32,000 nucleotides of DNA. Origin: Candidatus Saccharimonadota bacterium (GTDB lineage Archaea; Nanobdellota; Nanobdellia; Pacearchaeales; GW2011-AR1). The stretch spans positions 180,001 through 212,000 of the forward strand of contig JBAZYG010000001.1 in assembly GCA_041659445.1 (NCBI GenBank), given 5' to 3'. Below, in pieces: positions 1-32,000 of this stretch. How positions within the stretch are numbered: the stretch's first letter is position 1; each line of letters begins with the position of its first letter. The translations under genes were made by a program, and so were the position numbers. Below the pieces are notes generated by a model, which saw nothing but the letters and a program-made list of their open reading frames with translations, was not told where the DNA came from and ran no database searches.

Positions 1-108
1 TTACTCATCTCAAGTCCCTTATTTACTTTATTTTCTTATATCACTAATTAGTGGTAACTATTTATAAATGTTTCGTTTTAGATTTAGTAAATTATTAATT
101 TGATTAAT

Positions 109-117
109 TTTATAAAA
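109..117 (+). promoter_or_regulatory. TATA-like box (tttataaaa) upstream of thrS
   Basis: An AT-rich TATA-like octamer is centred about 25 nt upstream of ATG 138. No SD motif follows, so the geometry fits a leaderless or short-leader archaeal promoter. Confidence 0.35.
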
Positions 118-137
118 GAGTAGAACTTTGTTTAAAC

Positions 138-1847
138 ATGAAAACATTATACCTTCATGTAGATTATATTGAATTTGAGCCTTTAAAAAAAGCACTAAAA
201 GATGTTGAAAAACTTGGAGAGCAAGATATTTCTAAAAAAAGAATAGAAGAAGCTTTAGTGATTTTAGTAGCAATTGAAAATGGAGATTCTGTTTCAGATA
301 AATTTCTTGGAGAATTTGTCAACAATACATTGTCTATTTCTGAACAAGTTAAAACAAAAAAAATTGTTCTTTATCCTTATGCTCATCTTTCAAGAAATTT
401 GGGGAATCCGTCTATTGCAATGGAAATTTTTAAAACATTAGAGACTAGACTTAAAAAAGAAAAATTAAATGTTACAAGAGCTCCATTTGGATATTACAAA
501 GCTTTTGAATTAAAGGTTAAGGGACATCCTTTGAGTGAATTGTCGAGGGAAATTATTTTAGGAGATGAATCTAAAGAAATTGAAGAAAAATATGATTCTA
601 AGCAGTTGCTTAGGGAAATTTCAAAATCAAAATTAGATACAACAAAACTCAAAGAAAATGATCATCGAATTTTGGGACAACAAATGGATTTATTCAGTTT
701 TTCTGAAATTGCACCAGGAATGGTTTTTTGGCATAATAATGGTTTAATTATAAGAAATGAATTAATTAATTTTTGGAGGGAAGAACATAGAAAAGCAGGG
801 TATAAAGAAATTTTAACTCCTCAAATTATGGATAAAAAGCTATGGCAAATTTCAGGACATTGGGAAAAATATCGAGAGAATAATTTTTCTACAGAATATG
901 AAAAAAGAAAATTTATGATTAAACCCATGAATTGTCCTGGTGGAATGCTTGTTTTTAAAAGCAAACCAAAAAGTTATAGAGATTTACCGTTGAGAATGGG
1001 TGAACTAGGGGTTGTTCATAGAGTTGAACTTTCAGGTGTTTTAGCTGGTTTGTTTAGAGTTATTCAATTTACACAAGATGATGCACATATTTATTGCACT
1101 GAAGAGCAAATTAACGACGAGGTAATGTCTATTGTTGATTTAATTAAGTTTTTTTACTCAAAATTTAATCTTCCTTTTCATATTGAATTTTCAACAAGAC
1201 CTGAGAAAAGAATAGGAACAGAAAAAGAATGGGATAAAGCTGAAAAACTTTTAGAAGATGTTTTGAAAAAAAATAAATTAAAATATAAAATCAACAAAGG
1301 AGATGGTGCGTTTTACGGGCCTAAAATTGATTTTCATGTTACTGATTCTTTGGGAAGAACATGGCAAACAGCGACGATTCAATTGGATTTACTTCTTCCA
1401 GAAAGATTTGATATAGAATATACTGATAAAGATAATGTTAAAAAAAGGCCAATTATTTTGCATAGAACAATTTATGGAAGTTTAGAAAGATTTTTGGGAA
1501 TTTTGTTAGAACATTTTAATGGAAGATTGCCTGTTTGGCTTTGTCCAGTTCAAGTAAGGGTGTTGAGTTTTACAGATAGAAATATCAAATACAGCGAGAA
1601 GGTTGTTGAAAATTTAAGAAAAGAAATTCCAAATTTAAGAATTGATTTTGATTTTAATCAAACAACTGTTCCTGCAAAAGTCAAAGAAGCAGAATTAATG
1701 AAAGTTCCGTATATAATTGTTGTAGGAGATAAAGAAGAAAAAGAAAATACTCTTGCAGTCCGTGTCAAAGGAAGTAATAAAATTGAAGTTTTTAAGTTAA
1801 ATGATTTTGTTAAAAAATTAAAAAAAGAGATTGAGGATAGAGGGTAA
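138..1847 (+). CDS. thrS: Threonyl-tRNA synthetase, archaeal type with N-terminal editing domain
   Basis: 569-aa ORF. The N-terminus (MKTLYLHVDYIEFEP...YPYAHLS...APFGYYKAF...KGHPLSELSREI) matches the archaea-specific ThrRS editing domain. Class II catalytic core strings are present (FWHNNG, MNCPGG, FTQDDAHIYC, GDGAFYGPKIDF, HRTIYGSLERF), followed by a C-terminal anticodon-binding domain. Confidence 0.95.
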   Translation: MKTLYLHVDYIEFEPLKKALKDVEKLGEQDISKKRIEEALVILVAIENGDSVSDKFLGEFVNNTLSISEQVKTKKIVLYPYAHLSRNLGNPSIAMEIFKTLETRLKKEKLNVTRAPFGYYKAFELKVKGHPLSELSREIILGDESKEIEEKYDSKQLLREISKSKLDTTKLKENDHRILGQQMDLFSFSEIAPGMVFWHNNGLIIRNELINFWREEHRKAGYKEILTPQIMDKKLWQISGHWEKYRENNFSTEYEKRKFMIKPMNCPGGMLVFKSKPKSYRDLPLRMGELGVVHRVELSGVLAGLFRVIQFTQDDAHIYCTEEQINDEVMSIVDLIKFFYSKFNLPFHIEFSTRPEKRIGTEKEWDKAEKLLEDVLKKNKLKYKINKGDGAFYGPKIDFHVTDSLGRTWQTATIQLDLLLPERFDIEYTDKDNVKKRPIILHRTIYGSLERFLGILLEHFNGRLPVWLCPVQVRVLSFTDRNIKYSEKVVENLRKEIPNLRIDFDFNQTTVPAKVKEAELMKVPYIIVVGDKEEKENTLAVRVKGSNKIEVFKLNDFVKKLKKEIEDRG

Positions 1848-1879
1848 ATTTTTATAAACTCTAATTTGATAATTCTTTT

Positions 1880-2380
1880 ATGGAATTCAAGGAATATTCT
1901 GAAAAGTTAAAAAAATCCAAAGAATACAAAGATTTTTTAGTAAAAAATAAAGGTGTTTATTTTTTTTCAGGATTTTTTTCAATAGATCATGAAGGAAAAG
2001 AACTTCCACAAATTAATTTTGATTTTTATGTTCCTTCAAGTTCTGAAATTTATAGTTTTAAGTTTGGAGAAAAAATAGAAATAACTCCAGTAGATAATTA
2101 TGATAAAAGAATTCCAGAAAAATTATCCCTTGATTTTAATTTTAAATTAGAAGATTTTCAAGATTTAATTCTTAAAGAAATGAAAGATAAAGAAATTAAG
2201 AATAACATTAAGAAATTTTTGTTTAGTTATCAGTCTTTAGAGAAAAAACCTTATCTTTTGGTTACTGTTTTTTTATCAAATTTTGGATTATTAAAAGCAC
2301 ATATTGATGTCAAGGAAAAAAGATTCATTTCTTTTGAAAAATCTTCTATCTTAGATATGATGAAAATTCTTAAAAAATAA
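1880..2380 (+). CDS. Hypothetical protein (166 aa)
   Basis: Clean ORF starting 33 nt after thrS, with a TATA-like tttttataaa about 25-30 nt upstream of the ATG. I recognise no motif. Confidence 0.6.
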   Translation: MEFKEYSEKLKKSKEYKDFLVKNKGVYFFSGFFSIDHEGKELPQINFDFYVPSSSEIYSFKFGEKIEITPVDNYDKRIPEKLSLDFNFKLEDFQDLILKEMKDKEIKNNIKKFLFSYQSLEKKPYLLVTVFLSNFGLLKAHIDVKEKRFISFEKSSILDMMKILKK

Positions 2381-2420
2381 TTTCAGAAAGGTTTAAAAAC
2401 AAAATTCAGTCTGAGATAAG

Positions 2421-2660
2421 ATGGTAACAGATGATAATAATATTCCGTATCTTTTGGATAATATCCCTTATTCAGAAAATGGACTTGAAGAGGATTTGTC
2501 TATTTTAGATGGAGATGAAAGAGCTTGCATGAATTGGGAATTGAGAGGCAAGGGTTTTAGTTTTATTAGAAATCCTTTATCAGAAAATTCTCGTTCACGT
2601 GATGACGAAATTAATAATTTAATTTATAGTGGTGAGCCAATTCAAATTAAAAAAAGATAG
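2421..2660 (+). CDS. Hypothetical small acidic protein (79 aa)
   Basis: ATG-initiated ORF with a non-repetitive, D/E/N-rich composition unlike antisense artefacts. Its stop abuts the stop of the convergent methyltransferase gene. No recognisable motif. Confidence 0.4.
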   Translation: MVTDDNNIPYLLDNIPYSENGLEEDLSILDGDERACMNWELRGKGFSFIRNPLSENSRSRDDEINNLIYSGEPIQIKKR

Positions 2661-3257
2661 TTATTTTTCAACAATGAAATTAATCATCATTTCGGTATTG
2701 TGAGTTGAAAGAATTTTAAATTTTGCTTTTTTGAATAAGTCATGAATTTCTTTTTCATCAAATAAATAATAATATCTTTTTCCTTTTTTTCTCCAATCAA
2801 TTAGTTTTTCTTTTCCTTTTTTTTGATTAAATCTTTTTGAATTAAAATTCCAAACTCCAATTAAAGATTTTGAATTTTTTTTCATTACCCTGTATAATTC
2901 TTTGATTGCTTTTTGATGTTCTTTTGGTTTTAGGCAGTGAATTGCTGAGATGCAAATCGAAAAGTCAAAAAAATTGTTTTCAAATGGTAGAGACTTTAAA
3001 TCTGCTACAAAAAATTCTGCTGGAATTTTCAATTTTTTTGCTTTTTTTTCTGCTAATTTAATCATTTTTTCTGAGAAATCTACTAAATACATTTTTCCGT
3101 CTTTCATTTTTTTTAAATGTCTTCCACTTCCACTTCCTAAATCAAGAATTTTTCCAGAACAATTTTTCAAAAAATCTTCACTTAATTTTGAAGGAATTTG
3201 CTTAAATTTTTCCCATTCAGGTGCAATGTTGTTCCAGATTTTTTGTTGAGTTTGCAT
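2661..3257 (-). CDS. Class I SAM-dependent methyltransferase
   Basis: Motif I, ILDLGSGSGRH (GxGxG), followed by an acidic residue after beta2 (YLVDFSEKM) and the typical Methyltransf_11-like length of 198 aa. Confidence 0.85.
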   Translation of the reverse strand: MQTQQKIWNNIAPEWEKFKQIPSKLSEDFLKNCSGKILDLGSGSGRHLKKMKDGKMYLVDFSEKMIKLAEKKAKKLKIPAEFFVADLKSLPFENNFFDFSICISAIHCLKPKEHQKAIKELYRVMKKNSKSLIGVWNFNSKRFNQKKGKEKLIDWRKKGKRYYYLFDEKEIHDLFKKAKFKILSTHNTEMMINFIVEK

Positions 3258-3334
3258 GAATATTCTAAGAATCAGGAAATTAAAATCTTTTCTTTTTCAA
3301 TTAGTTTTTTATACACTGAATTCTTTTTACTTTT

Positions 3335-5269
3335 ATGGATAATTATAAAAAAAAGAGGAAATTCAAAAAGAGGTTTATAATTTTTGGAGTTCTTTTATTA
3401 ATAATCGCTTTGGTCTTTTTGTTTACTCGAGCTTATCTTTATTTAAATTTCCTTTTGGGAAATGATATTGTAATAACTTTAAATGCAGATAAAAGTCATT
3501 TTTTTCTTAAACATGGTGAAAGCGAAACTGTTTCTTTAAAATCTCAAACTTTTGCAAATCCTTTTTGTAGTTTAGAATGCTCTTCAAGTTTTAAAAATTT
3601 AAATACTGGAGAAATTCTTGATGAAGATAGTTTTACTTTAAAATCAACTTTATCTTATACTCGAGAATACAATCTTACATCAAATAATATAGGGGCAGGT
3701 CAAGAGTTTTATAGATTTGAAATTAAATGTAAAAGCATAAAAAAGGTTCTTTGTCAAACAAGTGGTGAAGAAAAAACAAGAAATATTTTAGTGACTTTGG
3801 ATTATAATTTGAACGATTATGAACAAGAAATAAAAAATTCTTCTAAAGAGAACATTTCTTTAATATTTCAAGAAATAAATAATATGCAAGCAAATCTTAT
3901 AGAAATTAATGATAATTTATTAATTTTAGAAAAAAACGACACATCTAATCTTCTTTTTAATGACATAAATAATCTTTCTAATTCTATAAATATTTTGAAT
4001 CAAACTTGTTTTTATCTAATAAATTTATGGGAAAATGAAAGTTATTCAAATCTTGAACAAGAAATGTTTGGATTTGACGAAGATTTTCAAAAAGTTAAAA
4101 CTAATTTTGCAAATGTAAATGAAACTTTTTATTTTCTTACTTTTGAAAATAATCTTTTGTTTAACAATTTTACTTATGCAAGAGAAGGATTAGAATCTTT
4201 AAAACAGCAAAATGTTTCTTTTAATGAAACACTTGAAATCAATTCTTTAATAAGCAAATTTAATCTTATTTCAGACAATGAAAGTAATTACAACGAAATT
4301 TATGGTTTGATTTTTGAAATAAATAATTTTAATATTAGCGGTGAAAAATGTTGTTATGCTTCTGGTTTTCTTTCTGAAGTTCCTATTTCTGAAATTTATT
4401 TAAATGAAATTAATGAATCTTATTCTCTTATTTTTAATGAAAAAAAACCTGTTTGTTGCTTTTTTGGAAAGTGCGAAGATTGTTCAAATAATGAAACTAA
4501 TTATCCAATAGTTTTTGTTCATGGACATAGTTTTAATCATAAAGTTTCTGCAGAATATAGTTTTGATTCTTTTGAAGAAATGCAAGAAAAATTAGAAGAA
4601 GATGGATTTATCAACGGAGGGACTTTAATTTCTGTTTCAAATTCTGAATCCGAGGGAGTTTTTGGAAAATTAAATTATCCTTTTACATTTAGAGTGAGTT
4701 ATTATTTTGATATTTTCAAAAGTTCAGATTCAGTAAAAGTAATTCAAACCAAAAAGGACAATATAGATACTTATGCTATTCGTTTGAATGATATTATTGA
4801 AGAAATTAAATTTCAAACTGGAAAAGATAAAGTAATAATTATTTCTCATAGCATGGGCGGAATTGTTTCTAGAAGATATATGCAAATTTTTGGTGAAGAT
4901 GATGTTTACAAATTTATTAGTATTGGTTCTCCACATCATGGAATAAGTAAAAAAATTTATGATTATTGTAAATTATTTGGAGCAACAGCAGAATGCGACG
5001 ATATGAAAGCCGATAGTTTGTTAATAAATAAAATTAATCAAGATATTTTGGAAGTTCCATCTTACAGCATTATTGGTGTTGGATGTGATATGAATGGTGA
5101 GGATGGAGATGGAATTGTCGAGAATTCAACTGCTTACTTGGATTTTGCTCAAAATTATTATATAAATGGTTCGTGTCCTGGAAATTTTGAATATTTACAT
5201 TTGGACATGGTTAAACCAGATAAGTATCCTGATGTTTATGAAATAATTGTAGAGATTTTAAAAGAATAA
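3335..5269 (+). CDS. Membrane-anchored extracellular alpha/beta-hydrolase (lipase / PGAP1-like C-terminal domain)
   Basis: N-terminal basic stretch plus TM helix (FIIFGVLLLIIALVFLF). A long N/S/E-rich middle region carries many N-x-S/T sequons and Cys pairs. The C-terminal hydrolase has the oxyanion string PIVFVHGHSF, the nucleophile elbow ISHSMGG (GxSxG type), GSPHHG and DGDGIV. Confidence 0.8.
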   Translation: MDNYKKKRKFKKRFIIFGVLLLIIALVFLFTRAYLYLNFLLGNDIVITLNADKSHFFLKHGESETVSLKSQTFANPFCSLECSSSFKNLNTGEILDEDSFTLKSTLSYTREYNLTSNNIGAGQEFYRFEIKCKSIKKVLCQTSGEEKTRNILVTLDYNLNDYEQEIKNSSKENISLIFQEINNMQANLIEINDNLLILEKNDTSNLLFNDINNLSNSINILNQTCFYLINLWENESYSNLEQEMFGFDEDFQKVKTNFANVNETFYFLTFENNLLFNNFTYAREGLESLKQQNVSFNETLEINSLISKFNLISDNESNYNEIYGLIFEINNFNISGEKCCYASGFLSEVPISEIYLNEINESYSLIFNEKKPVCCFFGKCEDCSNNETNYPIVFVHGHSFNHKVSAEYSFDSFEEMQEKLEEDGFINGGTLISVSNSESEGVFGKLNYPFTFRVSYYFDIFKSSDSVKVIQTKKDNIDTYAIRLNDIIEEIKFQTGKDKVIIISHSMGGIVSRRYMQIFGEDDVYKFISIGSPHHGISKKIYDYCKLFGATAECDDMKADSLLINKINQDILEVPSYSIIGVGCDMNGEDGDGIVENSTAYLDFAQNYYINGSCPGNFEYLHLDMVKPDKYPDVYEIIVEILKE

Positions 5270-5276
5270 ATTTATT

Positions 5277-5714
5277 TTATAAAATATGATTAAGCAATAT
5301 TAATTTTTTATTTTCTATATCTGCTTGTAATCTTCTTATTCTACCTGGTTGTGCTAAATTCAATATTCCTCTATTTGCATCAAAAATATCTTTTAAATAG
5401 GGATATATCTCTTCTTTGTCTTTTTCAACTAAATTTGTAAAATAATTTAATACATTTCCAGTATAACTTTCATTTTTTAATTCCTTAATTTTATTTAAAG
5501 GCATGAAATTGCCATTTTGAAATTCAATCCATTCCTTTGGAAATTCATCCACAAGTTTTCTTTCAATCATGTATGGCTTAAGCAACTCTTCATTTGTAAC
5601 GTCCAAATTAATTTCAAGTTTTCTAATTGGAATTGTACCTGAATTAATTATATCTCTCATATGTTTTTCATTGAGGTTGAAAGGTCCAATACGAGTGATT
5701 GGTTGATTTGTCAT
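5277..5714 (-). CDS. Hypothetical protein (145 aa)
   Basis: Clean ORF with balanced composition, divergent from elp3. No recognisable motif. Confidence 0.6.
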   Translation of the reverse strand: MTNQPITRIGPFNLNEKHMRDIINSGTIPIRKLEINLDVTNEELLKPYMIERKLVDEFPKEWIEFQNGNFMPLNKIKELKNESYTGNVLNYFTNLVEKDKEEIYPYLKDIFDANRGILNLAQPGRIRRLQADIENKKLILLNHIL

Positions 5715-5764
5715 GATATATCTATTTTAAAATGATTTAAAAAGATTCTTGTTCCATAAAATAT

Positions 5765-7144
5765 ATGTTGAAACCAGATAAATCTAAAGGCGAAGTGCGA
5801 AAACCGACGAAAACAATTTCAGGAATAACTCCTGTTGCAGTTATGTTGCCTCCTCGTGCGTGCGAGCATGGGGGTTGTGTTTATTGCCCAAATTTAGGCG
5901 TGCCTCAAAGTTATACTCCTAAAAGTCCTGTTGTAATGAGAGCGAGGGAAGTAGAATATGATTCTTTTAAGCAAGTTCAGGCAAGACTAGAGGCTTTTAA
6001 AATTATGAATCATCCTACAGATAAAATTGAGATTATAATTATGGGTGGAACTTTTTTAGAATATCCTGAATCTTTTCAAAATAATTTTATTAAAGGAATT
6101 TATGATGGATTAAATTTTAAAAAATCAAAAAATTTGAGTGAGGCTAAAAAAATAAATGAAACAACAAAACATAGATGTGTTGCTTTATGTGTTGAAACTC
6201 GTCCAGATAAATGTATTAAGTTTATTGATAGAATGCGAGAATGGGGAGTTACAAGAGTTGAGTTAGGTGTTCAGATTATTGACGATAAAATTTACAAATT
6301 AGTTAATAGAGGACATAAAGTTGAAGATGTAGTCCGAGCTACAGAATCTTTGAAAAATGCAGGTTTTAAAATTGGATATCATATAATGCCTGGATTGCCT
6401 GGAAGTAATTTGAAAAAAGATTTAGAGTTATTTAAAAAATTATTTTCAGATGAAAGATTTAAACCTGACCAGTTGAAAATTTATCCTTGTCAAGTTATGC
6501 CTGGTTCTGTATTAGAAAATTGGTATTGGACAGGAAAATACAAACCATATACAAAAGAGCAAATTGAAAAAATTTTAATTGAAATGTTAAAAAAAGTTCC
6601 AAGATATTGCAGAGTTATGAGAGTAATGAGAGAAATTCCTCCAGAATATATTGTCGCTGGAACAAAAAATATTGATTTAAGAGCAGATATTGAAAAAGAA
6701 TTACGAAATAAAAAATTTCAATTAAAAGAAATTCGTTATCGAGAAATTGGGTTTGCATTAAAAGAAAATAAGAAATTTGATAAGAATTTAAAATTAAAAA
6801 TTACAAAATATAATGCTAGTAATGGAAAAGAATATTTTTTAGAAATTATCAATAAAGATGATTTTTTGTTTGGTTTGTTAAGATTGAGAATTTTTAAAGA
6901 AAATAAAATAAAAAAAGCAATTGTTCGAGAACTTCATGTTTATGGCCCGTCTTTAAGATTAGGTGAAAAAGGAAAAGTTTCTCAGCATTCTGGTTTAGGG
7001 AAGTGGTTGTTAGAAGAAGCTGAAAAAATTGTGGAAAAAAATAAAATAAAAAAATTAAATATTATTTCTGGGATTGGAGTTAGAGAATATTACAAAAAGT
7101 TGGGTTATGAATTAGAAAAAGAATATATGGTTAAATATTTATAA
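5765..7144 (+). CDS. elp3: Elp3-family radical-SAM / GNAT acetyltransferase (tRNA U34 modification enzyme)
   Basis: Radical SAM cluster CEHGGCVYC (Cx4Cx2C, the Elp3 spacing). Elp3 core strings GGTF, CVETRPD, VELGVQ and HIMPGLPG are present. The C-terminal GNAT has an acetyl-CoA motif, QHSGLGKWL. Confidence 0.92.
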   Translation: MLKPDKSKGEVRKPTKTISGITPVAVMLPPRACEHGGCVYCPNLGVPQSYTPKSPVVMRAREVEYDSFKQVQARLEAFKIMNHPTDKIEIIIMGGTFLEYPESFQNNFIKGIYDGLNFKKSKNLSEAKKINETTKHRCVALCVETRPDKCIKFIDRMREWGVTRVELGVQIIDDKIYKLVNRGHKVEDVVRATESLKNAGFKIGYHIMPGLPGSNLKKDLELFKKLFSDERFKPDQLKIYPCQVMPGSVLENWYWTGKYKPYTKEQIEKILIEMLKKVPRYCRVMRVMREIPPEYIVAGTKNIDLRADIEKELRNKKFQLKEIRYREIGFALKENKKFDKNLKLKITKYNASNGKEYFLEIINKDDFLFGLLRLRIFKENKIKKAIVRELHVYGPSLRLGEKGKVSQHSGLGKWLLEEAEKIVEKNKIKKLNIISGIGVREYYKKLGYELEKEYMVKYL

Positions 7145-7164
7145 TTGAACTTAATTAATATTTT

Positions 7165-7572
7165 ATGGATTATATTGTTGCATCTGGTCCTGTAATTATT
7201 GAAAATGGGAAATTATTAGTCAATAAAGATAATAGGGATGATTTTTACAAACTTCCTGGAGGAAAAATAGAAGAGGGAGTTGAAAATTTAGAAGATGCTT
7301 GTAAAAGAGAAACAGAAGAAGAAATTAATGGAAAAATTGAGATAATAAAACCATTAAGTCCCATGGTGTTATGGAAAAATCCACAAACAGGAGAGAAAAT
7401 GTGCATTTTGCTAATTCATTATTTATCTAAATTAAAAAATAAATCTGAGATTAAACCAATTTCTCCAATAAAGGAAATTAAATGGCTTGATATTAAAGAA
7501 ATTAAGCAAGGTAAATATATTGTTGCTCCAAATATTAAATTCTTAATTGAAAAAGGTGAGATTAATCTCTAG
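7165..7572 (+). CDS. NUDIX hydrolase
   Basis: Nudix-box-like segment GGKIEEGVENLEDACKRETEEEING (E-x7-RE-x2-EE) in a 135-aa protein of typical size. Confidence 0.8.
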   Translation: MDYIVASGPVIIENGKLLVNKDNRDDFYKLPGGKIEEGVENLEDACKRETEEEINGKIEIIKPLSPMVLWKNPQTGEKMCILLIHYLSKLKNKSEIKPISPIKEIKWLDIKEIKQGKYIVAPNIKFLIEKGEINL

Positions 7573-7774
7573 AATCACTATAAAATTTTTTCCAATTTTC
7601 AAATGAAAGAGGGTTAAGGTCTTGTTCACTTCTAACAAAATATTGACGTGGAGTTGGTCCGTGATTATTCCATTCTCTTTTTCTTATAAGGAATTCCTCT
7701 CTTTTTGCAATTTGGTCAATATAATAATCCATATAATTCTTTAGTAAATTTAATTCTATTTGAAATTCTTCCAT
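7562..7774 (-). CDS. Hypothetical small protein (70 aa)
   Basis: ATG ORF with balanced composition. It is convergent with the NUDIX gene and overlaps its 3' end by 11 nt. No motif. Confidence 0.4.
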   Translation of the reverse strand: MEEFQIELNLLKNYMDYYIDQIAKREEFLIRKREWNNHGPTPRQYFVRSEQDLNPLSFENWKKFYSDSRD

Positions 7775-7907
7775 AAAAATAATGTTAGTTGGAAGTTTAT
7801 AAAGATTATTATTTTAAATTTTTATTCTAATTTGCATTAATAAATTAAATTAATAATATACAATTTAGGACACATATCTTTATTAATAAAACTTGATGTT
7901 TGGTTAA

Positions 7908-8312
7908 ATGAGCTTTGAAGACATTTTAAAAAGAAATCCTAATTTAACACTTAAAGATTTACAAGAACTTCAGAGAGATTATGATAATAGATTTGTAATT
8001 CAAAAAGGTTTTTCTGGTTTTAATAAAGTTAGACATACCTATGCTCATATTGGAAAATTAGTTGGGAGATTAGCAGATTATATTCATGATATGGAAGAAA
8101 ATTCAAAAAATGTTTCTGAAGAAGATATTAAAAATAAAGTAATACCTGATTTGTTAGTATATTCTGCTTGGCTTGCTGAGGAATTTAATGTTGATATGGA
8201 ACAAGCATATCTTAAAAGATTTATTGAGAATTTAAAAAGATTATATTCTGAAAAAGTTTCACCAAATGAAATTCAATCGCTTGAGAATTGTATAAAAGAA
8301 AAATTTAAATAA
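7908..8312 (+). CDS. Hypothetical protein, possibly MazG-like all-alpha NTP pyrophosphohydrolase
   Basis: The 134-aa helical protein has the pattern HIGKLVGRLADYI...IPDLLVYSAWLAEEFNVDMEQAYLKRFIENLKR, which resembles MazG-type helices (E/D...D.L.Y...LA...GIDL..A...K...N..R). The functional call is tentative. Confidence 0.55.
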   Translation: MSFEDILKRNPNLTLKDLQELQRDYDNRFVIQKGFSGFNKVRHTYAHIGKLVGRLADYIHDMEENSKNVSEEDIKNKVIPDLLVYSAWLAEEFNVDMEQAYLKRFIENLKRLYSEKVSPNEIQSLENCIKEKFK

Positions 8313-9165
8313 GATTTAATTTTTTGATACATTCGTTTCCTTTTTTTATGCCTTCTTTATAAAAATTGTATAATTTATCTTTATCTGTCGTTAGTTGCGA
8401 TATATTATATGGAGGTTCTATAAAATATACATTTTTTTGTTTTTTTATTTTATTTATATTCGTTGGTTTTTTTATCTTTTTTAAGAGATACTTAATTCCA
8501 AAATATCTTGTTTCTAATATAATTCTTATAAAATTATATGGGATGTCTTTGAAATCTTGTAATAAACTTATTTTTTTATTTAAAGCAATAATTATTCTTT
8601 TGTTTGGATATTTTTCAATTATTTCATTAATATTCAATCCATCTATTATTTGCCCATCAAAAAATTTTATTTTTTTAGAACTTGCATACGGAACTGCACT
8701 AGAAGCTTCTTTTAATTTTTTTAACATATCTTTTTTACCATTTACCCATTTTACTTCCATTTTTCTTGGGTTAAATAATTTAATCCAAAATTCTATTTTG
8801 GATTTTTCTATTTTATCTTGATTTAATTTTGTTTTTGTTTTTTCAATATTTTTCAAATATTCTAGATTTAAAATATCTAAAGTTTTCTTTTTAATAAAAA
8901 ATCTTTTTATTTTGTGTACCATTTTTTTAAAAGAAAGAGTTTTAATAAATTTGTTTTTTATTGTTAAATCCTCATAGTAAACTTTTGCACCATTTTTTGC
9001 ATTTTCTGATAAAAAGTATGCTCCGTTATGAGCTCCTGCAGATATTCCATAAATGCTATGGATGTGTTGATAAATATTTTTTTCTTGAAAACTTACTACA
9101 ATTCCTGCTCCAAAGACACCTTCCATTGCTCCACCATCCAAGATAAGAATAACATCTCTTTTCAT
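8305..9165 (-). CDS. Patatin-like phospholipase
   Basis: Oxyanion glycine-rich loop LILDGGAMEGVFGAG, nucleophile elbow GISAGA (GxSxG) and a catalytic Asp motif DGQIIDG (DG[GA]). Confidence 0.85.
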   Translation of the reverse strand: MKRDVILILDGGAMEGVFGAGIVVSFQEKNIYQHIHSIYGISAGAHNGAYFLSENAKNGAKVYYEDLTIKNKFIKTLSFKKMVHKIKRFFIKKKTLDILNLEYLKNIEKTKTKLNQDKIEKSKIEFWIKLFNPRKMEVKWVNGKKDMLKKLKEASSAVPYASSKKIKFFDGQIIDGLNINEIIEKYPNKRIIIALNKKISLLQDFKDIPYNFIRIILETRYFGIKYLLKKIKKPTNINKIKKQKNVYFIEPPYNISQLTTDKDKLYNFYKEGIKKGNECIKKLNLI

Positions 9166-9166
9166 C

Positions 9167-9997
9167 TTAAATTTTAATATTTCCTTTTTGCCAATCTTTT
9201 AAAATTAATCTGGCTGTTTTGTCTTCGTCGACAAATCCACCTTTTTTTAAAAATCCTCTGGATTTTCCAAGTTTTTCAATTAAATATTCTGAATTTCCAT
9301 TTGCATTTATTTTGTAATATTTTTCTAAAATTTCTGGATATTTCTCCATAATGCTTTGAACCACAAGTTCAGGATCTTTTACTTGAGTATAAGAACGACC
9401 TCCAGCAATTGTTTGTTCTGAAATTTTGTCTTTTTGTTCTTGAGAATATTTTTCTTTTGGAATTACTCCTGGACTGTCAATTAAAACAATATTTTCAGTT
9501 AATTTTATTTTTTGAATTCCTTTTGTGAATCCTGCTTCAGAACCAACTCCTGCAGAACTTTTTCCAATTAAAATATTTAAAAGAGAACTTTTTCCAGTAT
9601 TTGGATAACCAATAACTCCGACGAAAACTTTTTTATTTTCTTCTAAAGGAATTTTTTTTGAAAGTTTTTTAATCAAATCTCTTAAATTTTTAATTCCTTT
9701 TCTATCTTTACAAGATACTAAAATTTTTGGGGTTAAATTTTTGTAACCATAAGTTTTTTTATTTATTACTAAATCAGATTTATTTAAGACATAAACTAAA
9801 ATTTTTTTTCTCTTTTTTATTTCTTCTTCAATTTCCAAATTCCTTGTTTCTTCAGGAAATCTTGCATCAAGTATTTCTAAGATTATGTCTGAACTTTCTA
9901 TTATTTTTTCGTGCAATTCAGAATATTTTGATTTTTGCTTTTTTATTTTATCTATATGCCTATTTCTTCTAGAAGAAAAACTATATCTTGGTCTCAT
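9167..9997 (-). CDS. Circularly permuted GTPase (YlqF/RbgA / MMR1-HSR1 family, ribosome-biogenesis type)
   Basis: The G-motifs are in permuted order: G4 LNKSDL comes before G1 GYPNTGKSSLLN and G3 DSPGV. The N-terminus is basic. Confidence 0.88.
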   Translation of the reverse strand: MRPRYSFSSRRNRHIDKIKKQKSKYSELHEKIIESSDIILEILDARFPEETRNLEIEEEIKKRKKILVYVLNKSDLVINKKTYGYKNLTPKILVSCKDRKGIKNLRDLIKKLSKKIPLEENKKVFVGVIGYPNTGKSSLLNILIGKSSAGVGSEAGFTKGIQKIKLTENIVLIDSPGVIPKEKYSQEQKDKISEQTIAGGRSYTQVKDPELVVQSIMEKYPEILEKYYKINANGNSEYLIEKLGKSRGFLKKGGFVDEDKTARLILKDWQKGNIKI

Positions 9998-10086
9998 TCT
10001 TTTATTACGTTTAATGGGTTTTTAGAATTTTTGTAATAAGAAGCTTTAAGAATTTCAAGAAATTTATTTAACATATAAACTTAATC

Positions 10087-10794
10087 ATGTTAAGCATAAT
10101 TATTCCTACAAAAAATGAAGGAAAGTATTTGGGTCTTTTACTAAAATCAATTAAAAATCAAAGTTTTAAAAATTTTGAAATTATTGTTGCAGATGCAAAT
10201 TCAAAGGATAATACTAAAGAAATAGCTAAAAAGTATGGTTGCAAGATTGTAAAAGGTGGTATGCCTTGGACAGGAAGAAATAACGGTGCAAAAATTGCTG
10301 AAGGAGACTTCTTTGTTTTTATAGATGCAGATGTTGTTTTACCTGAAAAAAATTTTGTTGAAAATTGTTTGAAAGAAATTTCTGAAAGAAATTTGGATGT
10401 TGCTGGAGTTTTATTAAAACCAAGGATAGATAAAAAAAAGCATCTTTTGTTTTTTTACAAATTAATATATTCTTTTTTGAATTTTTTGATGAAGATTTCT
10501 CAAAACTCTAAATCTCCTTTAATGCAAAATTGTATGTTTTCTAAAAAAAATATTTATACTAAAATTAATGGTTTTGATGAAACTCTTGTATATGCAGAAG
10601 ATTCGGATTATGCTAGACGAGCAGTTAATAAAATTCATGCTAAGTTTGGAATAATAAATAAAAAGATTTATGTTTCAACAAGAAGACTTGAAGAAAAAGG
10701 ATTTAAACTTATTTTTAAAGTAATTTATATGGCAATTTTGAGAAATTTTAAGGAATTAAGAAAAAAAAATTCTAAAATTAGATATTTTGATTAA
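10087..10794 (+). CDS. Family 2 glycosyltransferase
   Basis: LSIIIPTKNEG start, ADANSKDNT, and DxD as FIDADV, in a typical GT2 (GT-A) N-terminal domain. Confidence 0.88.
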   Translation: MLSIIIPTKNEGKYLGLLLKSIKNQSFKNFEIIVADANSKDNTKEIAKKYGCKIVKGGMPWTGRNNGAKIAEGDFFVFIDADVVLPEKNFVENCLKEISERNLDVAGVLLKPRIDKKKHLLFFYKLIYSFLNFLMKISQNSKSPLMQNCMFSKKNIYTKINGFDETLVYAEDSDYARRAVNKIHAKFGIINKKIYVSTRRLEEKGFKLIFKVIYMAILRNFKELRKKNSKIRYFD

Positions 10795-11243
10795 AGCTCT
10801 TTTTTTGTCATTTTTGACAAAATATATCTATATAAATTAATTGAAATTAAGAAAAATAAAAAAGATAGCAATTGCGATAATGCAATTGAGTATACTTCTT
10901 TGTAATTTTCTAATAAGAGATGTTTTGAGATTGTAAAAAGTGAAGGATAATAAATCAAACAAGTTAATAGAAATGCTGCCGGCGTAAAGTATAATATATC
11001 TTGTCCGAATTTTTTTCTTGAAAATTCTTTTCTGGTAAATTTATCATATATTCTTGTGCATGTCCAAAAAAGAGAAGCCCCTATAATTGAACCTAATACA
11101 ATTAAACCTGAAATCCAATTTACTGAAATATTTGTTTTTGAAAAAACATATCCAAATATTTGGGCTCCAAAAATTGCTCCGATTTCTCCGAAAATTATTT
11201 CTTTATTAAAATTAAAAAAGGATTTTGAAATTTTCATGTTCAA
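10791..11243 (-). CDS. Integral membrane protein (about 4 TM segments)
   Basis: Four hydrophobic stretches, for example IIFGEIGAIFGAQIFGYVF and WISGLIVLGSIIGASLFW. Its stop overlaps the GT2 stop region and its start overlaps the upstream minus-strand ORF by 4 nt. Confidence 0.65.
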   Translation of the reverse strand: MNMKISKSFFNFNKEIIFGEIGAIFGAQIFGYVFSKTNISVNWISGLIVLGSIIGASLFWTCTRIYDKFTRKEFSRKKFGQDILYFTPAAFLLTCLIYYPSLFTISKHLLLENYKEVYSIALSQLLSFLFFLISINLYRYILSKMTKKEL

Positions 11244-11485
11244 TCTTTTTTAAGAATTCCTTTTATCTTTATTGGAACATATTTTTTTATTTTTAATTCA
11301 GATTCAGGAATTTCCTTAGAATAAAAAATTTGTTTTAAATTAAAAACAAGTTTATTTTCGTCTTCTGTCGCGATTTTAAATAATTCTCCTTTTATCCACA
11401 TTATCTTTCCTTTGTAGTCCAATTCTCTACCATAATGTTTTATCTTAAGAAGATAACATTTTTTTTCTTCAATTTTTTTAACCAT
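11240..11485 (-). CDS. Hypothetical small protein (81 aa)
   Basis: ORF translationally coupled to the membrane-protein gene by a 4-nt overlap, with a TATA-like motif about 26 nt upstream of the ATG. No motif. Confidence 0.5.
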   Translation of the reverse strand: MVKKIEEKKCYLLKIKHYGRELDYKGKIMWIKGELFKIATEDENKLVFNLKQIFYSKEIPESELKIKKYVPIKIKGILKKD

Positions 11486-11507
11486 ATTATTTTTGATGTT
11501 TTGTTGT

Positions 11508-12005
11508 TTAAATATTTTGGGAATGGTTTTTTAATTTTTTTGAGAGTATGTAATAAAAATCTTGATATTGTGTTCTTATTTTCATAGTTCTTCTTAACAT
11601 GTAGTCTGTTCCGAAATAAGGGTAATTATCTAAAATATCAAATATAATCCACATTGGCCAGCATTTAACCATAATTTTGTATATATCTTCTTTAGTTTTA
11701 GCACTTTTAGATTCTTCAATTAATTCAAAATACTTTTCACACATTTTATTAAATAATTTTTCGGTTAATTTTTCTTTTAATGCCTTGTCTAATTCTTCAC
11801 ATTCTTTAAGATTATTATAAGATGTAACACTACCGTTATTAAATATAAATTTGGTTTTATACATTCCAACCCCCAACCATTTTTTTAACTCATCTCCTGA
11901 ACCTTGTTTCCAGATTTGAACATCTAACTTAGTAAATCCGATTTTTGTGCAATCATAACCATATTCCTCATTATTTTTTATATCTTGTTTTTCTTCATTT
12001 TCCAT
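11508..12005 (-). CDS. Hypothetical protein (165 aa)
   Basis: Clean ORF with Trp/Tyr/Cys-containing, balanced composition. No recognisable motif. Confidence 0.6.
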   Translation of the reverse strand: MENEEKQDIKNNEEYGYDCTKIGFTKLDVQIWKQGSGDELKKWLGVGMYKTKFIFNNGSVTSYNNLKECEELDKALKEKLTEKLFNKMCEKYFELIEESKSAKTKEDIYKIMVKCWPMWIIFDILDNYPYFGTDYMLRRTMKIRTQYQDFYYILSKKLKNHSQNI

Positions 12006-12067
12006 TTTACTTATATTTTTTTAAATGTATTATTTTTAATATTTTATTGTTTAAATATTTTGAGAAA

Positions 12068-12445
12068 TTACCATAGCTTTTTATGACAAGTTTTACATCT
12101 GACGTCGATTTGTTTTCCAAATAAACCCGATATTTCTGGGAATTTTTTGCATATTTTTGGTTTTATTTTTTCTAATGAACATTCTGTTATGTTGCCTTTA
12201 AATTTTAAAAATTGGCAATATTTATTTTTTCTTTTAATATATCCATGCTTTGTAATAAAATCCGAATATCCTGCTTTTTTTATTTTTTTAATTTCTTCTT
12301 TTGATAATTTTACTTTTAATCCACAGCACAATCCGCATCTTAAGCACTTGAATTTTTTTCTTGCAAGGACATACGGACGAATAAATAAAACATAAAGATA
12401 AAAAAGAATCATTAAGAATAAAATTATATTTATTAATACATTCAT
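12068..12445 (-). CDS. YkgJ-family (CxxCxxCC) zinc/iron-chelating cysteine-cluster protein with N-terminal TM helix
   Basis: CLRCGLCCG matches the YkgJ/UPF0153 CxxCxxCC signature. Further Cys residues occur downstream (YCQF, ECS, ICKKFP, RCKTCH). The N-terminal helix is hydrophobic. Confidence 0.75.
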   Translation of the reverse strand: MNVLINIILFLMILFYLYVLFIRPYVLARKKFKCLRCGLCCGLKVKLSKEEIKKIKKAGYSDFITKHGYIKRKNKYCQFLKFKGNITECSLEKIKPKICKKFPEISGLFGKQIDVRCKTCHKKLW

Positions 12446-12482
12446 CTTATTTATTAGAATTCTTTTATTATAAATTTAACCA

Positions 12483-12555
12483 TGCCCCGTCCGGGATTCG
12501 GACCCGGGTTCCAGCCTTGAAAGGGCTGTGTCCTTGGCCTCTAGACTAACGGGGC
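12483..12555 (-). tRNA. tRNA-Glu (anticodon UUC), 73 nt, no encoded CCA
   Basis: The reverse complement folds as a cloverleaf. Acceptor GCCCCGT/ACGGGGC plus discriminator A. D stem GTCT/GGAC. Anticodon stem CAGCC/GGCTG with loop CTTTCAA. T stem CCGGG/CCCGG with loop TCCGAAT. Confidence 0.9.
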
Positions 12556-12622
12556 GTAAAATTAATTGTTTGAGTTAGTTTAAAAAAGTAACTATGCTTG
12601 TTATTTTTCCCTAATAATAACT

Positions 12623-12630
12623 TTTAAATA
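12623..12630 (+). promoter_or_regulatory. Consensus-like archaeal TATA box (tttaaata)
   Basis: Matches the TTTAWATA consensus. Its centre lies about 32 nt upstream of 12659 (5' end of the tRNA fragment) and about 94 nt upstream of the complete tRNA-Ile. Confidence 0.45.
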
Positions 12631-12658
12631 TGTAAATTTGTTTGGAAAAATGTTAAAT

Positions 12659-12682
12659 GAGCCTGTAGCTCAGCCTGGTTAG
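12659..12682 (+). repeat. Orphan tRNA-Ile 5' fragment (24-nt perfect direct repeat of 12721-12744)
   Basis: gagcctgtagctcagcctggttag is identical to the acceptor 5' strand plus D-arm of the downstream tRNA. The sequence diverges afterwards, with no anticodon arm, T arm or 3' acceptor strand. Confidence 0.9.
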
Positions 12683-12720
12683 GTTGAATTAAATTTGTCA
12701 TTAACCATTCTGAGTTGAAC

Positions 12721-12843
12721 GAGCCTGTAGCTCAGCCTGGTTAGAGCACCGCTCTTATATGAATGTTGCTTTCAAAAAGCAATATCCTTTCTGGATTAGT
12801 CTAAGAAAGGCGGGGGTCCTCGGTTCAAATCCGAGCAGGCTCA
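12721..12843 (+). tRNA. tRNA-Ile (anticodon UAU) with a 48-nt intron at the canonical 37/38 position
   Basis: Acceptor GAGCCTG/CAGGCTC plus A73. D arm GCTC-AGCCTGGTTA-GAGC. Anticodon stem CCGCT/GGCGG. After splicing the loop is CT-TAT-AA. Variable loop GGGTC. T arm CTCGG-TTCAAAT-CCGAG. The exon junctions lie in 3-nt bulges (TAT and AAA) separated by a 4-bp helix CTTA/TAAG, which is a BHB motif. Confidence 0.88.
12760..12807 (+). other. tRNA-Ile intron (bulge-helix-bulge type)
   Basis: Removing 12760-12807 restores a 7-nt anticodon loop. The intron contains a 7-bp hairpin, ttgcttt/aaagcaa (12766-12782). A second pairing, cctttct/agaaagg (12786-12792 with 12804-12810), spans the 3' splice site. 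Confidence 0.75.
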
Positions 12844-12859
12844 TTTTATTTTTTATTTT
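12844..12859 (+). terminator. Oligo-T tract immediately downstream of tRNA-Ile
   Basis: ttttattttttatttt starts right after the discriminator base. Archaeal terminators are typically T-runs. Confidence 0.4.
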
Positions 12860-13021
12860 AATAACTTTTTGTTAATTTTTTTCTTAAAAACTGTAAGTAA
12901 AATTTATTTTAATTAATAATTAATTTCTTTTTAAAATAGTTTATATTAATTTAATTTTTATCGACGATAAATTAAGTGTAGGTAAAAGCAATATTTATAT
13001 AGTATAATTGTGTAGGATAAC

Positions 13022-13029
13022 TATAAAAA
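13022..13029 (+). promoter_or_regulatory. TATA-like box (tataaaaa) about 30 nt upstream of the first island gene
   Basis: It is centred about 30 nt before ATG 13056. A second candidate, tttatata, lies at 12994-13001. Two GTGTAGG direct repeats (12976-12982 and 13010-13016) flank that upstream candidate. Confidence 0.35.
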
Positions 13030-13055
13030 ATAATTAAGATTATTGATAAAAAAAG

Positions 13056-16000
13056 ATGGTGAAAAAGTTTAAAATCTATTTGTTAATTTGTATAATATTA
13101 TTTGTGATTTTAATTGATTTTTTATCTGCAGAATCAATTTCTGATACTCTTCATTTAAACATTCAAACAACTTATTCAAATGGGACAATTCAACCTGGAA
13201 CTTTTACTTTTGTTTTTAATATAACTACAGATTCTGCATGTTCAAATGTTGTTTATTCAAATTCTTCAACCTTGACTACTGATTCAAGAGGAATTATTTC
13301 TTATTATCTTGAAAATGTAAATTTGAATTTTACAAATCAGTATTACTTATGTTATTACAGAGACGGTGTTTTGATTAATAATTCTAAAATTGCAAGAAGC
13401 CCATATTCTTTTACAACAAAAAACGCAACAGTTAGTGGATTAATTAAAGATGCTAATTTAAACATGACTGGATATAATATTAGTGCAGATTATTTTTCAG
13501 GGACAGGAGCAAATTTAACAGAAAATTTAACTATTGGGAAAAAAATCATTTTTGGATTTGGTGAAACAATTGATAATTTAGTCAGTGGTTGGATTAAAAT
13601 AACTGGAAGTGCTAATGTTACAGGAAGTTTAATTGTCAACGGAAATATTAATTCTACTACTGGAGATATTTGTATAACAGGAGGAAATTGTTTGAGTACA
13701 GTTGCTTCAGGAACAGAACCTTTATGGACAGCAAACTTTACTGCTTATAACACGTCGTGGAGTTCAACTTATAATTCAAGTTATGTTCCTTATACTGGCT
13801 CAACTGCGAATGTTAGTTTAGGAGCTTATAATTTCAGCGTCGGAGGAACTGATTTTTTTGTTAATTCAAATAAAGATTCAATTTCATCTGGAGGTTCAAC
13901 AGCTTCGGGATTATATTCTGTTGCTTTAGGTGAATCAAATATTGCTTCAGGAGATGATTCAGTATCTTTAGGTTATAGTAATACTGCTTCAGATACTGGT
14001 GCTGTTGCCATTGGTTATCAATCAACTTCTTCTGCACCTTATTCAACAGCCTTAGGATATATGACAACTGCTTCTGGACAAAAATCAACTGCTTTTGGTG
14101 CATCAACAATAGCGTCATCAGATTATGCAATTGCAATGGGTTATTCAACTATTGCATCAGGAACATATTCTACAGCAATTGGTAGAGGAATAAATGTTTC
14201 TGGTTCAAATTCTGTTGGTATTGGATTAAATGATCAATCAGGAACTGTTCTTAGTCAAGCAAATACAATGTCAATTATGGGTGGAACAGTTGGAATAAAT
14301 ACAACAGCTCCTAAAAATACTTTAAATGTCATCGGAACAGGAAATATAACTGGAAATGTAACTTCACAAACTGATTTTTGTATTGAAGGTGGAAATTGTT
14401 TAAGTAGTGCTGTTGGAAGTTTAGGAAATATTTCAGGAGGTGGAGTAGAAAATTATATTCCTAAATGGATTGGATCAGCAAGTTTAGGGAATTCACTTGT
14501 TTATGATAATGGAACTTATGTTGGTATTGGAACAGCAACTCCAACATATCTTCTCGACGTGAATGGAAGTGGAAATATTGTGAATGATTTTAGAGTTGGA
14601 AATGATTTATTTGTTACAGGTTGGGTAAATTCAAGTGAAGATGTTTGCATTGTTGGAGGAAATTGTTTGAGTACAGTTGCTTCAGGAACAGAACCATTAT
14701 GGACTGCTAACTTTACTGCTTATAATTCTTCTTGGTCATTTACTTATAATGCAACTTATGACTCTTATAATTCAACTGGATTAATTAAAGATTGGAATTC
14801 TTCGGGTTTAATAATAAATTGGAGTACTGAATCTGGAATTGAATCTGATCCTTTATGGACTGCTAACTTTACTGCTTATAACTCGTCGTGGTCTTCAACT
14901 TATAATTCAAGTTATAATACTGCTTATAATTATACAATAAATGGGACATTTATGAGGAAAGATGGAGACAATGGTACTGGAGTTTATAATTTTGGAGGAG
15001 CTTGGAACGACGGAGGATTAACAATTTCTAATGGAAATTTGTATGCTCAAACTGTTTATGTTTATAATATAACTTCTTTGCAAGTTTCAAATTTAAACAT
15101 TAATGGTTCTTTAATTCCGCAAATTGGTTTTGATAATACTTTTGATGTTGGAAGTTCTTCATTAAGATGGAGAGATTTATACGTCGGTAGAAATATTTTT
15201 TCAAATGGAAGTATTAATGTTGATTCAGGAGGAGATATTTGTATTGTTGGGGGAAATTGTTTGTCAACATCTGGAACAGGTTCTGGAACAATTACAGGAG
15301 CTGGAACAGCGACGTATGTTCCCTTATGGAACGGAACTTCTTCGTTGAATAACTCAGTGATTTATCAAAATGGAAGTAAAATTGGAATTAATACCACTAT
15401 TCCGACAGCGACATTAGATGTTAATGGAAATATTCATGCTTCAGATATTTTTGCAACAGATGTTATTTCTGGAAGCACTGTTGGTTTTGTTTCAGTTGGT
15501 TTAGGTGGTTCTATTGGTGCACATAAAACTAATTATGATGCTAAAATTACCTTTCCTGAAACAGATGATATTTCTATTTATACAGGACTTTCTGGAGAAT
15601 TATTAAGAATTTCTGGGGATGATGGTGCTGTTGGAATTGGCGAATCAATTCCAGTGTATAAATTAGAGATTAAGGGAGTTCCTATGCCCTTGGAAACACC
15701 GTCGGGTAATGGTTATTTTGGAATAACTAATATTTCAGATGGAGATATTTTAGAAATTGATTATTCTGGGAATGTTGGTATAAATACTTCAACTCCACAA
15801 AATAAATTAAATGTCGTCGGAGATGGAAATTTTACAGGAAATTTATATTCTAATGGAGCACAAGTTTTAACATCTTATACTGAAACAGAACCATTATGGA
15901 CAGCAAACTTTACTGCTTATAACACGTCGTGGAGTTCAACTTACAATTCAACATATGCAAATTGGAATAAAACTTATGCTGATACTTTATATTCATCAAT

Positions 16001-17594
16001 CTCAGAACCTTTATGGACAGCAAACTTTACTGCTTATAACACGTCGTGGAGTTCAACTTATAATGCAAGTTATGATGCAAAATTAAGTGGAGTAGGAACT
16101 TCAGGTTATATTGCTGCGTGGAATGGAACTTCTTCGTTGAATAATTCAATTATTTATCAAAATGGAACTACCTTAAATATTTCTGGAAATATCTTTGTTC
16201 AAGGCGGTTCTGGAGATGTGAATAGTAATGGTGCTGTTAATTCAGCTGATTCATTATGGGTTAAACAATATTTAGCAGGAGCAGTTAATTTAACTGCAAA
16301 GCAATATGCAGAAGCAGATGTAAATGGAGATGGAAGAGTTGATTATTCAGATGTAGATTTAATTGAGCAAAAACTTACTGTTGAAGGATTGCCTTTAAAT
16401 GAAGTTCAAAGAGAAGGAAAAAGAGCTGTTGATTCAGCATATTTTATTGATTATGACAAAGATTTTGGGATAGGAAATTATTTTTCTGATGCTGGAGATT
16501 ATAATCTTACAAGTAAACTTTATGTTAATGGAACAGGAAATATCACACAAGATTTTTATGTTGGAAATGATTTAATTGTTACAGGTTGGGTAAATTCAAG
16601 TGAAGATTTTTGTATTGTTGGAGGAAATTGTTTAAGTAATAGTGCAGATGTTTCAGAACCTTTATGGACTGCAAACTTTACTGCTTATAACACGTCGTGG
16701 AGTTCAACTTATAATTCAAGTTATGTTCCTTATACTGGCTCAACTGCAAATGTTACTTTAGGAGATTATAATTTTTCAGTTGGGACTTCTGATTTTTTTG
16801 TTAATGCGGATTTAAGTTCAATTTCGTCTGGGGCAAGCTCAACAGCTTCGGGATTATATTCTGTTGCTTTAGGATATGTATCAACAGCTTTAGGGCCTTC
16901 TTCAGTAGCTGTTGGGAATCATGCATTCTCTTCAGGTGATTCTTCAATAGCATTAGGGCATTATACAAATGCTTCAGGTGATTCTTCAATAGCATTAGGT
17001 GATTTAACAAATGCTTCAGGAGCTTCTTCAACAGCGACTGGTTTTGCAACAACAGCTTCGGGATTTTTATCAACAGCAATGGGTAGAGAAATTATTGCAG
17101 GAGGAGATTATAGTTTTGCTATTGCATTGAATGATCAAAATAATTTGAATGTTTCTCAAGCAAATACAATGGCAATTATGGGGGGAAATGTTGGTATTGG
17201 AACAGCGACTCCTAATTCTATTTTAACAACTAAAGGAAATAATGTTTCATTTTTATCTGTTGGTGGAGAAAAAAGATTTTATTTTTTATCAAACGCAGAT
17301 GGTAATGAAGCTGTTTTTACAATGTATGATTTTTCAGAAACTGCAAGAATTTATTTGAATACTTATTCAGATAGTTACCTTAATGTTCCAACTGGAAAAT
17401 TTGGTATTAATACTTCAGCTCCTAAAAATACATTAAATGTTGTCGGAGATGGAAATTTTACTACAAATCTTTTTGTTGGAAGTAATATAACAACAGAAAA
17501 ATTAGTTTTTGAAACAAGTGCTTCTCATTACATCGACGATAATTCAACTTGTGTTAAAATTTACGGAAGTACAAGTATTTTAGAAATATGTTAA
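13056..17594 (+). CDS. Giant secreted mosaic fibre/adhesin-like protein (1512 aa): YadA-head-like repeats, tail-fibre-like motifs, embedded dockerin
   Basis: Sec-type signal (MVKKFKIYLLICIILFVILIDFLSA|ES). Two blocks of 14-residue xSxAxGxxxxASGx repeats. Five [DE]xCIxGGNCLS Cys-pair motifs. Recurrent (V/I)GI(G/N)TxxPxxxLxVxGxGN strings. Six EPLWTANFTAYNxSWSxTYN repeats. One dockerin-like double Ca-loop segment. Very high N-x-S/T density. Confidence 0.9.
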   Translation: MVKKFKIYLLICIILFVILIDFLSAESISDTLHLNIQTTYSNGTIQPGTFTFVFNITTDSACSNVVYSNSSTLTTDSRGIISYYLENVNLNFTNQYYLCYYRDGVLINNSKIARSPYSFTTKNATVSGLIKDANLNMTGYNISADYFSGTGANLTENLTIGKKIIFGFGETIDNLVSGWIKITGSANVTGSLIVNGNINSTTGDICITGGNCLSTVASGTEPLWTANFTAYNTSWSSTYNSSYVPYTGSTANVSLGAYNFSVGGTDFFVNSNKDSISSGGSTASGLYSVALGESNIASGDDSVSLGYSNTASDTGAVAIGYQSTSSAPYSTALGYMTTASGQKSTAFGASTIASSDYAIAMGYSTIASGTYSTAIGRGINVSGSNSVGIGLNDQSGTVLSQANTMSIMGGTVGINTTAPKNTLNVIGTGNITGNVTSQTDFCIEGGNCLSSAVGSLGNISGGGVENYIPKWIGSASLGNSLVYDNGTYVGIGTATPTYLLDVNGSGNIVNDFRVGNDLFVTGWVNSSEDVCIVGGNCLSTVASGTEPLWTANFTAYNSSWSFTYNATYDSYNSTGLIKDWNSSGLIINWSTESGIESDPLWTANFTAYNSSWSSTYNSSYNTAYNYTINGTFMRKDGDNGTGVYNFGGAWNDGGLTISNGNLYAQTVYVYNITSLQVSNLNINGSLIPQIGFDNTFDVGSSSLRWRDLYVGRNIFSNGSINVDSGGDICIVGGNCLSTSGTGSGTITGAGTATYVPLWNGTSSLNNSVIYQNGSKIGINTTIPTATLDVNGNIHASDIFATDVISGSTVGFVSVGLGGSIGAHKTNYDAKITFPETDDISIYTGLSGELLRISGDDGAVGIGESIPVYKLEIKGVPMPLETPSGNGYFGITNISDGDILEIDYSGNVGINTSTPQNKLNVVGDGNFTGNLYSNGAQVLTSYTETEPLWTANFTAYNTSWSSTYNSTYANWNKTYADTLYSSISEPLWTANFTAYNTSWSSTYNASYDAKLSGVGTSGYIAAWNGTSSLNNSIIYQNGTTLNISGNIFVQGGSGDVNSNGAVNSADSLWVKQYLAGAVNLTAKQYAEADVNGDGRVDYSDVDLIEQKLTVEGLPLNEVQREGKRAVDSAYFIDYDKDFGIGNYFSDAGDYNLTSKLYVNGTGNITQDFYVGNDLIVTGWVNSSEDFCIVGGNCLSNSADVSEPLWTANFTAYNTSWSSTYNSSYVPYTGSTANVTLGDYNFSVGTSDFFVNADLSSISSGASSTASGLYSVALGYVSTALGPSSVAVGNHAFSSGDSSIALGHYTNASGDSSIALGDLTNASGASSTATGFATTASGFLSTAMGREIIAGGDYSFAIALNDQNNLNVSQANTMAIMGGNVGIGTATPNSILTTKGNNVSFLSVGGEKRFYFLSNADGNEAVFTMYDFSETARIYLNTYSDSYLNVPTGKFGINTSAPKNTLNVVGDGNFTTNLFVGSNITTEKLVFETSASHYIDDNSTCVKIYGSTSILEIC
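13716..13784 (+). repeat. EPLW repeat copy 1 (EPLWTANFTAYNTSWSSTYNSSY)
   Basis: In-frame 69-nt unit. Near-identical at the DNA level to copies 4, 5 and 6. Confidence 0.9.
13908..14189 (+). repeat. YadA-head-like (Hep_Hag-type) 14-residue repeat block 1
   Basis: GLYSVALGESNIASGDDSVSLGYSNTASDTGAVAIGYQSTSSAPYSTALGYMTTASGQKSTAFGASTIASSDYAIAMGYSTIASGTYSTAIGRG has the periodic S/T-x-A-x-G pattern of left-handed beta-roll adhesin heads. Confidence 0.7.
14691..14759 (+). repeat. EPLW repeat copy 2 (EPLWTANFTAYNSSWSFTYNATY)
   Basis: In-frame 69-nt unit, more diverged at synonymous sites. Confidence 0.9.
14847..14915 (+). repeat. EPLW repeat copy 3 (DPLWTANFTAYNSSWSSTYNSSY)
   Basis: In-frame 69-nt unit. 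Confidence 0.9.
15888..15956 (+). repeat. EPLW repeat copy 4 (EPLWTANFTAYNTSWSSTYNSTY)
   Basis: In-frame 69-nt unit. Its core, atggacagcaaactttactgcttataacacgtcgtggagttcaactta, is identical to copy 5. Confidence 0.9.
16005..16073 (+). repeat. EPLW repeat copy 5 (EPLWTANFTAYNTSWSSTYNASY)
   Basis: In-frame 69-nt unit, 117 nt downstream of copy 4. Confidence 0.9.
16215..16376 (+). other. Dockerin-like domain (two EF-hand-like Ca-binding loops) inside the 1512-aa protein
   Basis: DVNSNGAVNSADSLWVKQYLAG...ADVNGDGRVDYSDVDLIEQKL has two DxNxDGxxxxxD loops, each followed by a helix. This is the duplicated segment architecture of type I dockerins. Confidence 0.75.
16656..16724 (+). repeat. EPLW repeat copy 6 (EPLWTANFTAYNTSWSSTYNSSY)
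   Basis: In-frame 69-nt unit. It begins a stretch (16656-16755) that shows 2 mismatches in 100 nt against 13716-13815. Confidence 0.9.
16851..17090 (+). repeat. YadA-head-like 14-residue repeat block 2
   Basis: GLYSVALGYVSTALGPSSVAVGNHAFSSGDSSIALGHYTNASGDSSIALGDLTNASGASSTATGFATTASGFLSTAMGRE shows the same periodicity as block 1. Confidence 0.7.
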
Positions 17595-17595
17595 A

Positions 17596-20500
17596 ATGGT
17601 TAATATTAAATCAAAAAAAAAGTTTTTTTTATTTTTGTTAGTCGTAACTTTTTTTATAATTCTTTTTGAAATTAGCTCGACTTCTGCTTGGCTTACTGGA
17701 TATGATTACAGAAAACAAATTAATCTTACTGGAGGAACTAATGCAGGAAATGATTATCAAATAAAATTAACAATAGGAAATACATCAGGAGGAGATTTTA
17801 ATTTAGGTGGAAATGCAACAAATTTTCCAAATGATATAAGATTTACAGATGACGACGGAGAAACACTCTTGCCCTATTGGATTGAAAATACAACAAGTCC
17901 AGCAATTTTTTGGGTTAAAGTAAATGATTCTCTTAATTCAAATCAAATTATTTATATTTATTATGGAAACTCAACTGTTTCAAGTGCAACTAACGGAACT
18001 GCGACTTTTGTAATGTTTGATGATTTTGAAAGCACTGCTTTAAATGCAGTCCCAGATTCAAGCAAATGGGTAATTACTGGAACAGACGCAAACGATAATG
18101 TAACTATTTATTTAGACCCAGCAAATGCTTCAAATCAAGTTGCAAGGACAATTGAACAAATTGATGGAGTTGGAACAAGATTATGGGTTAAAAATCTTAC
18201 TTCAAGTAATTATTCTTTTGATTTTGATTATAGAACAAGTGTAAATAGAGTTTATTATTTTTACATATATGATGGTGCTACTATTAGGACAACTATGAAT
18301 CTTGATACTACATTTCATTGGTATAATGGGGCAGCTTATCAAAATTTTGCCCCAGCAACTCCATCTCATTCTACAAATACTTGGTACGATACCGAAATAT
18401 TTGTAGCAGGACCTTTTTTAAATATGACTATTAATGGAGTAAATTATAAAGGAGGAGTTCGTTCAAATGCAACAGCATCAGTTACCTCATTAGTGATGAA
18501 TCCACATACTGCAAGTTTAACTCCTCCATTATACCAATATGTTGATGATTTTAGAGTAAGAAAGTTCTCTATGAATCCTCCAGTATTAAGTGCTGTCGGA
18601 GGACAAGAATTAATTCAAGGATTGACCTGTGGAAACTTATCTGATGGAACTTATACACTCACACAAAATGTAACAAGTAACACTACTTGTTTTATAACAA
18701 ATTCTACAAATGTTATTCTTGATTGTCAAGGATTTTATATTTATGGAAATAATTCTCCATCTTCTTATGGAGTATATTCAAATTATCCCAATACCACAGT
18801 TAAAAATTGTAATATTTTTAATTATTCTTCAGGTATAATTTTAGACAGCAATGCAAATTCAACATTAGAAAACAATACTATAAATGTTACTTTTAGCTCG
18901 GGTTCTGATGATTATGGAATTAAATTGGGTTCTGGAGTAAATTCAACAACTAAAAATAATATAATTAATGGTTCAGGAACAAATATTTATGCTTATATGT
19001 CTTATGCAATAAATAGTTCTTCAATTAATGACACAATATTTGTCCCTTCGGGTAGGGCTTCATTTTATTCCGTTGGAACTACAATGAATCAAGTTTTTAA
19101 TTTCACAAAACTAAATGGGAAAGGAGTAATATTTTATCAAGGAAATCCTTCATTTTACAATTTAAAAATGAATACAACTTCAGGTTCATCTATGGATTTA
19201 CCAAGAAATATTACCTTAAAAAACATAACAATAAATACAAATGGAGATGCTGATGCTGTAACAATATCAGGTGTAGGCGTTCATTTAGATTGTGAAAACG
19301 GAGTAATTAATGGTTCAAATATAGCATCAAGAAGTGGAGTATATTCTTCAGTAGGAAATGCTAAAATTAAAAATTGCAATATAAATAATTTCAATTATTG
19401 TATTAGGATATATGGAGGTATGAATAATTCTGTTGAAAATATTATTGCAACAACATCTTATAATGGTGGGATTCCATTAAATATTTATTTTCAATCAAAT
19501 TATACTCTTGTGAATAATTTCACAGGTTCAGCTCTTGTTAATGGTTTTGGTTTATCAATTCAATATTCAAGCCATAATGTAATTAATAATTCTAACTTTA
19601 ATTCACTTGGAGGTAGAGGAATTTATTTTTATGGTTTAATTGGAACAGGTTTAACTTTAAATAACACCCTAAACAATTCTTCAGGGAATTCTTCTTCAAA
19701 TTATGGAATTCAACTTTCAAGTTCTAATGATAATCTTATTTATAATTCCAATGGTTCAAGTAATACCTTAACAGGAATAGATTTAACAGATTCAAGTAAT
19801 AATTATTTTAATAATATAATTGGAAATTTAACAAACAATCCTACATCAACAGGTGACGGAATTACTCTCGAATCTAATTCAATAAATAATACTTTTGAAA
19901 ATTCTTTTGCAATATCAAACTCTCAAAAGGTAGATTCTTACAATTCTGCTTTTAGAATTTTTTACAGCAATAATAACACTCTTAATAATGTCACAGCAAA
20001 TGTTACAGGAATTAATGCAACAGGGATTTCCTTATATTCTTCAAATTATACTTTAATTAATGGTTCTGTTGGAGATAGCAACAATTTTAATAATTCGGGT
20101 TCAGGTATGCTGTTATCAAATTCAAGTCATAATGTACTTAATAATTCTGTTGCAATAAGTGGTCTAGGAAATGGGGCTTTGGGATTAAATACAAATAGTA
20201 ATTATAATAATATTGTAAATTTTATTGGAATTGCAAACTCAACTGAATATGGATGCAAATCTGTTGAGCCAAAATTAACTAACAACGTTGCCATTTTCAT
20301 AACAACAAGTAGTAGTTATAATAATTTAACAAATGTTTCAGGTTATAGTCGAAGTGAAGACGGAATTGCATTTTATAATAATTCTGCAAACAATATTGTA
20401 AATAATAGTTTGGGTTTAACTTATTCAAGTGTTGGGATTTTATTAACCAATTGGGCGTCTGATAATCAAGTTATTAATAGCACAGCAATCGCAATGGGTG

Positions 20501-21315
20501 GTTCTTGTGGAGGTGGAAAAGCATTTGGTATTGCAGATAATTCAAGTAGAAATAATATAACTAATATAACAGCAATTCAATATGGTGCTGTTTCAACAGA
20601 TGGGGCTTTTTTTATACGATGCATTGGGGCAACAGCCGAATGTCATCCTAATTTTAATAATACAGTAATTAATTCTAAAATTTTAATTTACAATTCTACA
20701 AATGGTATTTCAATAACAGACAATTCAACAGGAAATGTAATAAGAAATATTTCAATAAATTCAACATATACTTCTTCAACATTAAGTTTGCTAAAAGTTA
20801 ATTCATCAAATAATGTTTTTTGCTTAAACAATTTTACAAGTAATCTTGGAATTTATATAAATGATTCAAATGGAAGCAATACTTATAATTGCTCTTATGG
20901 TGGAAAGGTTCAAGGAAATATTTATGAAAATGTGAATAATGGAACAATAAATGTTCTCGGTTCAGAAAATTCTTCAATAGCAAATTACTATATTGGAAAA
21001 TATGGTTCTGGATATCCTTATAATCAAACAAATTCTTTAAATAAAATCTATGGTGCGGTAGACTACGTTCCTTTAACAATTTATTTAACTTCTTGCGCTT
21101 ATTCTGGTTCTGGAAATTGGGTAATAAATTGTTCAGAAAATTGCACCATATTAAGTAATACAGATGTAGTGGAAAATAATATTTCTATACTTGGAGTAGG
21201 AACTTTTAGAACTTCTGCAAATATAACTGGTTTTAGTAAATTAATAATTGCAGGAATAGATTCTTCAAATATTTGTAGAGTTACTTGTTTTGATGGGGGA
21301 TGTTTTAAAGATTAA
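17596..21315 (+). CDS. Secreted giant protein (1239 aa): DUF2341-like N-domain, LamG/concanavalin-like region, long right-handed parallel beta-helix (PbH1) repeat array
   Basis: Signal peptide (...ISSTSA|WLTG). WLTGYDYRKQINLTGG...NFPNDIRFTDDDGETLLPYWIE...FWVKV...IYIYYGN matches the DUF2341 signature as I recall it. From about aa 340 to 1100 there are tens of about 22-aa N-rich repeats of the type NxxxNNxIxNxxxGIxLxxSxxN. The start is 1 nt after the previous stop. Confidence 0.9.
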   Translation: MVNIKSKKKFFLFLLVVTFFIILFEISSTSAWLTGYDYRKQINLTGGTNAGNDYQIKLTIGNTSGGDFNLGGNATNFPNDIRFTDDDGETLLPYWIENTTSPAIFWVKVNDSLNSNQIIYIYYGNSTVSSATNGTATFVMFDDFESTALNAVPDSSKWVITGTDANDNVTIYLDPANASNQVARTIEQIDGVGTRLWVKNLTSSNYSFDFDYRTSVNRVYYFYIYDGATIRTTMNLDTTFHWYNGAAYQNFAPATPSHSTNTWYDTEIFVAGPFLNMTINGVNYKGGVRSNATASVTSLVMNPHTASLTPPLYQYVDDFRVRKFSMNPPVLSAVGGQELIQGLTCGNLSDGTYTLTQNVTSNTTCFITNSTNVILDCQGFYIYGNNSPSSYGVYSNYPNTTVKNCNIFNYSSGIILDSNANSTLENNTINVTFSSGSDDYGIKLGSGVNSTTKNNIINGSGTNIYAYMSYAINSSSINDTIFVPSGRASFYSVGTTMNQVFNFTKLNGKGVIFYQGNPSFYNLKMNTTSGSSMDLPRNITLKNITINTNGDADAVTISGVGVHLDCENGVINGSNIASRSGVYSSVGNAKIKNCNINNFNYCIRIYGGMNNSVENIIATTSYNGGIPLNIYFQSNYTLVNNFTGSALVNGFGLSIQYSSHNVINNSNFNSLGGRGIYFYGLIGTGLTLNNTLNNSSGNSSSNYGIQLSSSNDNLIYNSNGSSNTLTGIDLTDSSNNYFNNIIGNLTNNPTSTGDGITLESNSINNTFENSFAISNSQKVDSYNSAFRIFYSNNNTLNNVTANVTGINATGISLYSSNYTLINGSVGDSNNFNNSGSGMLLSNSSHNVLNNSVAISGLGNGALGLNTNSNYNNIVNFIGIANSTEYGCKSVEPKLTNNVAIFITTSSSYNNLTNVSGYSRSEDGIAFYNNSANNIVNNSLGLTYSSVGILLTNWASDNQVINSTAIAMGGSCGGGKAFGIADNSSRNNITNITAIQYGAVSTDGAFFIRCIGATAECHPNFNNTVINSKILIYNSTNGISITDNSTGNVIRNISINSTYTSSTLSLLKVNSSNNVFCLNNFTSNLGIYINDSNGSNTYNCSYGGKVQGNIYENVNNGTINVLGSENSSIANYYIGKYGSGYPYNQTNSLNKIYGAVDYVPLTIYLTSCAYSGSGNWVINCSENCTILSNTDVVENNISILGVGTFRTSANITGFSKLIIAGIDSSNICRVTCFDGGCFKD

Positions 21316-21316
21316 A

Positions 21317-22510
21317 ATGAAAATTGGAAATTTATTTTTTGTTTTTTTTATTTTTCTTTTTTCAATTTTAACTTTTGTAATTGTTTCAGCAGATGTTATT
21401 TCTGTTAATTCAGGAGGAAGTGAAAATGTAATAATAACTGCAGATAAATATCTTGAAGGTTTTTTCTTTTCTTCAAGAGACATTAATAATTTACCGAGCA
21501 ATCCTTTAAATGTAAAATTGGTTTCCTTGAATGGAAGAAATGAGTCAGATACTGATTTGAATTGTTCAGGATATATTACTGACGTTGAGAATTTGACTTT
21601 GACAGTATATGTAGATTGGATTAAAGATGATAATTCACAATTTATTCAAGTTTTTGAAAATCAATTAAACAATTCTGTGTTTTCAACTTTGTTAAATAAT
21701 GGAAATTTAAGTTTAGGAGATGTTTGGAAATGTTCATTGAAAGTTTCTGATGGAGAATATAATAGTAGTTGGATTGACTCAAATGAATTAACTATTATTG
21801 ATATAACAAATCCAAATGTAACAATTGTTCATCCAAATTCTTCTGCTAATTACACAAGTTTAGATATTGATTTCAATATTTCGATTTCTGAAAATGAAAA
21901 TATTTCTTGGTGTGGTTACAGCGTCAATGGAACAGCGAATGTAACAATGATTAGATTAAATGATTCTTATTTTTGGCATGAACCCCCAAACTTAACAGTT
22001 GGATTAAATAATGTAACTTTTTATTGTAATGATACTTCTGGAAATTGGGGAACAAATTTCACGAATTTTACAATTTTAGACGAGGCTGCAATTGCAATTC
22101 AATTGTCTCCTGCATTAAGTTTAACTGTTAATTGGACTTTGGAAAGTTTGCCTGCTAATGATTTGAACGCAGAAGGAAATAATTTAACTGGAGATACTTT
22201 GTATTGGGTAAATTTATCTGTAACTGCAACTACTGCAGATTTATACGTGAAAGCCGACGGAGATTTGCAAACTTTAGATTTAGATATTCTTGGTTTAGGA
22301 AATGAAACTTTTTGTGCAAATTTAACAAATTCTTCTGTTCCTGATTTAAATAGATTGATTATGAATACAAGTTATGTTTTAATTGCTGAAGATCTTCCTA
22401 GTAGTATAATTTATTTGAAATTTTATCTTGATGCTCCGTCGGGACAAGCAGCAGGAACTTATTTGAATAATTTAGATTTCAAAGCAGTAAATCATGGAAA
22501 CACTCCTTAA
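21317..22510 (+). CDS. Secreted three-domain protein; its C-terminal domain is paralogous to the 22586 and 23847 proteins (candidate tip or adaptor subunit)
   Basis: I prefer ATG 21317 (MKIGNLFFVFFIFLFSILTFVIVSA|DV), 1 nt after the upstream stop. The ORF-track start 21290 is a TTG and 21293 is an in-frame ATG, both overlapping the previous gene. Two beta-sandwich-like N-domains are present (GDVWKCSLKVSDGEY; WCGYSVNGTANVTM...VTFYCNDTSGNWG). The C-terminal part is ADLYVKADGDLQTLDLDILGLGNETF...LKFYLDAPSGQAAGTYLNNLDFKAV. Confidence 0.85.
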   Translation: MKIGNLFFVFFIFLFSILTFVIVSADVISVNSGGSENVIITADKYLEGFFFSSRDINNLPSNPLNVKLVSLNGRNESDTDLNCSGYITDVENLTLTVYVDWIKDDNSQFIQVFENQLNNSVFSTLLNNGNLSLGDVWKCSLKVSDGEYNSSWIDSNELTIIDITNPNVTIVHPNSSANYTSLDIDFNISISENENISWCGYSVNGTANVTMIRLNDSYFWHEPPNLTVGLNNVTFYCNDTSGNWGTNFTNFTILDEAAIAIQLSPALSLTVNWTLESLPANDLNAEGNNLTGDTLYWVNLSVTATTADLYVKADGDLQTLDLDILGLGNETFCANLTNSSVPDLNRLIMNTSYVLIAEDLPSSIIYLKFYLDAPSGQAAGTYLNNLDFKAVNHGNTP

Positions 22511-22585
22511 TTTTTTAAAAGAAATTAATTTCACTAGAAAAAATAAATCTTTATAAAGTATATTCTCTTATTTAAATCAATTAAT

Positions 22586-23203
22586 ATGAAAAAGAAAGGT
22601 GTGATATTTTATCGTTTGATTTTGATTTTAATTCTTTTAGCAGTTATTGTTTTATTAATTGTTCAAAATCTTCCTAAAGTTACTGGAAATTCAATTACTG
22701 GTTTTGCAACAAGTGGAAATACTACTTCAAATGTTACAATTACTTCTTATTTATCAATTGCGTTTTGTGATAATTTATCTACAGGAATTTGGTTTGGAGA
22801 AGTTGCAAGTTTACCTGTAACAAATCAAAATGGAACACATAATGCAGATGGTGCTAGTAGTGGAAGTACTTATTGTTTGAATGTTTCTGCTGATTCAAAT
22901 ACAAATGTTGATTTTTGTACAAAAGCAAGTGGAAATTTGACAACAACCGGAGCAGATGTTATTGTTTTAGCAAATGAAACTTGGAATAATGCAACAACCA
23001 CAGATGCAACAACTCCATCTTATGCTACTGAAAATATTTTGACAACAGATTATGTCAAATCCGGTGGTAATGTTGCTAGCGACGGTACTGGTGTCAATTA
23101 TTACAGATTCTGGTTAGATATTCCAGGTGGACAAGCAGCAGGAACATATAATAATACTGTATTTTTCAAAGGAGTAAATACTGGAAATCCATGTGGTGCA
23201 TAA
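22586..23203 (+). CDS. Small sequon-rich secreted/anchored protein, paralogue family member (205 aa)
   Basis: The N-terminus MKKKG-VIFYRLILILILLAVIVLLIV is a basic leader plus a 22-residue hydrophobic helix. It also has SIAFCDNLSTGIWFGEV, NVSADSNTNVDFCTKASGNL, LANETW and YYRFWLDIPGGQAAGTYNNTVFFKGV. There are about nine N-x-S/T sequons. It has its own TATA-like ctttataaag upstream. Confidence 0.85.
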   Translation: MKKKGVIFYRLILILILLAVIVLLIVQNLPKVTGNSITGFATSGNTTSNVTITSYLSIAFCDNLSTGIWFGEVASLPVTNQNGTHNADGASSGSTYCLNVSADSNTNVDFCTKASGNLTTTGADVIVLANETWNNATTTDATTPSYATENILTTDYVKSGGNVASDGTGVNYYRFWLDIPGGQAAGTYNNTVFFKGVNTGNPCGA

Positions 23204-23210
23204 AATTAAA

Positions 23211-23840
23211 ATGAAGAAAAAAAAGGTGACATTCGTTGAGAAAATTTTGTTTTTAAGTTTAGTCTTGACTTTGATTTTACCTTTGGCAACTGCAGGTGTT
23301 GGTGTTAAATGGAGTAAAGAATCTTCTTTAGTTTCAGAAAATTCAAAAGTTTGTATGTCTTATGATGTTTATAATCCATGGCCACAAGATACTTATGCTA
23401 CAATTAGTTTATCTCCGGAATTAATGGAAATTATTGATTATATTGGTTCAGATATTGTTTTCCTTCCTAATGAGACATCAAGTACAAATGCTATTCCTGT
23501 TGAATTTTGTTTTAAAACACCAAAAGTTTATGAAAAAGATTGTTGGGTTGGAGATGTATTTTTTTGTAAGCAAGATTGTTTAGAAGAAATGAAAACTTAT
23601 GAAGGTGAAGTGTTGGTAATGGAAACTTCTCCAGATCAATCATCTCAATCTGCACAAGGTTCTGCTACTAAAATGTCTGTTTCTGCACCTTTGAGAATTA
23701 GAGTTCAATGTGAAGCACAAAATAGAAATTTCAGTGCATTGTATGTTCTTGTTGGACTTATTGCATTAATATTATTGATAATAAATTTAGTTAAAAACAA
23801 GAAAAGCAAGCAAAATAAAAAGATTAAGAAAAAGAAATAA
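23211..23840 (+). CDS. Type I membrane protein: signal peptide, Cys-containing beta-rich ectodomain, C-terminal TM anchor and poly-Lys tail
   Basis: I prefer ATG 23211 (MKKKKVTFVEKILFLSLVLTLILPLATA|GVGVKW). The track start 23193 is a GTG overlapping the upstream gene. The C-terminus is ALYVLVGLIALILLIINLV-KNKKSKQNKKIKKKK. Confidence 0.8.
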   Translation: MKKKKVTFVEKILFLSLVLTLILPLATAGVGVKWSKESSLVSENSKVCMSYDVYNPWPQDTYATISLSPELMEIIDYIGSDIVFLPNETSSTNAIPVEFCFKTPKVYEKDCWVGDVFFCKQDCLEEMKTYEGEVLVMETSPDQSSQSAQGSATKMSVSAPLRIRVQCEAQNRNFSALYVLVGLIALILLIINLVKNKKSKQNKKIKKKK

Positions 23841-23846
23841 AATCAT

Positions 23847-24431
23847 ATGATTTCTAAAAATCAAATTTTTTATAAGACTTTTTTGATTGTGATAATTTTT
23901 TTATGCGTTATCTTAATTATTTTTCAAAATTCAAATAATTTTACTGGAAATTATTTATTAAATACTACATCTAATGTTTCATTATTTAAATATTATTCAA
24001 TTGCGTTTAGTGATAATTTGTCTTCTGGAATTGAATTTGGAACAATAGAAAATCTTCCTGCAGTTAGTGTTAATGCAACATATAATTATTTGGGTTTGAG
24101 TAATTCAACAGAATATTTTATTAATGTTTCAAATGATTCAAATACAAATATTGATTTTTGCATAAAAGCCGACGGAGATTTAGAAAGTATTGCAAGTGAT
24201 ATTTTGGGATTAGGAAATGAAACTTATAATAATGCAACATTCACTAATTTATCCTCGCCCTCGGATACAGAGGTTTTGTTGACGACTTCTTATGTTAAAT
24301 CAGGAAGTAATGTTTTAATTGGTGGAGTAAATTATTATCGTTTTTGGCTTGATGTTCCATCAGGACAAGCAGCTGGAACATATAACAATACTGTTAATTT
24401 CAAAGCAGTTGAAACAGATTATTCTTGTTAA
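23847..24431 (+). CDS. Small sequon-rich secreted/anchored protein, paralogue family member (194 aa)
   Basis: The N-terminus MISKNQ-IFYKTFLIVIIFLCVILIIF is homologous to that of the 22586 protein. It also has SIAFSDNLSSGIEFGTI, NVSNDSNTNIDFCIKADGDLES..DILGLGNETY and YYRFWLDVPSGQAAGTYNNTVNFKAV. There are about a dozen sequons. Confidence 0.85.
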   Translation: MISKNQIFYKTFLIVIIFLCVILIIFQNSNNFTGNYLLNTTSNVSLFKYYSIAFSDNLSSGIEFGTIENLPAVSVNATYNYLGLSNSTEYFINVSNDSNTNIDFCIKADGDLESIASDILGLGNETYNNATFTNLSSPSDTEVLLTTSYVKSGSNVLIGGVNYYRFWLDVPSGQAAGTYNNTVNFKAVETDYSC

Positions 24432-24469
24432 TTAGAAAGCATTAAAAATCTGAAATTATTATTTTCTTT

Positions 24470-25930
24470 ATGATTAAAAAAGAGGTGTTTATTTTTATCT
24501 TTATTTTTTGTGTATCTCTTGTGTTTGCAATAACTGGTTATGTTACAGAAGGAAATTCTCCGTCATCAGTTACTATTGAAGGTTTGAGAATTGTTTATTC
24601 TACTTTTAATGGTTCTACAACTAATTTTAATTCCTTGAATACATCTGAATTAAATAATTTATCATTGATGACTTTAGAAAAATCTAGTTATGGTAAAGTT
24701 ATTTTTAATCAAAGTGTTAATTTGACTTTAACTGCAGGAGTGGATAAAATTGTTAATTTTGATTTGGATTTGAACATTTCTAATAATTTAATTTATATTG
24801 ATGATTCGGATTTACCTTATTTAAATAAAACAGTTACTATGTTTTTATATGGTCTTAGTTATACAAATCCAAGGATAATTCATAATGGTGTTGTTTGTAG
24901 TGATTGTACTAAATTAAGTTATTCTGGAGGTAATTTAACTTTTTCAGCAACTACTTTTAGTGGAACTTATTATGCACAAGAAACTCCTGTTTCTCCTGTA
25001 TGTGGAAATGGTGTTTGTGAATCTGGAGAAACTTCTACTAGCTGTTCTGCAGATTGTGGAAGTGGTGGTGGAGGCGGTGGAGGGGGAGGCGGAGGCGGTG
25101 GTGGAGTTACTCCTCCGATGACAACAGGCGTTAGTTTTTACATTGTTCCAGATTTTTTAGCAATTTCAATGTATAGAGGAGAATATTTTCAAAAAAATAT
25201 TATTATTGTTAATAACGGAACCGAGGATTTAATAATTGGAGCATTTGTTTCAGGATTAGATAAATTTGTTTTTCCTCAAGAAGAAATATTTGAAGTTAAA
25301 GCTGGACAAAATTATACTTTAAGATTAAATATTTATGTTTCTAGTTCAACAAATATTGATGTTTACGTCGGTAAGGTTTTATTTCAATCAAAATCACTTG
25401 ATAAAAGTATTAATTTTATTTTAGATGTTAAAGAAAAAGGGGCGTTATTTGACATTAGAACAAATGTTACAAAAAGATATGTTCCTCCAGGAAGAGATGT
25501 TCTTGCAAAAATTTTAATTATAAATAAAGGAGAATTAAGAAATTTTGATGTTTCTTTAGAATATAAAATTTTAGATTTTGAAAATAATAGTTATATGCCC
25601 AAACAAGAAGATTTTGCAATAAATGAAACTTTTGCAAATACCTTTTCCTTGCATGTTCCTTCTGATCTTCCAATTGGACAATATTTATTCTACGCTAAAG
25701 TTAATTATGGAAATGTTAGTGCAACTAGTTATGATACATTTATTGTTGAAACAGTTTCATTTTGGTCTTGGATAATTTTAATAATAGTTATTATAATTTT
25801 GATTGCAATAATCTTTTTTATCTTGAGAAAAAGGAAAAAGAAAAAAGAAGGGAAACTTAAACCAAAATCATTTTTTAAGAAACCTTCTTTAGTTAAAAGA
25901 AAATTAAGATATCCTAAAATAAATGAATAA
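24470..25930 (+). CDS. Type I membrane surface protein: Cys-knot-like CGNGVCE module, poly-Gly linker, CARDB/COG1470-like beta-sandwich domains, C-terminal TM anchor
   Basis: Signal peptide (FIFCVSLVFA|IT). PVCGNGVCESGETSTSCSADCG is followed by 14 consecutive Gly. Then come IIIVNNGTEDL... and LIINKGELRNFDVSLEYKI, which are CARDB-like strand patterns. The C-terminus is WSWIILIIVIIILIAIIFFIL-RKRKKKKEGK. Confidence 0.88.
   Translation: MIKKEVFIFIFIFCVSLVFAITGYVTEGNSPSSVTIEGLRIVYSTFNGSTTNFNSLNTSELNNLSLMTLEKSSYGKVIFNQSVNLTLTAGVDKIVNFDLDLNISNNLIYIDDSDLPYLNKTVTMFLYGLSYTNPRIIHNGVVCSDCTKLSYSGGNLTFSATTFSGTYYAQETPVSPVCGNGVCESGETSTSCSADCGSGGGGGGGGGGGGGGVTPPMTTGVSFYIVPDFLAISMYRGEYFQKNIIIVNNGTEDLIIGAFVSGLDKFVFPQEEIFEVKAGQNYTLRLNIYVSSSTNIDVYVGKVLFQSKSLDKSINFILDVKEKGALFDIRTNVTKRYVPPGRDVLAKILIINKGELRNFDVSLEYKILDFENNSYMPKQEDFAINETFANTFSLHVPSDLPIGQYLFYAKVNYGNVSATSYDTFIVETVSFWSWIILIIVIIILIAIIFFILRKRKKKKEGKLKPKSFFKKPSLVKRKLRYPKINE
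25064..25105 (+). repeat. GGN codon tract encoding 14 consecutive glycines
   Basis: ggtggtggaggcggtggagggggaggcggaggcggtggtgga. By eye this is the most GC-rich patch in the window. It is low-complexity and imperfectly repetitive. Confidence 0.9.
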
Positions 25931-25975
25931 ATCTTTCACCGCAATTCATATAAACTTTGTTTTTAATTTAATTTT

Positions 25976-27160
25976 ATGTTAATAGGGCTTGTTGGAAAAC
26001 CTTCTGTTGGGAAAAGTACATTTTTTAAAGCAGCAACTTTAGCAGAAGTAGAAATTGCAAGTTATCCTTTCACGACGATAAAAGCAAATCATGGTGTTGG
26101 TTATGTCAAAGTAGATTGTATTGATAAAGAATTTAATGTTAAGTGTAATCCGAGTCATGGTTTTTGTATTAATCATAAAAGATTTGTGCCAATTGATTTA
26201 ATGGATGTTGCTGGTTTAGTGCCTGGAGCTTCTGAAGGTAAAGGTTTAGGAAATCAATTTTTGGATGATTTAAGACAAGCAGATTGTTTTATTCACATTG
26301 TTGATATTTCTGGTGAAACAGACGTCGAAGGAAAACCAACAAAAGGTCATGATCCAAAAGAAGATATTTTATTTTTAGAAGAAGAACTTGATAAATGGTA
26401 TCATGGAATTTTAATAAAAGTATGGACTTCATTTTCAAAAAAAGTAGATAATGAAAAAAGAAAATTTTCAGAAGCAATTGTTAAACAATTTTCAGGATTA
26501 AAAGTTAAAGAAGAACATGTCAAAGAAGTTTTGTTAAAATTAAATCTTCCTGAGAAATCTTCTATTTGGAGTGAAGAACAAGTTAAATCTTTTGCAAAAA
26601 AACTTAGACAAATTTCAAAGCCTATGATTATTGCTGCAAATAAAATAGAACTTAGCGATGGTAAAAGAAATTACGAGAAAGTTAAAAAAGAATTTCCTGA
26701 GTTGAAAATAATTCCTTGCTCTGCAGATTCAGAATTAGCTTTAAGGCAAGCTACGAAAGCAGGTTTGATTGAATATATTCCTGGTGAAAATCATTTTGAA
26801 ATTTTAAAAGAATTAAATGAAAAACAAAAATCTGCTTTGATTAAAATTCAAAAAGAAATTTTGGATGTTTTTGAATTTGGGACAGGAGTTCAAGAAGTTT
26901 TGAATTATGCTATTTTTGATATTTTAAAATATCTTGCAATTTTTCCTGCATCTGCAAATAAATTAGGAGATAGTAAAGGAAATATTCTTCCAGATTGTTT
27001 TTTATTGCCTCCAGATTCAACAGCGTTGGATTTTGCTTTCTATCTTCATACTGATTTTGGTAAAAATTTTATTAAGGCAATTAATGCAAGAACAAAAATG
27101 GCTCTTGGAAAAGATTACAAATTAAAGAATAGAGATGCTTTAGAAATTATTACAAGATAA
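25976..27160 (+). CDS. ychF: YchF/OLA1-type Obg-family P-loop ATPase/GTPase with C-terminal TGS-like domain
   Basis: G1 GLVGKPSVGKSTFF, G2 region YPFTTI, G3 DVAGLVPGASEGKGLGNQFL, and G4 as NKIE (the NxxE variant typical of YchF). The length of 394 aa is typical of the archaeal form. Confidence 0.9.
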   Translation: MLIGLVGKPSVGKSTFFKAATLAEVEIASYPFTTIKANHGVGYVKVDCIDKEFNVKCNPSHGFCINHKRFVPIDLMDVAGLVPGASEGKGLGNQFLDDLRQADCFIHIVDISGETDVEGKPTKGHDPKEDILFLEEELDKWYHGILIKVWTSFSKKVDNEKRKFSEAIVKQFSGLKVKEEHVKEVLLKLNLPEKSSIWSEEQVKSFAKKLRQISKPMIIAANKIELSDGKRNYEKVKKEFPELKIIPCSADSELALRQATKAGLIEYIPGENHFEILKELNEKQKSALIKIQKEILDVFEFGTGVQEVLNYAIFDILKYLAIFPASANKLGDSKGNILPDCFLLPPDSTALDFAFYLHTDFGKNFIKAINARTKMALGKDYKLKNRDALEIITR

Positions 27161-27290
27161 TTTAATCTTTTATTTTGATAGATTAGTCTAATTAAAAGTG
27201 GATATAATAAATGTTAAACAACGTTTGGGTTTGAGCTAGAAAGATATTTTCATCTAACTTAATCTTATAAAAAAATAGAAACCGAAAAAT

Positions 27291-27611
27291 TTATCGTTTG
27301 AAAAATATGCCCCAAGAATCTCTTACACGATTTGGACAAATTACTCTTACTTCTTTTGGTAATGGTCCTTCACTTAATTCGCCATTTATAATATTTCCTA
27401 GTTCCCTTCTTGGTCTAGTGTCAACGAAATTAGCATTTTGTATTGCTGGAATGTCTGTTCCTTGTAGTACATATGCATCATACATTAATTGCATCCCATC
27501 AACTTTTATAAATTTGATTTCTCTGGCTCTAGGATTTAATCTTATTTGCAAATCAATTTCCTCACCAATCATATCGTAAGATTCGTTTGCTATTAATTTG
27601 TAGTTTTTCAT
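27291..27611 (-). CDS. Hypothetical protein (106 aa)
   Basis: I prefer this ORF over the mirror + strand ORF (27298-27579), whose S/L/I/F-rich composition looks antisense. The minus-strand product has balanced composition (R, E, D, G, P). No motif recognised. Confidence 0.55.
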   Translation of the reverse strand: MKNYKLIANESYDMIGEEIDLQIRLNPRAREIKFIKVDGMQLMYDAYVLQGTDIPAIQNANFVDTRPRRELGNIINGELSEGPLPKEVRVICPNRVRDSWGIFFKR

Positions 27612-27774
27612 GTTACAATTAGGATAAAATCCTACTTTATAAATCTTTCGATTTATTTACCACTTTAAAGTTACTCATTAACAACTACAACATCAAAGAA
27701 TTTTCGGAGATTGAAAATTCACAAGATTACTTACTTCATTGTTATGTCATGCCTTGTAGAATAGTGATTACATG

Positions 27775-27790
27775 AAATTTTCGAAAATTT
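27775..27790. promoter_or_regulatory. Perfect 16-bp palindrome aaattttcgaaaattt adjoining the TATA-like box of the DUF167 gene
   Basis: The sequence is its own reverse complement. It lies 29-44 nt upstream of ATG 27819 and abuts tttttaaaag. A related inverted repeat, gaattttc-n7-gaaaattc, lies at 27698-27720. Confidence 0.35.
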
Positions 27791-27818
27791 TTAAAAGCTA
27801 TGGTGTTTTATTGATTTA

Positions 27819-28031
27819 ATGAAAATTAAGATAAAAGTTCATGCAAATTCTTCACAGGAAAAAATTGTTAAGATAAATGAAGAAGAATTTGAAGTTTGGA
27901 TAAAACAAAAACCCATTGATGGAAAAGCAAATATTTTTTTAGAAAAATTATTAAAAAATTATTTTAAAAAAAGTGTTAAATTAATTAAAGGTATTACTTC
28001 GCAAATTAAAATTTTTGAATTTATTGAATAA
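27819..28031 (+). CDS. DUF167 (YggU) family protein
   Basis: KIKVHANSSQEKIVKINEEEFEVWIKQKPIDGKANIFLEKLLKNYF...VKLIKGITSQIKIFEF fits the YggU pattern (V.P.A....I......V....P..GKAN..L...L......V.I..G..S..K...I). Confidence 0.75.
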   Translation: MKIKIKVHANSSQEKIVKINEEEFEVWIKQKPIDGKANIFLEKLLKNYFKKSVKLIKGITSQIKIFEFIE

Positions 28032-29082
28032 ACTTTTTTCTTCCTGTTTTTCCTGCTTTTATCTTTAATAATTCTACATTACCATTTCTTCTTAGGTTAT
28101 CTATTTTAAAATAAAATTTAGAACCTAGTTCTCTTTTTATTTCAGACATAGACAAATCATTTCCATATTTTGTTCTTAAATTTTCTATTTTTTCATATAT
28201 GTCAGCTAAATTATATTTATTTCTTCTTTTATTTGATTTCGGTGTTTTTTCATTTAATTGAATATTTGTTATTTCAAATTCTTTTAAAATATTATAATCT
28301 AAACTTCTTGCTTTATGAATTAAATTACATTTTCTCATTTCTTCTGGGGTAAATTTTTCATTGTTTAATCTCTCAATTAATGCTTTTGCCAAATAAGAAG
28401 AATCTTCTGATTCAATTTCAAAGATTAAATATCCTCTTGCATAATTGAAATCAGTTTCTTTCATAGTTATTGTTTTATCTTTTTCAGGAGAGACTTTTTT
28501 TCCTTTTGTAATCATATCTATAAACTTATTTCCTAATAAATTAGCTAAATTATTCTTTTTTGAATCCTCTGTTATAGGAGTTAATATATAACATTTATTT
28601 CCATGATTAAAAACATAAGAAAATATTTCTTTTTCTTGAGAAGTGTCTTCTAATTCTGAATTTTGAACCAATTCTTTTATCTCATCTTTAAGATTATCTA
28701 TTAATATTCTTTTGCTTTCATCATCTATTCTTGATAGTGTCTTTTTAATTTCTAAAGCATTTTGGATATTTTCTTTTGGAAAATCTTGATAATAACATCT
28801 TCTACTCATTGATTGTTCGTCATCCTGTAAATCTACTAAAAGTGCTTCTGAAGATGTGCTGTAATAATCTTTTTTTAGATTTGAAAACTTTCCCTGATAT
28901 TCTGAATTAATTTTACCAGTATCTTTTTCTTTATTTTTCTTTTTTTTAATTATTTCCTTTTGAAGAGCAGTTATTTCATTACTGTATTTTGTTTCAATTT
29001 CTAATAATCTTTCCCTTTGAGATGCCTCTATTTTTCCGTGTTCTGTTTCAAATTTATTAAAAATTTTATCTAAATATCTCAT
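28021..29082 (-). CDS. Hypothetical protein (353 aa), K/E-rich with a coiled-coil-like N-terminus
   Basis: Long clean ORF. The N-terminal heptad-like K/E-rich region and the basic C-terminus (GKTGRKKFIQ) match no family I recognise. Confidence 0.7.
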   Translation of the reverse strand: MRYLDKIFNKFETEHGKIEASQRERLLEIETKYSNEITALQKEIIKKKKNKEKDTGKINSEYQGKFSNLKKDYYSTSSEALLVDLQDDEQSMSRRCYYQDFPKENIQNALEIKKTLSRIDDESKRILIDNLKDEIKELVQNSELEDTSQEKEIFSYVFNHGNKCYILTPITEDSKKNNLANLLGNKFIDMITKGKKVSPEKDKTITMKETDFNYARGYLIFEIESEDSSYLAKALIERLNNEKFTPEEMRKCNLIHKARSLDYNILKEFEITNIQLNEKTPKSNKRRNKYNLADIYEKIENLRTKYGNDLSMSEIKRELGSKFYFKIDNLRRNGNVELLKIKAGKTGRKKFIQ

Positions 29083-29192
29083 AAAAATGAGAATTTGCCT
29101 TTATTTATAAATGTTTCTATAATCGTAACTATATAATGGTTACATTAATTCAATTAATAATGATTTTTAAACTCCTTTTGTTTTCTATAATT

Positions 29193-29729
29193 ATGAAATA
29201 CATCATTGTTTATTTAATAAGGGGCGAAGCAGGGAAATATCATAAGATGCTTGTTAATAATTTCTCTAAGAAATTTAAGATAAAGAACTTAAATTATCAT
29301 ATTCAAACACATATTACGTTAAAGTATCCTTTTGAAACTAAAAATATTAAAGATATTGAGAAAGTTTTGATGAATTTTTCTAAAGTGCAAAAATCATCAT
29401 TAATTAAAATTAAAAAAATTGGACATTTTAGAAACCATGTTCTTTATCTTAAAACAGAATTTTCTAAAGATTCCAAATTGTTATTTTCGAATTTAATAAA
29501 AATTTTGATAAATATTCCTAGAATGAGAGAGAGGAAAATAGATTTGATTGCTAGAGATAATTTTCATGCAACTTTAGGATATGCAAAAAGTGAAGTGCAA
29601 TTTAAGGAAATGTGGGATTTTCTTAAAACTAAGCATTTTAAATTTAATGTTCTTTTTGATAACATAACTATACTTAAGAAAAATGATAAAGATAGATGGA
29701 GGATTCATAAAATCTTTGAAATAAAATGA
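29193..29729 (+). CDS. 2H phosphoesterase superfamily protein (LigT / 2'-5' RNA ligase-like)
   Basis: Two HxT/Sx motifs, HITLKY and HATLGY, with about 80 residues between them. I prefer ATG 29193 (MKYIIVYLIRGEAG...), which has a TATA-like atttttaaac about 25 nt upstream. The track start 29136 adds a hydrophobic, non-conserved-looking extension. Confidence 0.75.
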   Translation: MKYIIVYLIRGEAGKYHKMLVNNFSKKFKIKNLNYHIQTHITLKYPFETKNIKDIEKVLMNFSKVQKSSLIKIKKIGHFRNHVLYLKTEFSKDSKLLFSNLIKILINIPRMRERKIDLIARDNFHATLGYAKSEVQFKEMWDFLKTKHFKFNVLFDNITILKKNDKDRWRIHKIFEIK

Positions 29730-30118
29730 AATATGAATATGCTTCAGATTTACAAGAACTTGCAGAGGATATTTCTAAGAAATTGTTTCCTCACGTGATA
29801 ATGGATAGAGTTAAATGTTATAGGGGTTATGGGACAAGTTCACAAGGAACTATTGCAAGATGTCATACAATAAATAAACTGGTTCAAAAAGCACTTGGAA
29901 TAAAAGCTTATTATATTTTGGAATTTCTGTCTGAAAGGTTTGATAAGTTGCCTAAAGAAGAACAGATTAAAATAATCATTCATGAATTAATGCATATTCC
30001 CAAGACTTTTGGAGGCGGTTTTAAACATCATGATTTCGTTACAAATAAAAATGTAAATAGTCATTATAAATTATATGTCAATTTAAAAGAAAATGAAAAA
30101 AATAAAACTTGGTTTTAA
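29726..30118 (+). CDS. Predicted small Zn metallopeptidase (HExxH)
   Basis: IIIHELMHIP contains HExxH, followed by GGGFKHHD. The size and layout resemble the small archaeal 'predicted metallopeptidase' family (COG4900-like, from memory). ATGA start/stop overlap with the upstream gene. Confidence 0.7.
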   Translation: MKYEYASDLQELAEDISKKLFPHVIMDRVKCYRGYGTSSQGTIARCHTINKLVQKALGIKAYYILEFLSERFDKLPKEEQIKIIIHELMHIPKTFGGGFKHHDFVTNKNVNSHYKLYVNLKENEKNKTWF

Positions 30119-30455
30119 TTTAAATAACCGAAAAATCTTTTTAGATGCAGTTAAAGTTCCTTGGTGGTATAAGGGAATTGGATTGATGTTTAAGTCAAAG
30201 ATAAGAGCCAAAGCTTTATTGTTTGATTTTGAAAAAAAAACAAATATTTCTTTGCATTCTTTTTTTGTTTTTTTTGATTTTTATGCCTTGTGGCTCGACG
30301 ATAAAAACAATGTTCTTGAAATTCAAAGAGTAAAACCATTTCAATTATCCGTGAATTCAAAAAAATCGTTTTTAAAAGTATTGGAAATCCCTATAACAAA
30401 AAGGTATTTCAAGTTTTTAAGAACTTATCGACGAGAATTCGAAAGATTTAAATAG
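30093..30455 (+). CDS. DUF192 (COG1430) family protein
   Basis: GIGLMFKSKIRAKALLFDFEK...SLHSFFVFFDFYALWLDDKNNVLEIQRVKPFQ...FLKVLEIP follows the DUF192 pattern (GLM.R....GMLF.F.....M.N....LD..F.D..G.V..I....P). It overlaps the upstream gene by 26 nt. Confidence 0.68.
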   Translation: MKKIKLGFNLNNRKIFLDAVKVPWWYKGIGLMFKSKIRAKALLFDFEKKTNISLHSFFVFFDFYALWLDDKNNVLEIQRVKPFQLSVNSKKSFLKVLEIPITKRYFKFLRTYRREFERFK

Positions 30456-30501
30456 GTTATAGTCGTATTTTATTTATAATAGTTATAAAAGGAGGTTAAA
30501 A

Positions 30502-30648
30502 ATGGGATCAATAATCGCAAAGAACATTGTGAAAAGAAAGCCAGGTTACCTTTACTATGTAGATGGAAAAGGAAATGTTTGTGAAGCTAAAATGGCTAGA
30601 GGCGGAAAGAAGAAAAAGAAAACTGTAAAGAAAAAGAAAAAAAGATAA
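30502..30648 (+). CDS. Small lysine-rich basic protein (48 aa), absent from the ORF track
   Basis: MGSIIAKNIVKRKPGYLYYVDGKGNVCEAKMARGGKKKKKTVKKKKKR. It is preceded by aaaGGAGGttaaaaATG, the only strong Shine-Dalgarno-like site I saw in the window. Confidence 0.6.
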   Translation: MGSIIAKNIVKRKPGYLYYVDGKGNVCEAKMARGGKKKKKTVKKKKKR

Positions 30649-30705
30649 ATTTTCTTTAAACAGTTTATTATTTTTTTATTTTTAATTAATATTTTTTATT
30701 TTTTA

Positions 30706-30891
30706 TTAACCTTTATTTGAAATACAACCTTGTTTTTGAAAGCATCCTCCGCAATAAACTAATTCATCATCGTGATGACAAATTCTAATTCTTCCATTGT
30801 TATTTTTTATCAAGTTTAACCAAAAAGGATGAATTGTTTTTGGAATAAAATGTCTATATAATGTTTGTTGTATTTTTGAATAACTATTCAA
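30706..30891 (-). CDS. Possible small Cys/His-rich protein (61 aa)
   Basis: ATG ORF divergent from kae1 with a potential metal-binding cluster, CHHDDELVYCGGCFQKQGC. Support is weak: it is short and has no recognised family. Confidence 0.3.
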   Translation of the reverse strand: MNSYSKIQQTLYRHFIPKTIHPFWLNLIKNNNGRIRICHHDDELVYCGGCFQKQGCISNKG

Positions 30892-30924
30892 TAGATTTTT
30901 ATATTTATTTTATTTTATTTTTTT

Positions 30925-31914
30925 ATGTTAATCATCCTTGGAATTGAATCTACTGCACACACTTTTGGAATTGGAATTGTGAAAAATGGAAAAATTCTTT
31001 CAAATGTTCGAGATATGTATACCACTGAATCTGGAGGAATTATTCCAATAGATTCTGCAAAACACCATCGTGAATGTTGTGAAAATATTTATAAAAAGTC
31101 TTTAGAAGATGCAAAAATTTCAGAAAATAAAATTGATGCAATTGCTTTTTCCCAAGGTCCGGGTTTGGCTCCTTGTTTGTTGGAAGGAATTAAATTTGCA
31201 AAAAAAATTTCTAAAAAATTAAACAAACCATTAATTCCAGTTAATCATTGTGTTGCACATCTTGAAATTGGACGAGTTACAAATGCTAAAGACCCTGTTT
31301 TACTTTATGTTTCAGGAGCAAATACTCAAGTGATTGCTTATGCTGCTGGAAAATATCGTGTGTTTGGAGAAACGTTAGATATTGGTGTTGGAAATTTTAT
31401 TGATAATTTTGCTCGTTATGCAAACATTGGTTTTCCAGGTGGACCTAAAATAGAAAAACTTGCATTAGAAAGTAAAAATTATATTGAATTGCCGTATAAA
31501 GTAAAAGGAATGGATGTTGCATTGTCTGGGATTTTAACAAATCTTCATCAAAAATTAAAATCTGGAAATTATAAAATTGAAGATTTGTCTTATTCAATGC
31601 AAGAAACTGTTTTTGCAATGCTTGTTGAAACTGCAGAAAGAGCTTTGGCTCACGTCGGTAAAAAAGAATTGTTGCTTGGAGGAGGTGTTGCTTGTAATTC
31701 TAGATTGCAAGAAATGTGTAAAATAATGTGTGAACAAAGAGGATGTAAATTTTTTGTGCCAGAAAAATCTTTGCTTGTTGATAATGGTGCAATGATTGCG
31801 TATCTCGGAGAAATAATGTTTAAAAAAGGAATTAAATTTCTTGAAAAAGATTTTGATAAATTAGATATTCTTCCGAGACAACGTACAGATGATGTGATTG
31901 TGAATTGGAAATAA
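30925..31914 (+). CDS. kae1: Kae1, tRNA N6-adenosine threonylcarbamoyltransferase (KEOPS catalytic subunit), stand-alone (no Bud32 fusion)
   Basis: ILGIESTAHTFGIGIV, metal-binding VNHCVAHLE, LYVSGANTQV, GGGVACNSRLQEM and DNGAMIAY are Kae1/TsaD family signatures. The length of 329 aa is typical of the archaeal protein. Confidence 0.95.
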   Translation: MLIILGIESTAHTFGIGIVKNGKILSNVRDMYTTESGGIIPIDSAKHHRECCENIYKKSLEDAKISENKIDAIAFSQGPGLAPCLLEGIKFAKKISKKLNKPLIPVNHCVAHLEIGRVTNAKDPVLLYVSGANTQVIAYAAGKYRVFGETLDIGVGNFIDNFARYANIGFPGGPKIEKLALESKNYIELPYKVKGMDVALSGILTNLHQKLKSGNYKIEDLSYSMQETVFAMLVETAERALAHVGKKELLLGGGVACNSRLQEMCKIMCEQRGCKFFVPEKSLLVDNGAMIAYLGEIMFKKGIKFLEKDFDKLDILPRQRTDDVIVNWK

Positions 31915-31915
31915 T

Positions 31916-32000
31916 TTAATTTAAATCATATGGTGGGATTATTGGTTGGTCCAACCCCGCGATATATTCATCTTTTATCATTTTTTCAATATCCACTTCT
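31916..32000 (-). CDS. 3' end of a minus-strand ORF running off the window (partial)
   Basis: The reverse complement reads ...EVDIEKMIKDEYIAGLDQPIIPPYDLN-stop, with the stop at 31916-31918. Only 27 codons are visible, so coding status and function are uncertain. Confidence 0.3.
   Translation of the reverse strand, partial: EVDIEKMIKDEYIAGLDQPIIPPYDLN

Follow-up and report, generated by a model that had tools for sequence, protein, structure and literature searches.

A conserved gene module of DPANN archaea, apparently for an adhesive surface fibre or a system of adhesin display not yet described

Background

Chaperone-usher pili (Fim, Pap, Csu, CFA/I) are built from Ig-like subunits, carry two-part tip proteins in which the adhesin domains are N-terminal and the pilin-type domain is C-terminal, and are encoded in operons that include a PapD-fold chaperone and no ATPase. 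The TasA/TapA/SipW system and its archaeal relatives (the bundling pili AbpA, the cannulae CanA, and tafi) rely on Sec or Tat export and SPase-I-type cleavage, and their fibres assemble outside the cell with no chaperone. Here an accessory protein may share only the N-terminal strand region of the major subunit: the N-terminus of TapA resembles the donor strand of TasA, with TapA nucleating and anchoring the fibre (PMC9674648), and some proteins of the tafi cluster have only the N-terminus of TafA in common (PMC11821415). The threads of Sulfolobus acidocaldarius (Saci_0406, arCOG10215) consist of an Ig-like subunit that depends on Sec/SPI, is heavily N-glycosylated, and has a conserved tail at its N-terminus; it is encoded in a small operon with a paralogous minor subunit, and glycans are integral to the filament (PMC9715654). 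A further pattern is found in the WxL/WxLIP (Csc) clusters of Firmicutes, which combine a small protein consisting of one domain only, a large protein that ends in that domain and has binding domains N-terminal to it, and a protein with tandem Ig domains and a C-terminal transmembrane helix (PMC10599100, PMC9772566), often with a small anchored protein in addition (PMC10599100, PMC1534035); a strand of the anchored WxLIP protein is predicted to insert into the WxL domain (PMC10599100).

Counterparts of these features are found or predicted in the archaeal locus described here. Searches of Pfam, NCBIfam, and PDB sequences with the five proteins of its conserved part, G3 to G7, gave no match, and we found no account of the module in the literature.

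Results and Discussion

The gene island and its boundaries

The window (the whole stretch analysed, 32,000 nucleotides) contains at 13056–25930 seven consecutive open reading frames, G1 to G7, all on the + strand. Each has an N-terminal hydrophobic segment, with a maximal 19-residue Kyte-Doolittle mean of 2.4–3.2 in the first 60 amino acids (below 1.1 in most neighbours), and the successive gaps are 1, 1, 75, 7, 6, and 38 nt, given starts at ATG 21317 for G3 and at ATG 23211 for G5, the latter in agreement with the database protein P0094 (209 aa). An earlier sequence-only reading had described seven secreted or anchored genes on the + strand with tiny gaps, and its reading frames, hydrophobic N-termini, and gap sizes are all confirmed, as is its suggestion of a DPANN archaeon, G6 being 100% identical to a Candidatus Pacearchaeota protein. 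That reading had placed the island between tRNA genes and an ATPase. The tRNAs of the upstream boundary are indeed present, namely tRNA-Glu (UUC) on the - strand (12483–12555; ARAGORN; Rfam tRNA, 61 bits) and an intron-containing tRNA on the + strand (12721–12843; Rfam RF00005, 55 bits, full model over 123 nt) that is absent from the ARAGORN output, but the downstream gene (25976–27160, + strand) encodes a GTPase of the Obg/YGR210-like family (Pfam YGR210-like_G4, E 4.4e-30, with MMR_HSR1 and TGS), a housekeeping neighbour outside the module that lies downstream of it in only 25 of 55 loci. The sole sizeable gap, the 75 nt between G3 and G4, holds a TATA-like box (CTTTATAAAG, 22549–22558, + strand, about 30 nt upstream of G4) that, as read from the sequence, might serve as an internal promoter of the small-subunit gene, the evidence being weak because the genome is 27% GC.

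Conservation of G3 to G7

A synteny check in the tiny genomes of symbiotic DPANN archaea recovers the G3–G7 arrangement in 51 species-level loci: a large, variable protein ending in a PIL domain of about 150–160 aa, one to three copies of a small PIL protein, a G5-like protein, in some cases another PIL protein, and a G7-like protein. All four families lie on one strand in 15 of the 20 contig-interior loci, G5 is present in 49 and G7 in 47 of 55 loci, and the order and co-occurrence are kept down to about 30–40% identity and from 24% to 68% GC. This clustering, recurring in about 50 other genomes, is far beyond chance. G1-like proteins, by comparison, occur in only 3 of the 55 loci and G2-like proteins in only 1. 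The conserved functional unit is thus G3–G7 and not all seven genes; the earlier proposal of one coordinated surface apparatus stands for G3–G7, because their synteny is conserved, and falls for G1 and G2, which on account of their rarity are lineage-variable, exchangeable cargo adhesins.

The module appears to be a hitherto undescribed surface system, either an adhesive fibre or a device for adhesin display, made of pilin-like and chaperone-like proteins to which variable giant adhesins are attached. The reading we favour, to which we give a probability of roughly 45%, is that G3–G7 encode a surface fibre, or a short fibrillar stalk, that is specific to DPANN archaea and needs neither an ATPase nor an usher, its Ig-like subunits being joined on the outer side of the membrane by beta-strand complementation. 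Once a small PIL protein has been exported by Sec and cleaved at a conserved TG-x-A site, its N-terminal strand (T/S-S-N-V-T-I...) would insert into the adjacent PIL domain, so that G4 and G6 would form a heavily N-glycosylated stalk. The large PIL protein G3 would be the distal tip or an adaptor, with adhesin domains N-terminal to PIL as in FimH and PapG; G7 would donate a PIL-type strand to the cell-proximal PIL domain and so anchor and/or nucleate the fibre on the membrane, as has been proposed for TapA with TasA; and G5 would transiently hold or cap PIL subunits as they emerge at the membrane surface, much as PapD-like chaperones and WxLIP probably do. The likely role would be adhesion to a host cell or surface, host-cell attachment being something that we purely infer.

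The PIL domain and its two subtypes

The PIL family comprises 717 representatives at E <= 1e-3, and the domain either makes up a small subunit by itself, as in G4 and G6, or forms the very C-terminus of a large protein of the variable, adhesin-like kind, as in G3; in more than 33 large proteins of 264–3212 aa it ends 1–3 aa from the C-terminus. The proposed stalk subunits G4 (22586–23203, + strand, 205 aa; PIL profile E 3.7e-79) and G6 (23847–24431, + strand, 194 aa; AlphaFold2 pLDDT 89.9) are 53% identical (E 2e-69) and carry an N-terminal strand motif, which reads ITGFATSGNTTSNVTI in G4 (nt 22694–22741) and lies at nt 23940–23984 in G6. G3 (PIL-L; 21317–22510, + strand; PIL profile at aa 257–404 of 406, E 5.9e-32), the proposed tip or adaptor, begins with a signal peptide, continues with beta-rich domains that occupy about 220 aa, and ends in a 'large-type' PIL domain (nt 22058–22501) that stops 2 aa short of the C-terminus; its last 160 aa are 43% identical to G6 (E 9e-27). 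The three proteins had been taken for paralogous small subunits of about 200 aa, and they are paralogous, but G3 is twice that size (about 400 aa), as are the proteins in its position in loci L001, L008, L009, L015, L033, and L035 (387–405 aa). The subtypes also differ in their cysteines: Cys105 and a C-terminal Cys (Cys194 in G6) are both conserved in 68 of 75 small PILs, while neither is found in any of 33 large PILs, 32 of which have Tyr at position 105, and G3 likewise has neither.

A Foldseek search with the PIL model (G6) gave no match at E <= 1e-3 and best TM-scores of about 0.5, and its top matches are to a GH123 beta-sandwich domain. The list is dominated by polymerising donor-strand subunits, namely CfaB, CsuA/B, FimA, FimI, PapA, SafA, and the thread subunit 7pnb (target-normalised TM-scores 0.4–0.57); the best matches include the chaperone-usher pilins CfaB, CsuA/B, FimA, and PapA together with 7pnb, at E 6e-3 to 0.1 (7pnb, E 0.03). 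The predicted PIL structure bears a weak resemblance to the pilins of chaperone-usher systems and to the thread subunit of Sulfolobus. Given the folds of PIL and G5 and the N-terminal motif of G7, the logic of the module resembles that of known strand-exchange fibres and WxL clusters, so that the statement that only generic domains map to described archaeal systems is correct as to sequence and too narrow as to fold. Compared with threads, the module shows no sequence similarity (the PIL profile has no PDB match at E <= 10), its N-terminal motif lacks the Asp24/YYY isopeptide motif, and it has two chaperone-like or anchored partners where thread clusters have none recognisable. Compared with the TasA family, it gives no TasA/camelysin jelly-roll match, shows neither a signal-peptidase gene (SipW/TafD) nor one for DUF5305 in the loci examined or in the annotated flanks of the window, and includes a PapD-like protein, which TasA-type systems lack.

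The models bear on strand exchange in both directions. The near-invariant S42-N43-V44 stretch is a low-confidence portion of the AlphaFold2 monomer (pLDDT 49–69), as expected for an intermolecular strand. The monomer is already 7-stranded, so that an open acceptor groove is hypothetical, and large PILs keep the segment equivalent to the small-PIL N-terminal strand, which could therefore be just the first strand of the domain.

G5 and the comparison with WxL clusters

G5 (23211–23840, + strand, 209 aa; AlphaFold2 pLDDT 86.2), the proposed membrane-tethered chaperone or holder, consists of a signal peptide, an MSP/PapD-like Ig domain with six conserved cysteines and a Gly-rich linker to its last strand, a transmembrane segment (about nt 23733–23792), and a Lys-rich tail. 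Neither G5 nor its family has a Pfam match, and comparison with the PIL profile shows no significance (probability 16%). Foldseek matches its model to MSP/VAP (E 7e-5), the Enterococcus faecium WxLIP 9i1y (E 3.8e-4), and the chaperones CfaA, Caf1M, and SafB (E about 2e-3); the modelled fold is thus of the MSP/PapD type that pilus chaperones share with the WxLIP of Enterococcus. Many proteins other than chaperones have an MSP fold. A single Ig domain with a transmembrane anchor also sets G5 apart from the two-domain, soluble chaperones of chaperone-usher systems. As in those systems, the cluster contains no ATPase. The module further departs from them in that an outer membrane and an usher are lacking, its sequences show no similarity to the Pfam families Fimbrial and PapD, its subunits are predicted to be heavily N-glycosylated, and a second anchored protein, G7, bears a subunit-type N-terminal strand.

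The match to WxLIP leads to the main rival of the fibre, a possible though rather doubtful alternative: a non-filamentous display complex analogous to the WxL clusters, in which PIL is a docking module and the large adhesins and small PILs bind G5 and G7 non-covalently, possibly by insertion of a single strand, giving a 1:1 or small oligomeric adhesin platform and no polymer. The grammar of the cluster, the G5 model, and the seemingly complete 7-strand sandwich of PIL all fit such a complex, as do weak WxLIP_PGBD matches in 6 of 43 G7 homologues and 2 of 60 PILs, every one of which is under the Pfam threshold (best E 1.2e-3). Pfam WxL, however, is outside the top 25 families by match frequency among 60 PIL members (E <= 1), and the module anchors by a transmembrane helix where WxL clusters use LPXTG, with G7 having an N-domain, a Cys-rich motif, and a poly-Gly linker in addition. 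To our knowledge peptidoglycan, the proposed WxL ligand, is not expected in DPANN archaea. A docking complex would also leave unexplained the copy of the PIL strand in G7, the two PIL subtypes, and the one to three small PIL genes, and it is polymerising pilins that PIL matches best in fold.

G7 and the shared N-terminal motif

In the fibre, G7 (24470–25930, + strand, 486 aa; hhalign, motif HMM) would be the membrane anchor or nucleator. It has a signal peptide, a PIL-type strand motif (ITGYVTEGNSPSSVTI, nt 24530–24577), an N-domain, a Cys-rich CGNGVCE motif, a poly-Gly linker, two PapD/ASH-like Ig domains, a transmembrane segment (nt 25757–25825), and a Lys-rich tail, and members of its family give sub-threshold PapD-like Pfam matches. 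Two C-terminally anchored proteins had been described, and both G5 and G7 have the transmembrane segment and basic tail. In hhalign the G7 and PIL families align over 16 columns (probability 88.6%, E 2.6e-6), and a motif HMM finds the motif at >= 7 bits in 17 of 50 G7 proteins, always at aa 20–50, and in none of 1155 other ORFs and 53 G5 proteins. The similarity is confined to this strand motif following the signal peptide.

The common motif might reflect shared processing and not strand donation, because it spans the signal-peptidase region and an N-glycosylation sequon. On that account the genes would form a co-regulated secretome island whose proteins act independently, without physical assembly, the motif being a common signal-peptidase and N-glycosylation determinant only. 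The TG-x-A site at which cleavage is predicted does fall within the motif, as does a sequon, N-V-T/S, that hardly varies; G5, however, is exported without the motif, the domain fusions and the subtype split imply physical partnership, and the order of four otherwise unannotated families has been held across the identity and GC ranges given above, all of which makes independent action improbable.

Sequons

Sequon enrichment was computed against 300 shuffles. The sequence-only reading of all seven proteins as hyper-sequon fails for G5, which has 2 sequons (0.93 per 100 aa, z 0.6) and is at background; the other six are enriched, with z of 8.0 for G1 (76 sequons), 6.8 for G2 (78), 6.5 for G3, 2.5 for G4, 3.8 for G6, and 4.0 for G7 (a moderate 2.9 per 100 aa). 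The 9–12 or so sequons that it gave per paralogue of about 200 aa agree with the counts in G4 (9) and G6 (12), and four positions are kept in 79–92% of small PILs.

Sequon-rich products (G5 apart) that are all exported or anchored would also suit an envelope or S-layer-associated glycoprotein coat, in which the small PILs with G5 and G7 form a lattice or membrane stalks and the giant proteins are mere neighbouring surface proteins. The module is near-universal in its DPANN clade and often adjoins housekeeping genes, and a C-terminal transmembrane anchor with a basic tail is typical of archaeal envelope proteins. We nevertheless think a coat unlikely: a domain of about 160 aa ending hypervariable adhesin-like proteins of 0.3–3.2 kaa is atypical for an S-layer, copy number varies, the searches gave no S-layer family match, and the folds match pilins and chaperones.

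We also considered type IV pili and archaellum-like systems, as well as canonical pili of the chaperone-usher or sortase type. The AlphaFold2 model of PIL proteins has an N-terminal hydrophobic helix, and the C-terminal transmembrane segments and basic tails of G5 and G7 give weak LPXTG-anchor matches. No class III signal-peptide motif precedes the hydrophobic stretch, however, nothing matches the Fimbrial, Usher, or PapD Pfam models, and the annotated genes of the partly annotated flanks include neither an ATPase or platform of the PilB/PilC type nor an usher or a sortase, so that with the defining components absent there these systems are effectively refuted.

G1 and G2

The two giant proteins had been read as fibre and beta-helix proteins, and Pfam bears this out. 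G1 (13056–17594, + strand, 1512 aa) is a secreted repeat fibre with YadA-head-like repeats (about nt 13797–14273, duplicated near the C-terminus; Pfam YadA_head, E 3.1e-31 in seven stretches), an internal duplication whose copies are 56% identical across 237 aa, six copies of PLWTANFTAYN, and a type I dockerin (nt 16212–16376; Dockerin_1, E 6.5e-13). It thus recalls trimeric autotransporter adhesins and cellulosomal dockerins; it differs in its archaeal host and in having no YadA C-terminal beta-barrel anchor, and no cohesin was detected in any of the seven proteins. G2 (17596–21315, + strand, 1239 aa) is a secreted protein with a DUF2341 domain (nt 17830–18072; E 4.6e-23) and a right-handed beta-helix (about nt 19207–19635; Beta_helix, E 1.1e-5). 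The PIL profile finds no PIL domain in G1 or G2, which in the proposed fibre would be co-transcribed, lineage-specific adhesins whose equivalents elsewhere may be fused straight to PIL: residues 344–476 of G2 share 34% identity (E 4e-10) with the beta-helix of a protein of 887 aa in locus L003, in which this G2-type beta-helix is fused to a terminal PIL domain.

Gene content and flanks of the island

The seven consecutive plus-strand genes of the island, G1 to G7, occupy positions 13056 to 25930 as the sequence-only reading had it, and with the most likely starts of G3 (ATG 21317) and G5 (ATG 23211, in agreement with a 209-aa database protein) the intergenic gaps are the previously listed 1, 1, 75, 7, 6, and 38 nt. 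An N-terminal hydrophobic segment is indeed found in all seven products, and at the C-terminus G5 and G7 also carry a transmembrane (TM) segment and a Lys-rich tail. With a GC content of ~27% the window is AT-rich. The guess of a DPANN origin was right, because a Candidatus Pacearchaeota MAG (486-kb contig) encodes a protein with 100% identity to G6. The claim that all seven products are enriched in sequons stood for six of them: relative to composition-matched shuffles, G1 to G3 lie strongly above (z 6.5-8.0) and G4, G6, and G7 moderately above (z 2.5-4.0), the exception being G5 with 2 sequons and no enrichment (z 0.6). The cytoplasmic neighbours have 0-1.5 sequons per 100 aa.

A tRNA-Glu and a second tRNA lie upstream, as had been described. 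The tRNA gene at 12721-12843 (+), for which ARAGORN made no call, matches the full Rfam model (55 bits, 123 nt) and presumably carries an archaeal intron. Downstream there is a housekeeping gene, which had been taken for an ATPase but encodes an Obg/YGR210-type GTPase; we rejected it as a member of the module described below, since only about half of the loci have it next to the module. A TATA-like box ~30 nt upstream of G4, inside the only sizeable gap, could provide extra expression of the small subunits, weak as such evidence is in so AT-rich a genome.

A module conserved among DPANN archaea

Loci with a homologous module came from context look-ups and, 51 of them, from scanning species-representative genomes; their six-frame ORFs were searched with phmmer and hmmsearch. 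The gene order that recurs among the resulting 55 loci is a large variable protein ending in a ~150-aa domain, here called PIL, followed by one to three small proteins consisting of that domain alone (small PILs), a G5-like gene, sometimes another PIL gene, and a G7-like gene. Homologues of G5 occur in 49 of the 55 loci and of G7 in 47, and all four families are on one strand in 15 of the 20 loci uncut by contig ends. Within the island G4 and G6 share 53% identity, and the last ~150 aa of G3 are a PIL domain as well (43% identity). In a large protein database the small-subunit family forms 93 clusters at 90% identity, those with a named source being labelled Pacearchaeota, Nanoarchaeota, or archaeon, and it has 717 representatives at 50% identity (E <= 1e-3). 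No curated family exists for G3 to G7, nor did sequence searches of Pfam, NCBIfam, or the PDB match any of these proteins (in the PDB the profiles of PIL, G5, and G7 found nothing meaningful).

The conserved apparatus is G3 to G7, with G1 and G2 exchangeable, because G1-like proteins are found in only 3 of the 55 loci and G2-like proteins in only 1. G1 combines YadA-head repeats (E 3e-31) with a type I dockerin (Dockerin_1, 49.1 bits against a cut-off of 22.9 bits) and is internally duplicated. A YadA C-terminal anchor barrel had no domain match in G1, NCBIfam scores being far under the cut-off (27.8 vs 750 bits), and no Cohesin was matched among G1 to G7 at E <= 0.1, though a dockerin partner may be encoded elsewhere in the genome. 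G1 is highly modular: PLWTANFTAYN...SW(S)STYN is present six times, C-I/V-x-GGNCLS five times, and a YadA-head block of 237 aa twice, in the N- and C-terminal parts (56% identity); it ends in a C-terminal Cys, as small PILs do. G2 consists of DUF2341 and a beta-helix, whose entry region shares 34% identity (E 4e-10) with that of an 887-aa beta-helix-PIL fusion of locus L003; this connects G2-type adhesins to the PIL system by a Rosetta-stone link. Large PIL-ended proteins elsewhere reach 3,212 aa and carry beta-helix, LamG, or WD40-like modules, with PIL 1-3 residues from the end. The genes might instead serve the envelope or an S-layer, or be merely a co-regulated secretome; both possibilities are less likely because of this pattern of fusions and the deeply conserved gene order. 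An S-layer reading was also rejected on the absence of its defining motifs and genes.

The PIL domain

The PIL alignment runs from a hydrophobic leader through a TG-x-A site and a near-invariant T/S-S-N-V-T/S-I/V strand into a beta-rich body that ends Y-Y-R-F-W-L-D-V-P...G-x-Y-N-N-T-V-x-F-K-G-V...C. The conserved TG-x-A suits signal peptidase I and would leave a mature N-terminus of T-E-x-x-T-S-N-V-T-I. Small PILs have Cys105 together with a C-terminal Cys in 68 of 75 cases, while neither is present in any of the 33 large PILs (adhesin-like proteins with a C-terminal PIL), 32 of which have Tyr at position 105. Because the two residues co-occur and go missing together in all large PILs, the pair suggests a disulfide, which would be intramolecular. 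The sequons at 43, 76, 124, and 180 are each retained by 79-92% of small PILs, and the mean is 9.4 sequons per protein.

By sequence, G3, G4, and G6 match no fimbrial pilin family in Pfam or NCBIfam, and in this respect 60 members of the PIL family gave only one weak match, to DUF4402 (E 0.015). The model of G6 (pLDDT 89.9) is confident except for residues 31-50, which contain the conserved N-terminal strand; this strand is conserved yet poorly placed in the monomer model. Foldseek against the PDB found nothing for the model at E <= 1e-3, and its list is headed by a GH123 beta-sandwich, followed mostly by donor-strand pilins (CfaB, CsuA/B, FimA, FimI, PapA, SafA) and the subunit of the Sulfolobus threads, 7pnb. 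In chaperone-usher pili a neighbouring subunit completes an unfinished Ig fold with its N-terminal donor strand. The matches to pilins of this kind are weak, with E values from 6e-3 to 0.1 and TM-scores to target of 0.4-0.57, and we take the likeness of the modelled fold to donor-strand pilins as a lead, not proof.

G5 and G7, two anchored partners

G5 is a single TM-anchored domain of the MSP/PapD-like type, with a model pLDDT of 86.2. Its fold matches are the 'PapD-like' domains of MSP/VAP and HYDIN (E 7e-5 to 1e-3), the Enterococcus faecium WxLIP 9i1y (E 3.8e-4), and the chaperone-usher chaperones CfaA, Caf1M, and SafB (~2e-3); the PapD family of Pfam has no match in it. A flexible, Gly-rich linker precedes the last strand, and the TM helix follows directly. 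We did not accept G5 as a PIL paralogue because the hhalign probability for G5 against PIL is 16%.

In profile-profile comparison the family of G7 (itself 486 aa) aligns with the PIL family over only 16 columns, just after the signal sequence, with an hhalign probability of 88.6% and E 2.6e-6. The segment reads ITGYVTEGNSPSSVTI in G7 against the PIL consensus iTG-x-AT-e-g-s-T-t-SNVTI, and the match is discernible by eye in most members. An 18-column HMM of this PIL motif, scored at a threshold of >= 7 bits on all 1,374 ORFs of the loci together with G1 to G7 of the window and the GTPase, matched 65 PILs and 17 of 50 G7 proteins, always at residues ~20-50 in the latter, and none of 53 G5 proteins or 1,155 other ORFs. 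G7, C-terminally anchored and with an unrelated body, thus bears a PIL-type N-terminus.

The domains before the TM helix in the G7 family have many sub-threshold matches to Ig domains of the PapD/ASH type (Cep192 D3/D4, HYDIN/VesB, WxLIP_PGBD). Matches of the N-domain to 'Nucleoporin2 autopeptidase' (13 of 43 members, best E 2e-4) are likewise sub-threshold. We discarded the hhalign alignment of G7 with G5, in which only the TM segment and Lys tail aligned, and the matches of the G7 profile to the PDB, which are artefacts of its poly-Gly linker against scFv linkers. At aa 178-212 G7 has a Cys-rich mini-motif, CGNGVCESGE...C..DC, which in some homologues resembles DUF4215 (E 6e-9), and directly after it 13 consecutive Gly; together they form a flexible hinge from the N-domain to the Ig domains.

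Comparison with known surface systems

Readings of the cluster as a type IV, sortase/LPXTG, or canonical chaperone-usher system were excluded, their defining motifs or parts being absent. The N-termini have no [KR]-G/A cleavage site ahead of the hydrophobic core, as a class III signal peptide would, and the genes annotated in the window and the loci include none for a PilB/FlaI ATPase or a PilC/FlaJ platform. No gene for an usher beta-barrel is present in the window or the annotated neighbourhoods, and archaea are not known to have an outer membrane. Chaperones of chaperone-usher systems are PapD-like with two Ig domains; G5, which has such chaperones among its fold matches, has one domain and is TM-anchored.

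With the threads the PIL profile has no homology detectable by PDB match at E <= 10, though 7pnb is a solved PDB entry, and the PIL N-terminus T-E-x-x-T-S-N-V-T-I differs from the N-terminal Asp and YYY motif of the thread subunit Saci_0406 (arCOG10215) (PMC9715654). The TasA/TapA-type donor-strand fibres (including ABP and tafi) are approached in one trait, as a functional analogy only: the accessory protein G7 has the N-terminal strand motif of PIL. No Peptidase_M73 or S26 gene (jelly-roll subunit, SipW/TafD) is found in the island or the annotated window flanks, and no TasA-type subunit is named among the top 50 PIL fold matches, with the possible exception of 9ikj (TLP-1a).

The main alternative to a fibre is a non-polymeric display complex like the WxL clusters of Firmicutes, which are defined by three kinds of protein: a small one made up of the domain alone, a large one that carries the domain at its C-terminus, and an anchored Ig protein (PMC10599100). 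This grammar is identical to that of our module (the anchored protein having tandem Ig domains), a likeness in architecture only; the G5 fold match to WxLIP and a PIL monomer model that already looks complete also favour such a complex. Against it, there is no significant WxL or WxLIP sequence match. When the 60 PIL members were scanned at E <= 1, the WxL family of Pfam was absent from the 25 families that matched most often, and the near-invariant PIL motif is R-F-W-L-D where the WxL domain has two W-x-L motifs. WxLIP proteins combine DUF916 and DUF3324 with a TM helix; WxLIP_PGBD matches in 6 of 43 G7 members all fall under the gathering threshold (best E 1.2e-3), and the PDB search of the G5 and G7 profiles gave no WxLIP match. 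Peptidoglycan is not expected in DPANN archaea, and a display complex would leave unexplained the PIL subtypes, the multiplied small subunits, and the copy of the PIL N-terminus in G7.

A possible donor-strand assembly and its significance

We prefer to read G3 to G7 as a donor-strand or strand-insertion surface assembly, unusual in its two membrane-anchored Ig partners, one of PapD fold. From the four co-inherited families, the terminal PIL in giant proteins, the two PIL subtypes, the PapD/MSP fold of G5, and the N-terminal motif of G7, we infer that assembly may be extracellular and ATPase-independent, by strand complementation. The large PIL protein G3 would be the distal tip or an adaptor, G4 and G6 a glycosylated stalk, G7 a membrane anchor and/or nucleator donating a PIL-type strand, and G5 a membrane-tethered holder or chaperone; an adhesive function would follow from domain content only. 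There are precedents for several of these parts: the N-terminus of TapA, through which the fibre is nucleated and anchored, is similar to the donor strand of TasA (PMC9674648), some proteins of tafi clusters have only the N-terminus in common with TafA (PMC11821415), insertion of a WxLIP strand into WxL has been predicted (PMC10599100), and for threads, which are glycosylated fibres of the donor-strand kind, neither a chaperone nor an usher was found (PMC9715654).

At its fullest, this reading would make the module the first archaeal pilus system whose donor-strand subunits come with a chaperone-like protein of PapD fold dedicated to them and with a membrane anchor that donates a strand, an usher-less 'inner-membrane chaperone-anchor' pathway through which ultrasmall episymbionts across Pace-, Woese-, and Nanoarchaeota-type DPANN present hypervariable giant adhesins to their hosts; we give it roughly three chances in ten. 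Such a system might share ancestry with the bacterial chaperone-usher pilus and the WxL clusters of Firmicutes, or be a striking convergence, and if real it would bear on the ancient or convergent origin of chaperone-usher and WxL-type logic. We know of no recognisable chaperone for the archaeal donor-strand fibres described so far (threads, bundling pili, cannulae, tafi), and a PapD-fold partner, if true, would alter the view of how fibres are assembled without an outer membrane.

DPANN archaea rely on physical attachment to host cells, and to our knowledge the attachment molecules of the uncultured Pace- and Woesearchaeota groups are largely unknown. Our search for literature tying DPANN or Pacearchaeota to donor-strand, chaperone-usher, PapD, pili, or adhesins found nothing on this cluster. 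The module is a concrete and widely conserved candidate for DPANN attachment, with a proposed tip, stalk, anchor, and chaperone-like protein and with motifs open to testing, and the C-terminal PIL domain offers a handle for finding variable giant adhesins in DPANN genomes.

Neighbouring genes and variant loci

Upstream of the island, the 644-aa product of 3335-5269 (+) pairs an N-terminal anchor with an alpha/beta-hydrolase domain (lipase/PGAP1-like) at its C-terminus and has 17 sequons (z 3.1). It is another exported glycoprotein, perhaps a secreted lipase that matters for life in dependence on a host. A GT2 glycosyltransferase gene (10087-10794 (+), E 4e-26), 2 kb upstream of the island, is a candidate that could help to make N-glycans or dolichol sugars for the products rich in sequons. 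Downstream, at 29726-30455 (+), a PhageMetallopep-domain gene is followed by a DUF192 gene; since this pair also lies downstream of the module in L001 and L003, it belongs to the conserved backbone of the chromosome and is no prophage remnant peculiar to this genome.

A gene for a P-loop ATPase of the MinD/ParA type (CbiA/ParA/AAA_31, E 1e-21 to 1e-25) comes, in the module's most divergent clade, directly after the G7 homologue, which it overlaps by 4 nt in one case (L004 5534-6340 (-), L043 13086-13862, L046 12907-13710, and a JGI contig gene at 12715-13509). None is present in the window; the ATPase may be a partner that acts in positioning from the cytoplasm, or its place may reflect no more than local synteny. 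Locus L055 (2622-10990), on a 68% GC contig labelled 'uncultured Halobacteria archaeon', has a full module, in which a PIL-ended protein of 1285 aa accompanies three small PILs, G5, and G7. The leaders there are of the Sec and not the Tat type, and the large PIL protein retains the C-terminal Cys; either the family is not confined to low-GC DPANN or the bin is mislabelled. In L003 (5603-6618), a pair of small genes encoding ~188 aa (NTP_transf_2/Polbeta matches) and ~150 aa lies immediately upstream of the large PIL gene, and the pair, which also occurs there in L008, L015, L018, and L033, looks like a nucleotidyltransferase-type toxin-antitoxin.

What the first reader, a model, noticed from the sequence alone, without database searches (positions are those of the whole stretch)
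13056..17594. Mosaic 1512-aa fibre protein combining bacterial-adhesin-like and phage-tail-fibre-like modules in an archaeon
Two blocks have the 14-residue S/T-x-A-x-G-x4-A-S-G periodicity characteristic of YadA-type (Hep_Hag) left-handed beta-roll heads of trimeric autotransporter adhesins. Strings such as NYIPKWIGSASLGNSLVYDNGTYVGIGTATPTYLLDVNG and VGINTSTPQNKLNVVGDGNFTGN recur. I recognise these from tail-fibre-domain proteins of bacteria and phages. Five Cys-pair loops ([DE]xCIxGGNCLS) punctuate the modules. The protein has a Sec signal but no obvious membrane anchor or autotransporter barrel, so how it stays on the cell is unclear. The embedded dockerin may do this.
Basis: partly seen in the sequence, partly recalled or inferred. 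Interest (0 to 1): 0.7.

Follow-up and report, generated by a model that had tools for sequence, protein, structure and literature searches.

The report
Mosaic surface fibre of a DPANN archaeon
This gene encodes a long, secreted, sugar-coated fibre protein of a tiny symbiotic archaeon, assembled from the same building blocks that bacterial adhesins, predatory-bacterium "grappling" fibres and phage tail fibres use to grab other cells, which makes it a good candidate for how the archaeon recognises its host.

Summary
In detail: ORF 13056-17594(+) encodes a 1512-aa protein with a Sec-type signal peptide and no other hydrophobic segment. It has two YadA_head arrays (Pfam E=3e-31), a type I dockerin (E=6.5e-13), five D.C[IV].GGNCLS loops and six EPLWTANFTAYN repeats.

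The "tail-fibre" strings (VGI[GN]T..P...L) are the capping-loop motif of the Bdellovibrio MAT (mosaic adhesive trimer) fibres and S74-type phage fibres. A family profile hits four MAT crystal structures (E 3e-12 to 5e-6) and phage tail-fibre PHROGs (E=1e-8).

The constant part is an unannotated Ig-like N-terminal domain directly after the signal peptide. It has 650 cluster representatives among 1.84 billion proteins, nearly all loci found in genomes are Woese-/Pace-/Nanoarchaeota, and it is absent from viral contigs. It is distantly homologous (hhalign 95.8%) to the N-domains of bacterial fibres.

Among 173 family members in hand, only this one carries YadA arrays and a dockerin, so the dockerin cannot be the family's cell anchor. 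The closest named YadA relatives are archaeal, so a recent bacterial transfer is not indicated.

Best reading: a glycosylated, probably trimeric, MAT-like adhesive fibre held by its N-domain. The trimer state and host binding are inferred. I rate it a new variant of a known kind, of moderate interest.

The parts
13056..13130 (+). Sec-type signal peptide (aa 1-25, MVKKFKIYLLICIILFVILIDFLSA|ES)
   Evidence: This is the only hydrophobic stretch in the protein. Homologs have equivalent n/h/c regions ending in SA, VSA or ISA. The public gene call P0001 starts 16 codons downstream and truncates it.
13131..13445 (+). Constant N-terminal Ig-like beta-sandwich domain (aa 26-130; LHLNIQTT...QYYLCYYRDG...SPYSF), the family-defining 'constant end' and proposed cell-proximal attachment domain
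   Evidence: Alignment A1 has 36 sequences and 12 invariant columns, including a conserved Cys pair. The AF2 model has pLDDT 83.6 and six strands. There is no specific PDB relative by sequence or fold and no Pfam or PHROG hit. The exhaustive search found 650 cluster representatives, always N-terminal. hhalign to the N-domains of bacterial and other archaeal fibres gives 95.8%, E=6.8e-9.
13557..14336 (+). Supermodule 1 (aa 168-427): Cys loop, EPLW connector, YadA-like head array 1 (aa ~274-405), then capping loop
   Evidence: It is 58% identical to supermodule 2. The flank is ~95% identical, the head core is 47% identical, and there is one 14-aa indel. Evidence for the head comes from Pfam YadA_head and PDB hits to BpaC, BoaA/Hep_Hag and CbpF.
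13875..14270 (+). YadA_head array 1 (left-handed beta-roll, 14-residue period)
   Evidence: Pfam gives E=1e-24 on the isolated segment. Lag-14 self-identity is 0.42. phmmer aligns it to 7o23, 3s6l, 9u93 and 1p9h.
14289..14330 (+). Capping loop 1 (VGINTTAPKNTLNV). Further copies are at 14520-14561, 15381-15422, 15630-15671, 15774-15815, 17190-17231 and 17400-17441
   Evidence: Coordinates are. The motif aligns to both structurally defined capping loops of Bd3182 (8OJN) at E=9.7e-5. It is the same motif as MAT Supplementary Fig. 18. Profile hits reach Bd2133, Bd3182, Bd2439 and Bd1334, and phage tail-fibre PHROGs also match.
13665..13697 (+). Cys loop 1 (D.C[IV].GGNCLS, C-x5-C). Further copies are at 14373-14405, 14640-14672, 15234-15266 and 16605-16637
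   Evidence: See; the DNA repeat family is D2. The loop is present in 23 of 173 family members and in the archaeal protein P0015. A role as a disulfide clasp is inferred only.
13716..13784 (+). EPLWTANFTAYN.SWS.TYN connector repeat 1. Further copies are at 14691-14759, 14847-14915, 15888-15956, 16005-16073 and 16656-16724
   Evidence: See; the DNA repeat family D1 has 6 copies. No Pfam, PHROG or PDB match was found.
14991..15185 (+). Single-copy 'GGW...IYAQ...INGSL.P...FDVGSSSLRWRDLYV' module (aa 646-710), part of the family core
   Evidence: It is present once per protein in the family members that carry it and in the minimal 469-aa member at the syntenic locus L015. Several members weakly hit tail fibre or tail spike PHROGs (phrog_7121, phrog_1171, phrog_15695), and cyanophage fibre 8i4m scores E=0.046.
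16212..16376 (+). In-line type I dockerin (aa 1053-1107) with two intact Ca-binding loops (DVNSNGAVNSAD and DVNGDGRVDYSD)
   Evidence: Pfam gives E=6.5e-13, or 2.5e-14 on the isolated segment. PDB dockerins 4fl4, 8x39, 1ohz and 2ccl match. It is unique among the 173 family members.
16482..17237 (+). Supermodule 2 (aa 1143-1394): Cys loop, EPLW connector, YadA-like head array 2 (aa ~1254-1378), then capping loop
   Evidence: The AF2 model has pLDDT above 90 over aa ~1265-1395, with strands every 14 residues. Foldseek matches BoaA, BpaC, CbpF, AtaA (rmsd 1.6 A), EibD (2.0 A) and YadA. The profile scores BpaC at 3.7e-46.
17442..17591 (+). Short C-terminal tail (aa 1463-1512, ...DDNSTCVKIYGSTSILEIC). 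It has no S74 chaperone, transmembrane segment or barrel
   Evidence: The same tail type occurs in P0002 and P0011. Other family members use other short tails (VIEG, IFRI, IIEL, VQVW) or Peptidase_S74. The monomer model is low-confidence here.
17596..25930 (+). Same-strand downstream cluster of secreted or membrane-anchored proteins. It holds a DUF2341 + beta-helix protein that starts right after the fibre's stop codon (17594), three paralogs sharing a C-terminal motif, and two proteins with a C-terminal TM
   Evidence: An o24470-like gene lies downstream of the fibre gene in L015, L035, L055 and L069, and in L015 and L055 it is followed by YchF. Functional linkage to the fibre is inferred.

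Best explanation
The gene encodes a Sec-exported, heavily N-glycosylated cell-surface fibre of a DPANN archaeon of the Woese-/Pace-/Nanoarchaeota group. It is built on the same plan as the Bdellovibrio 'mosaic adhesive trimer' (MAT) fibres and S74-type phage receptor-binding fibres.

The parts, in order:
- A signal peptide is followed by a family-constant Ig-like N-terminal domain. I infer that this domain holds the fibre on the archaeon's own envelope.
- The rest is a long stalk, roughly 90-110 nm if it scales like Bd3182. It consists of 'cap, bead, cap' beta-prism units delimited by VGIGT..P...L capping loops, Trp-rich EPLW connectors and C-x5-C loops (possibly disulfide clasps).
- Uniquely in this family member, the stalk also carries two YadA-like left-handed beta-roll heads and an in-line type I dockerin.

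The variable modules would provide multivalent binding to surface glycans or proteins of another cell, most plausibly the host. The dockerin would let a cohesin-bearing partner plug onto the fibre.

Shown: domain composition, motif identity with MAT and phage fibres, the YadA-head fold of the protomer, export signal and sequon enrichment, lineage distribution, chromosomal (non-viral) context, and the mosaic and duplicated structure.

Inferred: homotrimer, N-domain anchoring, host adhesion and dockerin function.
For: - Composition: YadA_head at 3e-31 and Dockerin_1 at 6.5e-13. Every other module lacks a Pfam hit.
- MAT link: the Bd3182 capping loops align at E=9.7e-5. The published MAT consensus and its loop alignment are the same motif. 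The family profile A2 hits Bd2133 at 3e-12, Bd3182 at 2.7e-8, Bd2439 at 9e-7 and Bd1334 at 4.5e-6, alongside TAA heads (BpaC at 3.7e-46).
- Phage link: phrog_9942 'tail fiber protein' at 9.9e-9, with phrog_18345 and phrog_3269. BFVD matches are Caudovirales and giant-virus proteins annotated with YadA-like head, S74 or collagen-repeat domains.
- Fold: the block-2 protomer has pLDDT above 90 and matches BoaA, BpaC, AtaA, EibD and YadA.
- MAT-like architecture at family level: signal peptide, then a constant beta-rich N-domain, then a variable remainder. There are 650 cluster representatives and the domain is always N-terminal. Members end in Peptidase_S74 (P0020, 1.9e-16) or carry Phage Tail Collar, gp53-like_C or YadA_stalk. 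A minimal 469-aa member sits at the syntenic locus.
- The N-domain is homologous to the N-domains of fibres from Patescibacteria, Margulisiibacteriota, Kapabacteria and Aenigmarchaeota (hhalign 95.8%).
- Extracellular glycoprotein: there are 76 N-x-S/T sequons against 35.6+-5.0 in shuffles, and a single N-terminal hydrophobic segment.
- Cellular, not viral: the flanks are housekeeping genes. The locus next to YchF is conserved in relatives. There are 0 N-domain relatives in IMG/VR.
- Lineage: 99 relatives were found in GTDB genomes, and nearly all of the 80 loci kept are Woese-/Pace-/Nanoarchaeota.
Against: - No multimer prediction or experiment was possible, so the trimer is inferred. The inference rests on every solved YadA-like head in the hit list coming from a trimeric autotransporter adhesin, and on the MAT fibres being intertwined trimers.
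- The bead and tail regions model poorly as a monomer, with pLDDT around 50.
- Similarity to MAT structures is concentrated in the cap motifs and adjacent strands; the bead interiors do not align.
- Homology of the N-domain to the Bdellovibrio MAT N-domain could not be tested, because no Bd N-terminal sequence was obtainable.
- Relatives show about one copy per genome, unlike the 21-paralog MAT repertoire.
- No binding partner, host or cohesin is identified.
- There is no large C-terminal 'tip' domain of the kind that mediates binding in non-S74 MATs.
Confidence: 0.7

Rival explanations
1. It is a structural or matrix fibre (envelope sheath, cell-cell aggregation or biofilm tether) with no role in specific host recognition. 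The mosaic modules would serve only as a rigid glycosylated spacer.
For: There is no recognisable lectin or TNF-like tip domain; the C-terminal tail is only ~50 aa. The gene heads a cluster of other secreted or anchored envelope proteins. There is about one copy per genome at a conserved chromosomal locus, as expected of a housekeeping envelope component.
Against: The variable part is extremely mosaic between close relatives, while the N-domain is conserved at 50-71% identity. That pattern is typical of receptor-binding proteins under diversifying pressure. In the duplicated supermodule, the YadA head cores have diverged far more (47% identity) than their flanks (~95%). All characterised relatives of the modules (TAA heads, MAT fibres, phage RBPs) are adhesins.
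Confidence: 0.15
2. It is part of a cellulosome-like extracellular complex. The dockerin would be the key functional element, docking the fibre onto a cohesin scaffold (on the cell or on a partner) as a substrate- or surface-binding arm of a polysaccharide-degrading assembly that includes the downstream beta-helix protein.
For: The type I dockerin is intact, with both Ca loops. The gene immediately downstream encodes a secreted DUF2341 + right-handed beta-helix protein, a fold common in polysaccharide lyases and depolymerases.
Against: No cohesin is found in any ORF of at least 100 aa in the 32-kb window, even at E<=10 for the surface-protein cluster. The dockerin is present in 1 of 173 family members, so it is an accessory, not the core function. 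No glycoside hydrolase or lyase catalytic family was detected in the cluster; the beta-helix match is marginal at 25.6 bits against a cutoff of 25.9.
Confidence: 0.08
3. It is a viral or proviral tail-fibre (receptor-binding) gene resident in the archaeal chromosome.
For: Cap modules hit phage tail-fibre PHROGs. The model matches phage and giant-virus proteins with YadA-like or S74 domains. Some family members carry Peptidase_S74, Phage Tail Collar or gp53-like domains.
Against: The protein has a Sec signal peptide. The flanks are housekeeping genes and no capsid, terminase, portal or integrase was detected. The same locus (GT2 ... fibre ... YchF) is conserved in related genomes. The family-defining N-domain has no relative in 2.9 million IMG/VR contigs and no PHROG hit.
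Confidence: 0.03
4. It is a recently imported bacterial adhesin gene, or a bacterial contig binned as archaeal by mistake.
For: YadA_head is best known from proteobacterial TAAs. Many hits are from Bacteroidota, Patescibacteria and Kapabacteria.
Against: Archaeal markers lie on the same contig. GC content is a uniform 24-34% across the window. The N-domain is restricted to DPANN genomes. The closest YadA supermodules that can be placed are archaeal: P0015 lies beside L24e, S28e and L7Ae, and others are from Woesearchaeota, Thermoplasmata and Aenigmarchaeota. None exceeds ~64% identity over a partial length. The TAA anchor barrel is absent.
Confidence: 0.04

Closest known systems
Bdellovibrio bacteriovorus MAT (mosaic adhesive trimer) fibres, non-S74 subgroup (Caulton et al. 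2024, PMC10769870; PDB 8OJN, 8OND, 8OL4, 8OML)
   Same: The plan is the same: a signal peptide, then a conserved beta-rich N-terminal domain of ~100-130 aa with no PDB homolog, then a long mosaic fibre. The capping-loop motif (x-V-G-I-G/N-T-x-x-P-x-x-x-L) is identical. Both families include members that end in S74 and members that do not, and both sit on the surface of a cell that must recognise another cell.
   Different: This protein is archaeal, so there is no outer membrane. Its N-domain belongs to a DPANN-specific subfamily whose homology to the Bd N-domain is untested. It contains YadA-like heads (never mentioned in the MAT paper's main text or supplement), a dockerin, C-x5-C loops and EPLW connectors. 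It has no large C-terminal tip domain. Relatives carry about 1-2 copies per genome instead of 21. It is heavily enriched in N-glycosylation sequons.
Trimeric autotransporter adhesins (YadA, BpaC, BoaA, EibD, AtaA, CbpF, UspA1)
   Same: The two 14-residue-periodic arrays are bona fide YadA-like head repeats by Pfam, PDB profile and predicted fold.
   Different: There is no C-terminal YadA_anchor beta-barrel and no YadA_stalk or neck hit. Secretion is by an N-terminal Sec signal in an organism without an outer membrane. The heads are embedded in a MAT/phage-type fibre, not sitting on a coiled-coil stalk.
S74-type phage tail fibres and tailspikes, and the bacterial 'tail fiber domain-containing proteins' (YadA_head + Peptidase_S74) of Bacteroidota, Patescibacteria and relatives
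   Same: They share the supermodule 'YadA array ... AIALNDQN..V.Q.NTMAIMGG.VGIGT..P' at 40-48% identity. Tail-fibre PHROGs match, and the same domain combination occurs in Caudovirales and giant viruses.
   Different: The window protein lacks the Peptidase_S74 intramolecular chaperone. It carries a signal peptide and the DPANN N-domain, is chromosomal, and has no virion genes nearby.
Non-cellulosomal dockerin-bearing proteins; type I dockerins of Clostridia (PDB 4fl4, 1ohz, 2ccl)
   Same: It has a canonical duplicated F-hand dockerin with both calcium loops.
   Different: The dockerin is embedded in-line in a fibre, not at a terminus of an enzyme, and no cohesin partner was found nearby.
TAA-like and LamG surface-protein operons noted in cultivated nanohaloarchaea (SVXNc_0803; PMC10266531)
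   Same: That is also a DPANN archaeon with a ~1700-aa 'trimeric autotransporter adhesin-like' protein in an operon with other large surface proteins proposed to mediate host attachment.
   Different: It belongs to a different DPANN phylum. Only annotation-level description is available, so sequence relationship to the present family was not tested.

Membership tests
MAT (mosaic adhesive trimer) superfamily | N-terminal signal peptide | tested here: met
   A single N-terminal hydrophobic segment with a ...LSA|ES c-region, conserved in homologs. This is judged from hydropathy and alignment; no SignalP-type predictor was available.
MAT (mosaic adhesive trimer) superfamily | Conserved beta-rich ~130-aa domain immediately after the signal peptide, homologous to that of Bd MATs | tested here: inconclusive
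   An equivalent constant all-beta domain is present and is homologous to the N-domains of bacterial fibres. Like the MAT N-domain, it has no PDB homolog. No Bdellovibrio N-domain sequence could be obtained for a direct comparison.
MAT (mosaic adhesive trimer) superfamily | Capping-loop motif V-G-(I)-G/N-pi-x-x-P-x-x-x-L on beta-helix edges | tested here: met
   There are seven copies. They align to both Bd3182 loops and match the published loop alignment.
MAT (mosaic adhesive trimer) superfamily | Intertwined trimeric beta-helix/beta-prism fibre | tested here: inconclusive
   The profile hits four MAT crystal structures, but the alignments are anchored on the caps only. The monomer AF2 model of the bead has pLDDT ~50. 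No multimer prediction was available.
MAT (mosaic adhesive trimer) superfamily | Variable C-terminal end: an S74 chaperone or an alternative adhesive tip | tested here: inconclusive
   The family has S74-ending members (P0020, P0026, P0073) and members with other ends. The window protein lacks S74 and has only a ~50-aa tail, with no recognisable tip domain.
MAT (mosaic adhesive trimer) superfamily | Large paralogous repertoire per genome (21 in HD100) | tested here: not met
   The 80 loci kept come from 79 assemblies, and only one assembly has two. This is a lower bound, because the scan used two peptide patterns.
Trimeric autotransporter adhesins (type Vc) | YadA-like head repeats (left-handed parallel beta-roll) | tested here: met
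   Pfam scores 3e-31, the profile scores BpaC at 3.7e-46, and the fold matches with prob 1.0.
Trimeric autotransporter adhesins (type Vc) | C-terminal YadA_anchor beta-barrel translocator in an outer membrane | tested here: not met
   Pfam gives no YadA_anchor hit on the whole protein or on the C-terminal segment. The protein ends in a short hydrophilic tail, and the organism is an archaeon.
Trimeric autotransporter adhesins (type Vc) | Coiled-coil stalk and neck connectors | tested here: not met
   The window protein has no YadA_stalk hit, and the modelled third has no helices of 4 or more residues. A different family member (P0023) does have YadA_stalk.
S74-type phage tail fibre / tailspike | C-terminal Peptidase_S74 intramolecular chaperone (SDxxxK) | tested here: not met
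   There is no PF13884 hit and no SD.R[LF]K motif.
S74-type phage tail fibre / tailspike | Profile similarity to phage tail-fibre families | tested here: met
   phrog_9942 scores 9.9e-9, phrog_18345 9.6e-6 and phrog_3269 1.9e-6.
S74-type phage tail fibre / tailspike | Encoded in a viral genome among virion genes | tested here: not met
   The neighbours are housekeeping genes, and the N-domain is absent from IMG/VR.
Cohesin-dockerin system | Dockerin with two Ca-binding F-hand repeats | tested here: met
   Pfam scores 6.5e-13 and the loops are DVNSNGAVNSAD and DVNGDGRVDYSD.
Cohesin-dockerin system | Cognate cohesin-bearing partner | tested here: inconclusive
   None was found among the ORFs of at least 100 aa in the 32-kb window.

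The most novel reading that the evidence does not exclude
The N-domain fibre family would be the host-recognition organ of Woese-/Pace-/Nanoarchaeota. It would be an archaeal counterpart of the prey-recognition fibres of Bdellovibrio and of phage receptor-binding proteins. One constant cell-proximal domain would carry a distal part that is continually re-shuffled from a module pool shared across archaea, CPR and other bacteria, and viruses. In this particular member the in-line dockerin would turn the fibre into a programmable adaptor onto which cohesin-tagged binding or lytic proteins can be plugged.
Probability: 0.3. Interest if true: 0.8.

Novelty: new variant of a known kind. Interest (0 to 1): 0.55.

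Why it matters
How DPANN archaea find and hold on to their hosts is largely unknown, and for the uncultivated Woese- and Pacearchaeota there is essentially no molecular candidate.

This analysis identifies a lineage-wide, previously unannotated protein family: 650 sequence clusters, one conserved chromosomal locus, and no Pfam model for its defining domain. Its design matches proteins that predatory bacteria and phages use to recognise target cells: a constant N-terminal domain, a hyper-mosaic remainder, and S74 or non-S74 ends.

That gives a concrete, testable handle. The N-domain can serve as a marker to pull out the fibres from any metagenome. The variable modules can be correlated with host range. 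Segments can be expressed for binding assays and EM.

It also shows that the YadA-head, capping-loop and S74 'fibre toolkit' spans archaea, bacteria and viruses. If the dockerin is functional, this member would be a rare example of a cohesin-dockerin plug built into an adhesin stalk.

Tried and rejected
- Pfam on ten isolated segments gave nothing beyond YadA_head and Dockerin_1.
- The N-domain found no significant relative, either as profile A1 against PDB sequences or as its model against PDB folds. It is a generic Ig-like sandwich.
- The LRWR module, as a single sequence and as profile A4, was searched against the PDB. The apparent hits to designed Kelch 'SAKe' proteins (E as low as 2.5e-6) are rejected as summed weak repeat matches, because each stretch has an i-Evalue above 100.
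- No cohesin was found in the window ORFs of at least 100 aa, at E<=0.01 overall and E<=10 for the five ORFs from 21290 to 25930.
- A search with the broader N-domain profile A3, meant to pull out Bdellovibrio MAT proteins, returned only 44 short fragments and none from Bdellovibrio.
- The MAT paper's supplement holds no N-terminal sequences and does not mention archaea.
- Literature searches for DPANN with YadA, dockerin or tail fibre found no description of this family. The only precedent is an annotation-level 'TAA-like protein' in a nanohaloarchaeon.
- A first self-BLAST script printed nothing because of a scripting problem. It was replaced by local alignments.
- My first YadA regular expression was too strict and found nothing. 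It was corrected.
- The idea that the dockerin anchors the family is rejected, because only 1 of 173 members has it.
- A viral origin is rejected (and the gene context).
- Recent bacterial import of the YadA blocks is not supported.

Full report
**1. Observation**

The ORF lies exactly where stated: 13056..17594 on the + strand, ATG start, 1512 aa. An identical protein, called with a start 16 codons downstream, is on a 90-kb ENA metagenome contig.

- Pfam finds YadA_head at E=3.1e-31 (7 stretches, 107 bits against a cutoff of 25) and Dockerin_1 at E=6.5e-13 over aa 1053-1107.
- Self-identity at a lag of 14 residues is 0.42 and 0.49 in the two blocks, against 0.09 in a control segment.
- There are five D.C[IV].GGNCLS loops, six EPLWTANFTAYN.SWS.TYN repeats, seven VGI[GN]T..P...L motifs and three Y[IV][PA].W.G..SL.NS motifs.
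- These modules also appear as direct DNA repeats whose closest copies share 82-88% identity.
- The only hydrophobic windows fall within aa 1-32, so the protein has a signal peptide and no transmembrane anchor.
- Pfam reports no autotransporter barrel.
- N-x-S/T sequons are enriched twofold: 76 observed against 35.6+-5.0 in shuffles.

**2. Organism and context**

GC content is 21-34% across the window. The neighbours are housekeeping genes with an archaeal signature:
- Elp3;
- a YchF-related GTPase of the PRK09602 type;
- ThrRS with an archaeal-type editing domain;
- Kae1/TsaD;
- a 123-nt intron-containing tRNA that Rfam finds and ARAGORN misses.

No capsid, terminase, portal or integrase family was detected. 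YchF is 74% identical to that of a Woesearchaeota MAG, L015, which has the same gene order: GT2, fibre, TM-anchored protein, YchF. The gene is therefore chromosomal, in a DPANN archaeon of the Woese-/Pace-/Nanoarchaeota group.

It heads a same-strand cluster (17596-25930) of secreted or membrane-anchored proteins. The first of these starts right after the fibre's stop codon and carries DUF2341 plus a marginal beta-helix match.

**3. The YadA-like blocks**

- The single sequence hits BpaC, BoaA/Hep_Hag, CbpF and YadA in the PDB.
- A profile of aa 1196-1512 with 25 homolog segments (A2) hits BpaC at 3.7e-46, CbpF at 2e-19, Hep_Hag at 3e-17, YadA at 2e-11, and also EibD, AtaA, UspA1 and SadA.
- AlphaFold2 models aa ~1265-1395 at pLDDT above 90, with strands every 14 residues.
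- Foldseek returns only TAA heads at the top: BoaA at 3.9e-4, AtaA at rmsd 1.6 A over 103 columns, and EibD at 2.0 A over 109.

The head identification is therefore solid. The protein is nevertheless not a trimeric autotransporter, because it has no anchor barrel and no stalk or neck hits.

**4. The 'tail-fibre-like' strings**

None of the remaining modules has a Pfam family. The weak PDB hit 8OJN turned out to be Bd3182, a Bdellovibrio 'mosaic adhesive trimer' (MAT) fibre. The paper behind it (PMC10769870) defines MATs by four features:
- a signal peptide;
- a conserved beta-rich N-terminal domain of ~130 aa;
- an intertwined trimeric beta-helix/prism fibre with 'capping loops' of consensus V-G-G/N-pi-x-x-P-x-x-x-L;
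- either an S74 chaperone or another tip at the C-terminus.

The evidence linking the window protein to MAT and phage fibres is as follows.
- Window aa 400-545 aligns to Bd3182 at E=9.7e-5. Both structurally defined loops (RVGVGTTAPTSALH and FGINTAAPAYNIH) fall on VGINTTAPKNTLNV and VGIGTATPTYLLDV.
- The paper's own loop alignment (NVGIGATAPTAKLE, LVGINTAAPLQKLH, and others) is the same motif.
- Profile A2 also hits Bd2133 (3e-12), Bd3182 (2.7e-8), Bd2439 (9e-7) and Bd1334 (4.5e-6).
- These alignments are anchored on consecutive cap motifs with an unalignable bead between them. What is shared is the 'cap, bead, cap' unit, not a continuous domain.
- Scanned module by module, the cap modules hit phage 'tail fiber protein' PHROGs: phrog_9942 at 9.9e-9, phrog_18345 at 9.6e-6, and tail protein phrog_3269 at 1.9e-6.
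- The model also matches Caudovirales and giant-virus proteins annotated with YadA-like head, S74 or collagen-repeat domains.
- The single-copy GGW...IYAQ...FDVGSSSLRWRDLYV module has only weak phage-fibre affinities.

NCBI's 'tail fiber domain-containing' label on relatives goes with their Peptidase_S74 domain, which this protein lacks.

**5. The family and its constant end**

Sixty-two of the 119 other best hits share a ~100-aa domain directly after the signal peptide (LHLNIQTT...GTF.FVFNI...C...TTDSRGIISYYL...QYYLCYYRDG...PYSF), while everything downstream is shuffled.

- The domain has no Pfam, PHROG or PDB relative.
- It models confidently as a six-stranded Ig-like sandwich (pLDDT 83.6). 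The best Foldseek E-value is 3e-3 with TM no higher than 0.5. The MAT authors likewise report no PDB structural homologue for their N-domain.
- An exhaustive HMM search of 1.84 billion cluster representatives finds 650 proteins at E<=1e-3 and 235 at E<=1e-30. The domain is always N-terminal, in proteins of 132-5130 aa.
- In GTDB species genomes the scan finds 99 relatives. Nearly all of the 80 loci kept are from Woese-, Pace- or Nanoarchaeota MAGs. Only one assembly holds two of them, and 54 of the 80 are cut by a contig end.
- IMG/VR holds none.
- Other members end in Peptidase_S74 (P0020, 1.9e-16) or carry Phage Tail Collar, gp53-like tail-fibre C-terminus or YadA_stalk.
- A minimal 469-aa member at the syntenic locus shows the core: N-domain, cap, LRWR module, bead, short Cys-containing tail.
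- Profile-profile comparison shows the archaeal N-domain is homologous (95.8%, E=6.8e-9 over 90 columns) to the N-terminal domains of YadA/S74 fibres from Patescibacteria, Margulisiibacteriota, Kapabacteria and Aenigmarchaeota.
- Whether the Bdellovibrio MAT N-domain is the same domain could not be tested.

**6. What is special about this member**

Among 173 N-domain proteins in hand, only the window protein has canonical YadA arrays and only it has a dockerin. By contrast, 56 of the 62 hits without the N-domain have YadA arrays. It is therefore a chimera of the DPANN fibre chassis with two copies of a 'YadA array + cap' supermodule that otherwise lives behind other N-termini.

The two copies (aa 168-427 and 1143-1394) are 58% identical. 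Their flanks are ~95% identical, the head cores are 47% identical, and there is a one-repeat indel.

The closest supermodules that can be placed taxonomically are archaeal:
- P0015, which lies beside ribosomal proteins L24e, S28e and L7Ae;
- Woesearchaeota;
- Thermoplasmata, including a protein already annotated 'hemagglutinin-like';
- Aenigmarchaeota.

These are at 41-64% identity, and bacterial hits are no closer. A recent bacterium-to-archaeon transfer is therefore not indicated. The modules belong to a pool shared across domains and viruses.

**7. Mechanism**

I commit to the following model, with a confidence of about 0.7 for 'secreted trimeric MAT-like adhesive fibre'.
- After Sec export and N-glycosylation, three chains form a fibre.
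- The constant N-domain keeps it on the archaeon's envelope. This is inferred by analogy with MATs and phage fibres, from its universal conservation, and from the absence of any other anchor.
- The stalk is built of cap-bead-cap prisms, EPLW connectors and C-x5-C loops. A disulfide-clasp role for the loops is speculative.
- The two YadA heads, and perhaps bead clefts, provide binding surfaces for another cell.
- Scaling from Bd3182 (about 550 A) gives roughly 90-110 nm.
- The dockerin has intact Ca loops, but it is a one-off accessory located ~70% along the chain and no cohesin lies within 32 kb. It more likely recruits a partner to the fibre than anchors the fibre to the cell.

Host adhesion itself is inferred, at perhaps 0.5. 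The rivals are listed separately: a structural or matrix fibre, a cellulosome-like arm, a viral gene, and a bacterial import.

**8. Novelty and verdict**

MAT fibres (2024), TAA heads and S74 phage fibres are all known. YadA-head proteins are already annotated in archaea, and a 'TAA-like' surface protein has been noted in a nanohaloarchaeon.

What appears undescribed:
- the DPANN-wide N-domain fibre family, which has no Pfam model and no paper found;
- its MAT-like logic in archaea;
- this member's combination with YadA heads and an in-line dockerin.

I rate it a new variant of a known kind, with interest 0.55. It is not surprising in kind, but it offers a concrete and testable candidate for DPANN host recognition.

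Noticed in passing
window 12721-12843 (+): Rfam detects a 123-nt tRNA (55 bits) that ARAGORN misses. It presumably carries a ~50-nt archaeal intron. It sits just upstream of the fibre gene and next to tRNA-Glu (12483-12555, - strand).
   Followed up: partly
window 21290-22510, 22586-23203, 23847-24431 (+): Three secreted proteins downstream share a C-terminal motif (Y[YL][RK]F[WY]LD.P.GQAAGTY.NN..FK.V) and an N-terminal hydrophobic segment. One begins MKKKG|VIF..., which is reminiscent of a class III (pilin-type) signal. None has a Pfam family. They may be pilin-like or small surface subunits.
   Followed up: partly
window 24470-25930 (+); L015 8993-10069; also L035, L055, L069: A 486-aa protein has a signal peptide, a run of 15 Gly, beta-sandwich-like repeats, and a C-terminal TM followed by a Lys-rich tail. 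Homologs lie downstream of the fibre gene in four related loci, and in L015 and L055 they sit directly before YchF. It is a candidate membrane-anchored partner of the fibre.
   Followed up: partly
window 17596-21315 (+): A 1239-aa secreted protein starts right after the fibre's stop codon (17594). It has DUF2341 (E=4.6e-23) plus PbH1-like right-handed beta-helix repeats (marginal, 25.6 bits against a 25.9 cutoff) and many Cys. It may be a co-transcribed surface or depolymerase-like protein.
   Followed up: partly
window 13056 vs 13104: The public gene call (P0001, 1496 aa) starts 16 codons downstream of the ATG at 13056 and truncates the signal peptide. Homologs support the longer form.
   Followed up: yes
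L020, L066, L025; protein P0024: A few N-domain loci are labelled bacterial: Patescibacteria on an 8-kb contig, Bacteroidales on a 3.8-kb contig, and 'bacterium' on a 237-kb contig. L025 also carries an o21290-like gene downstream, as the window does. These are probably mis-binned or mislabelled archaeal contigs and not inter-domain transfers.
   Followed up: no
P0140 (5130 aa), P0195 (3412 aa): Giant members of the N-domain family exist, so the fibre plan scales from 469 aa (L015) to more than 5000 aa.
   Followed up: no
N-domain model m704ef0dd164d and profile A3: Two independent weak signals point to the same PDB chain, the 94-residue 'Tail fiber protein' chain of the Ur-lambda tail tip complex (9e7m_Ta). 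Foldseek gives E=0.039 for the N-domain model, and the broader N-domain profile gives E=0.33. This is a lead that the constant domain may be related to a phage fibre attachment domain. It is not significant as it stands.
   Followed up: no
window 13557-14336 vs 16482-17237: The duplicated supermodule has diverged very unevenly. The EPLW...FSVG flank is ~95% identical, the YadA head core is only 47% identical, and there is a one-repeat indel. This pattern is compatible with gene conversion of the flanks or diversifying selection on the heads.
   Followed up: partly
L002-L081: 54 of the 80 related loci are cut by a contig end within 6 kb of the N-domain. These repetitive fibre genes therefore often break metagenome assemblies, and many database members are fragments.
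   Followed up: yes
With short queries (110-177 aa), the word-indexed homolog search returned only short proteins (at most ~310 aa), although longer relatives are known. Its hit lists for short modules therefore under-sample full-length fibres.
   Followed up: no

Follow-up and report, generated by a model that had tools for sequence, protein, structure and literature searches.

The window, by which we mean the whole 32,000-nt stretch of DNA analysed, carries a run of genes on one strand between 13056 and 27160 that takes in four open reading frames at 21317-22510, 22586-23203, 23211-23840 and 23847-24431, all on the + strand with a spacing of 6-75 nt. The frames lie where an earlier note on this DNA had placed them, the large one being corrected from 398 to 397 aa. 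The first (21317..22510, +) encodes the large paralogue A397, which has a cleavable signal peptide (..VSA↓DVISVNSGG) and in which an N-terminal region of about 220 aa, with two putative beta-sandwich-like domains according to the earlier note, precedes the shared domain; the latter ends the protein (about aa 250-397, nt 22064-22507, +) and is of the A-type variant (YLKFYLDAPSGQAAGTYLNNLDFKAV), without Cys. The second (22586..23203, +) encodes the small subunit B205 (205 aa), with an N-terminal hydrophobic helix, a TGFA motif, an N-terminal extension TSGNTTSNVTITS (nt 22709-22747, +), the shared domain and a conserved Cys pair, one member of which is the C-terminal Cys. The small subunit C194 (23847..24431, +; 194 aa) comprises a helix at 4-29, a TGNY motif, an N-terminal extension LLNTTSNVSLFK (nt 23955-23990, +) and an eight-strand beta domain at 49-189; its cysteines are Cys105 and the C-terminal Cys194. 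Between B205 and C194 lies anch209 (23211..23840, +; 209 aa), a membrane-anchored protein.

The four genes do belong to one module, but its end at 24431, as given in the earlier note, is wrong: the next gene, p486 (24470..25930, +; 486 aa), which that note had missed, is a conserved member. p486 consists of a signal helix, an ITGYV motif, an N-terminal strand motif TEGNSPSSVTIE (nt 24545-24580, +) as in the small subunits, an N-domain, a middle part with a Cys-rich DUF4215-like segment, a poly-Gly linker and two Ig-like domains, and finally a C-terminal TM helix with a Lys-rich tail. On the other side of A397, in the same gene run, two giant secreted proteins with Pfam domains are encoded at 13056..21315 (+), one of 1512 aa with YadA-head repeats and a dockerin and one of 1239 aa with DUF2341 and a beta-helix; gaps of 1 nt separate their genes and A397. 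Both giants lack the shared domain and are probably displayed cargo or adhesins. The exposed proteins have 4.4-6.5 N-x-S/T sequons per 100 aa (A397 6.5, the two giants 5.0-6.3), anch209 has 1.0.

The order large protein, small subunit(s), anch209 homologue and p486 homologue (A-s-h-R) recurs in about 60 DPANN genomes, and the position of the cassette is conserved in Pace-, Woese-, Nano- and Aenigmatarchaeota genomes. The pairing of the shared domain with the anchored partner, raised in the earlier note, holds in these genomes, where the anch209 homologue and a small subunit are neighbours in 58 of 61 loci; a p486 homologue is present in 47 of 57. Most loci have a single small subunit (40/63), and up to three small paralogues occur. 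Across the 63 loci only these three families are conserved, with no ATPase, sortase, peptidase or large beta-barrel (usher), and the cassette is the sole recurrent partner of giant, fast-evolving surface proteins in these genomes.

The shared domain and its predicted fold

The earlier note had described three paralogues with a common C-terminal domain of about 150 aa, and BLASTP bears this out: A397 matches C194 with E=1e-26 (43% identity over 161 aa) and B205 matches C194 with E=2e-69 (53% identity), so that, judged by sequence, the paralogy of the three proteins is far above chance. All the motifs quoted for the domain (SIAF, LP, NVS...DFCIKA.GDL, LGNETY and YRFWLDVPSGQAAGTYNNTV.FKAV) are found in the paralogue alignment and are conserved in 42-284 homologues. 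C194 has 93 close homologues, and the domain occurs in at least 739 representative protein clusters. In the large proteins, which range from 387 to 3174 aa and are otherwise variable, it is always C-terminal, A-type homologues of 387-3088 aa included, and its place at the end of very large adhesin-like proteins of other genomes fits a variable head joined to a common attachment domain. The tip role of A397 itself, suggested in the earlier note, is uncertain, since the region ahead of its shared domain aligns with the N-terminal extension (putative donor strand) of the small subunits.

No Pfam or NCBIfam family matched A397, B205, anch209 or C194 at threshold, and extending the scans to the full set of seven operon proteins and to 42, 40 and 31 members of the families likewise gave nothing at threshold; PDB profile searches with the three families gave chance matches, save that the p486 N-domain weakly matched Nup116. 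The claim that the domain belongs to no described family thus stands against Pfam, NCBIfam and PDB sequence searches, and our literature searches found no DPANN description of such a system. The shared domain is real, undescribed and widespread.

In the AF2 model of C194 (pLDDT 91) the domain is a beta-sandwich, with residues 31-50 at low confidence outside the strands; the conserved segment 38-48 is likewise of low confidence and not part of a strand in this monomer model. Among the best 50 Foldseek matches of the model, chaperone-usher pilins (CfaB, CupE, FimA, CsuA/B, PapA and Caf1) and the Sulfolobus thread prevail at weak E values of 1e-3 to 7e-2, the best being 1.5e-3, with TM scores of 0.3-0.55; the thread structure 7pnb is matched with E 1.1e-2 and TM 0.35. 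Beta-sandwiches are common, and the predicted fold weakly resembles Ig-like pilins. The likeness to Ig-like pilins drawn in the earlier note survives at the level of this weak fold match and fails at the level of sequence membership in the SCPU, DUF4402, TasA, thread and fimbrial families: no Fimbrial, SCPU or DUF4402 family reached threshold (a single member out of 42 matched DUF4402, at E 0.015), and the PDB profile search was empty.

Mutual information and mean-field DCA on 281 shared-domain sequences gave couplings C105-C194 (disulfide) and K48-E189. The latter, together with Y50-A187, indicates that strand A pairs in cis directly with the C-terminal strand, so the classical A-F groove of chaperone-usher pilins may be absent. 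The core of the extension has no strong coupling in this set, which favours neither a cis nor a trans placement; a T40-A53 coupling hints at a cis hairpin.

The membrane-anchored partners

As the earlier note had described it, anch209 has a signal helix (8-26), a Cys-rich beta domain (31-166), a TM helix (175-208) and a Lys-rich tail; six Cys are invariant. Its AF2 model (pLDDT 81) is a single PapD/MSP-like Ig domain followed by the C-terminal TM helix. Foldseek matches it to MSP/VAP (1.5e-5 to 1e-4), to the PapD-like domain of HYDIN (2.8e-4), to the pilus chaperones CfaA (2.5e-4) and Caf1M (8.9e-4), with SafB also matched, and to Enterococcus WxLIP 9i1y (E 2e-4). There is no PapD_N or PapD_C Pfam match, and hhalign finds no relationship to the shared domain. 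Given the PapD/MSP-like fold and the TM helix, the role of chaperone, anchor or platform that the earlier note had considered is reasonable, and on its predicted structure anch209 is a candidate membrane-tethered chaperone or cap.

A post-signal strand motif, TG-x-A...S-x-V-x-[IV], occurs both in the small subunits and in p486, which is otherwise unrelated to them. When the small-subunit profile is aligned by hhalign with the N-terminus of p486, the probability is 89% and E=2e-6 over the motif; a global or extended alignment of the shared domain with the p486 N-domain carries no confidence past the 16-column motif, and hhalign finds no relationship between the shared domain and the p486 Ig domains. 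Among 438 ORFs with an N-terminal hydrophobic helix, the motif combination is limited to the small subunits and p486; TG-x-A alone also occurs in other secreted proteins (17/214). In 46 p486 homologues the S-x-V-x-[IV] face is strongly kept (S 96%, V/I/L 93%, I/V 100%), and the alternate strand positions are variable, among them the sequon Asn, which is kept in 19 of the 46. One conserved and one variable face is as expected for a strand packing into a partner. Within loci, the motifs of p486 and of the subunits covary weakly (15.7 vs 14.7±0.5; 114/5000 shuffles), and phylogeny confounds this signal. p486 is a candidate base anchor or terminator.

Relation to known surface systems

The closest analogues, the Pam pili of CPR bacteria and the WxL clusters of Firmicutes, were not named in the earlier note. 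Pam pili, described in the CPR bacterium Ca. Mycosynbacter amalyticus and reported as CPR-only, combine pilins of Ig-like fold with PapD-like chaperones and a terminator, both of them TM-anchored, the terminator having an additional strand at its N-terminus (10.64898/2026.03.03.709456). The operon layout here is Pam-like in architecture only, with anch209 (PapD-like fold plus TM helix) and p486 (N-terminal motif plus C-terminal TM helix) in the corresponding places. In both cases the host is from an episymbiont lineage of ultrasmall cells that lack an outer membrane, Sec signals are present on all components, Ig-like subunits have a short donated strand (here inferred), and some proteins have extra N-terminal domains ahead of the acceptor domain. 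Both also have PapD-like proteins tethered by a C-terminal TM helix, paired cysteines, and a multidomain protein, the proposed terminator and anchor of the fibre, that has an additional strand at its N-terminus and a TM helix at its C-terminus, and both lack an usher or ATPase. The present system differs in its archaeal host, in small subunits of one domain rather than the two of PamA and PamB, in the single Ig domain of anch209, in large partners exceeding 3000 aa and in the dense N-glycosylation sequons; Pam pilins are not among the best 50 Foldseek matches of the C194 model, the likeness seen is one of architecture, and assembly is here putative.

With chaperone-usher pili (Fim, Pap, Csu, CFA/I, Caf1) the cassette has in common the best, albeit weak, fold matches of the shared domain, the matches of anch209 to the CfaA, Caf1M and SafB chaperones and the PapD-like superfamily, and the combination of a variable-head protein with single-domain subunits. 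It has, however, no usher, outer membrane or sequence similarity, its chaperone-like anch209 is membrane-anchored with one domain, and DCA suggests A/C-terminal strand pairing instead of the open A-F groove of those pilins.

The WxL clusters of Lactobacillales and Bacillales likewise contain a small domain-only protein, a large one with the domain C-terminal to host-binding domains, and an Ig-like protein that ends in a TM helix; for these clusters, completion of the domain by a partner strand is predicted (PMC10599100). Unlike the present proteins, WxL proteins bind peptidoglycan, which is absent in DPANN, and their clusters lack a p486-like component. Membership was rejected for both WxL families: PF13731, with its two Trp-x-Leu motifs, is unmatched in 42 members at E up to 10, and none of 40 anch209 members matches WxLIP_PGBD or DUF3324 (WxLIP being DUF916 + DUF3324 + TM helix, with two Ig domains and not one), WxLIP_PGBD giving scattered sub-threshold matches only.

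Sulfolobus threads (Saci_0406/0405, in the general class of TasA/archaeal bundling pili) are heavily glycosylated, use a Sec/SPase I signal and have a tail strand at the N-terminus; their cap has a tail but lacks the acceptor site (PMC9715654). The archaeal host, signal, tail strand, beta-rich head, dense N-glycosylation, partner with a tail but no acceptor and the lack of dedicated machinery are all paralleled here, whereas the conserved N-terminal Asp for isopeptide bonds is lacking here and threads have no TM-anchored PapD-like partner or giant domain-bearing proteins. Saci_0406 thread membership was rejected on the empty PDB profile search and the 7pnb match being at the level given above, and TasA/archaeal bundling pili on the absence of a Pfam, NCBIfam or PDB sequence match to TasA/camelysin (Peptidase_M73). 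Sortase/archaeosortase pili were also rejected, as the small subunits end in a conserved Cys without an LPXTG or PGF-CTERM motif and the loci contain no sortase.

Proposed assembly and alternative explanations

We tentatively favour, with a little less than even confidence, the proposal that the genes at 21317-25930 encode a DPANN-wide surface assembly of three protein families, a strand-linked fibre or stalk with distal large proteins. The first family would be Sec-exported, heavily N-glycosylated proteins with an Ig-like domain (B205, C194 and large ones like A397), the second the membrane-tethered, PapD/MSP-like anch209 and the third the membrane-anchored, multidomain p486, whose mature N-terminus would bear the small-subunit strand motif. 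Signal peptidase would cut at TG-x-A and expose the strand S-x-V-x-I, which may join the beta-sandwich of the next subunit by donor-strand-type complementation and so build up a fibre or stalk of linked subunits, with the large variable protein at the distal end. The p486 strand would go to the last subunit and its C-terminal helix would fix the assembly in the membrane, where anch209 may hold or cap subunits like a tethered chaperone, assembly proceeding without an usher or ATPase. The logic would be that of the usher-free Pam pilus and the chaperone-usher pili, realized from apparently unrelated sequences in an archaeon, and its role is likely contact with hosts or surfaces. The earlier filament interpretation is thus partly supported.

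Set against the fibre model are the weak Foldseek matches, the DCA pairing of strand A with the C-terminal strand and the one Ig domain of anch209 where PapD has two. The single small subunit in 40/63 loci is compatible with a short adaptor instead of a polymer, and the helix in a class of proteins of about 290 aa may be a permanent anchor, not a cleaved signal.

A WxL-like display platform is a serious rival, which we regard as possible but rather doubtful. It would be a short fixed complex without polymerisation that tethers a large adhesin to the cell membrane, the shared domain serving as the attachment module of one small and one large protein, with TM-anchored Ig-like partner(s) whose strand perhaps completes that domain. 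The one-to-one architecture with the Firmicute clusters (small domain-only, large C-terminal-domain and Ig-like TM proteins) speaks for it, as do the AF2 prediction there of a WxLIP strand completing the WxL sandwich (PMC10599100), the anch209 match to 9i1y and the prevalence of loci with one small subunit; in its favour, too, the short A-type proteins have a cleavable signal and do not carry their own anchor. This platform leaves the small-subunit strand motif of p486 and the occurrence of up to three small paralogues unexplained, and both the Pfam searches and the lack of peptidoglycan for WxL-type attachment in DPANN speak against it.

It is unlikely that these are independent membrane-anchored surface glycoproteins with no strand exchange, in which the N-terminal helices are uncleaved signal anchors, TG-x-A...SNVTI serves as a signal for processing or glycosylation near the membrane or forms a cis hairpin, and clustering reflects a common cell-envelope layer only. 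N-V-T/S is indeed a sequon, but p486 proteins keep the S/V/I face, and only 19 of 46 keep the Asn; the 95-aa cytoplasmic N-terminus ahead of the helix in the ~290-aa class, a coiled-coil, suggests a type II anchor, whereas the short A-type proteins begin with a standard cleavable signal and lack any other anchor, and p486 would be anchored at both ends. The T40-A53 coupling and the wider occurrence of TG-x-A are consistent with this explanation; the strict co-occurrence of the three families in fixed order in about 60 genomes argues for physical interaction. Very improbable, finally, are type IV pilin-like subunits with the hydrophobic helix as filament core: the helix-then-beta-domain layout and the B205 start MKKKG-VIF, superficially like a class III signal, recall such pilins, yet no [KR][GA] cleavage motif is conserved before the helix across homologues, a linker of about 20 residues with the conserved TG-x-A site follows it, and the same domain ends giant proteins. 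Type IV pilin membership was rejected, there being no class III signal and, in 63 loci, no FlaI/PilB ATPase, PilC/TadC platform or prepilin peptidase.

DPANN archaea are ultrasmall, mostly uncultured and dependent on contact with host cells, and to our knowledge the molecules that make this contact are largely unknown; the cassette is a concrete, testable candidate for such an attachment apparatus. More speculatively, DPANN may own an usher-free, chaperone-assisted donor-strand pilus, a fibre of small Ig-like subunits held in the membrane by a TM protein that donates a strand, bearing adhesins of up to about 3000 residues at its end and linking to the host. Whether convergent or anciently shared, and built from a protein family without known relatives, such a pilus could conceivably be the archaeal counterpart of the CPR Pam pilus, a reading we hold to be doubtful. 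Should strand exchange be confirmed, both domains of life would have pili for which membrane-tethered PapD-like proteins suffice, specifically in two episymbiont radiations, CPR and DPANN. The locus would also offer at least three new protein families for annotation, namely the shared domain, the anch209 family and the p486 family.

Gene run and shared domain

The window is a DPANN genome fragment of low GC content (~27%), in which every gene from 13056 to 27160 lies on the + strand with short gaps in between. By Pfam, the run starts with a 1512-aa protein of YadA-head repeats and dockerin (13056-17594), and a 1239-aa protein with DUF2341 and beta-helix precedes A397. The 1512-aa protein is archaeal and secreted; its YadA-head repeats occupy seven stretches (E 3e-31), it carries a type I dockerin (E 6.5e-13), and no cohesin was recognised nearby. 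The large paralogue A397 (21317-22510) is followed by the small subunit B205 (22586-23203), the 209-aa membrane-anchored protein anch209 (23211-23840), a second small subunit, C194 (23847-24431), the 486-aa protein p486 (24470-25930), and a YGR210-type GTPase.

The earlier note had proposed that A397, B205 and C194 are paralogues sharing a domain of about 150 aa, and this is borne out by A397-C194 (E=1e-26, 43% identity over 161 aa) and B205-C194 (E=2e-69); all the sequence motifs that it quoted were found. A protein of identical sequence to C194, annotated as hypothetical, occurs in a Candidatus Pacearchaeota MAG. Close homologues of the small subunits number 93, and an exhaustive profile search with the shared domain yielded 739 representative clusters at E<=1e-3, of which 476 also pass E<=1e-10. 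None of A397, B205, anch209 and C194 (0/4) reaches threshold in Pfam or NCBIfam, and profile searches found no PDB sequence related to the families. Three protein families of the cassette are without annotation. Tests of sequence membership covered the chaperone-usher, SCPU/DUF4402, TasA, thread, WxL/WxLIP, type IV and sortase systems, and the proteins fall within none of these.

The small subunits begin with a basic stretch and a hydrophobic helix of ~22 residues, followed by a near-invariant (I/L)TG-x-(A/V), which fits the -3/-1 pattern of signal peptidase I, and by T-E-G-x-T-T-S-N-V-T-I-x-K (the extension) ahead of the first strand. C105 and the C-terminal C194 residue are near-invariant in the small subunits, absent from the large proteins that end in the shared domain (A-type), and coupled in DCA; an intramolecular disulfide is therefore indicated. 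In the model of the C194 protein (42-sequence alignment, pLDDT 91), a helix (4-29) leads through a low-confidence segment (31-50) into an eight-strand beta domain. Foldseek returned no PDB match below E=1e-3; its list is made up mostly of the chaperone-usher pilins CfaB, CupE, FimA, CsuA/B, PapA and Caf1, together with the Sulfolobus thread 7pnb, at target-normalised TM-scores of 0.35-0.55, which is suggestive, not proof, of an Ig-like pilin-type topology.

The A-type proteins are between 387 and >3000 aa long, with beta-helix, LamG-like and other modules, and the shared domain closes every one of them as a distinct Cys-free variant (consensus YLKF(Y/F)L.AP..Q.AG.Y.N.L.FKAV..GQ.P). Short members have a common mature N-terminus, (V)SAD(I/V)ISINSGG....I(I/V).P....EGFF, an alternating strand-like motif that is found at 21317-21480 and in the homologous loci L003-L007, L014, L017, L032, L036 and L048. 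Giants of 2234-3088 aa occur in L009 (684-9950), L010 (1521-9773) and L025 (3088-9792); because they start with the conserved cytoplasmic motif MAYKRY.YRNGK.FGPYYY.SYRD and a TM helix, they may be anchored N-terminally, with the shared domain at the opposite, C-terminal end.

Membrane-anchored partners and conservation of the cassette

The anch209 model (40-sequence alignment, pLDDT 81) comprises a signal helix, a beta domain (31-166) with a disordered Gly-rich loop (144-151), and a TM helix (175-208). Its Foldseek matches (1.5e-5 to 1e-3, TMt 0.55-0.69) are stronger than those of C194 and belong to the PapD-like/MSP superfamily, where they comprise MSP, VAP/Scs2, the PapD-like domains of HYDIN, three pilus chaperones (CfaA, Caf1M and SafB) and the WxLIP of Enterococcus faecium. 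Per 100 aa, A397, B205, C194 and the giant proteins carry 4.4-6.5 sequons, cytoplasmic proteins 0-1.5 and anch209 1.0.

In p486, which otherwise has no sequence relationship to the small subunits, the N-terminus consists of the element that they have too: a signal helix and ITGYV, followed by TEGNSPSSVTIE. Profile-profile alignment of this element with the small subunits gave a probability of 89% (E=2e-6) over 16 columns, and no relationship beyond that motif. Among the ORFs of the loci that carry a hydrophobic N-terminal helix (n=438), the combined motif is present in 49/89 small subunits and 15/51 p486 homologues and in these two only, being found in 0/214 other proteins, 0/61 anch209 homologues and 0/20 A-type proteins.

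The N-domain of p486 (24614-24979, aa 49-170) shows consistent matches to the Nup98/Nup116 autopeptidase S59 domain (Pfam Nucleoporin2 in 21/31 family members, best E 2.5e-4; PDB 3nf5, E 0.0048), all sub-threshold; its C-terminal end, ..TFSGTYY, loosely resembles the HFS cleavage site, and the Ser is not conserved. Two membrane-proximal Ig-like domains (25100-25760, aa ~215-430) give scattered sub-threshold matches to the PapD-like clan (HYDIN_VesB_CFA65-like_Ig, Cep192_D3/D4, Ig_VWA7) and to WxLIP_PGBD, on account of which p486 itself may resemble a two-domain tethered chaperone.

A genome scan yielded 67 loci, nearly all in MAGs of Pace-, Woese-, Nano- and Aenigmatarchaeota, whose ORFs were called and then assigned to families by phmmer. 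The counts rest on the 63 loci with a small subunit, and denominators vary by family: an anch209 homologue adjoins the small subunit in 58/61 loci having room for one, a p486 homologue is present in 47/57 and an A-type protein lies upstream in 37/53. The most frequent order is A, small, anch209, p486, with one small subunit in 40 loci, two in 19 and three in 4. This shows that the cassette is conserved. All-against-all clustering of the loci revealed no further family conserved with it, and in particular no ATPase, usher-like protein, sortase or peptidase; the remaining recurrent neighbours are housekeeping genes in kept synteny.

Proposed assembly and its rivals

No account of this cassette in DPANN was found in the literature; its layout maps with the same logic onto two described systems. 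In the usher-free Pam pilus of CPR bacteria, a donor strand is exchanged among Ig-like pilins, PapD/FimC-like chaperones bear a C-terminal TM helix, and the role of fibre terminator and anchor is proposed for a TM-anchored protein that has an additional strand at its N-terminus (10.64898/2026.03.03.709456). The WxL clusters of Firmicutes encode a surface complex of a small domain-only protein, a large domain-ending protein and a TM-anchored Ig-like WxLIP, a strand of which is predicted to complete the WxL sandwich (PMC10599100). We class the cassette with Ig-like, strand-complemented surface assemblies having membrane-tethered PapD-like partners, a mechanism that we infer. The best explanation, tentative and given somewhat less than even confidence, is that the proteins form a membrane-anchored fibre or stalk based on strand complementation. 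The large variable proteins would join it through the shared domain, the small subunits would serve as links or shaft, p486 would be the strand-donating anchor, and anch209 would be a cap or a chaperone tethered to the membrane.

The chief rival, less likely but serious, is a short display complex of WxL type in which no polymerisation would take place. Several points weaken the filament reading that the earlier note had advanced. In DCA, strand A and the C-terminal strand are predicted to pair in cis (K48-E189, Y50-A187), and the extension core is free of strong couplings. The region of A397 ahead of the shared domain aligns with the extension, so an acceptor-only role for A is not clear. Most loci (40/63) have a single small subunit, and a ~290-aa class of homologues carries a predicted cytoplasmic coiled-coil of 95 aa before the helix. 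The third reading, glycoproteins each anchored independently, is improbable. The small subunits and p486 have in common a conserved alternating face (in p486, S/T in 44/46, V/I/L in 43/46 and I/V in 46/46), while the positions between vary and the sequon Asn is retained in just 19/46 p486; since one face is kept and the in-between positions are variable, a beta-strand packing into a partner fits better than a glycosylation signal. The module itself is genuine; it occurs widely and is linked to the giant surface proteins of an enigmatic group. For the strand-complemented fibre or stalk, the central mechanism is still one that we infer.

Variant loci and neighbouring genes

The ~290-aa class includes P0157, P0159, P0166, P0180 and the genes at 9569-10447 of L059 and 8975-9802 of L061; in the loci of this class anch209 precedes the subunit, and p486 and A-type proteins were not detected. 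Also in L059, at 10675-14877, lie further small proteins (195 and 201 aa) that form a divergent second set; they have TG-x-A plus a V-N-F-T-I N-terminus (hhalign 66% to the family) and adjoin a 315-aa Cys-rich TM protein beginning ISGKATAASGQVSF; together they look like a variant cassette. In the 698-aa database protein P0140, a small subunit and a p486 homologue are fused head-to-tail, which may be genuine or reflect a missed stop codon. L070 (JAYENP010000043.1, labelled Patescibacteria) encodes a p486 homologue with 47% identity over half its length, adjoining a Mur ligase and a PBP transpeptidase. Genes for PhageMetallopep and a YGR210 GTPase of archaeal type, which border the cassette in Pacearchaeota, are its neighbours as well, pointing to mis-binning or else to a DPANN genome that has murein-type genes.

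Elsewhere in the window, a 644-aa protein (3335-5269) has a lipase/alpha-beta-hydrolase domain together with 15 Cys and 17 sequons for N-glycosylation; it is probably a lipase that this host-dependent archaeon secretes. The PhageMetallopep-domain gene at 29726-30118 keeps synteny with the GTPase, Kae1/TsaD and ribosomal protein genes in ~23 loci and looks like a housekeeping gene rather than a prophage remnant.
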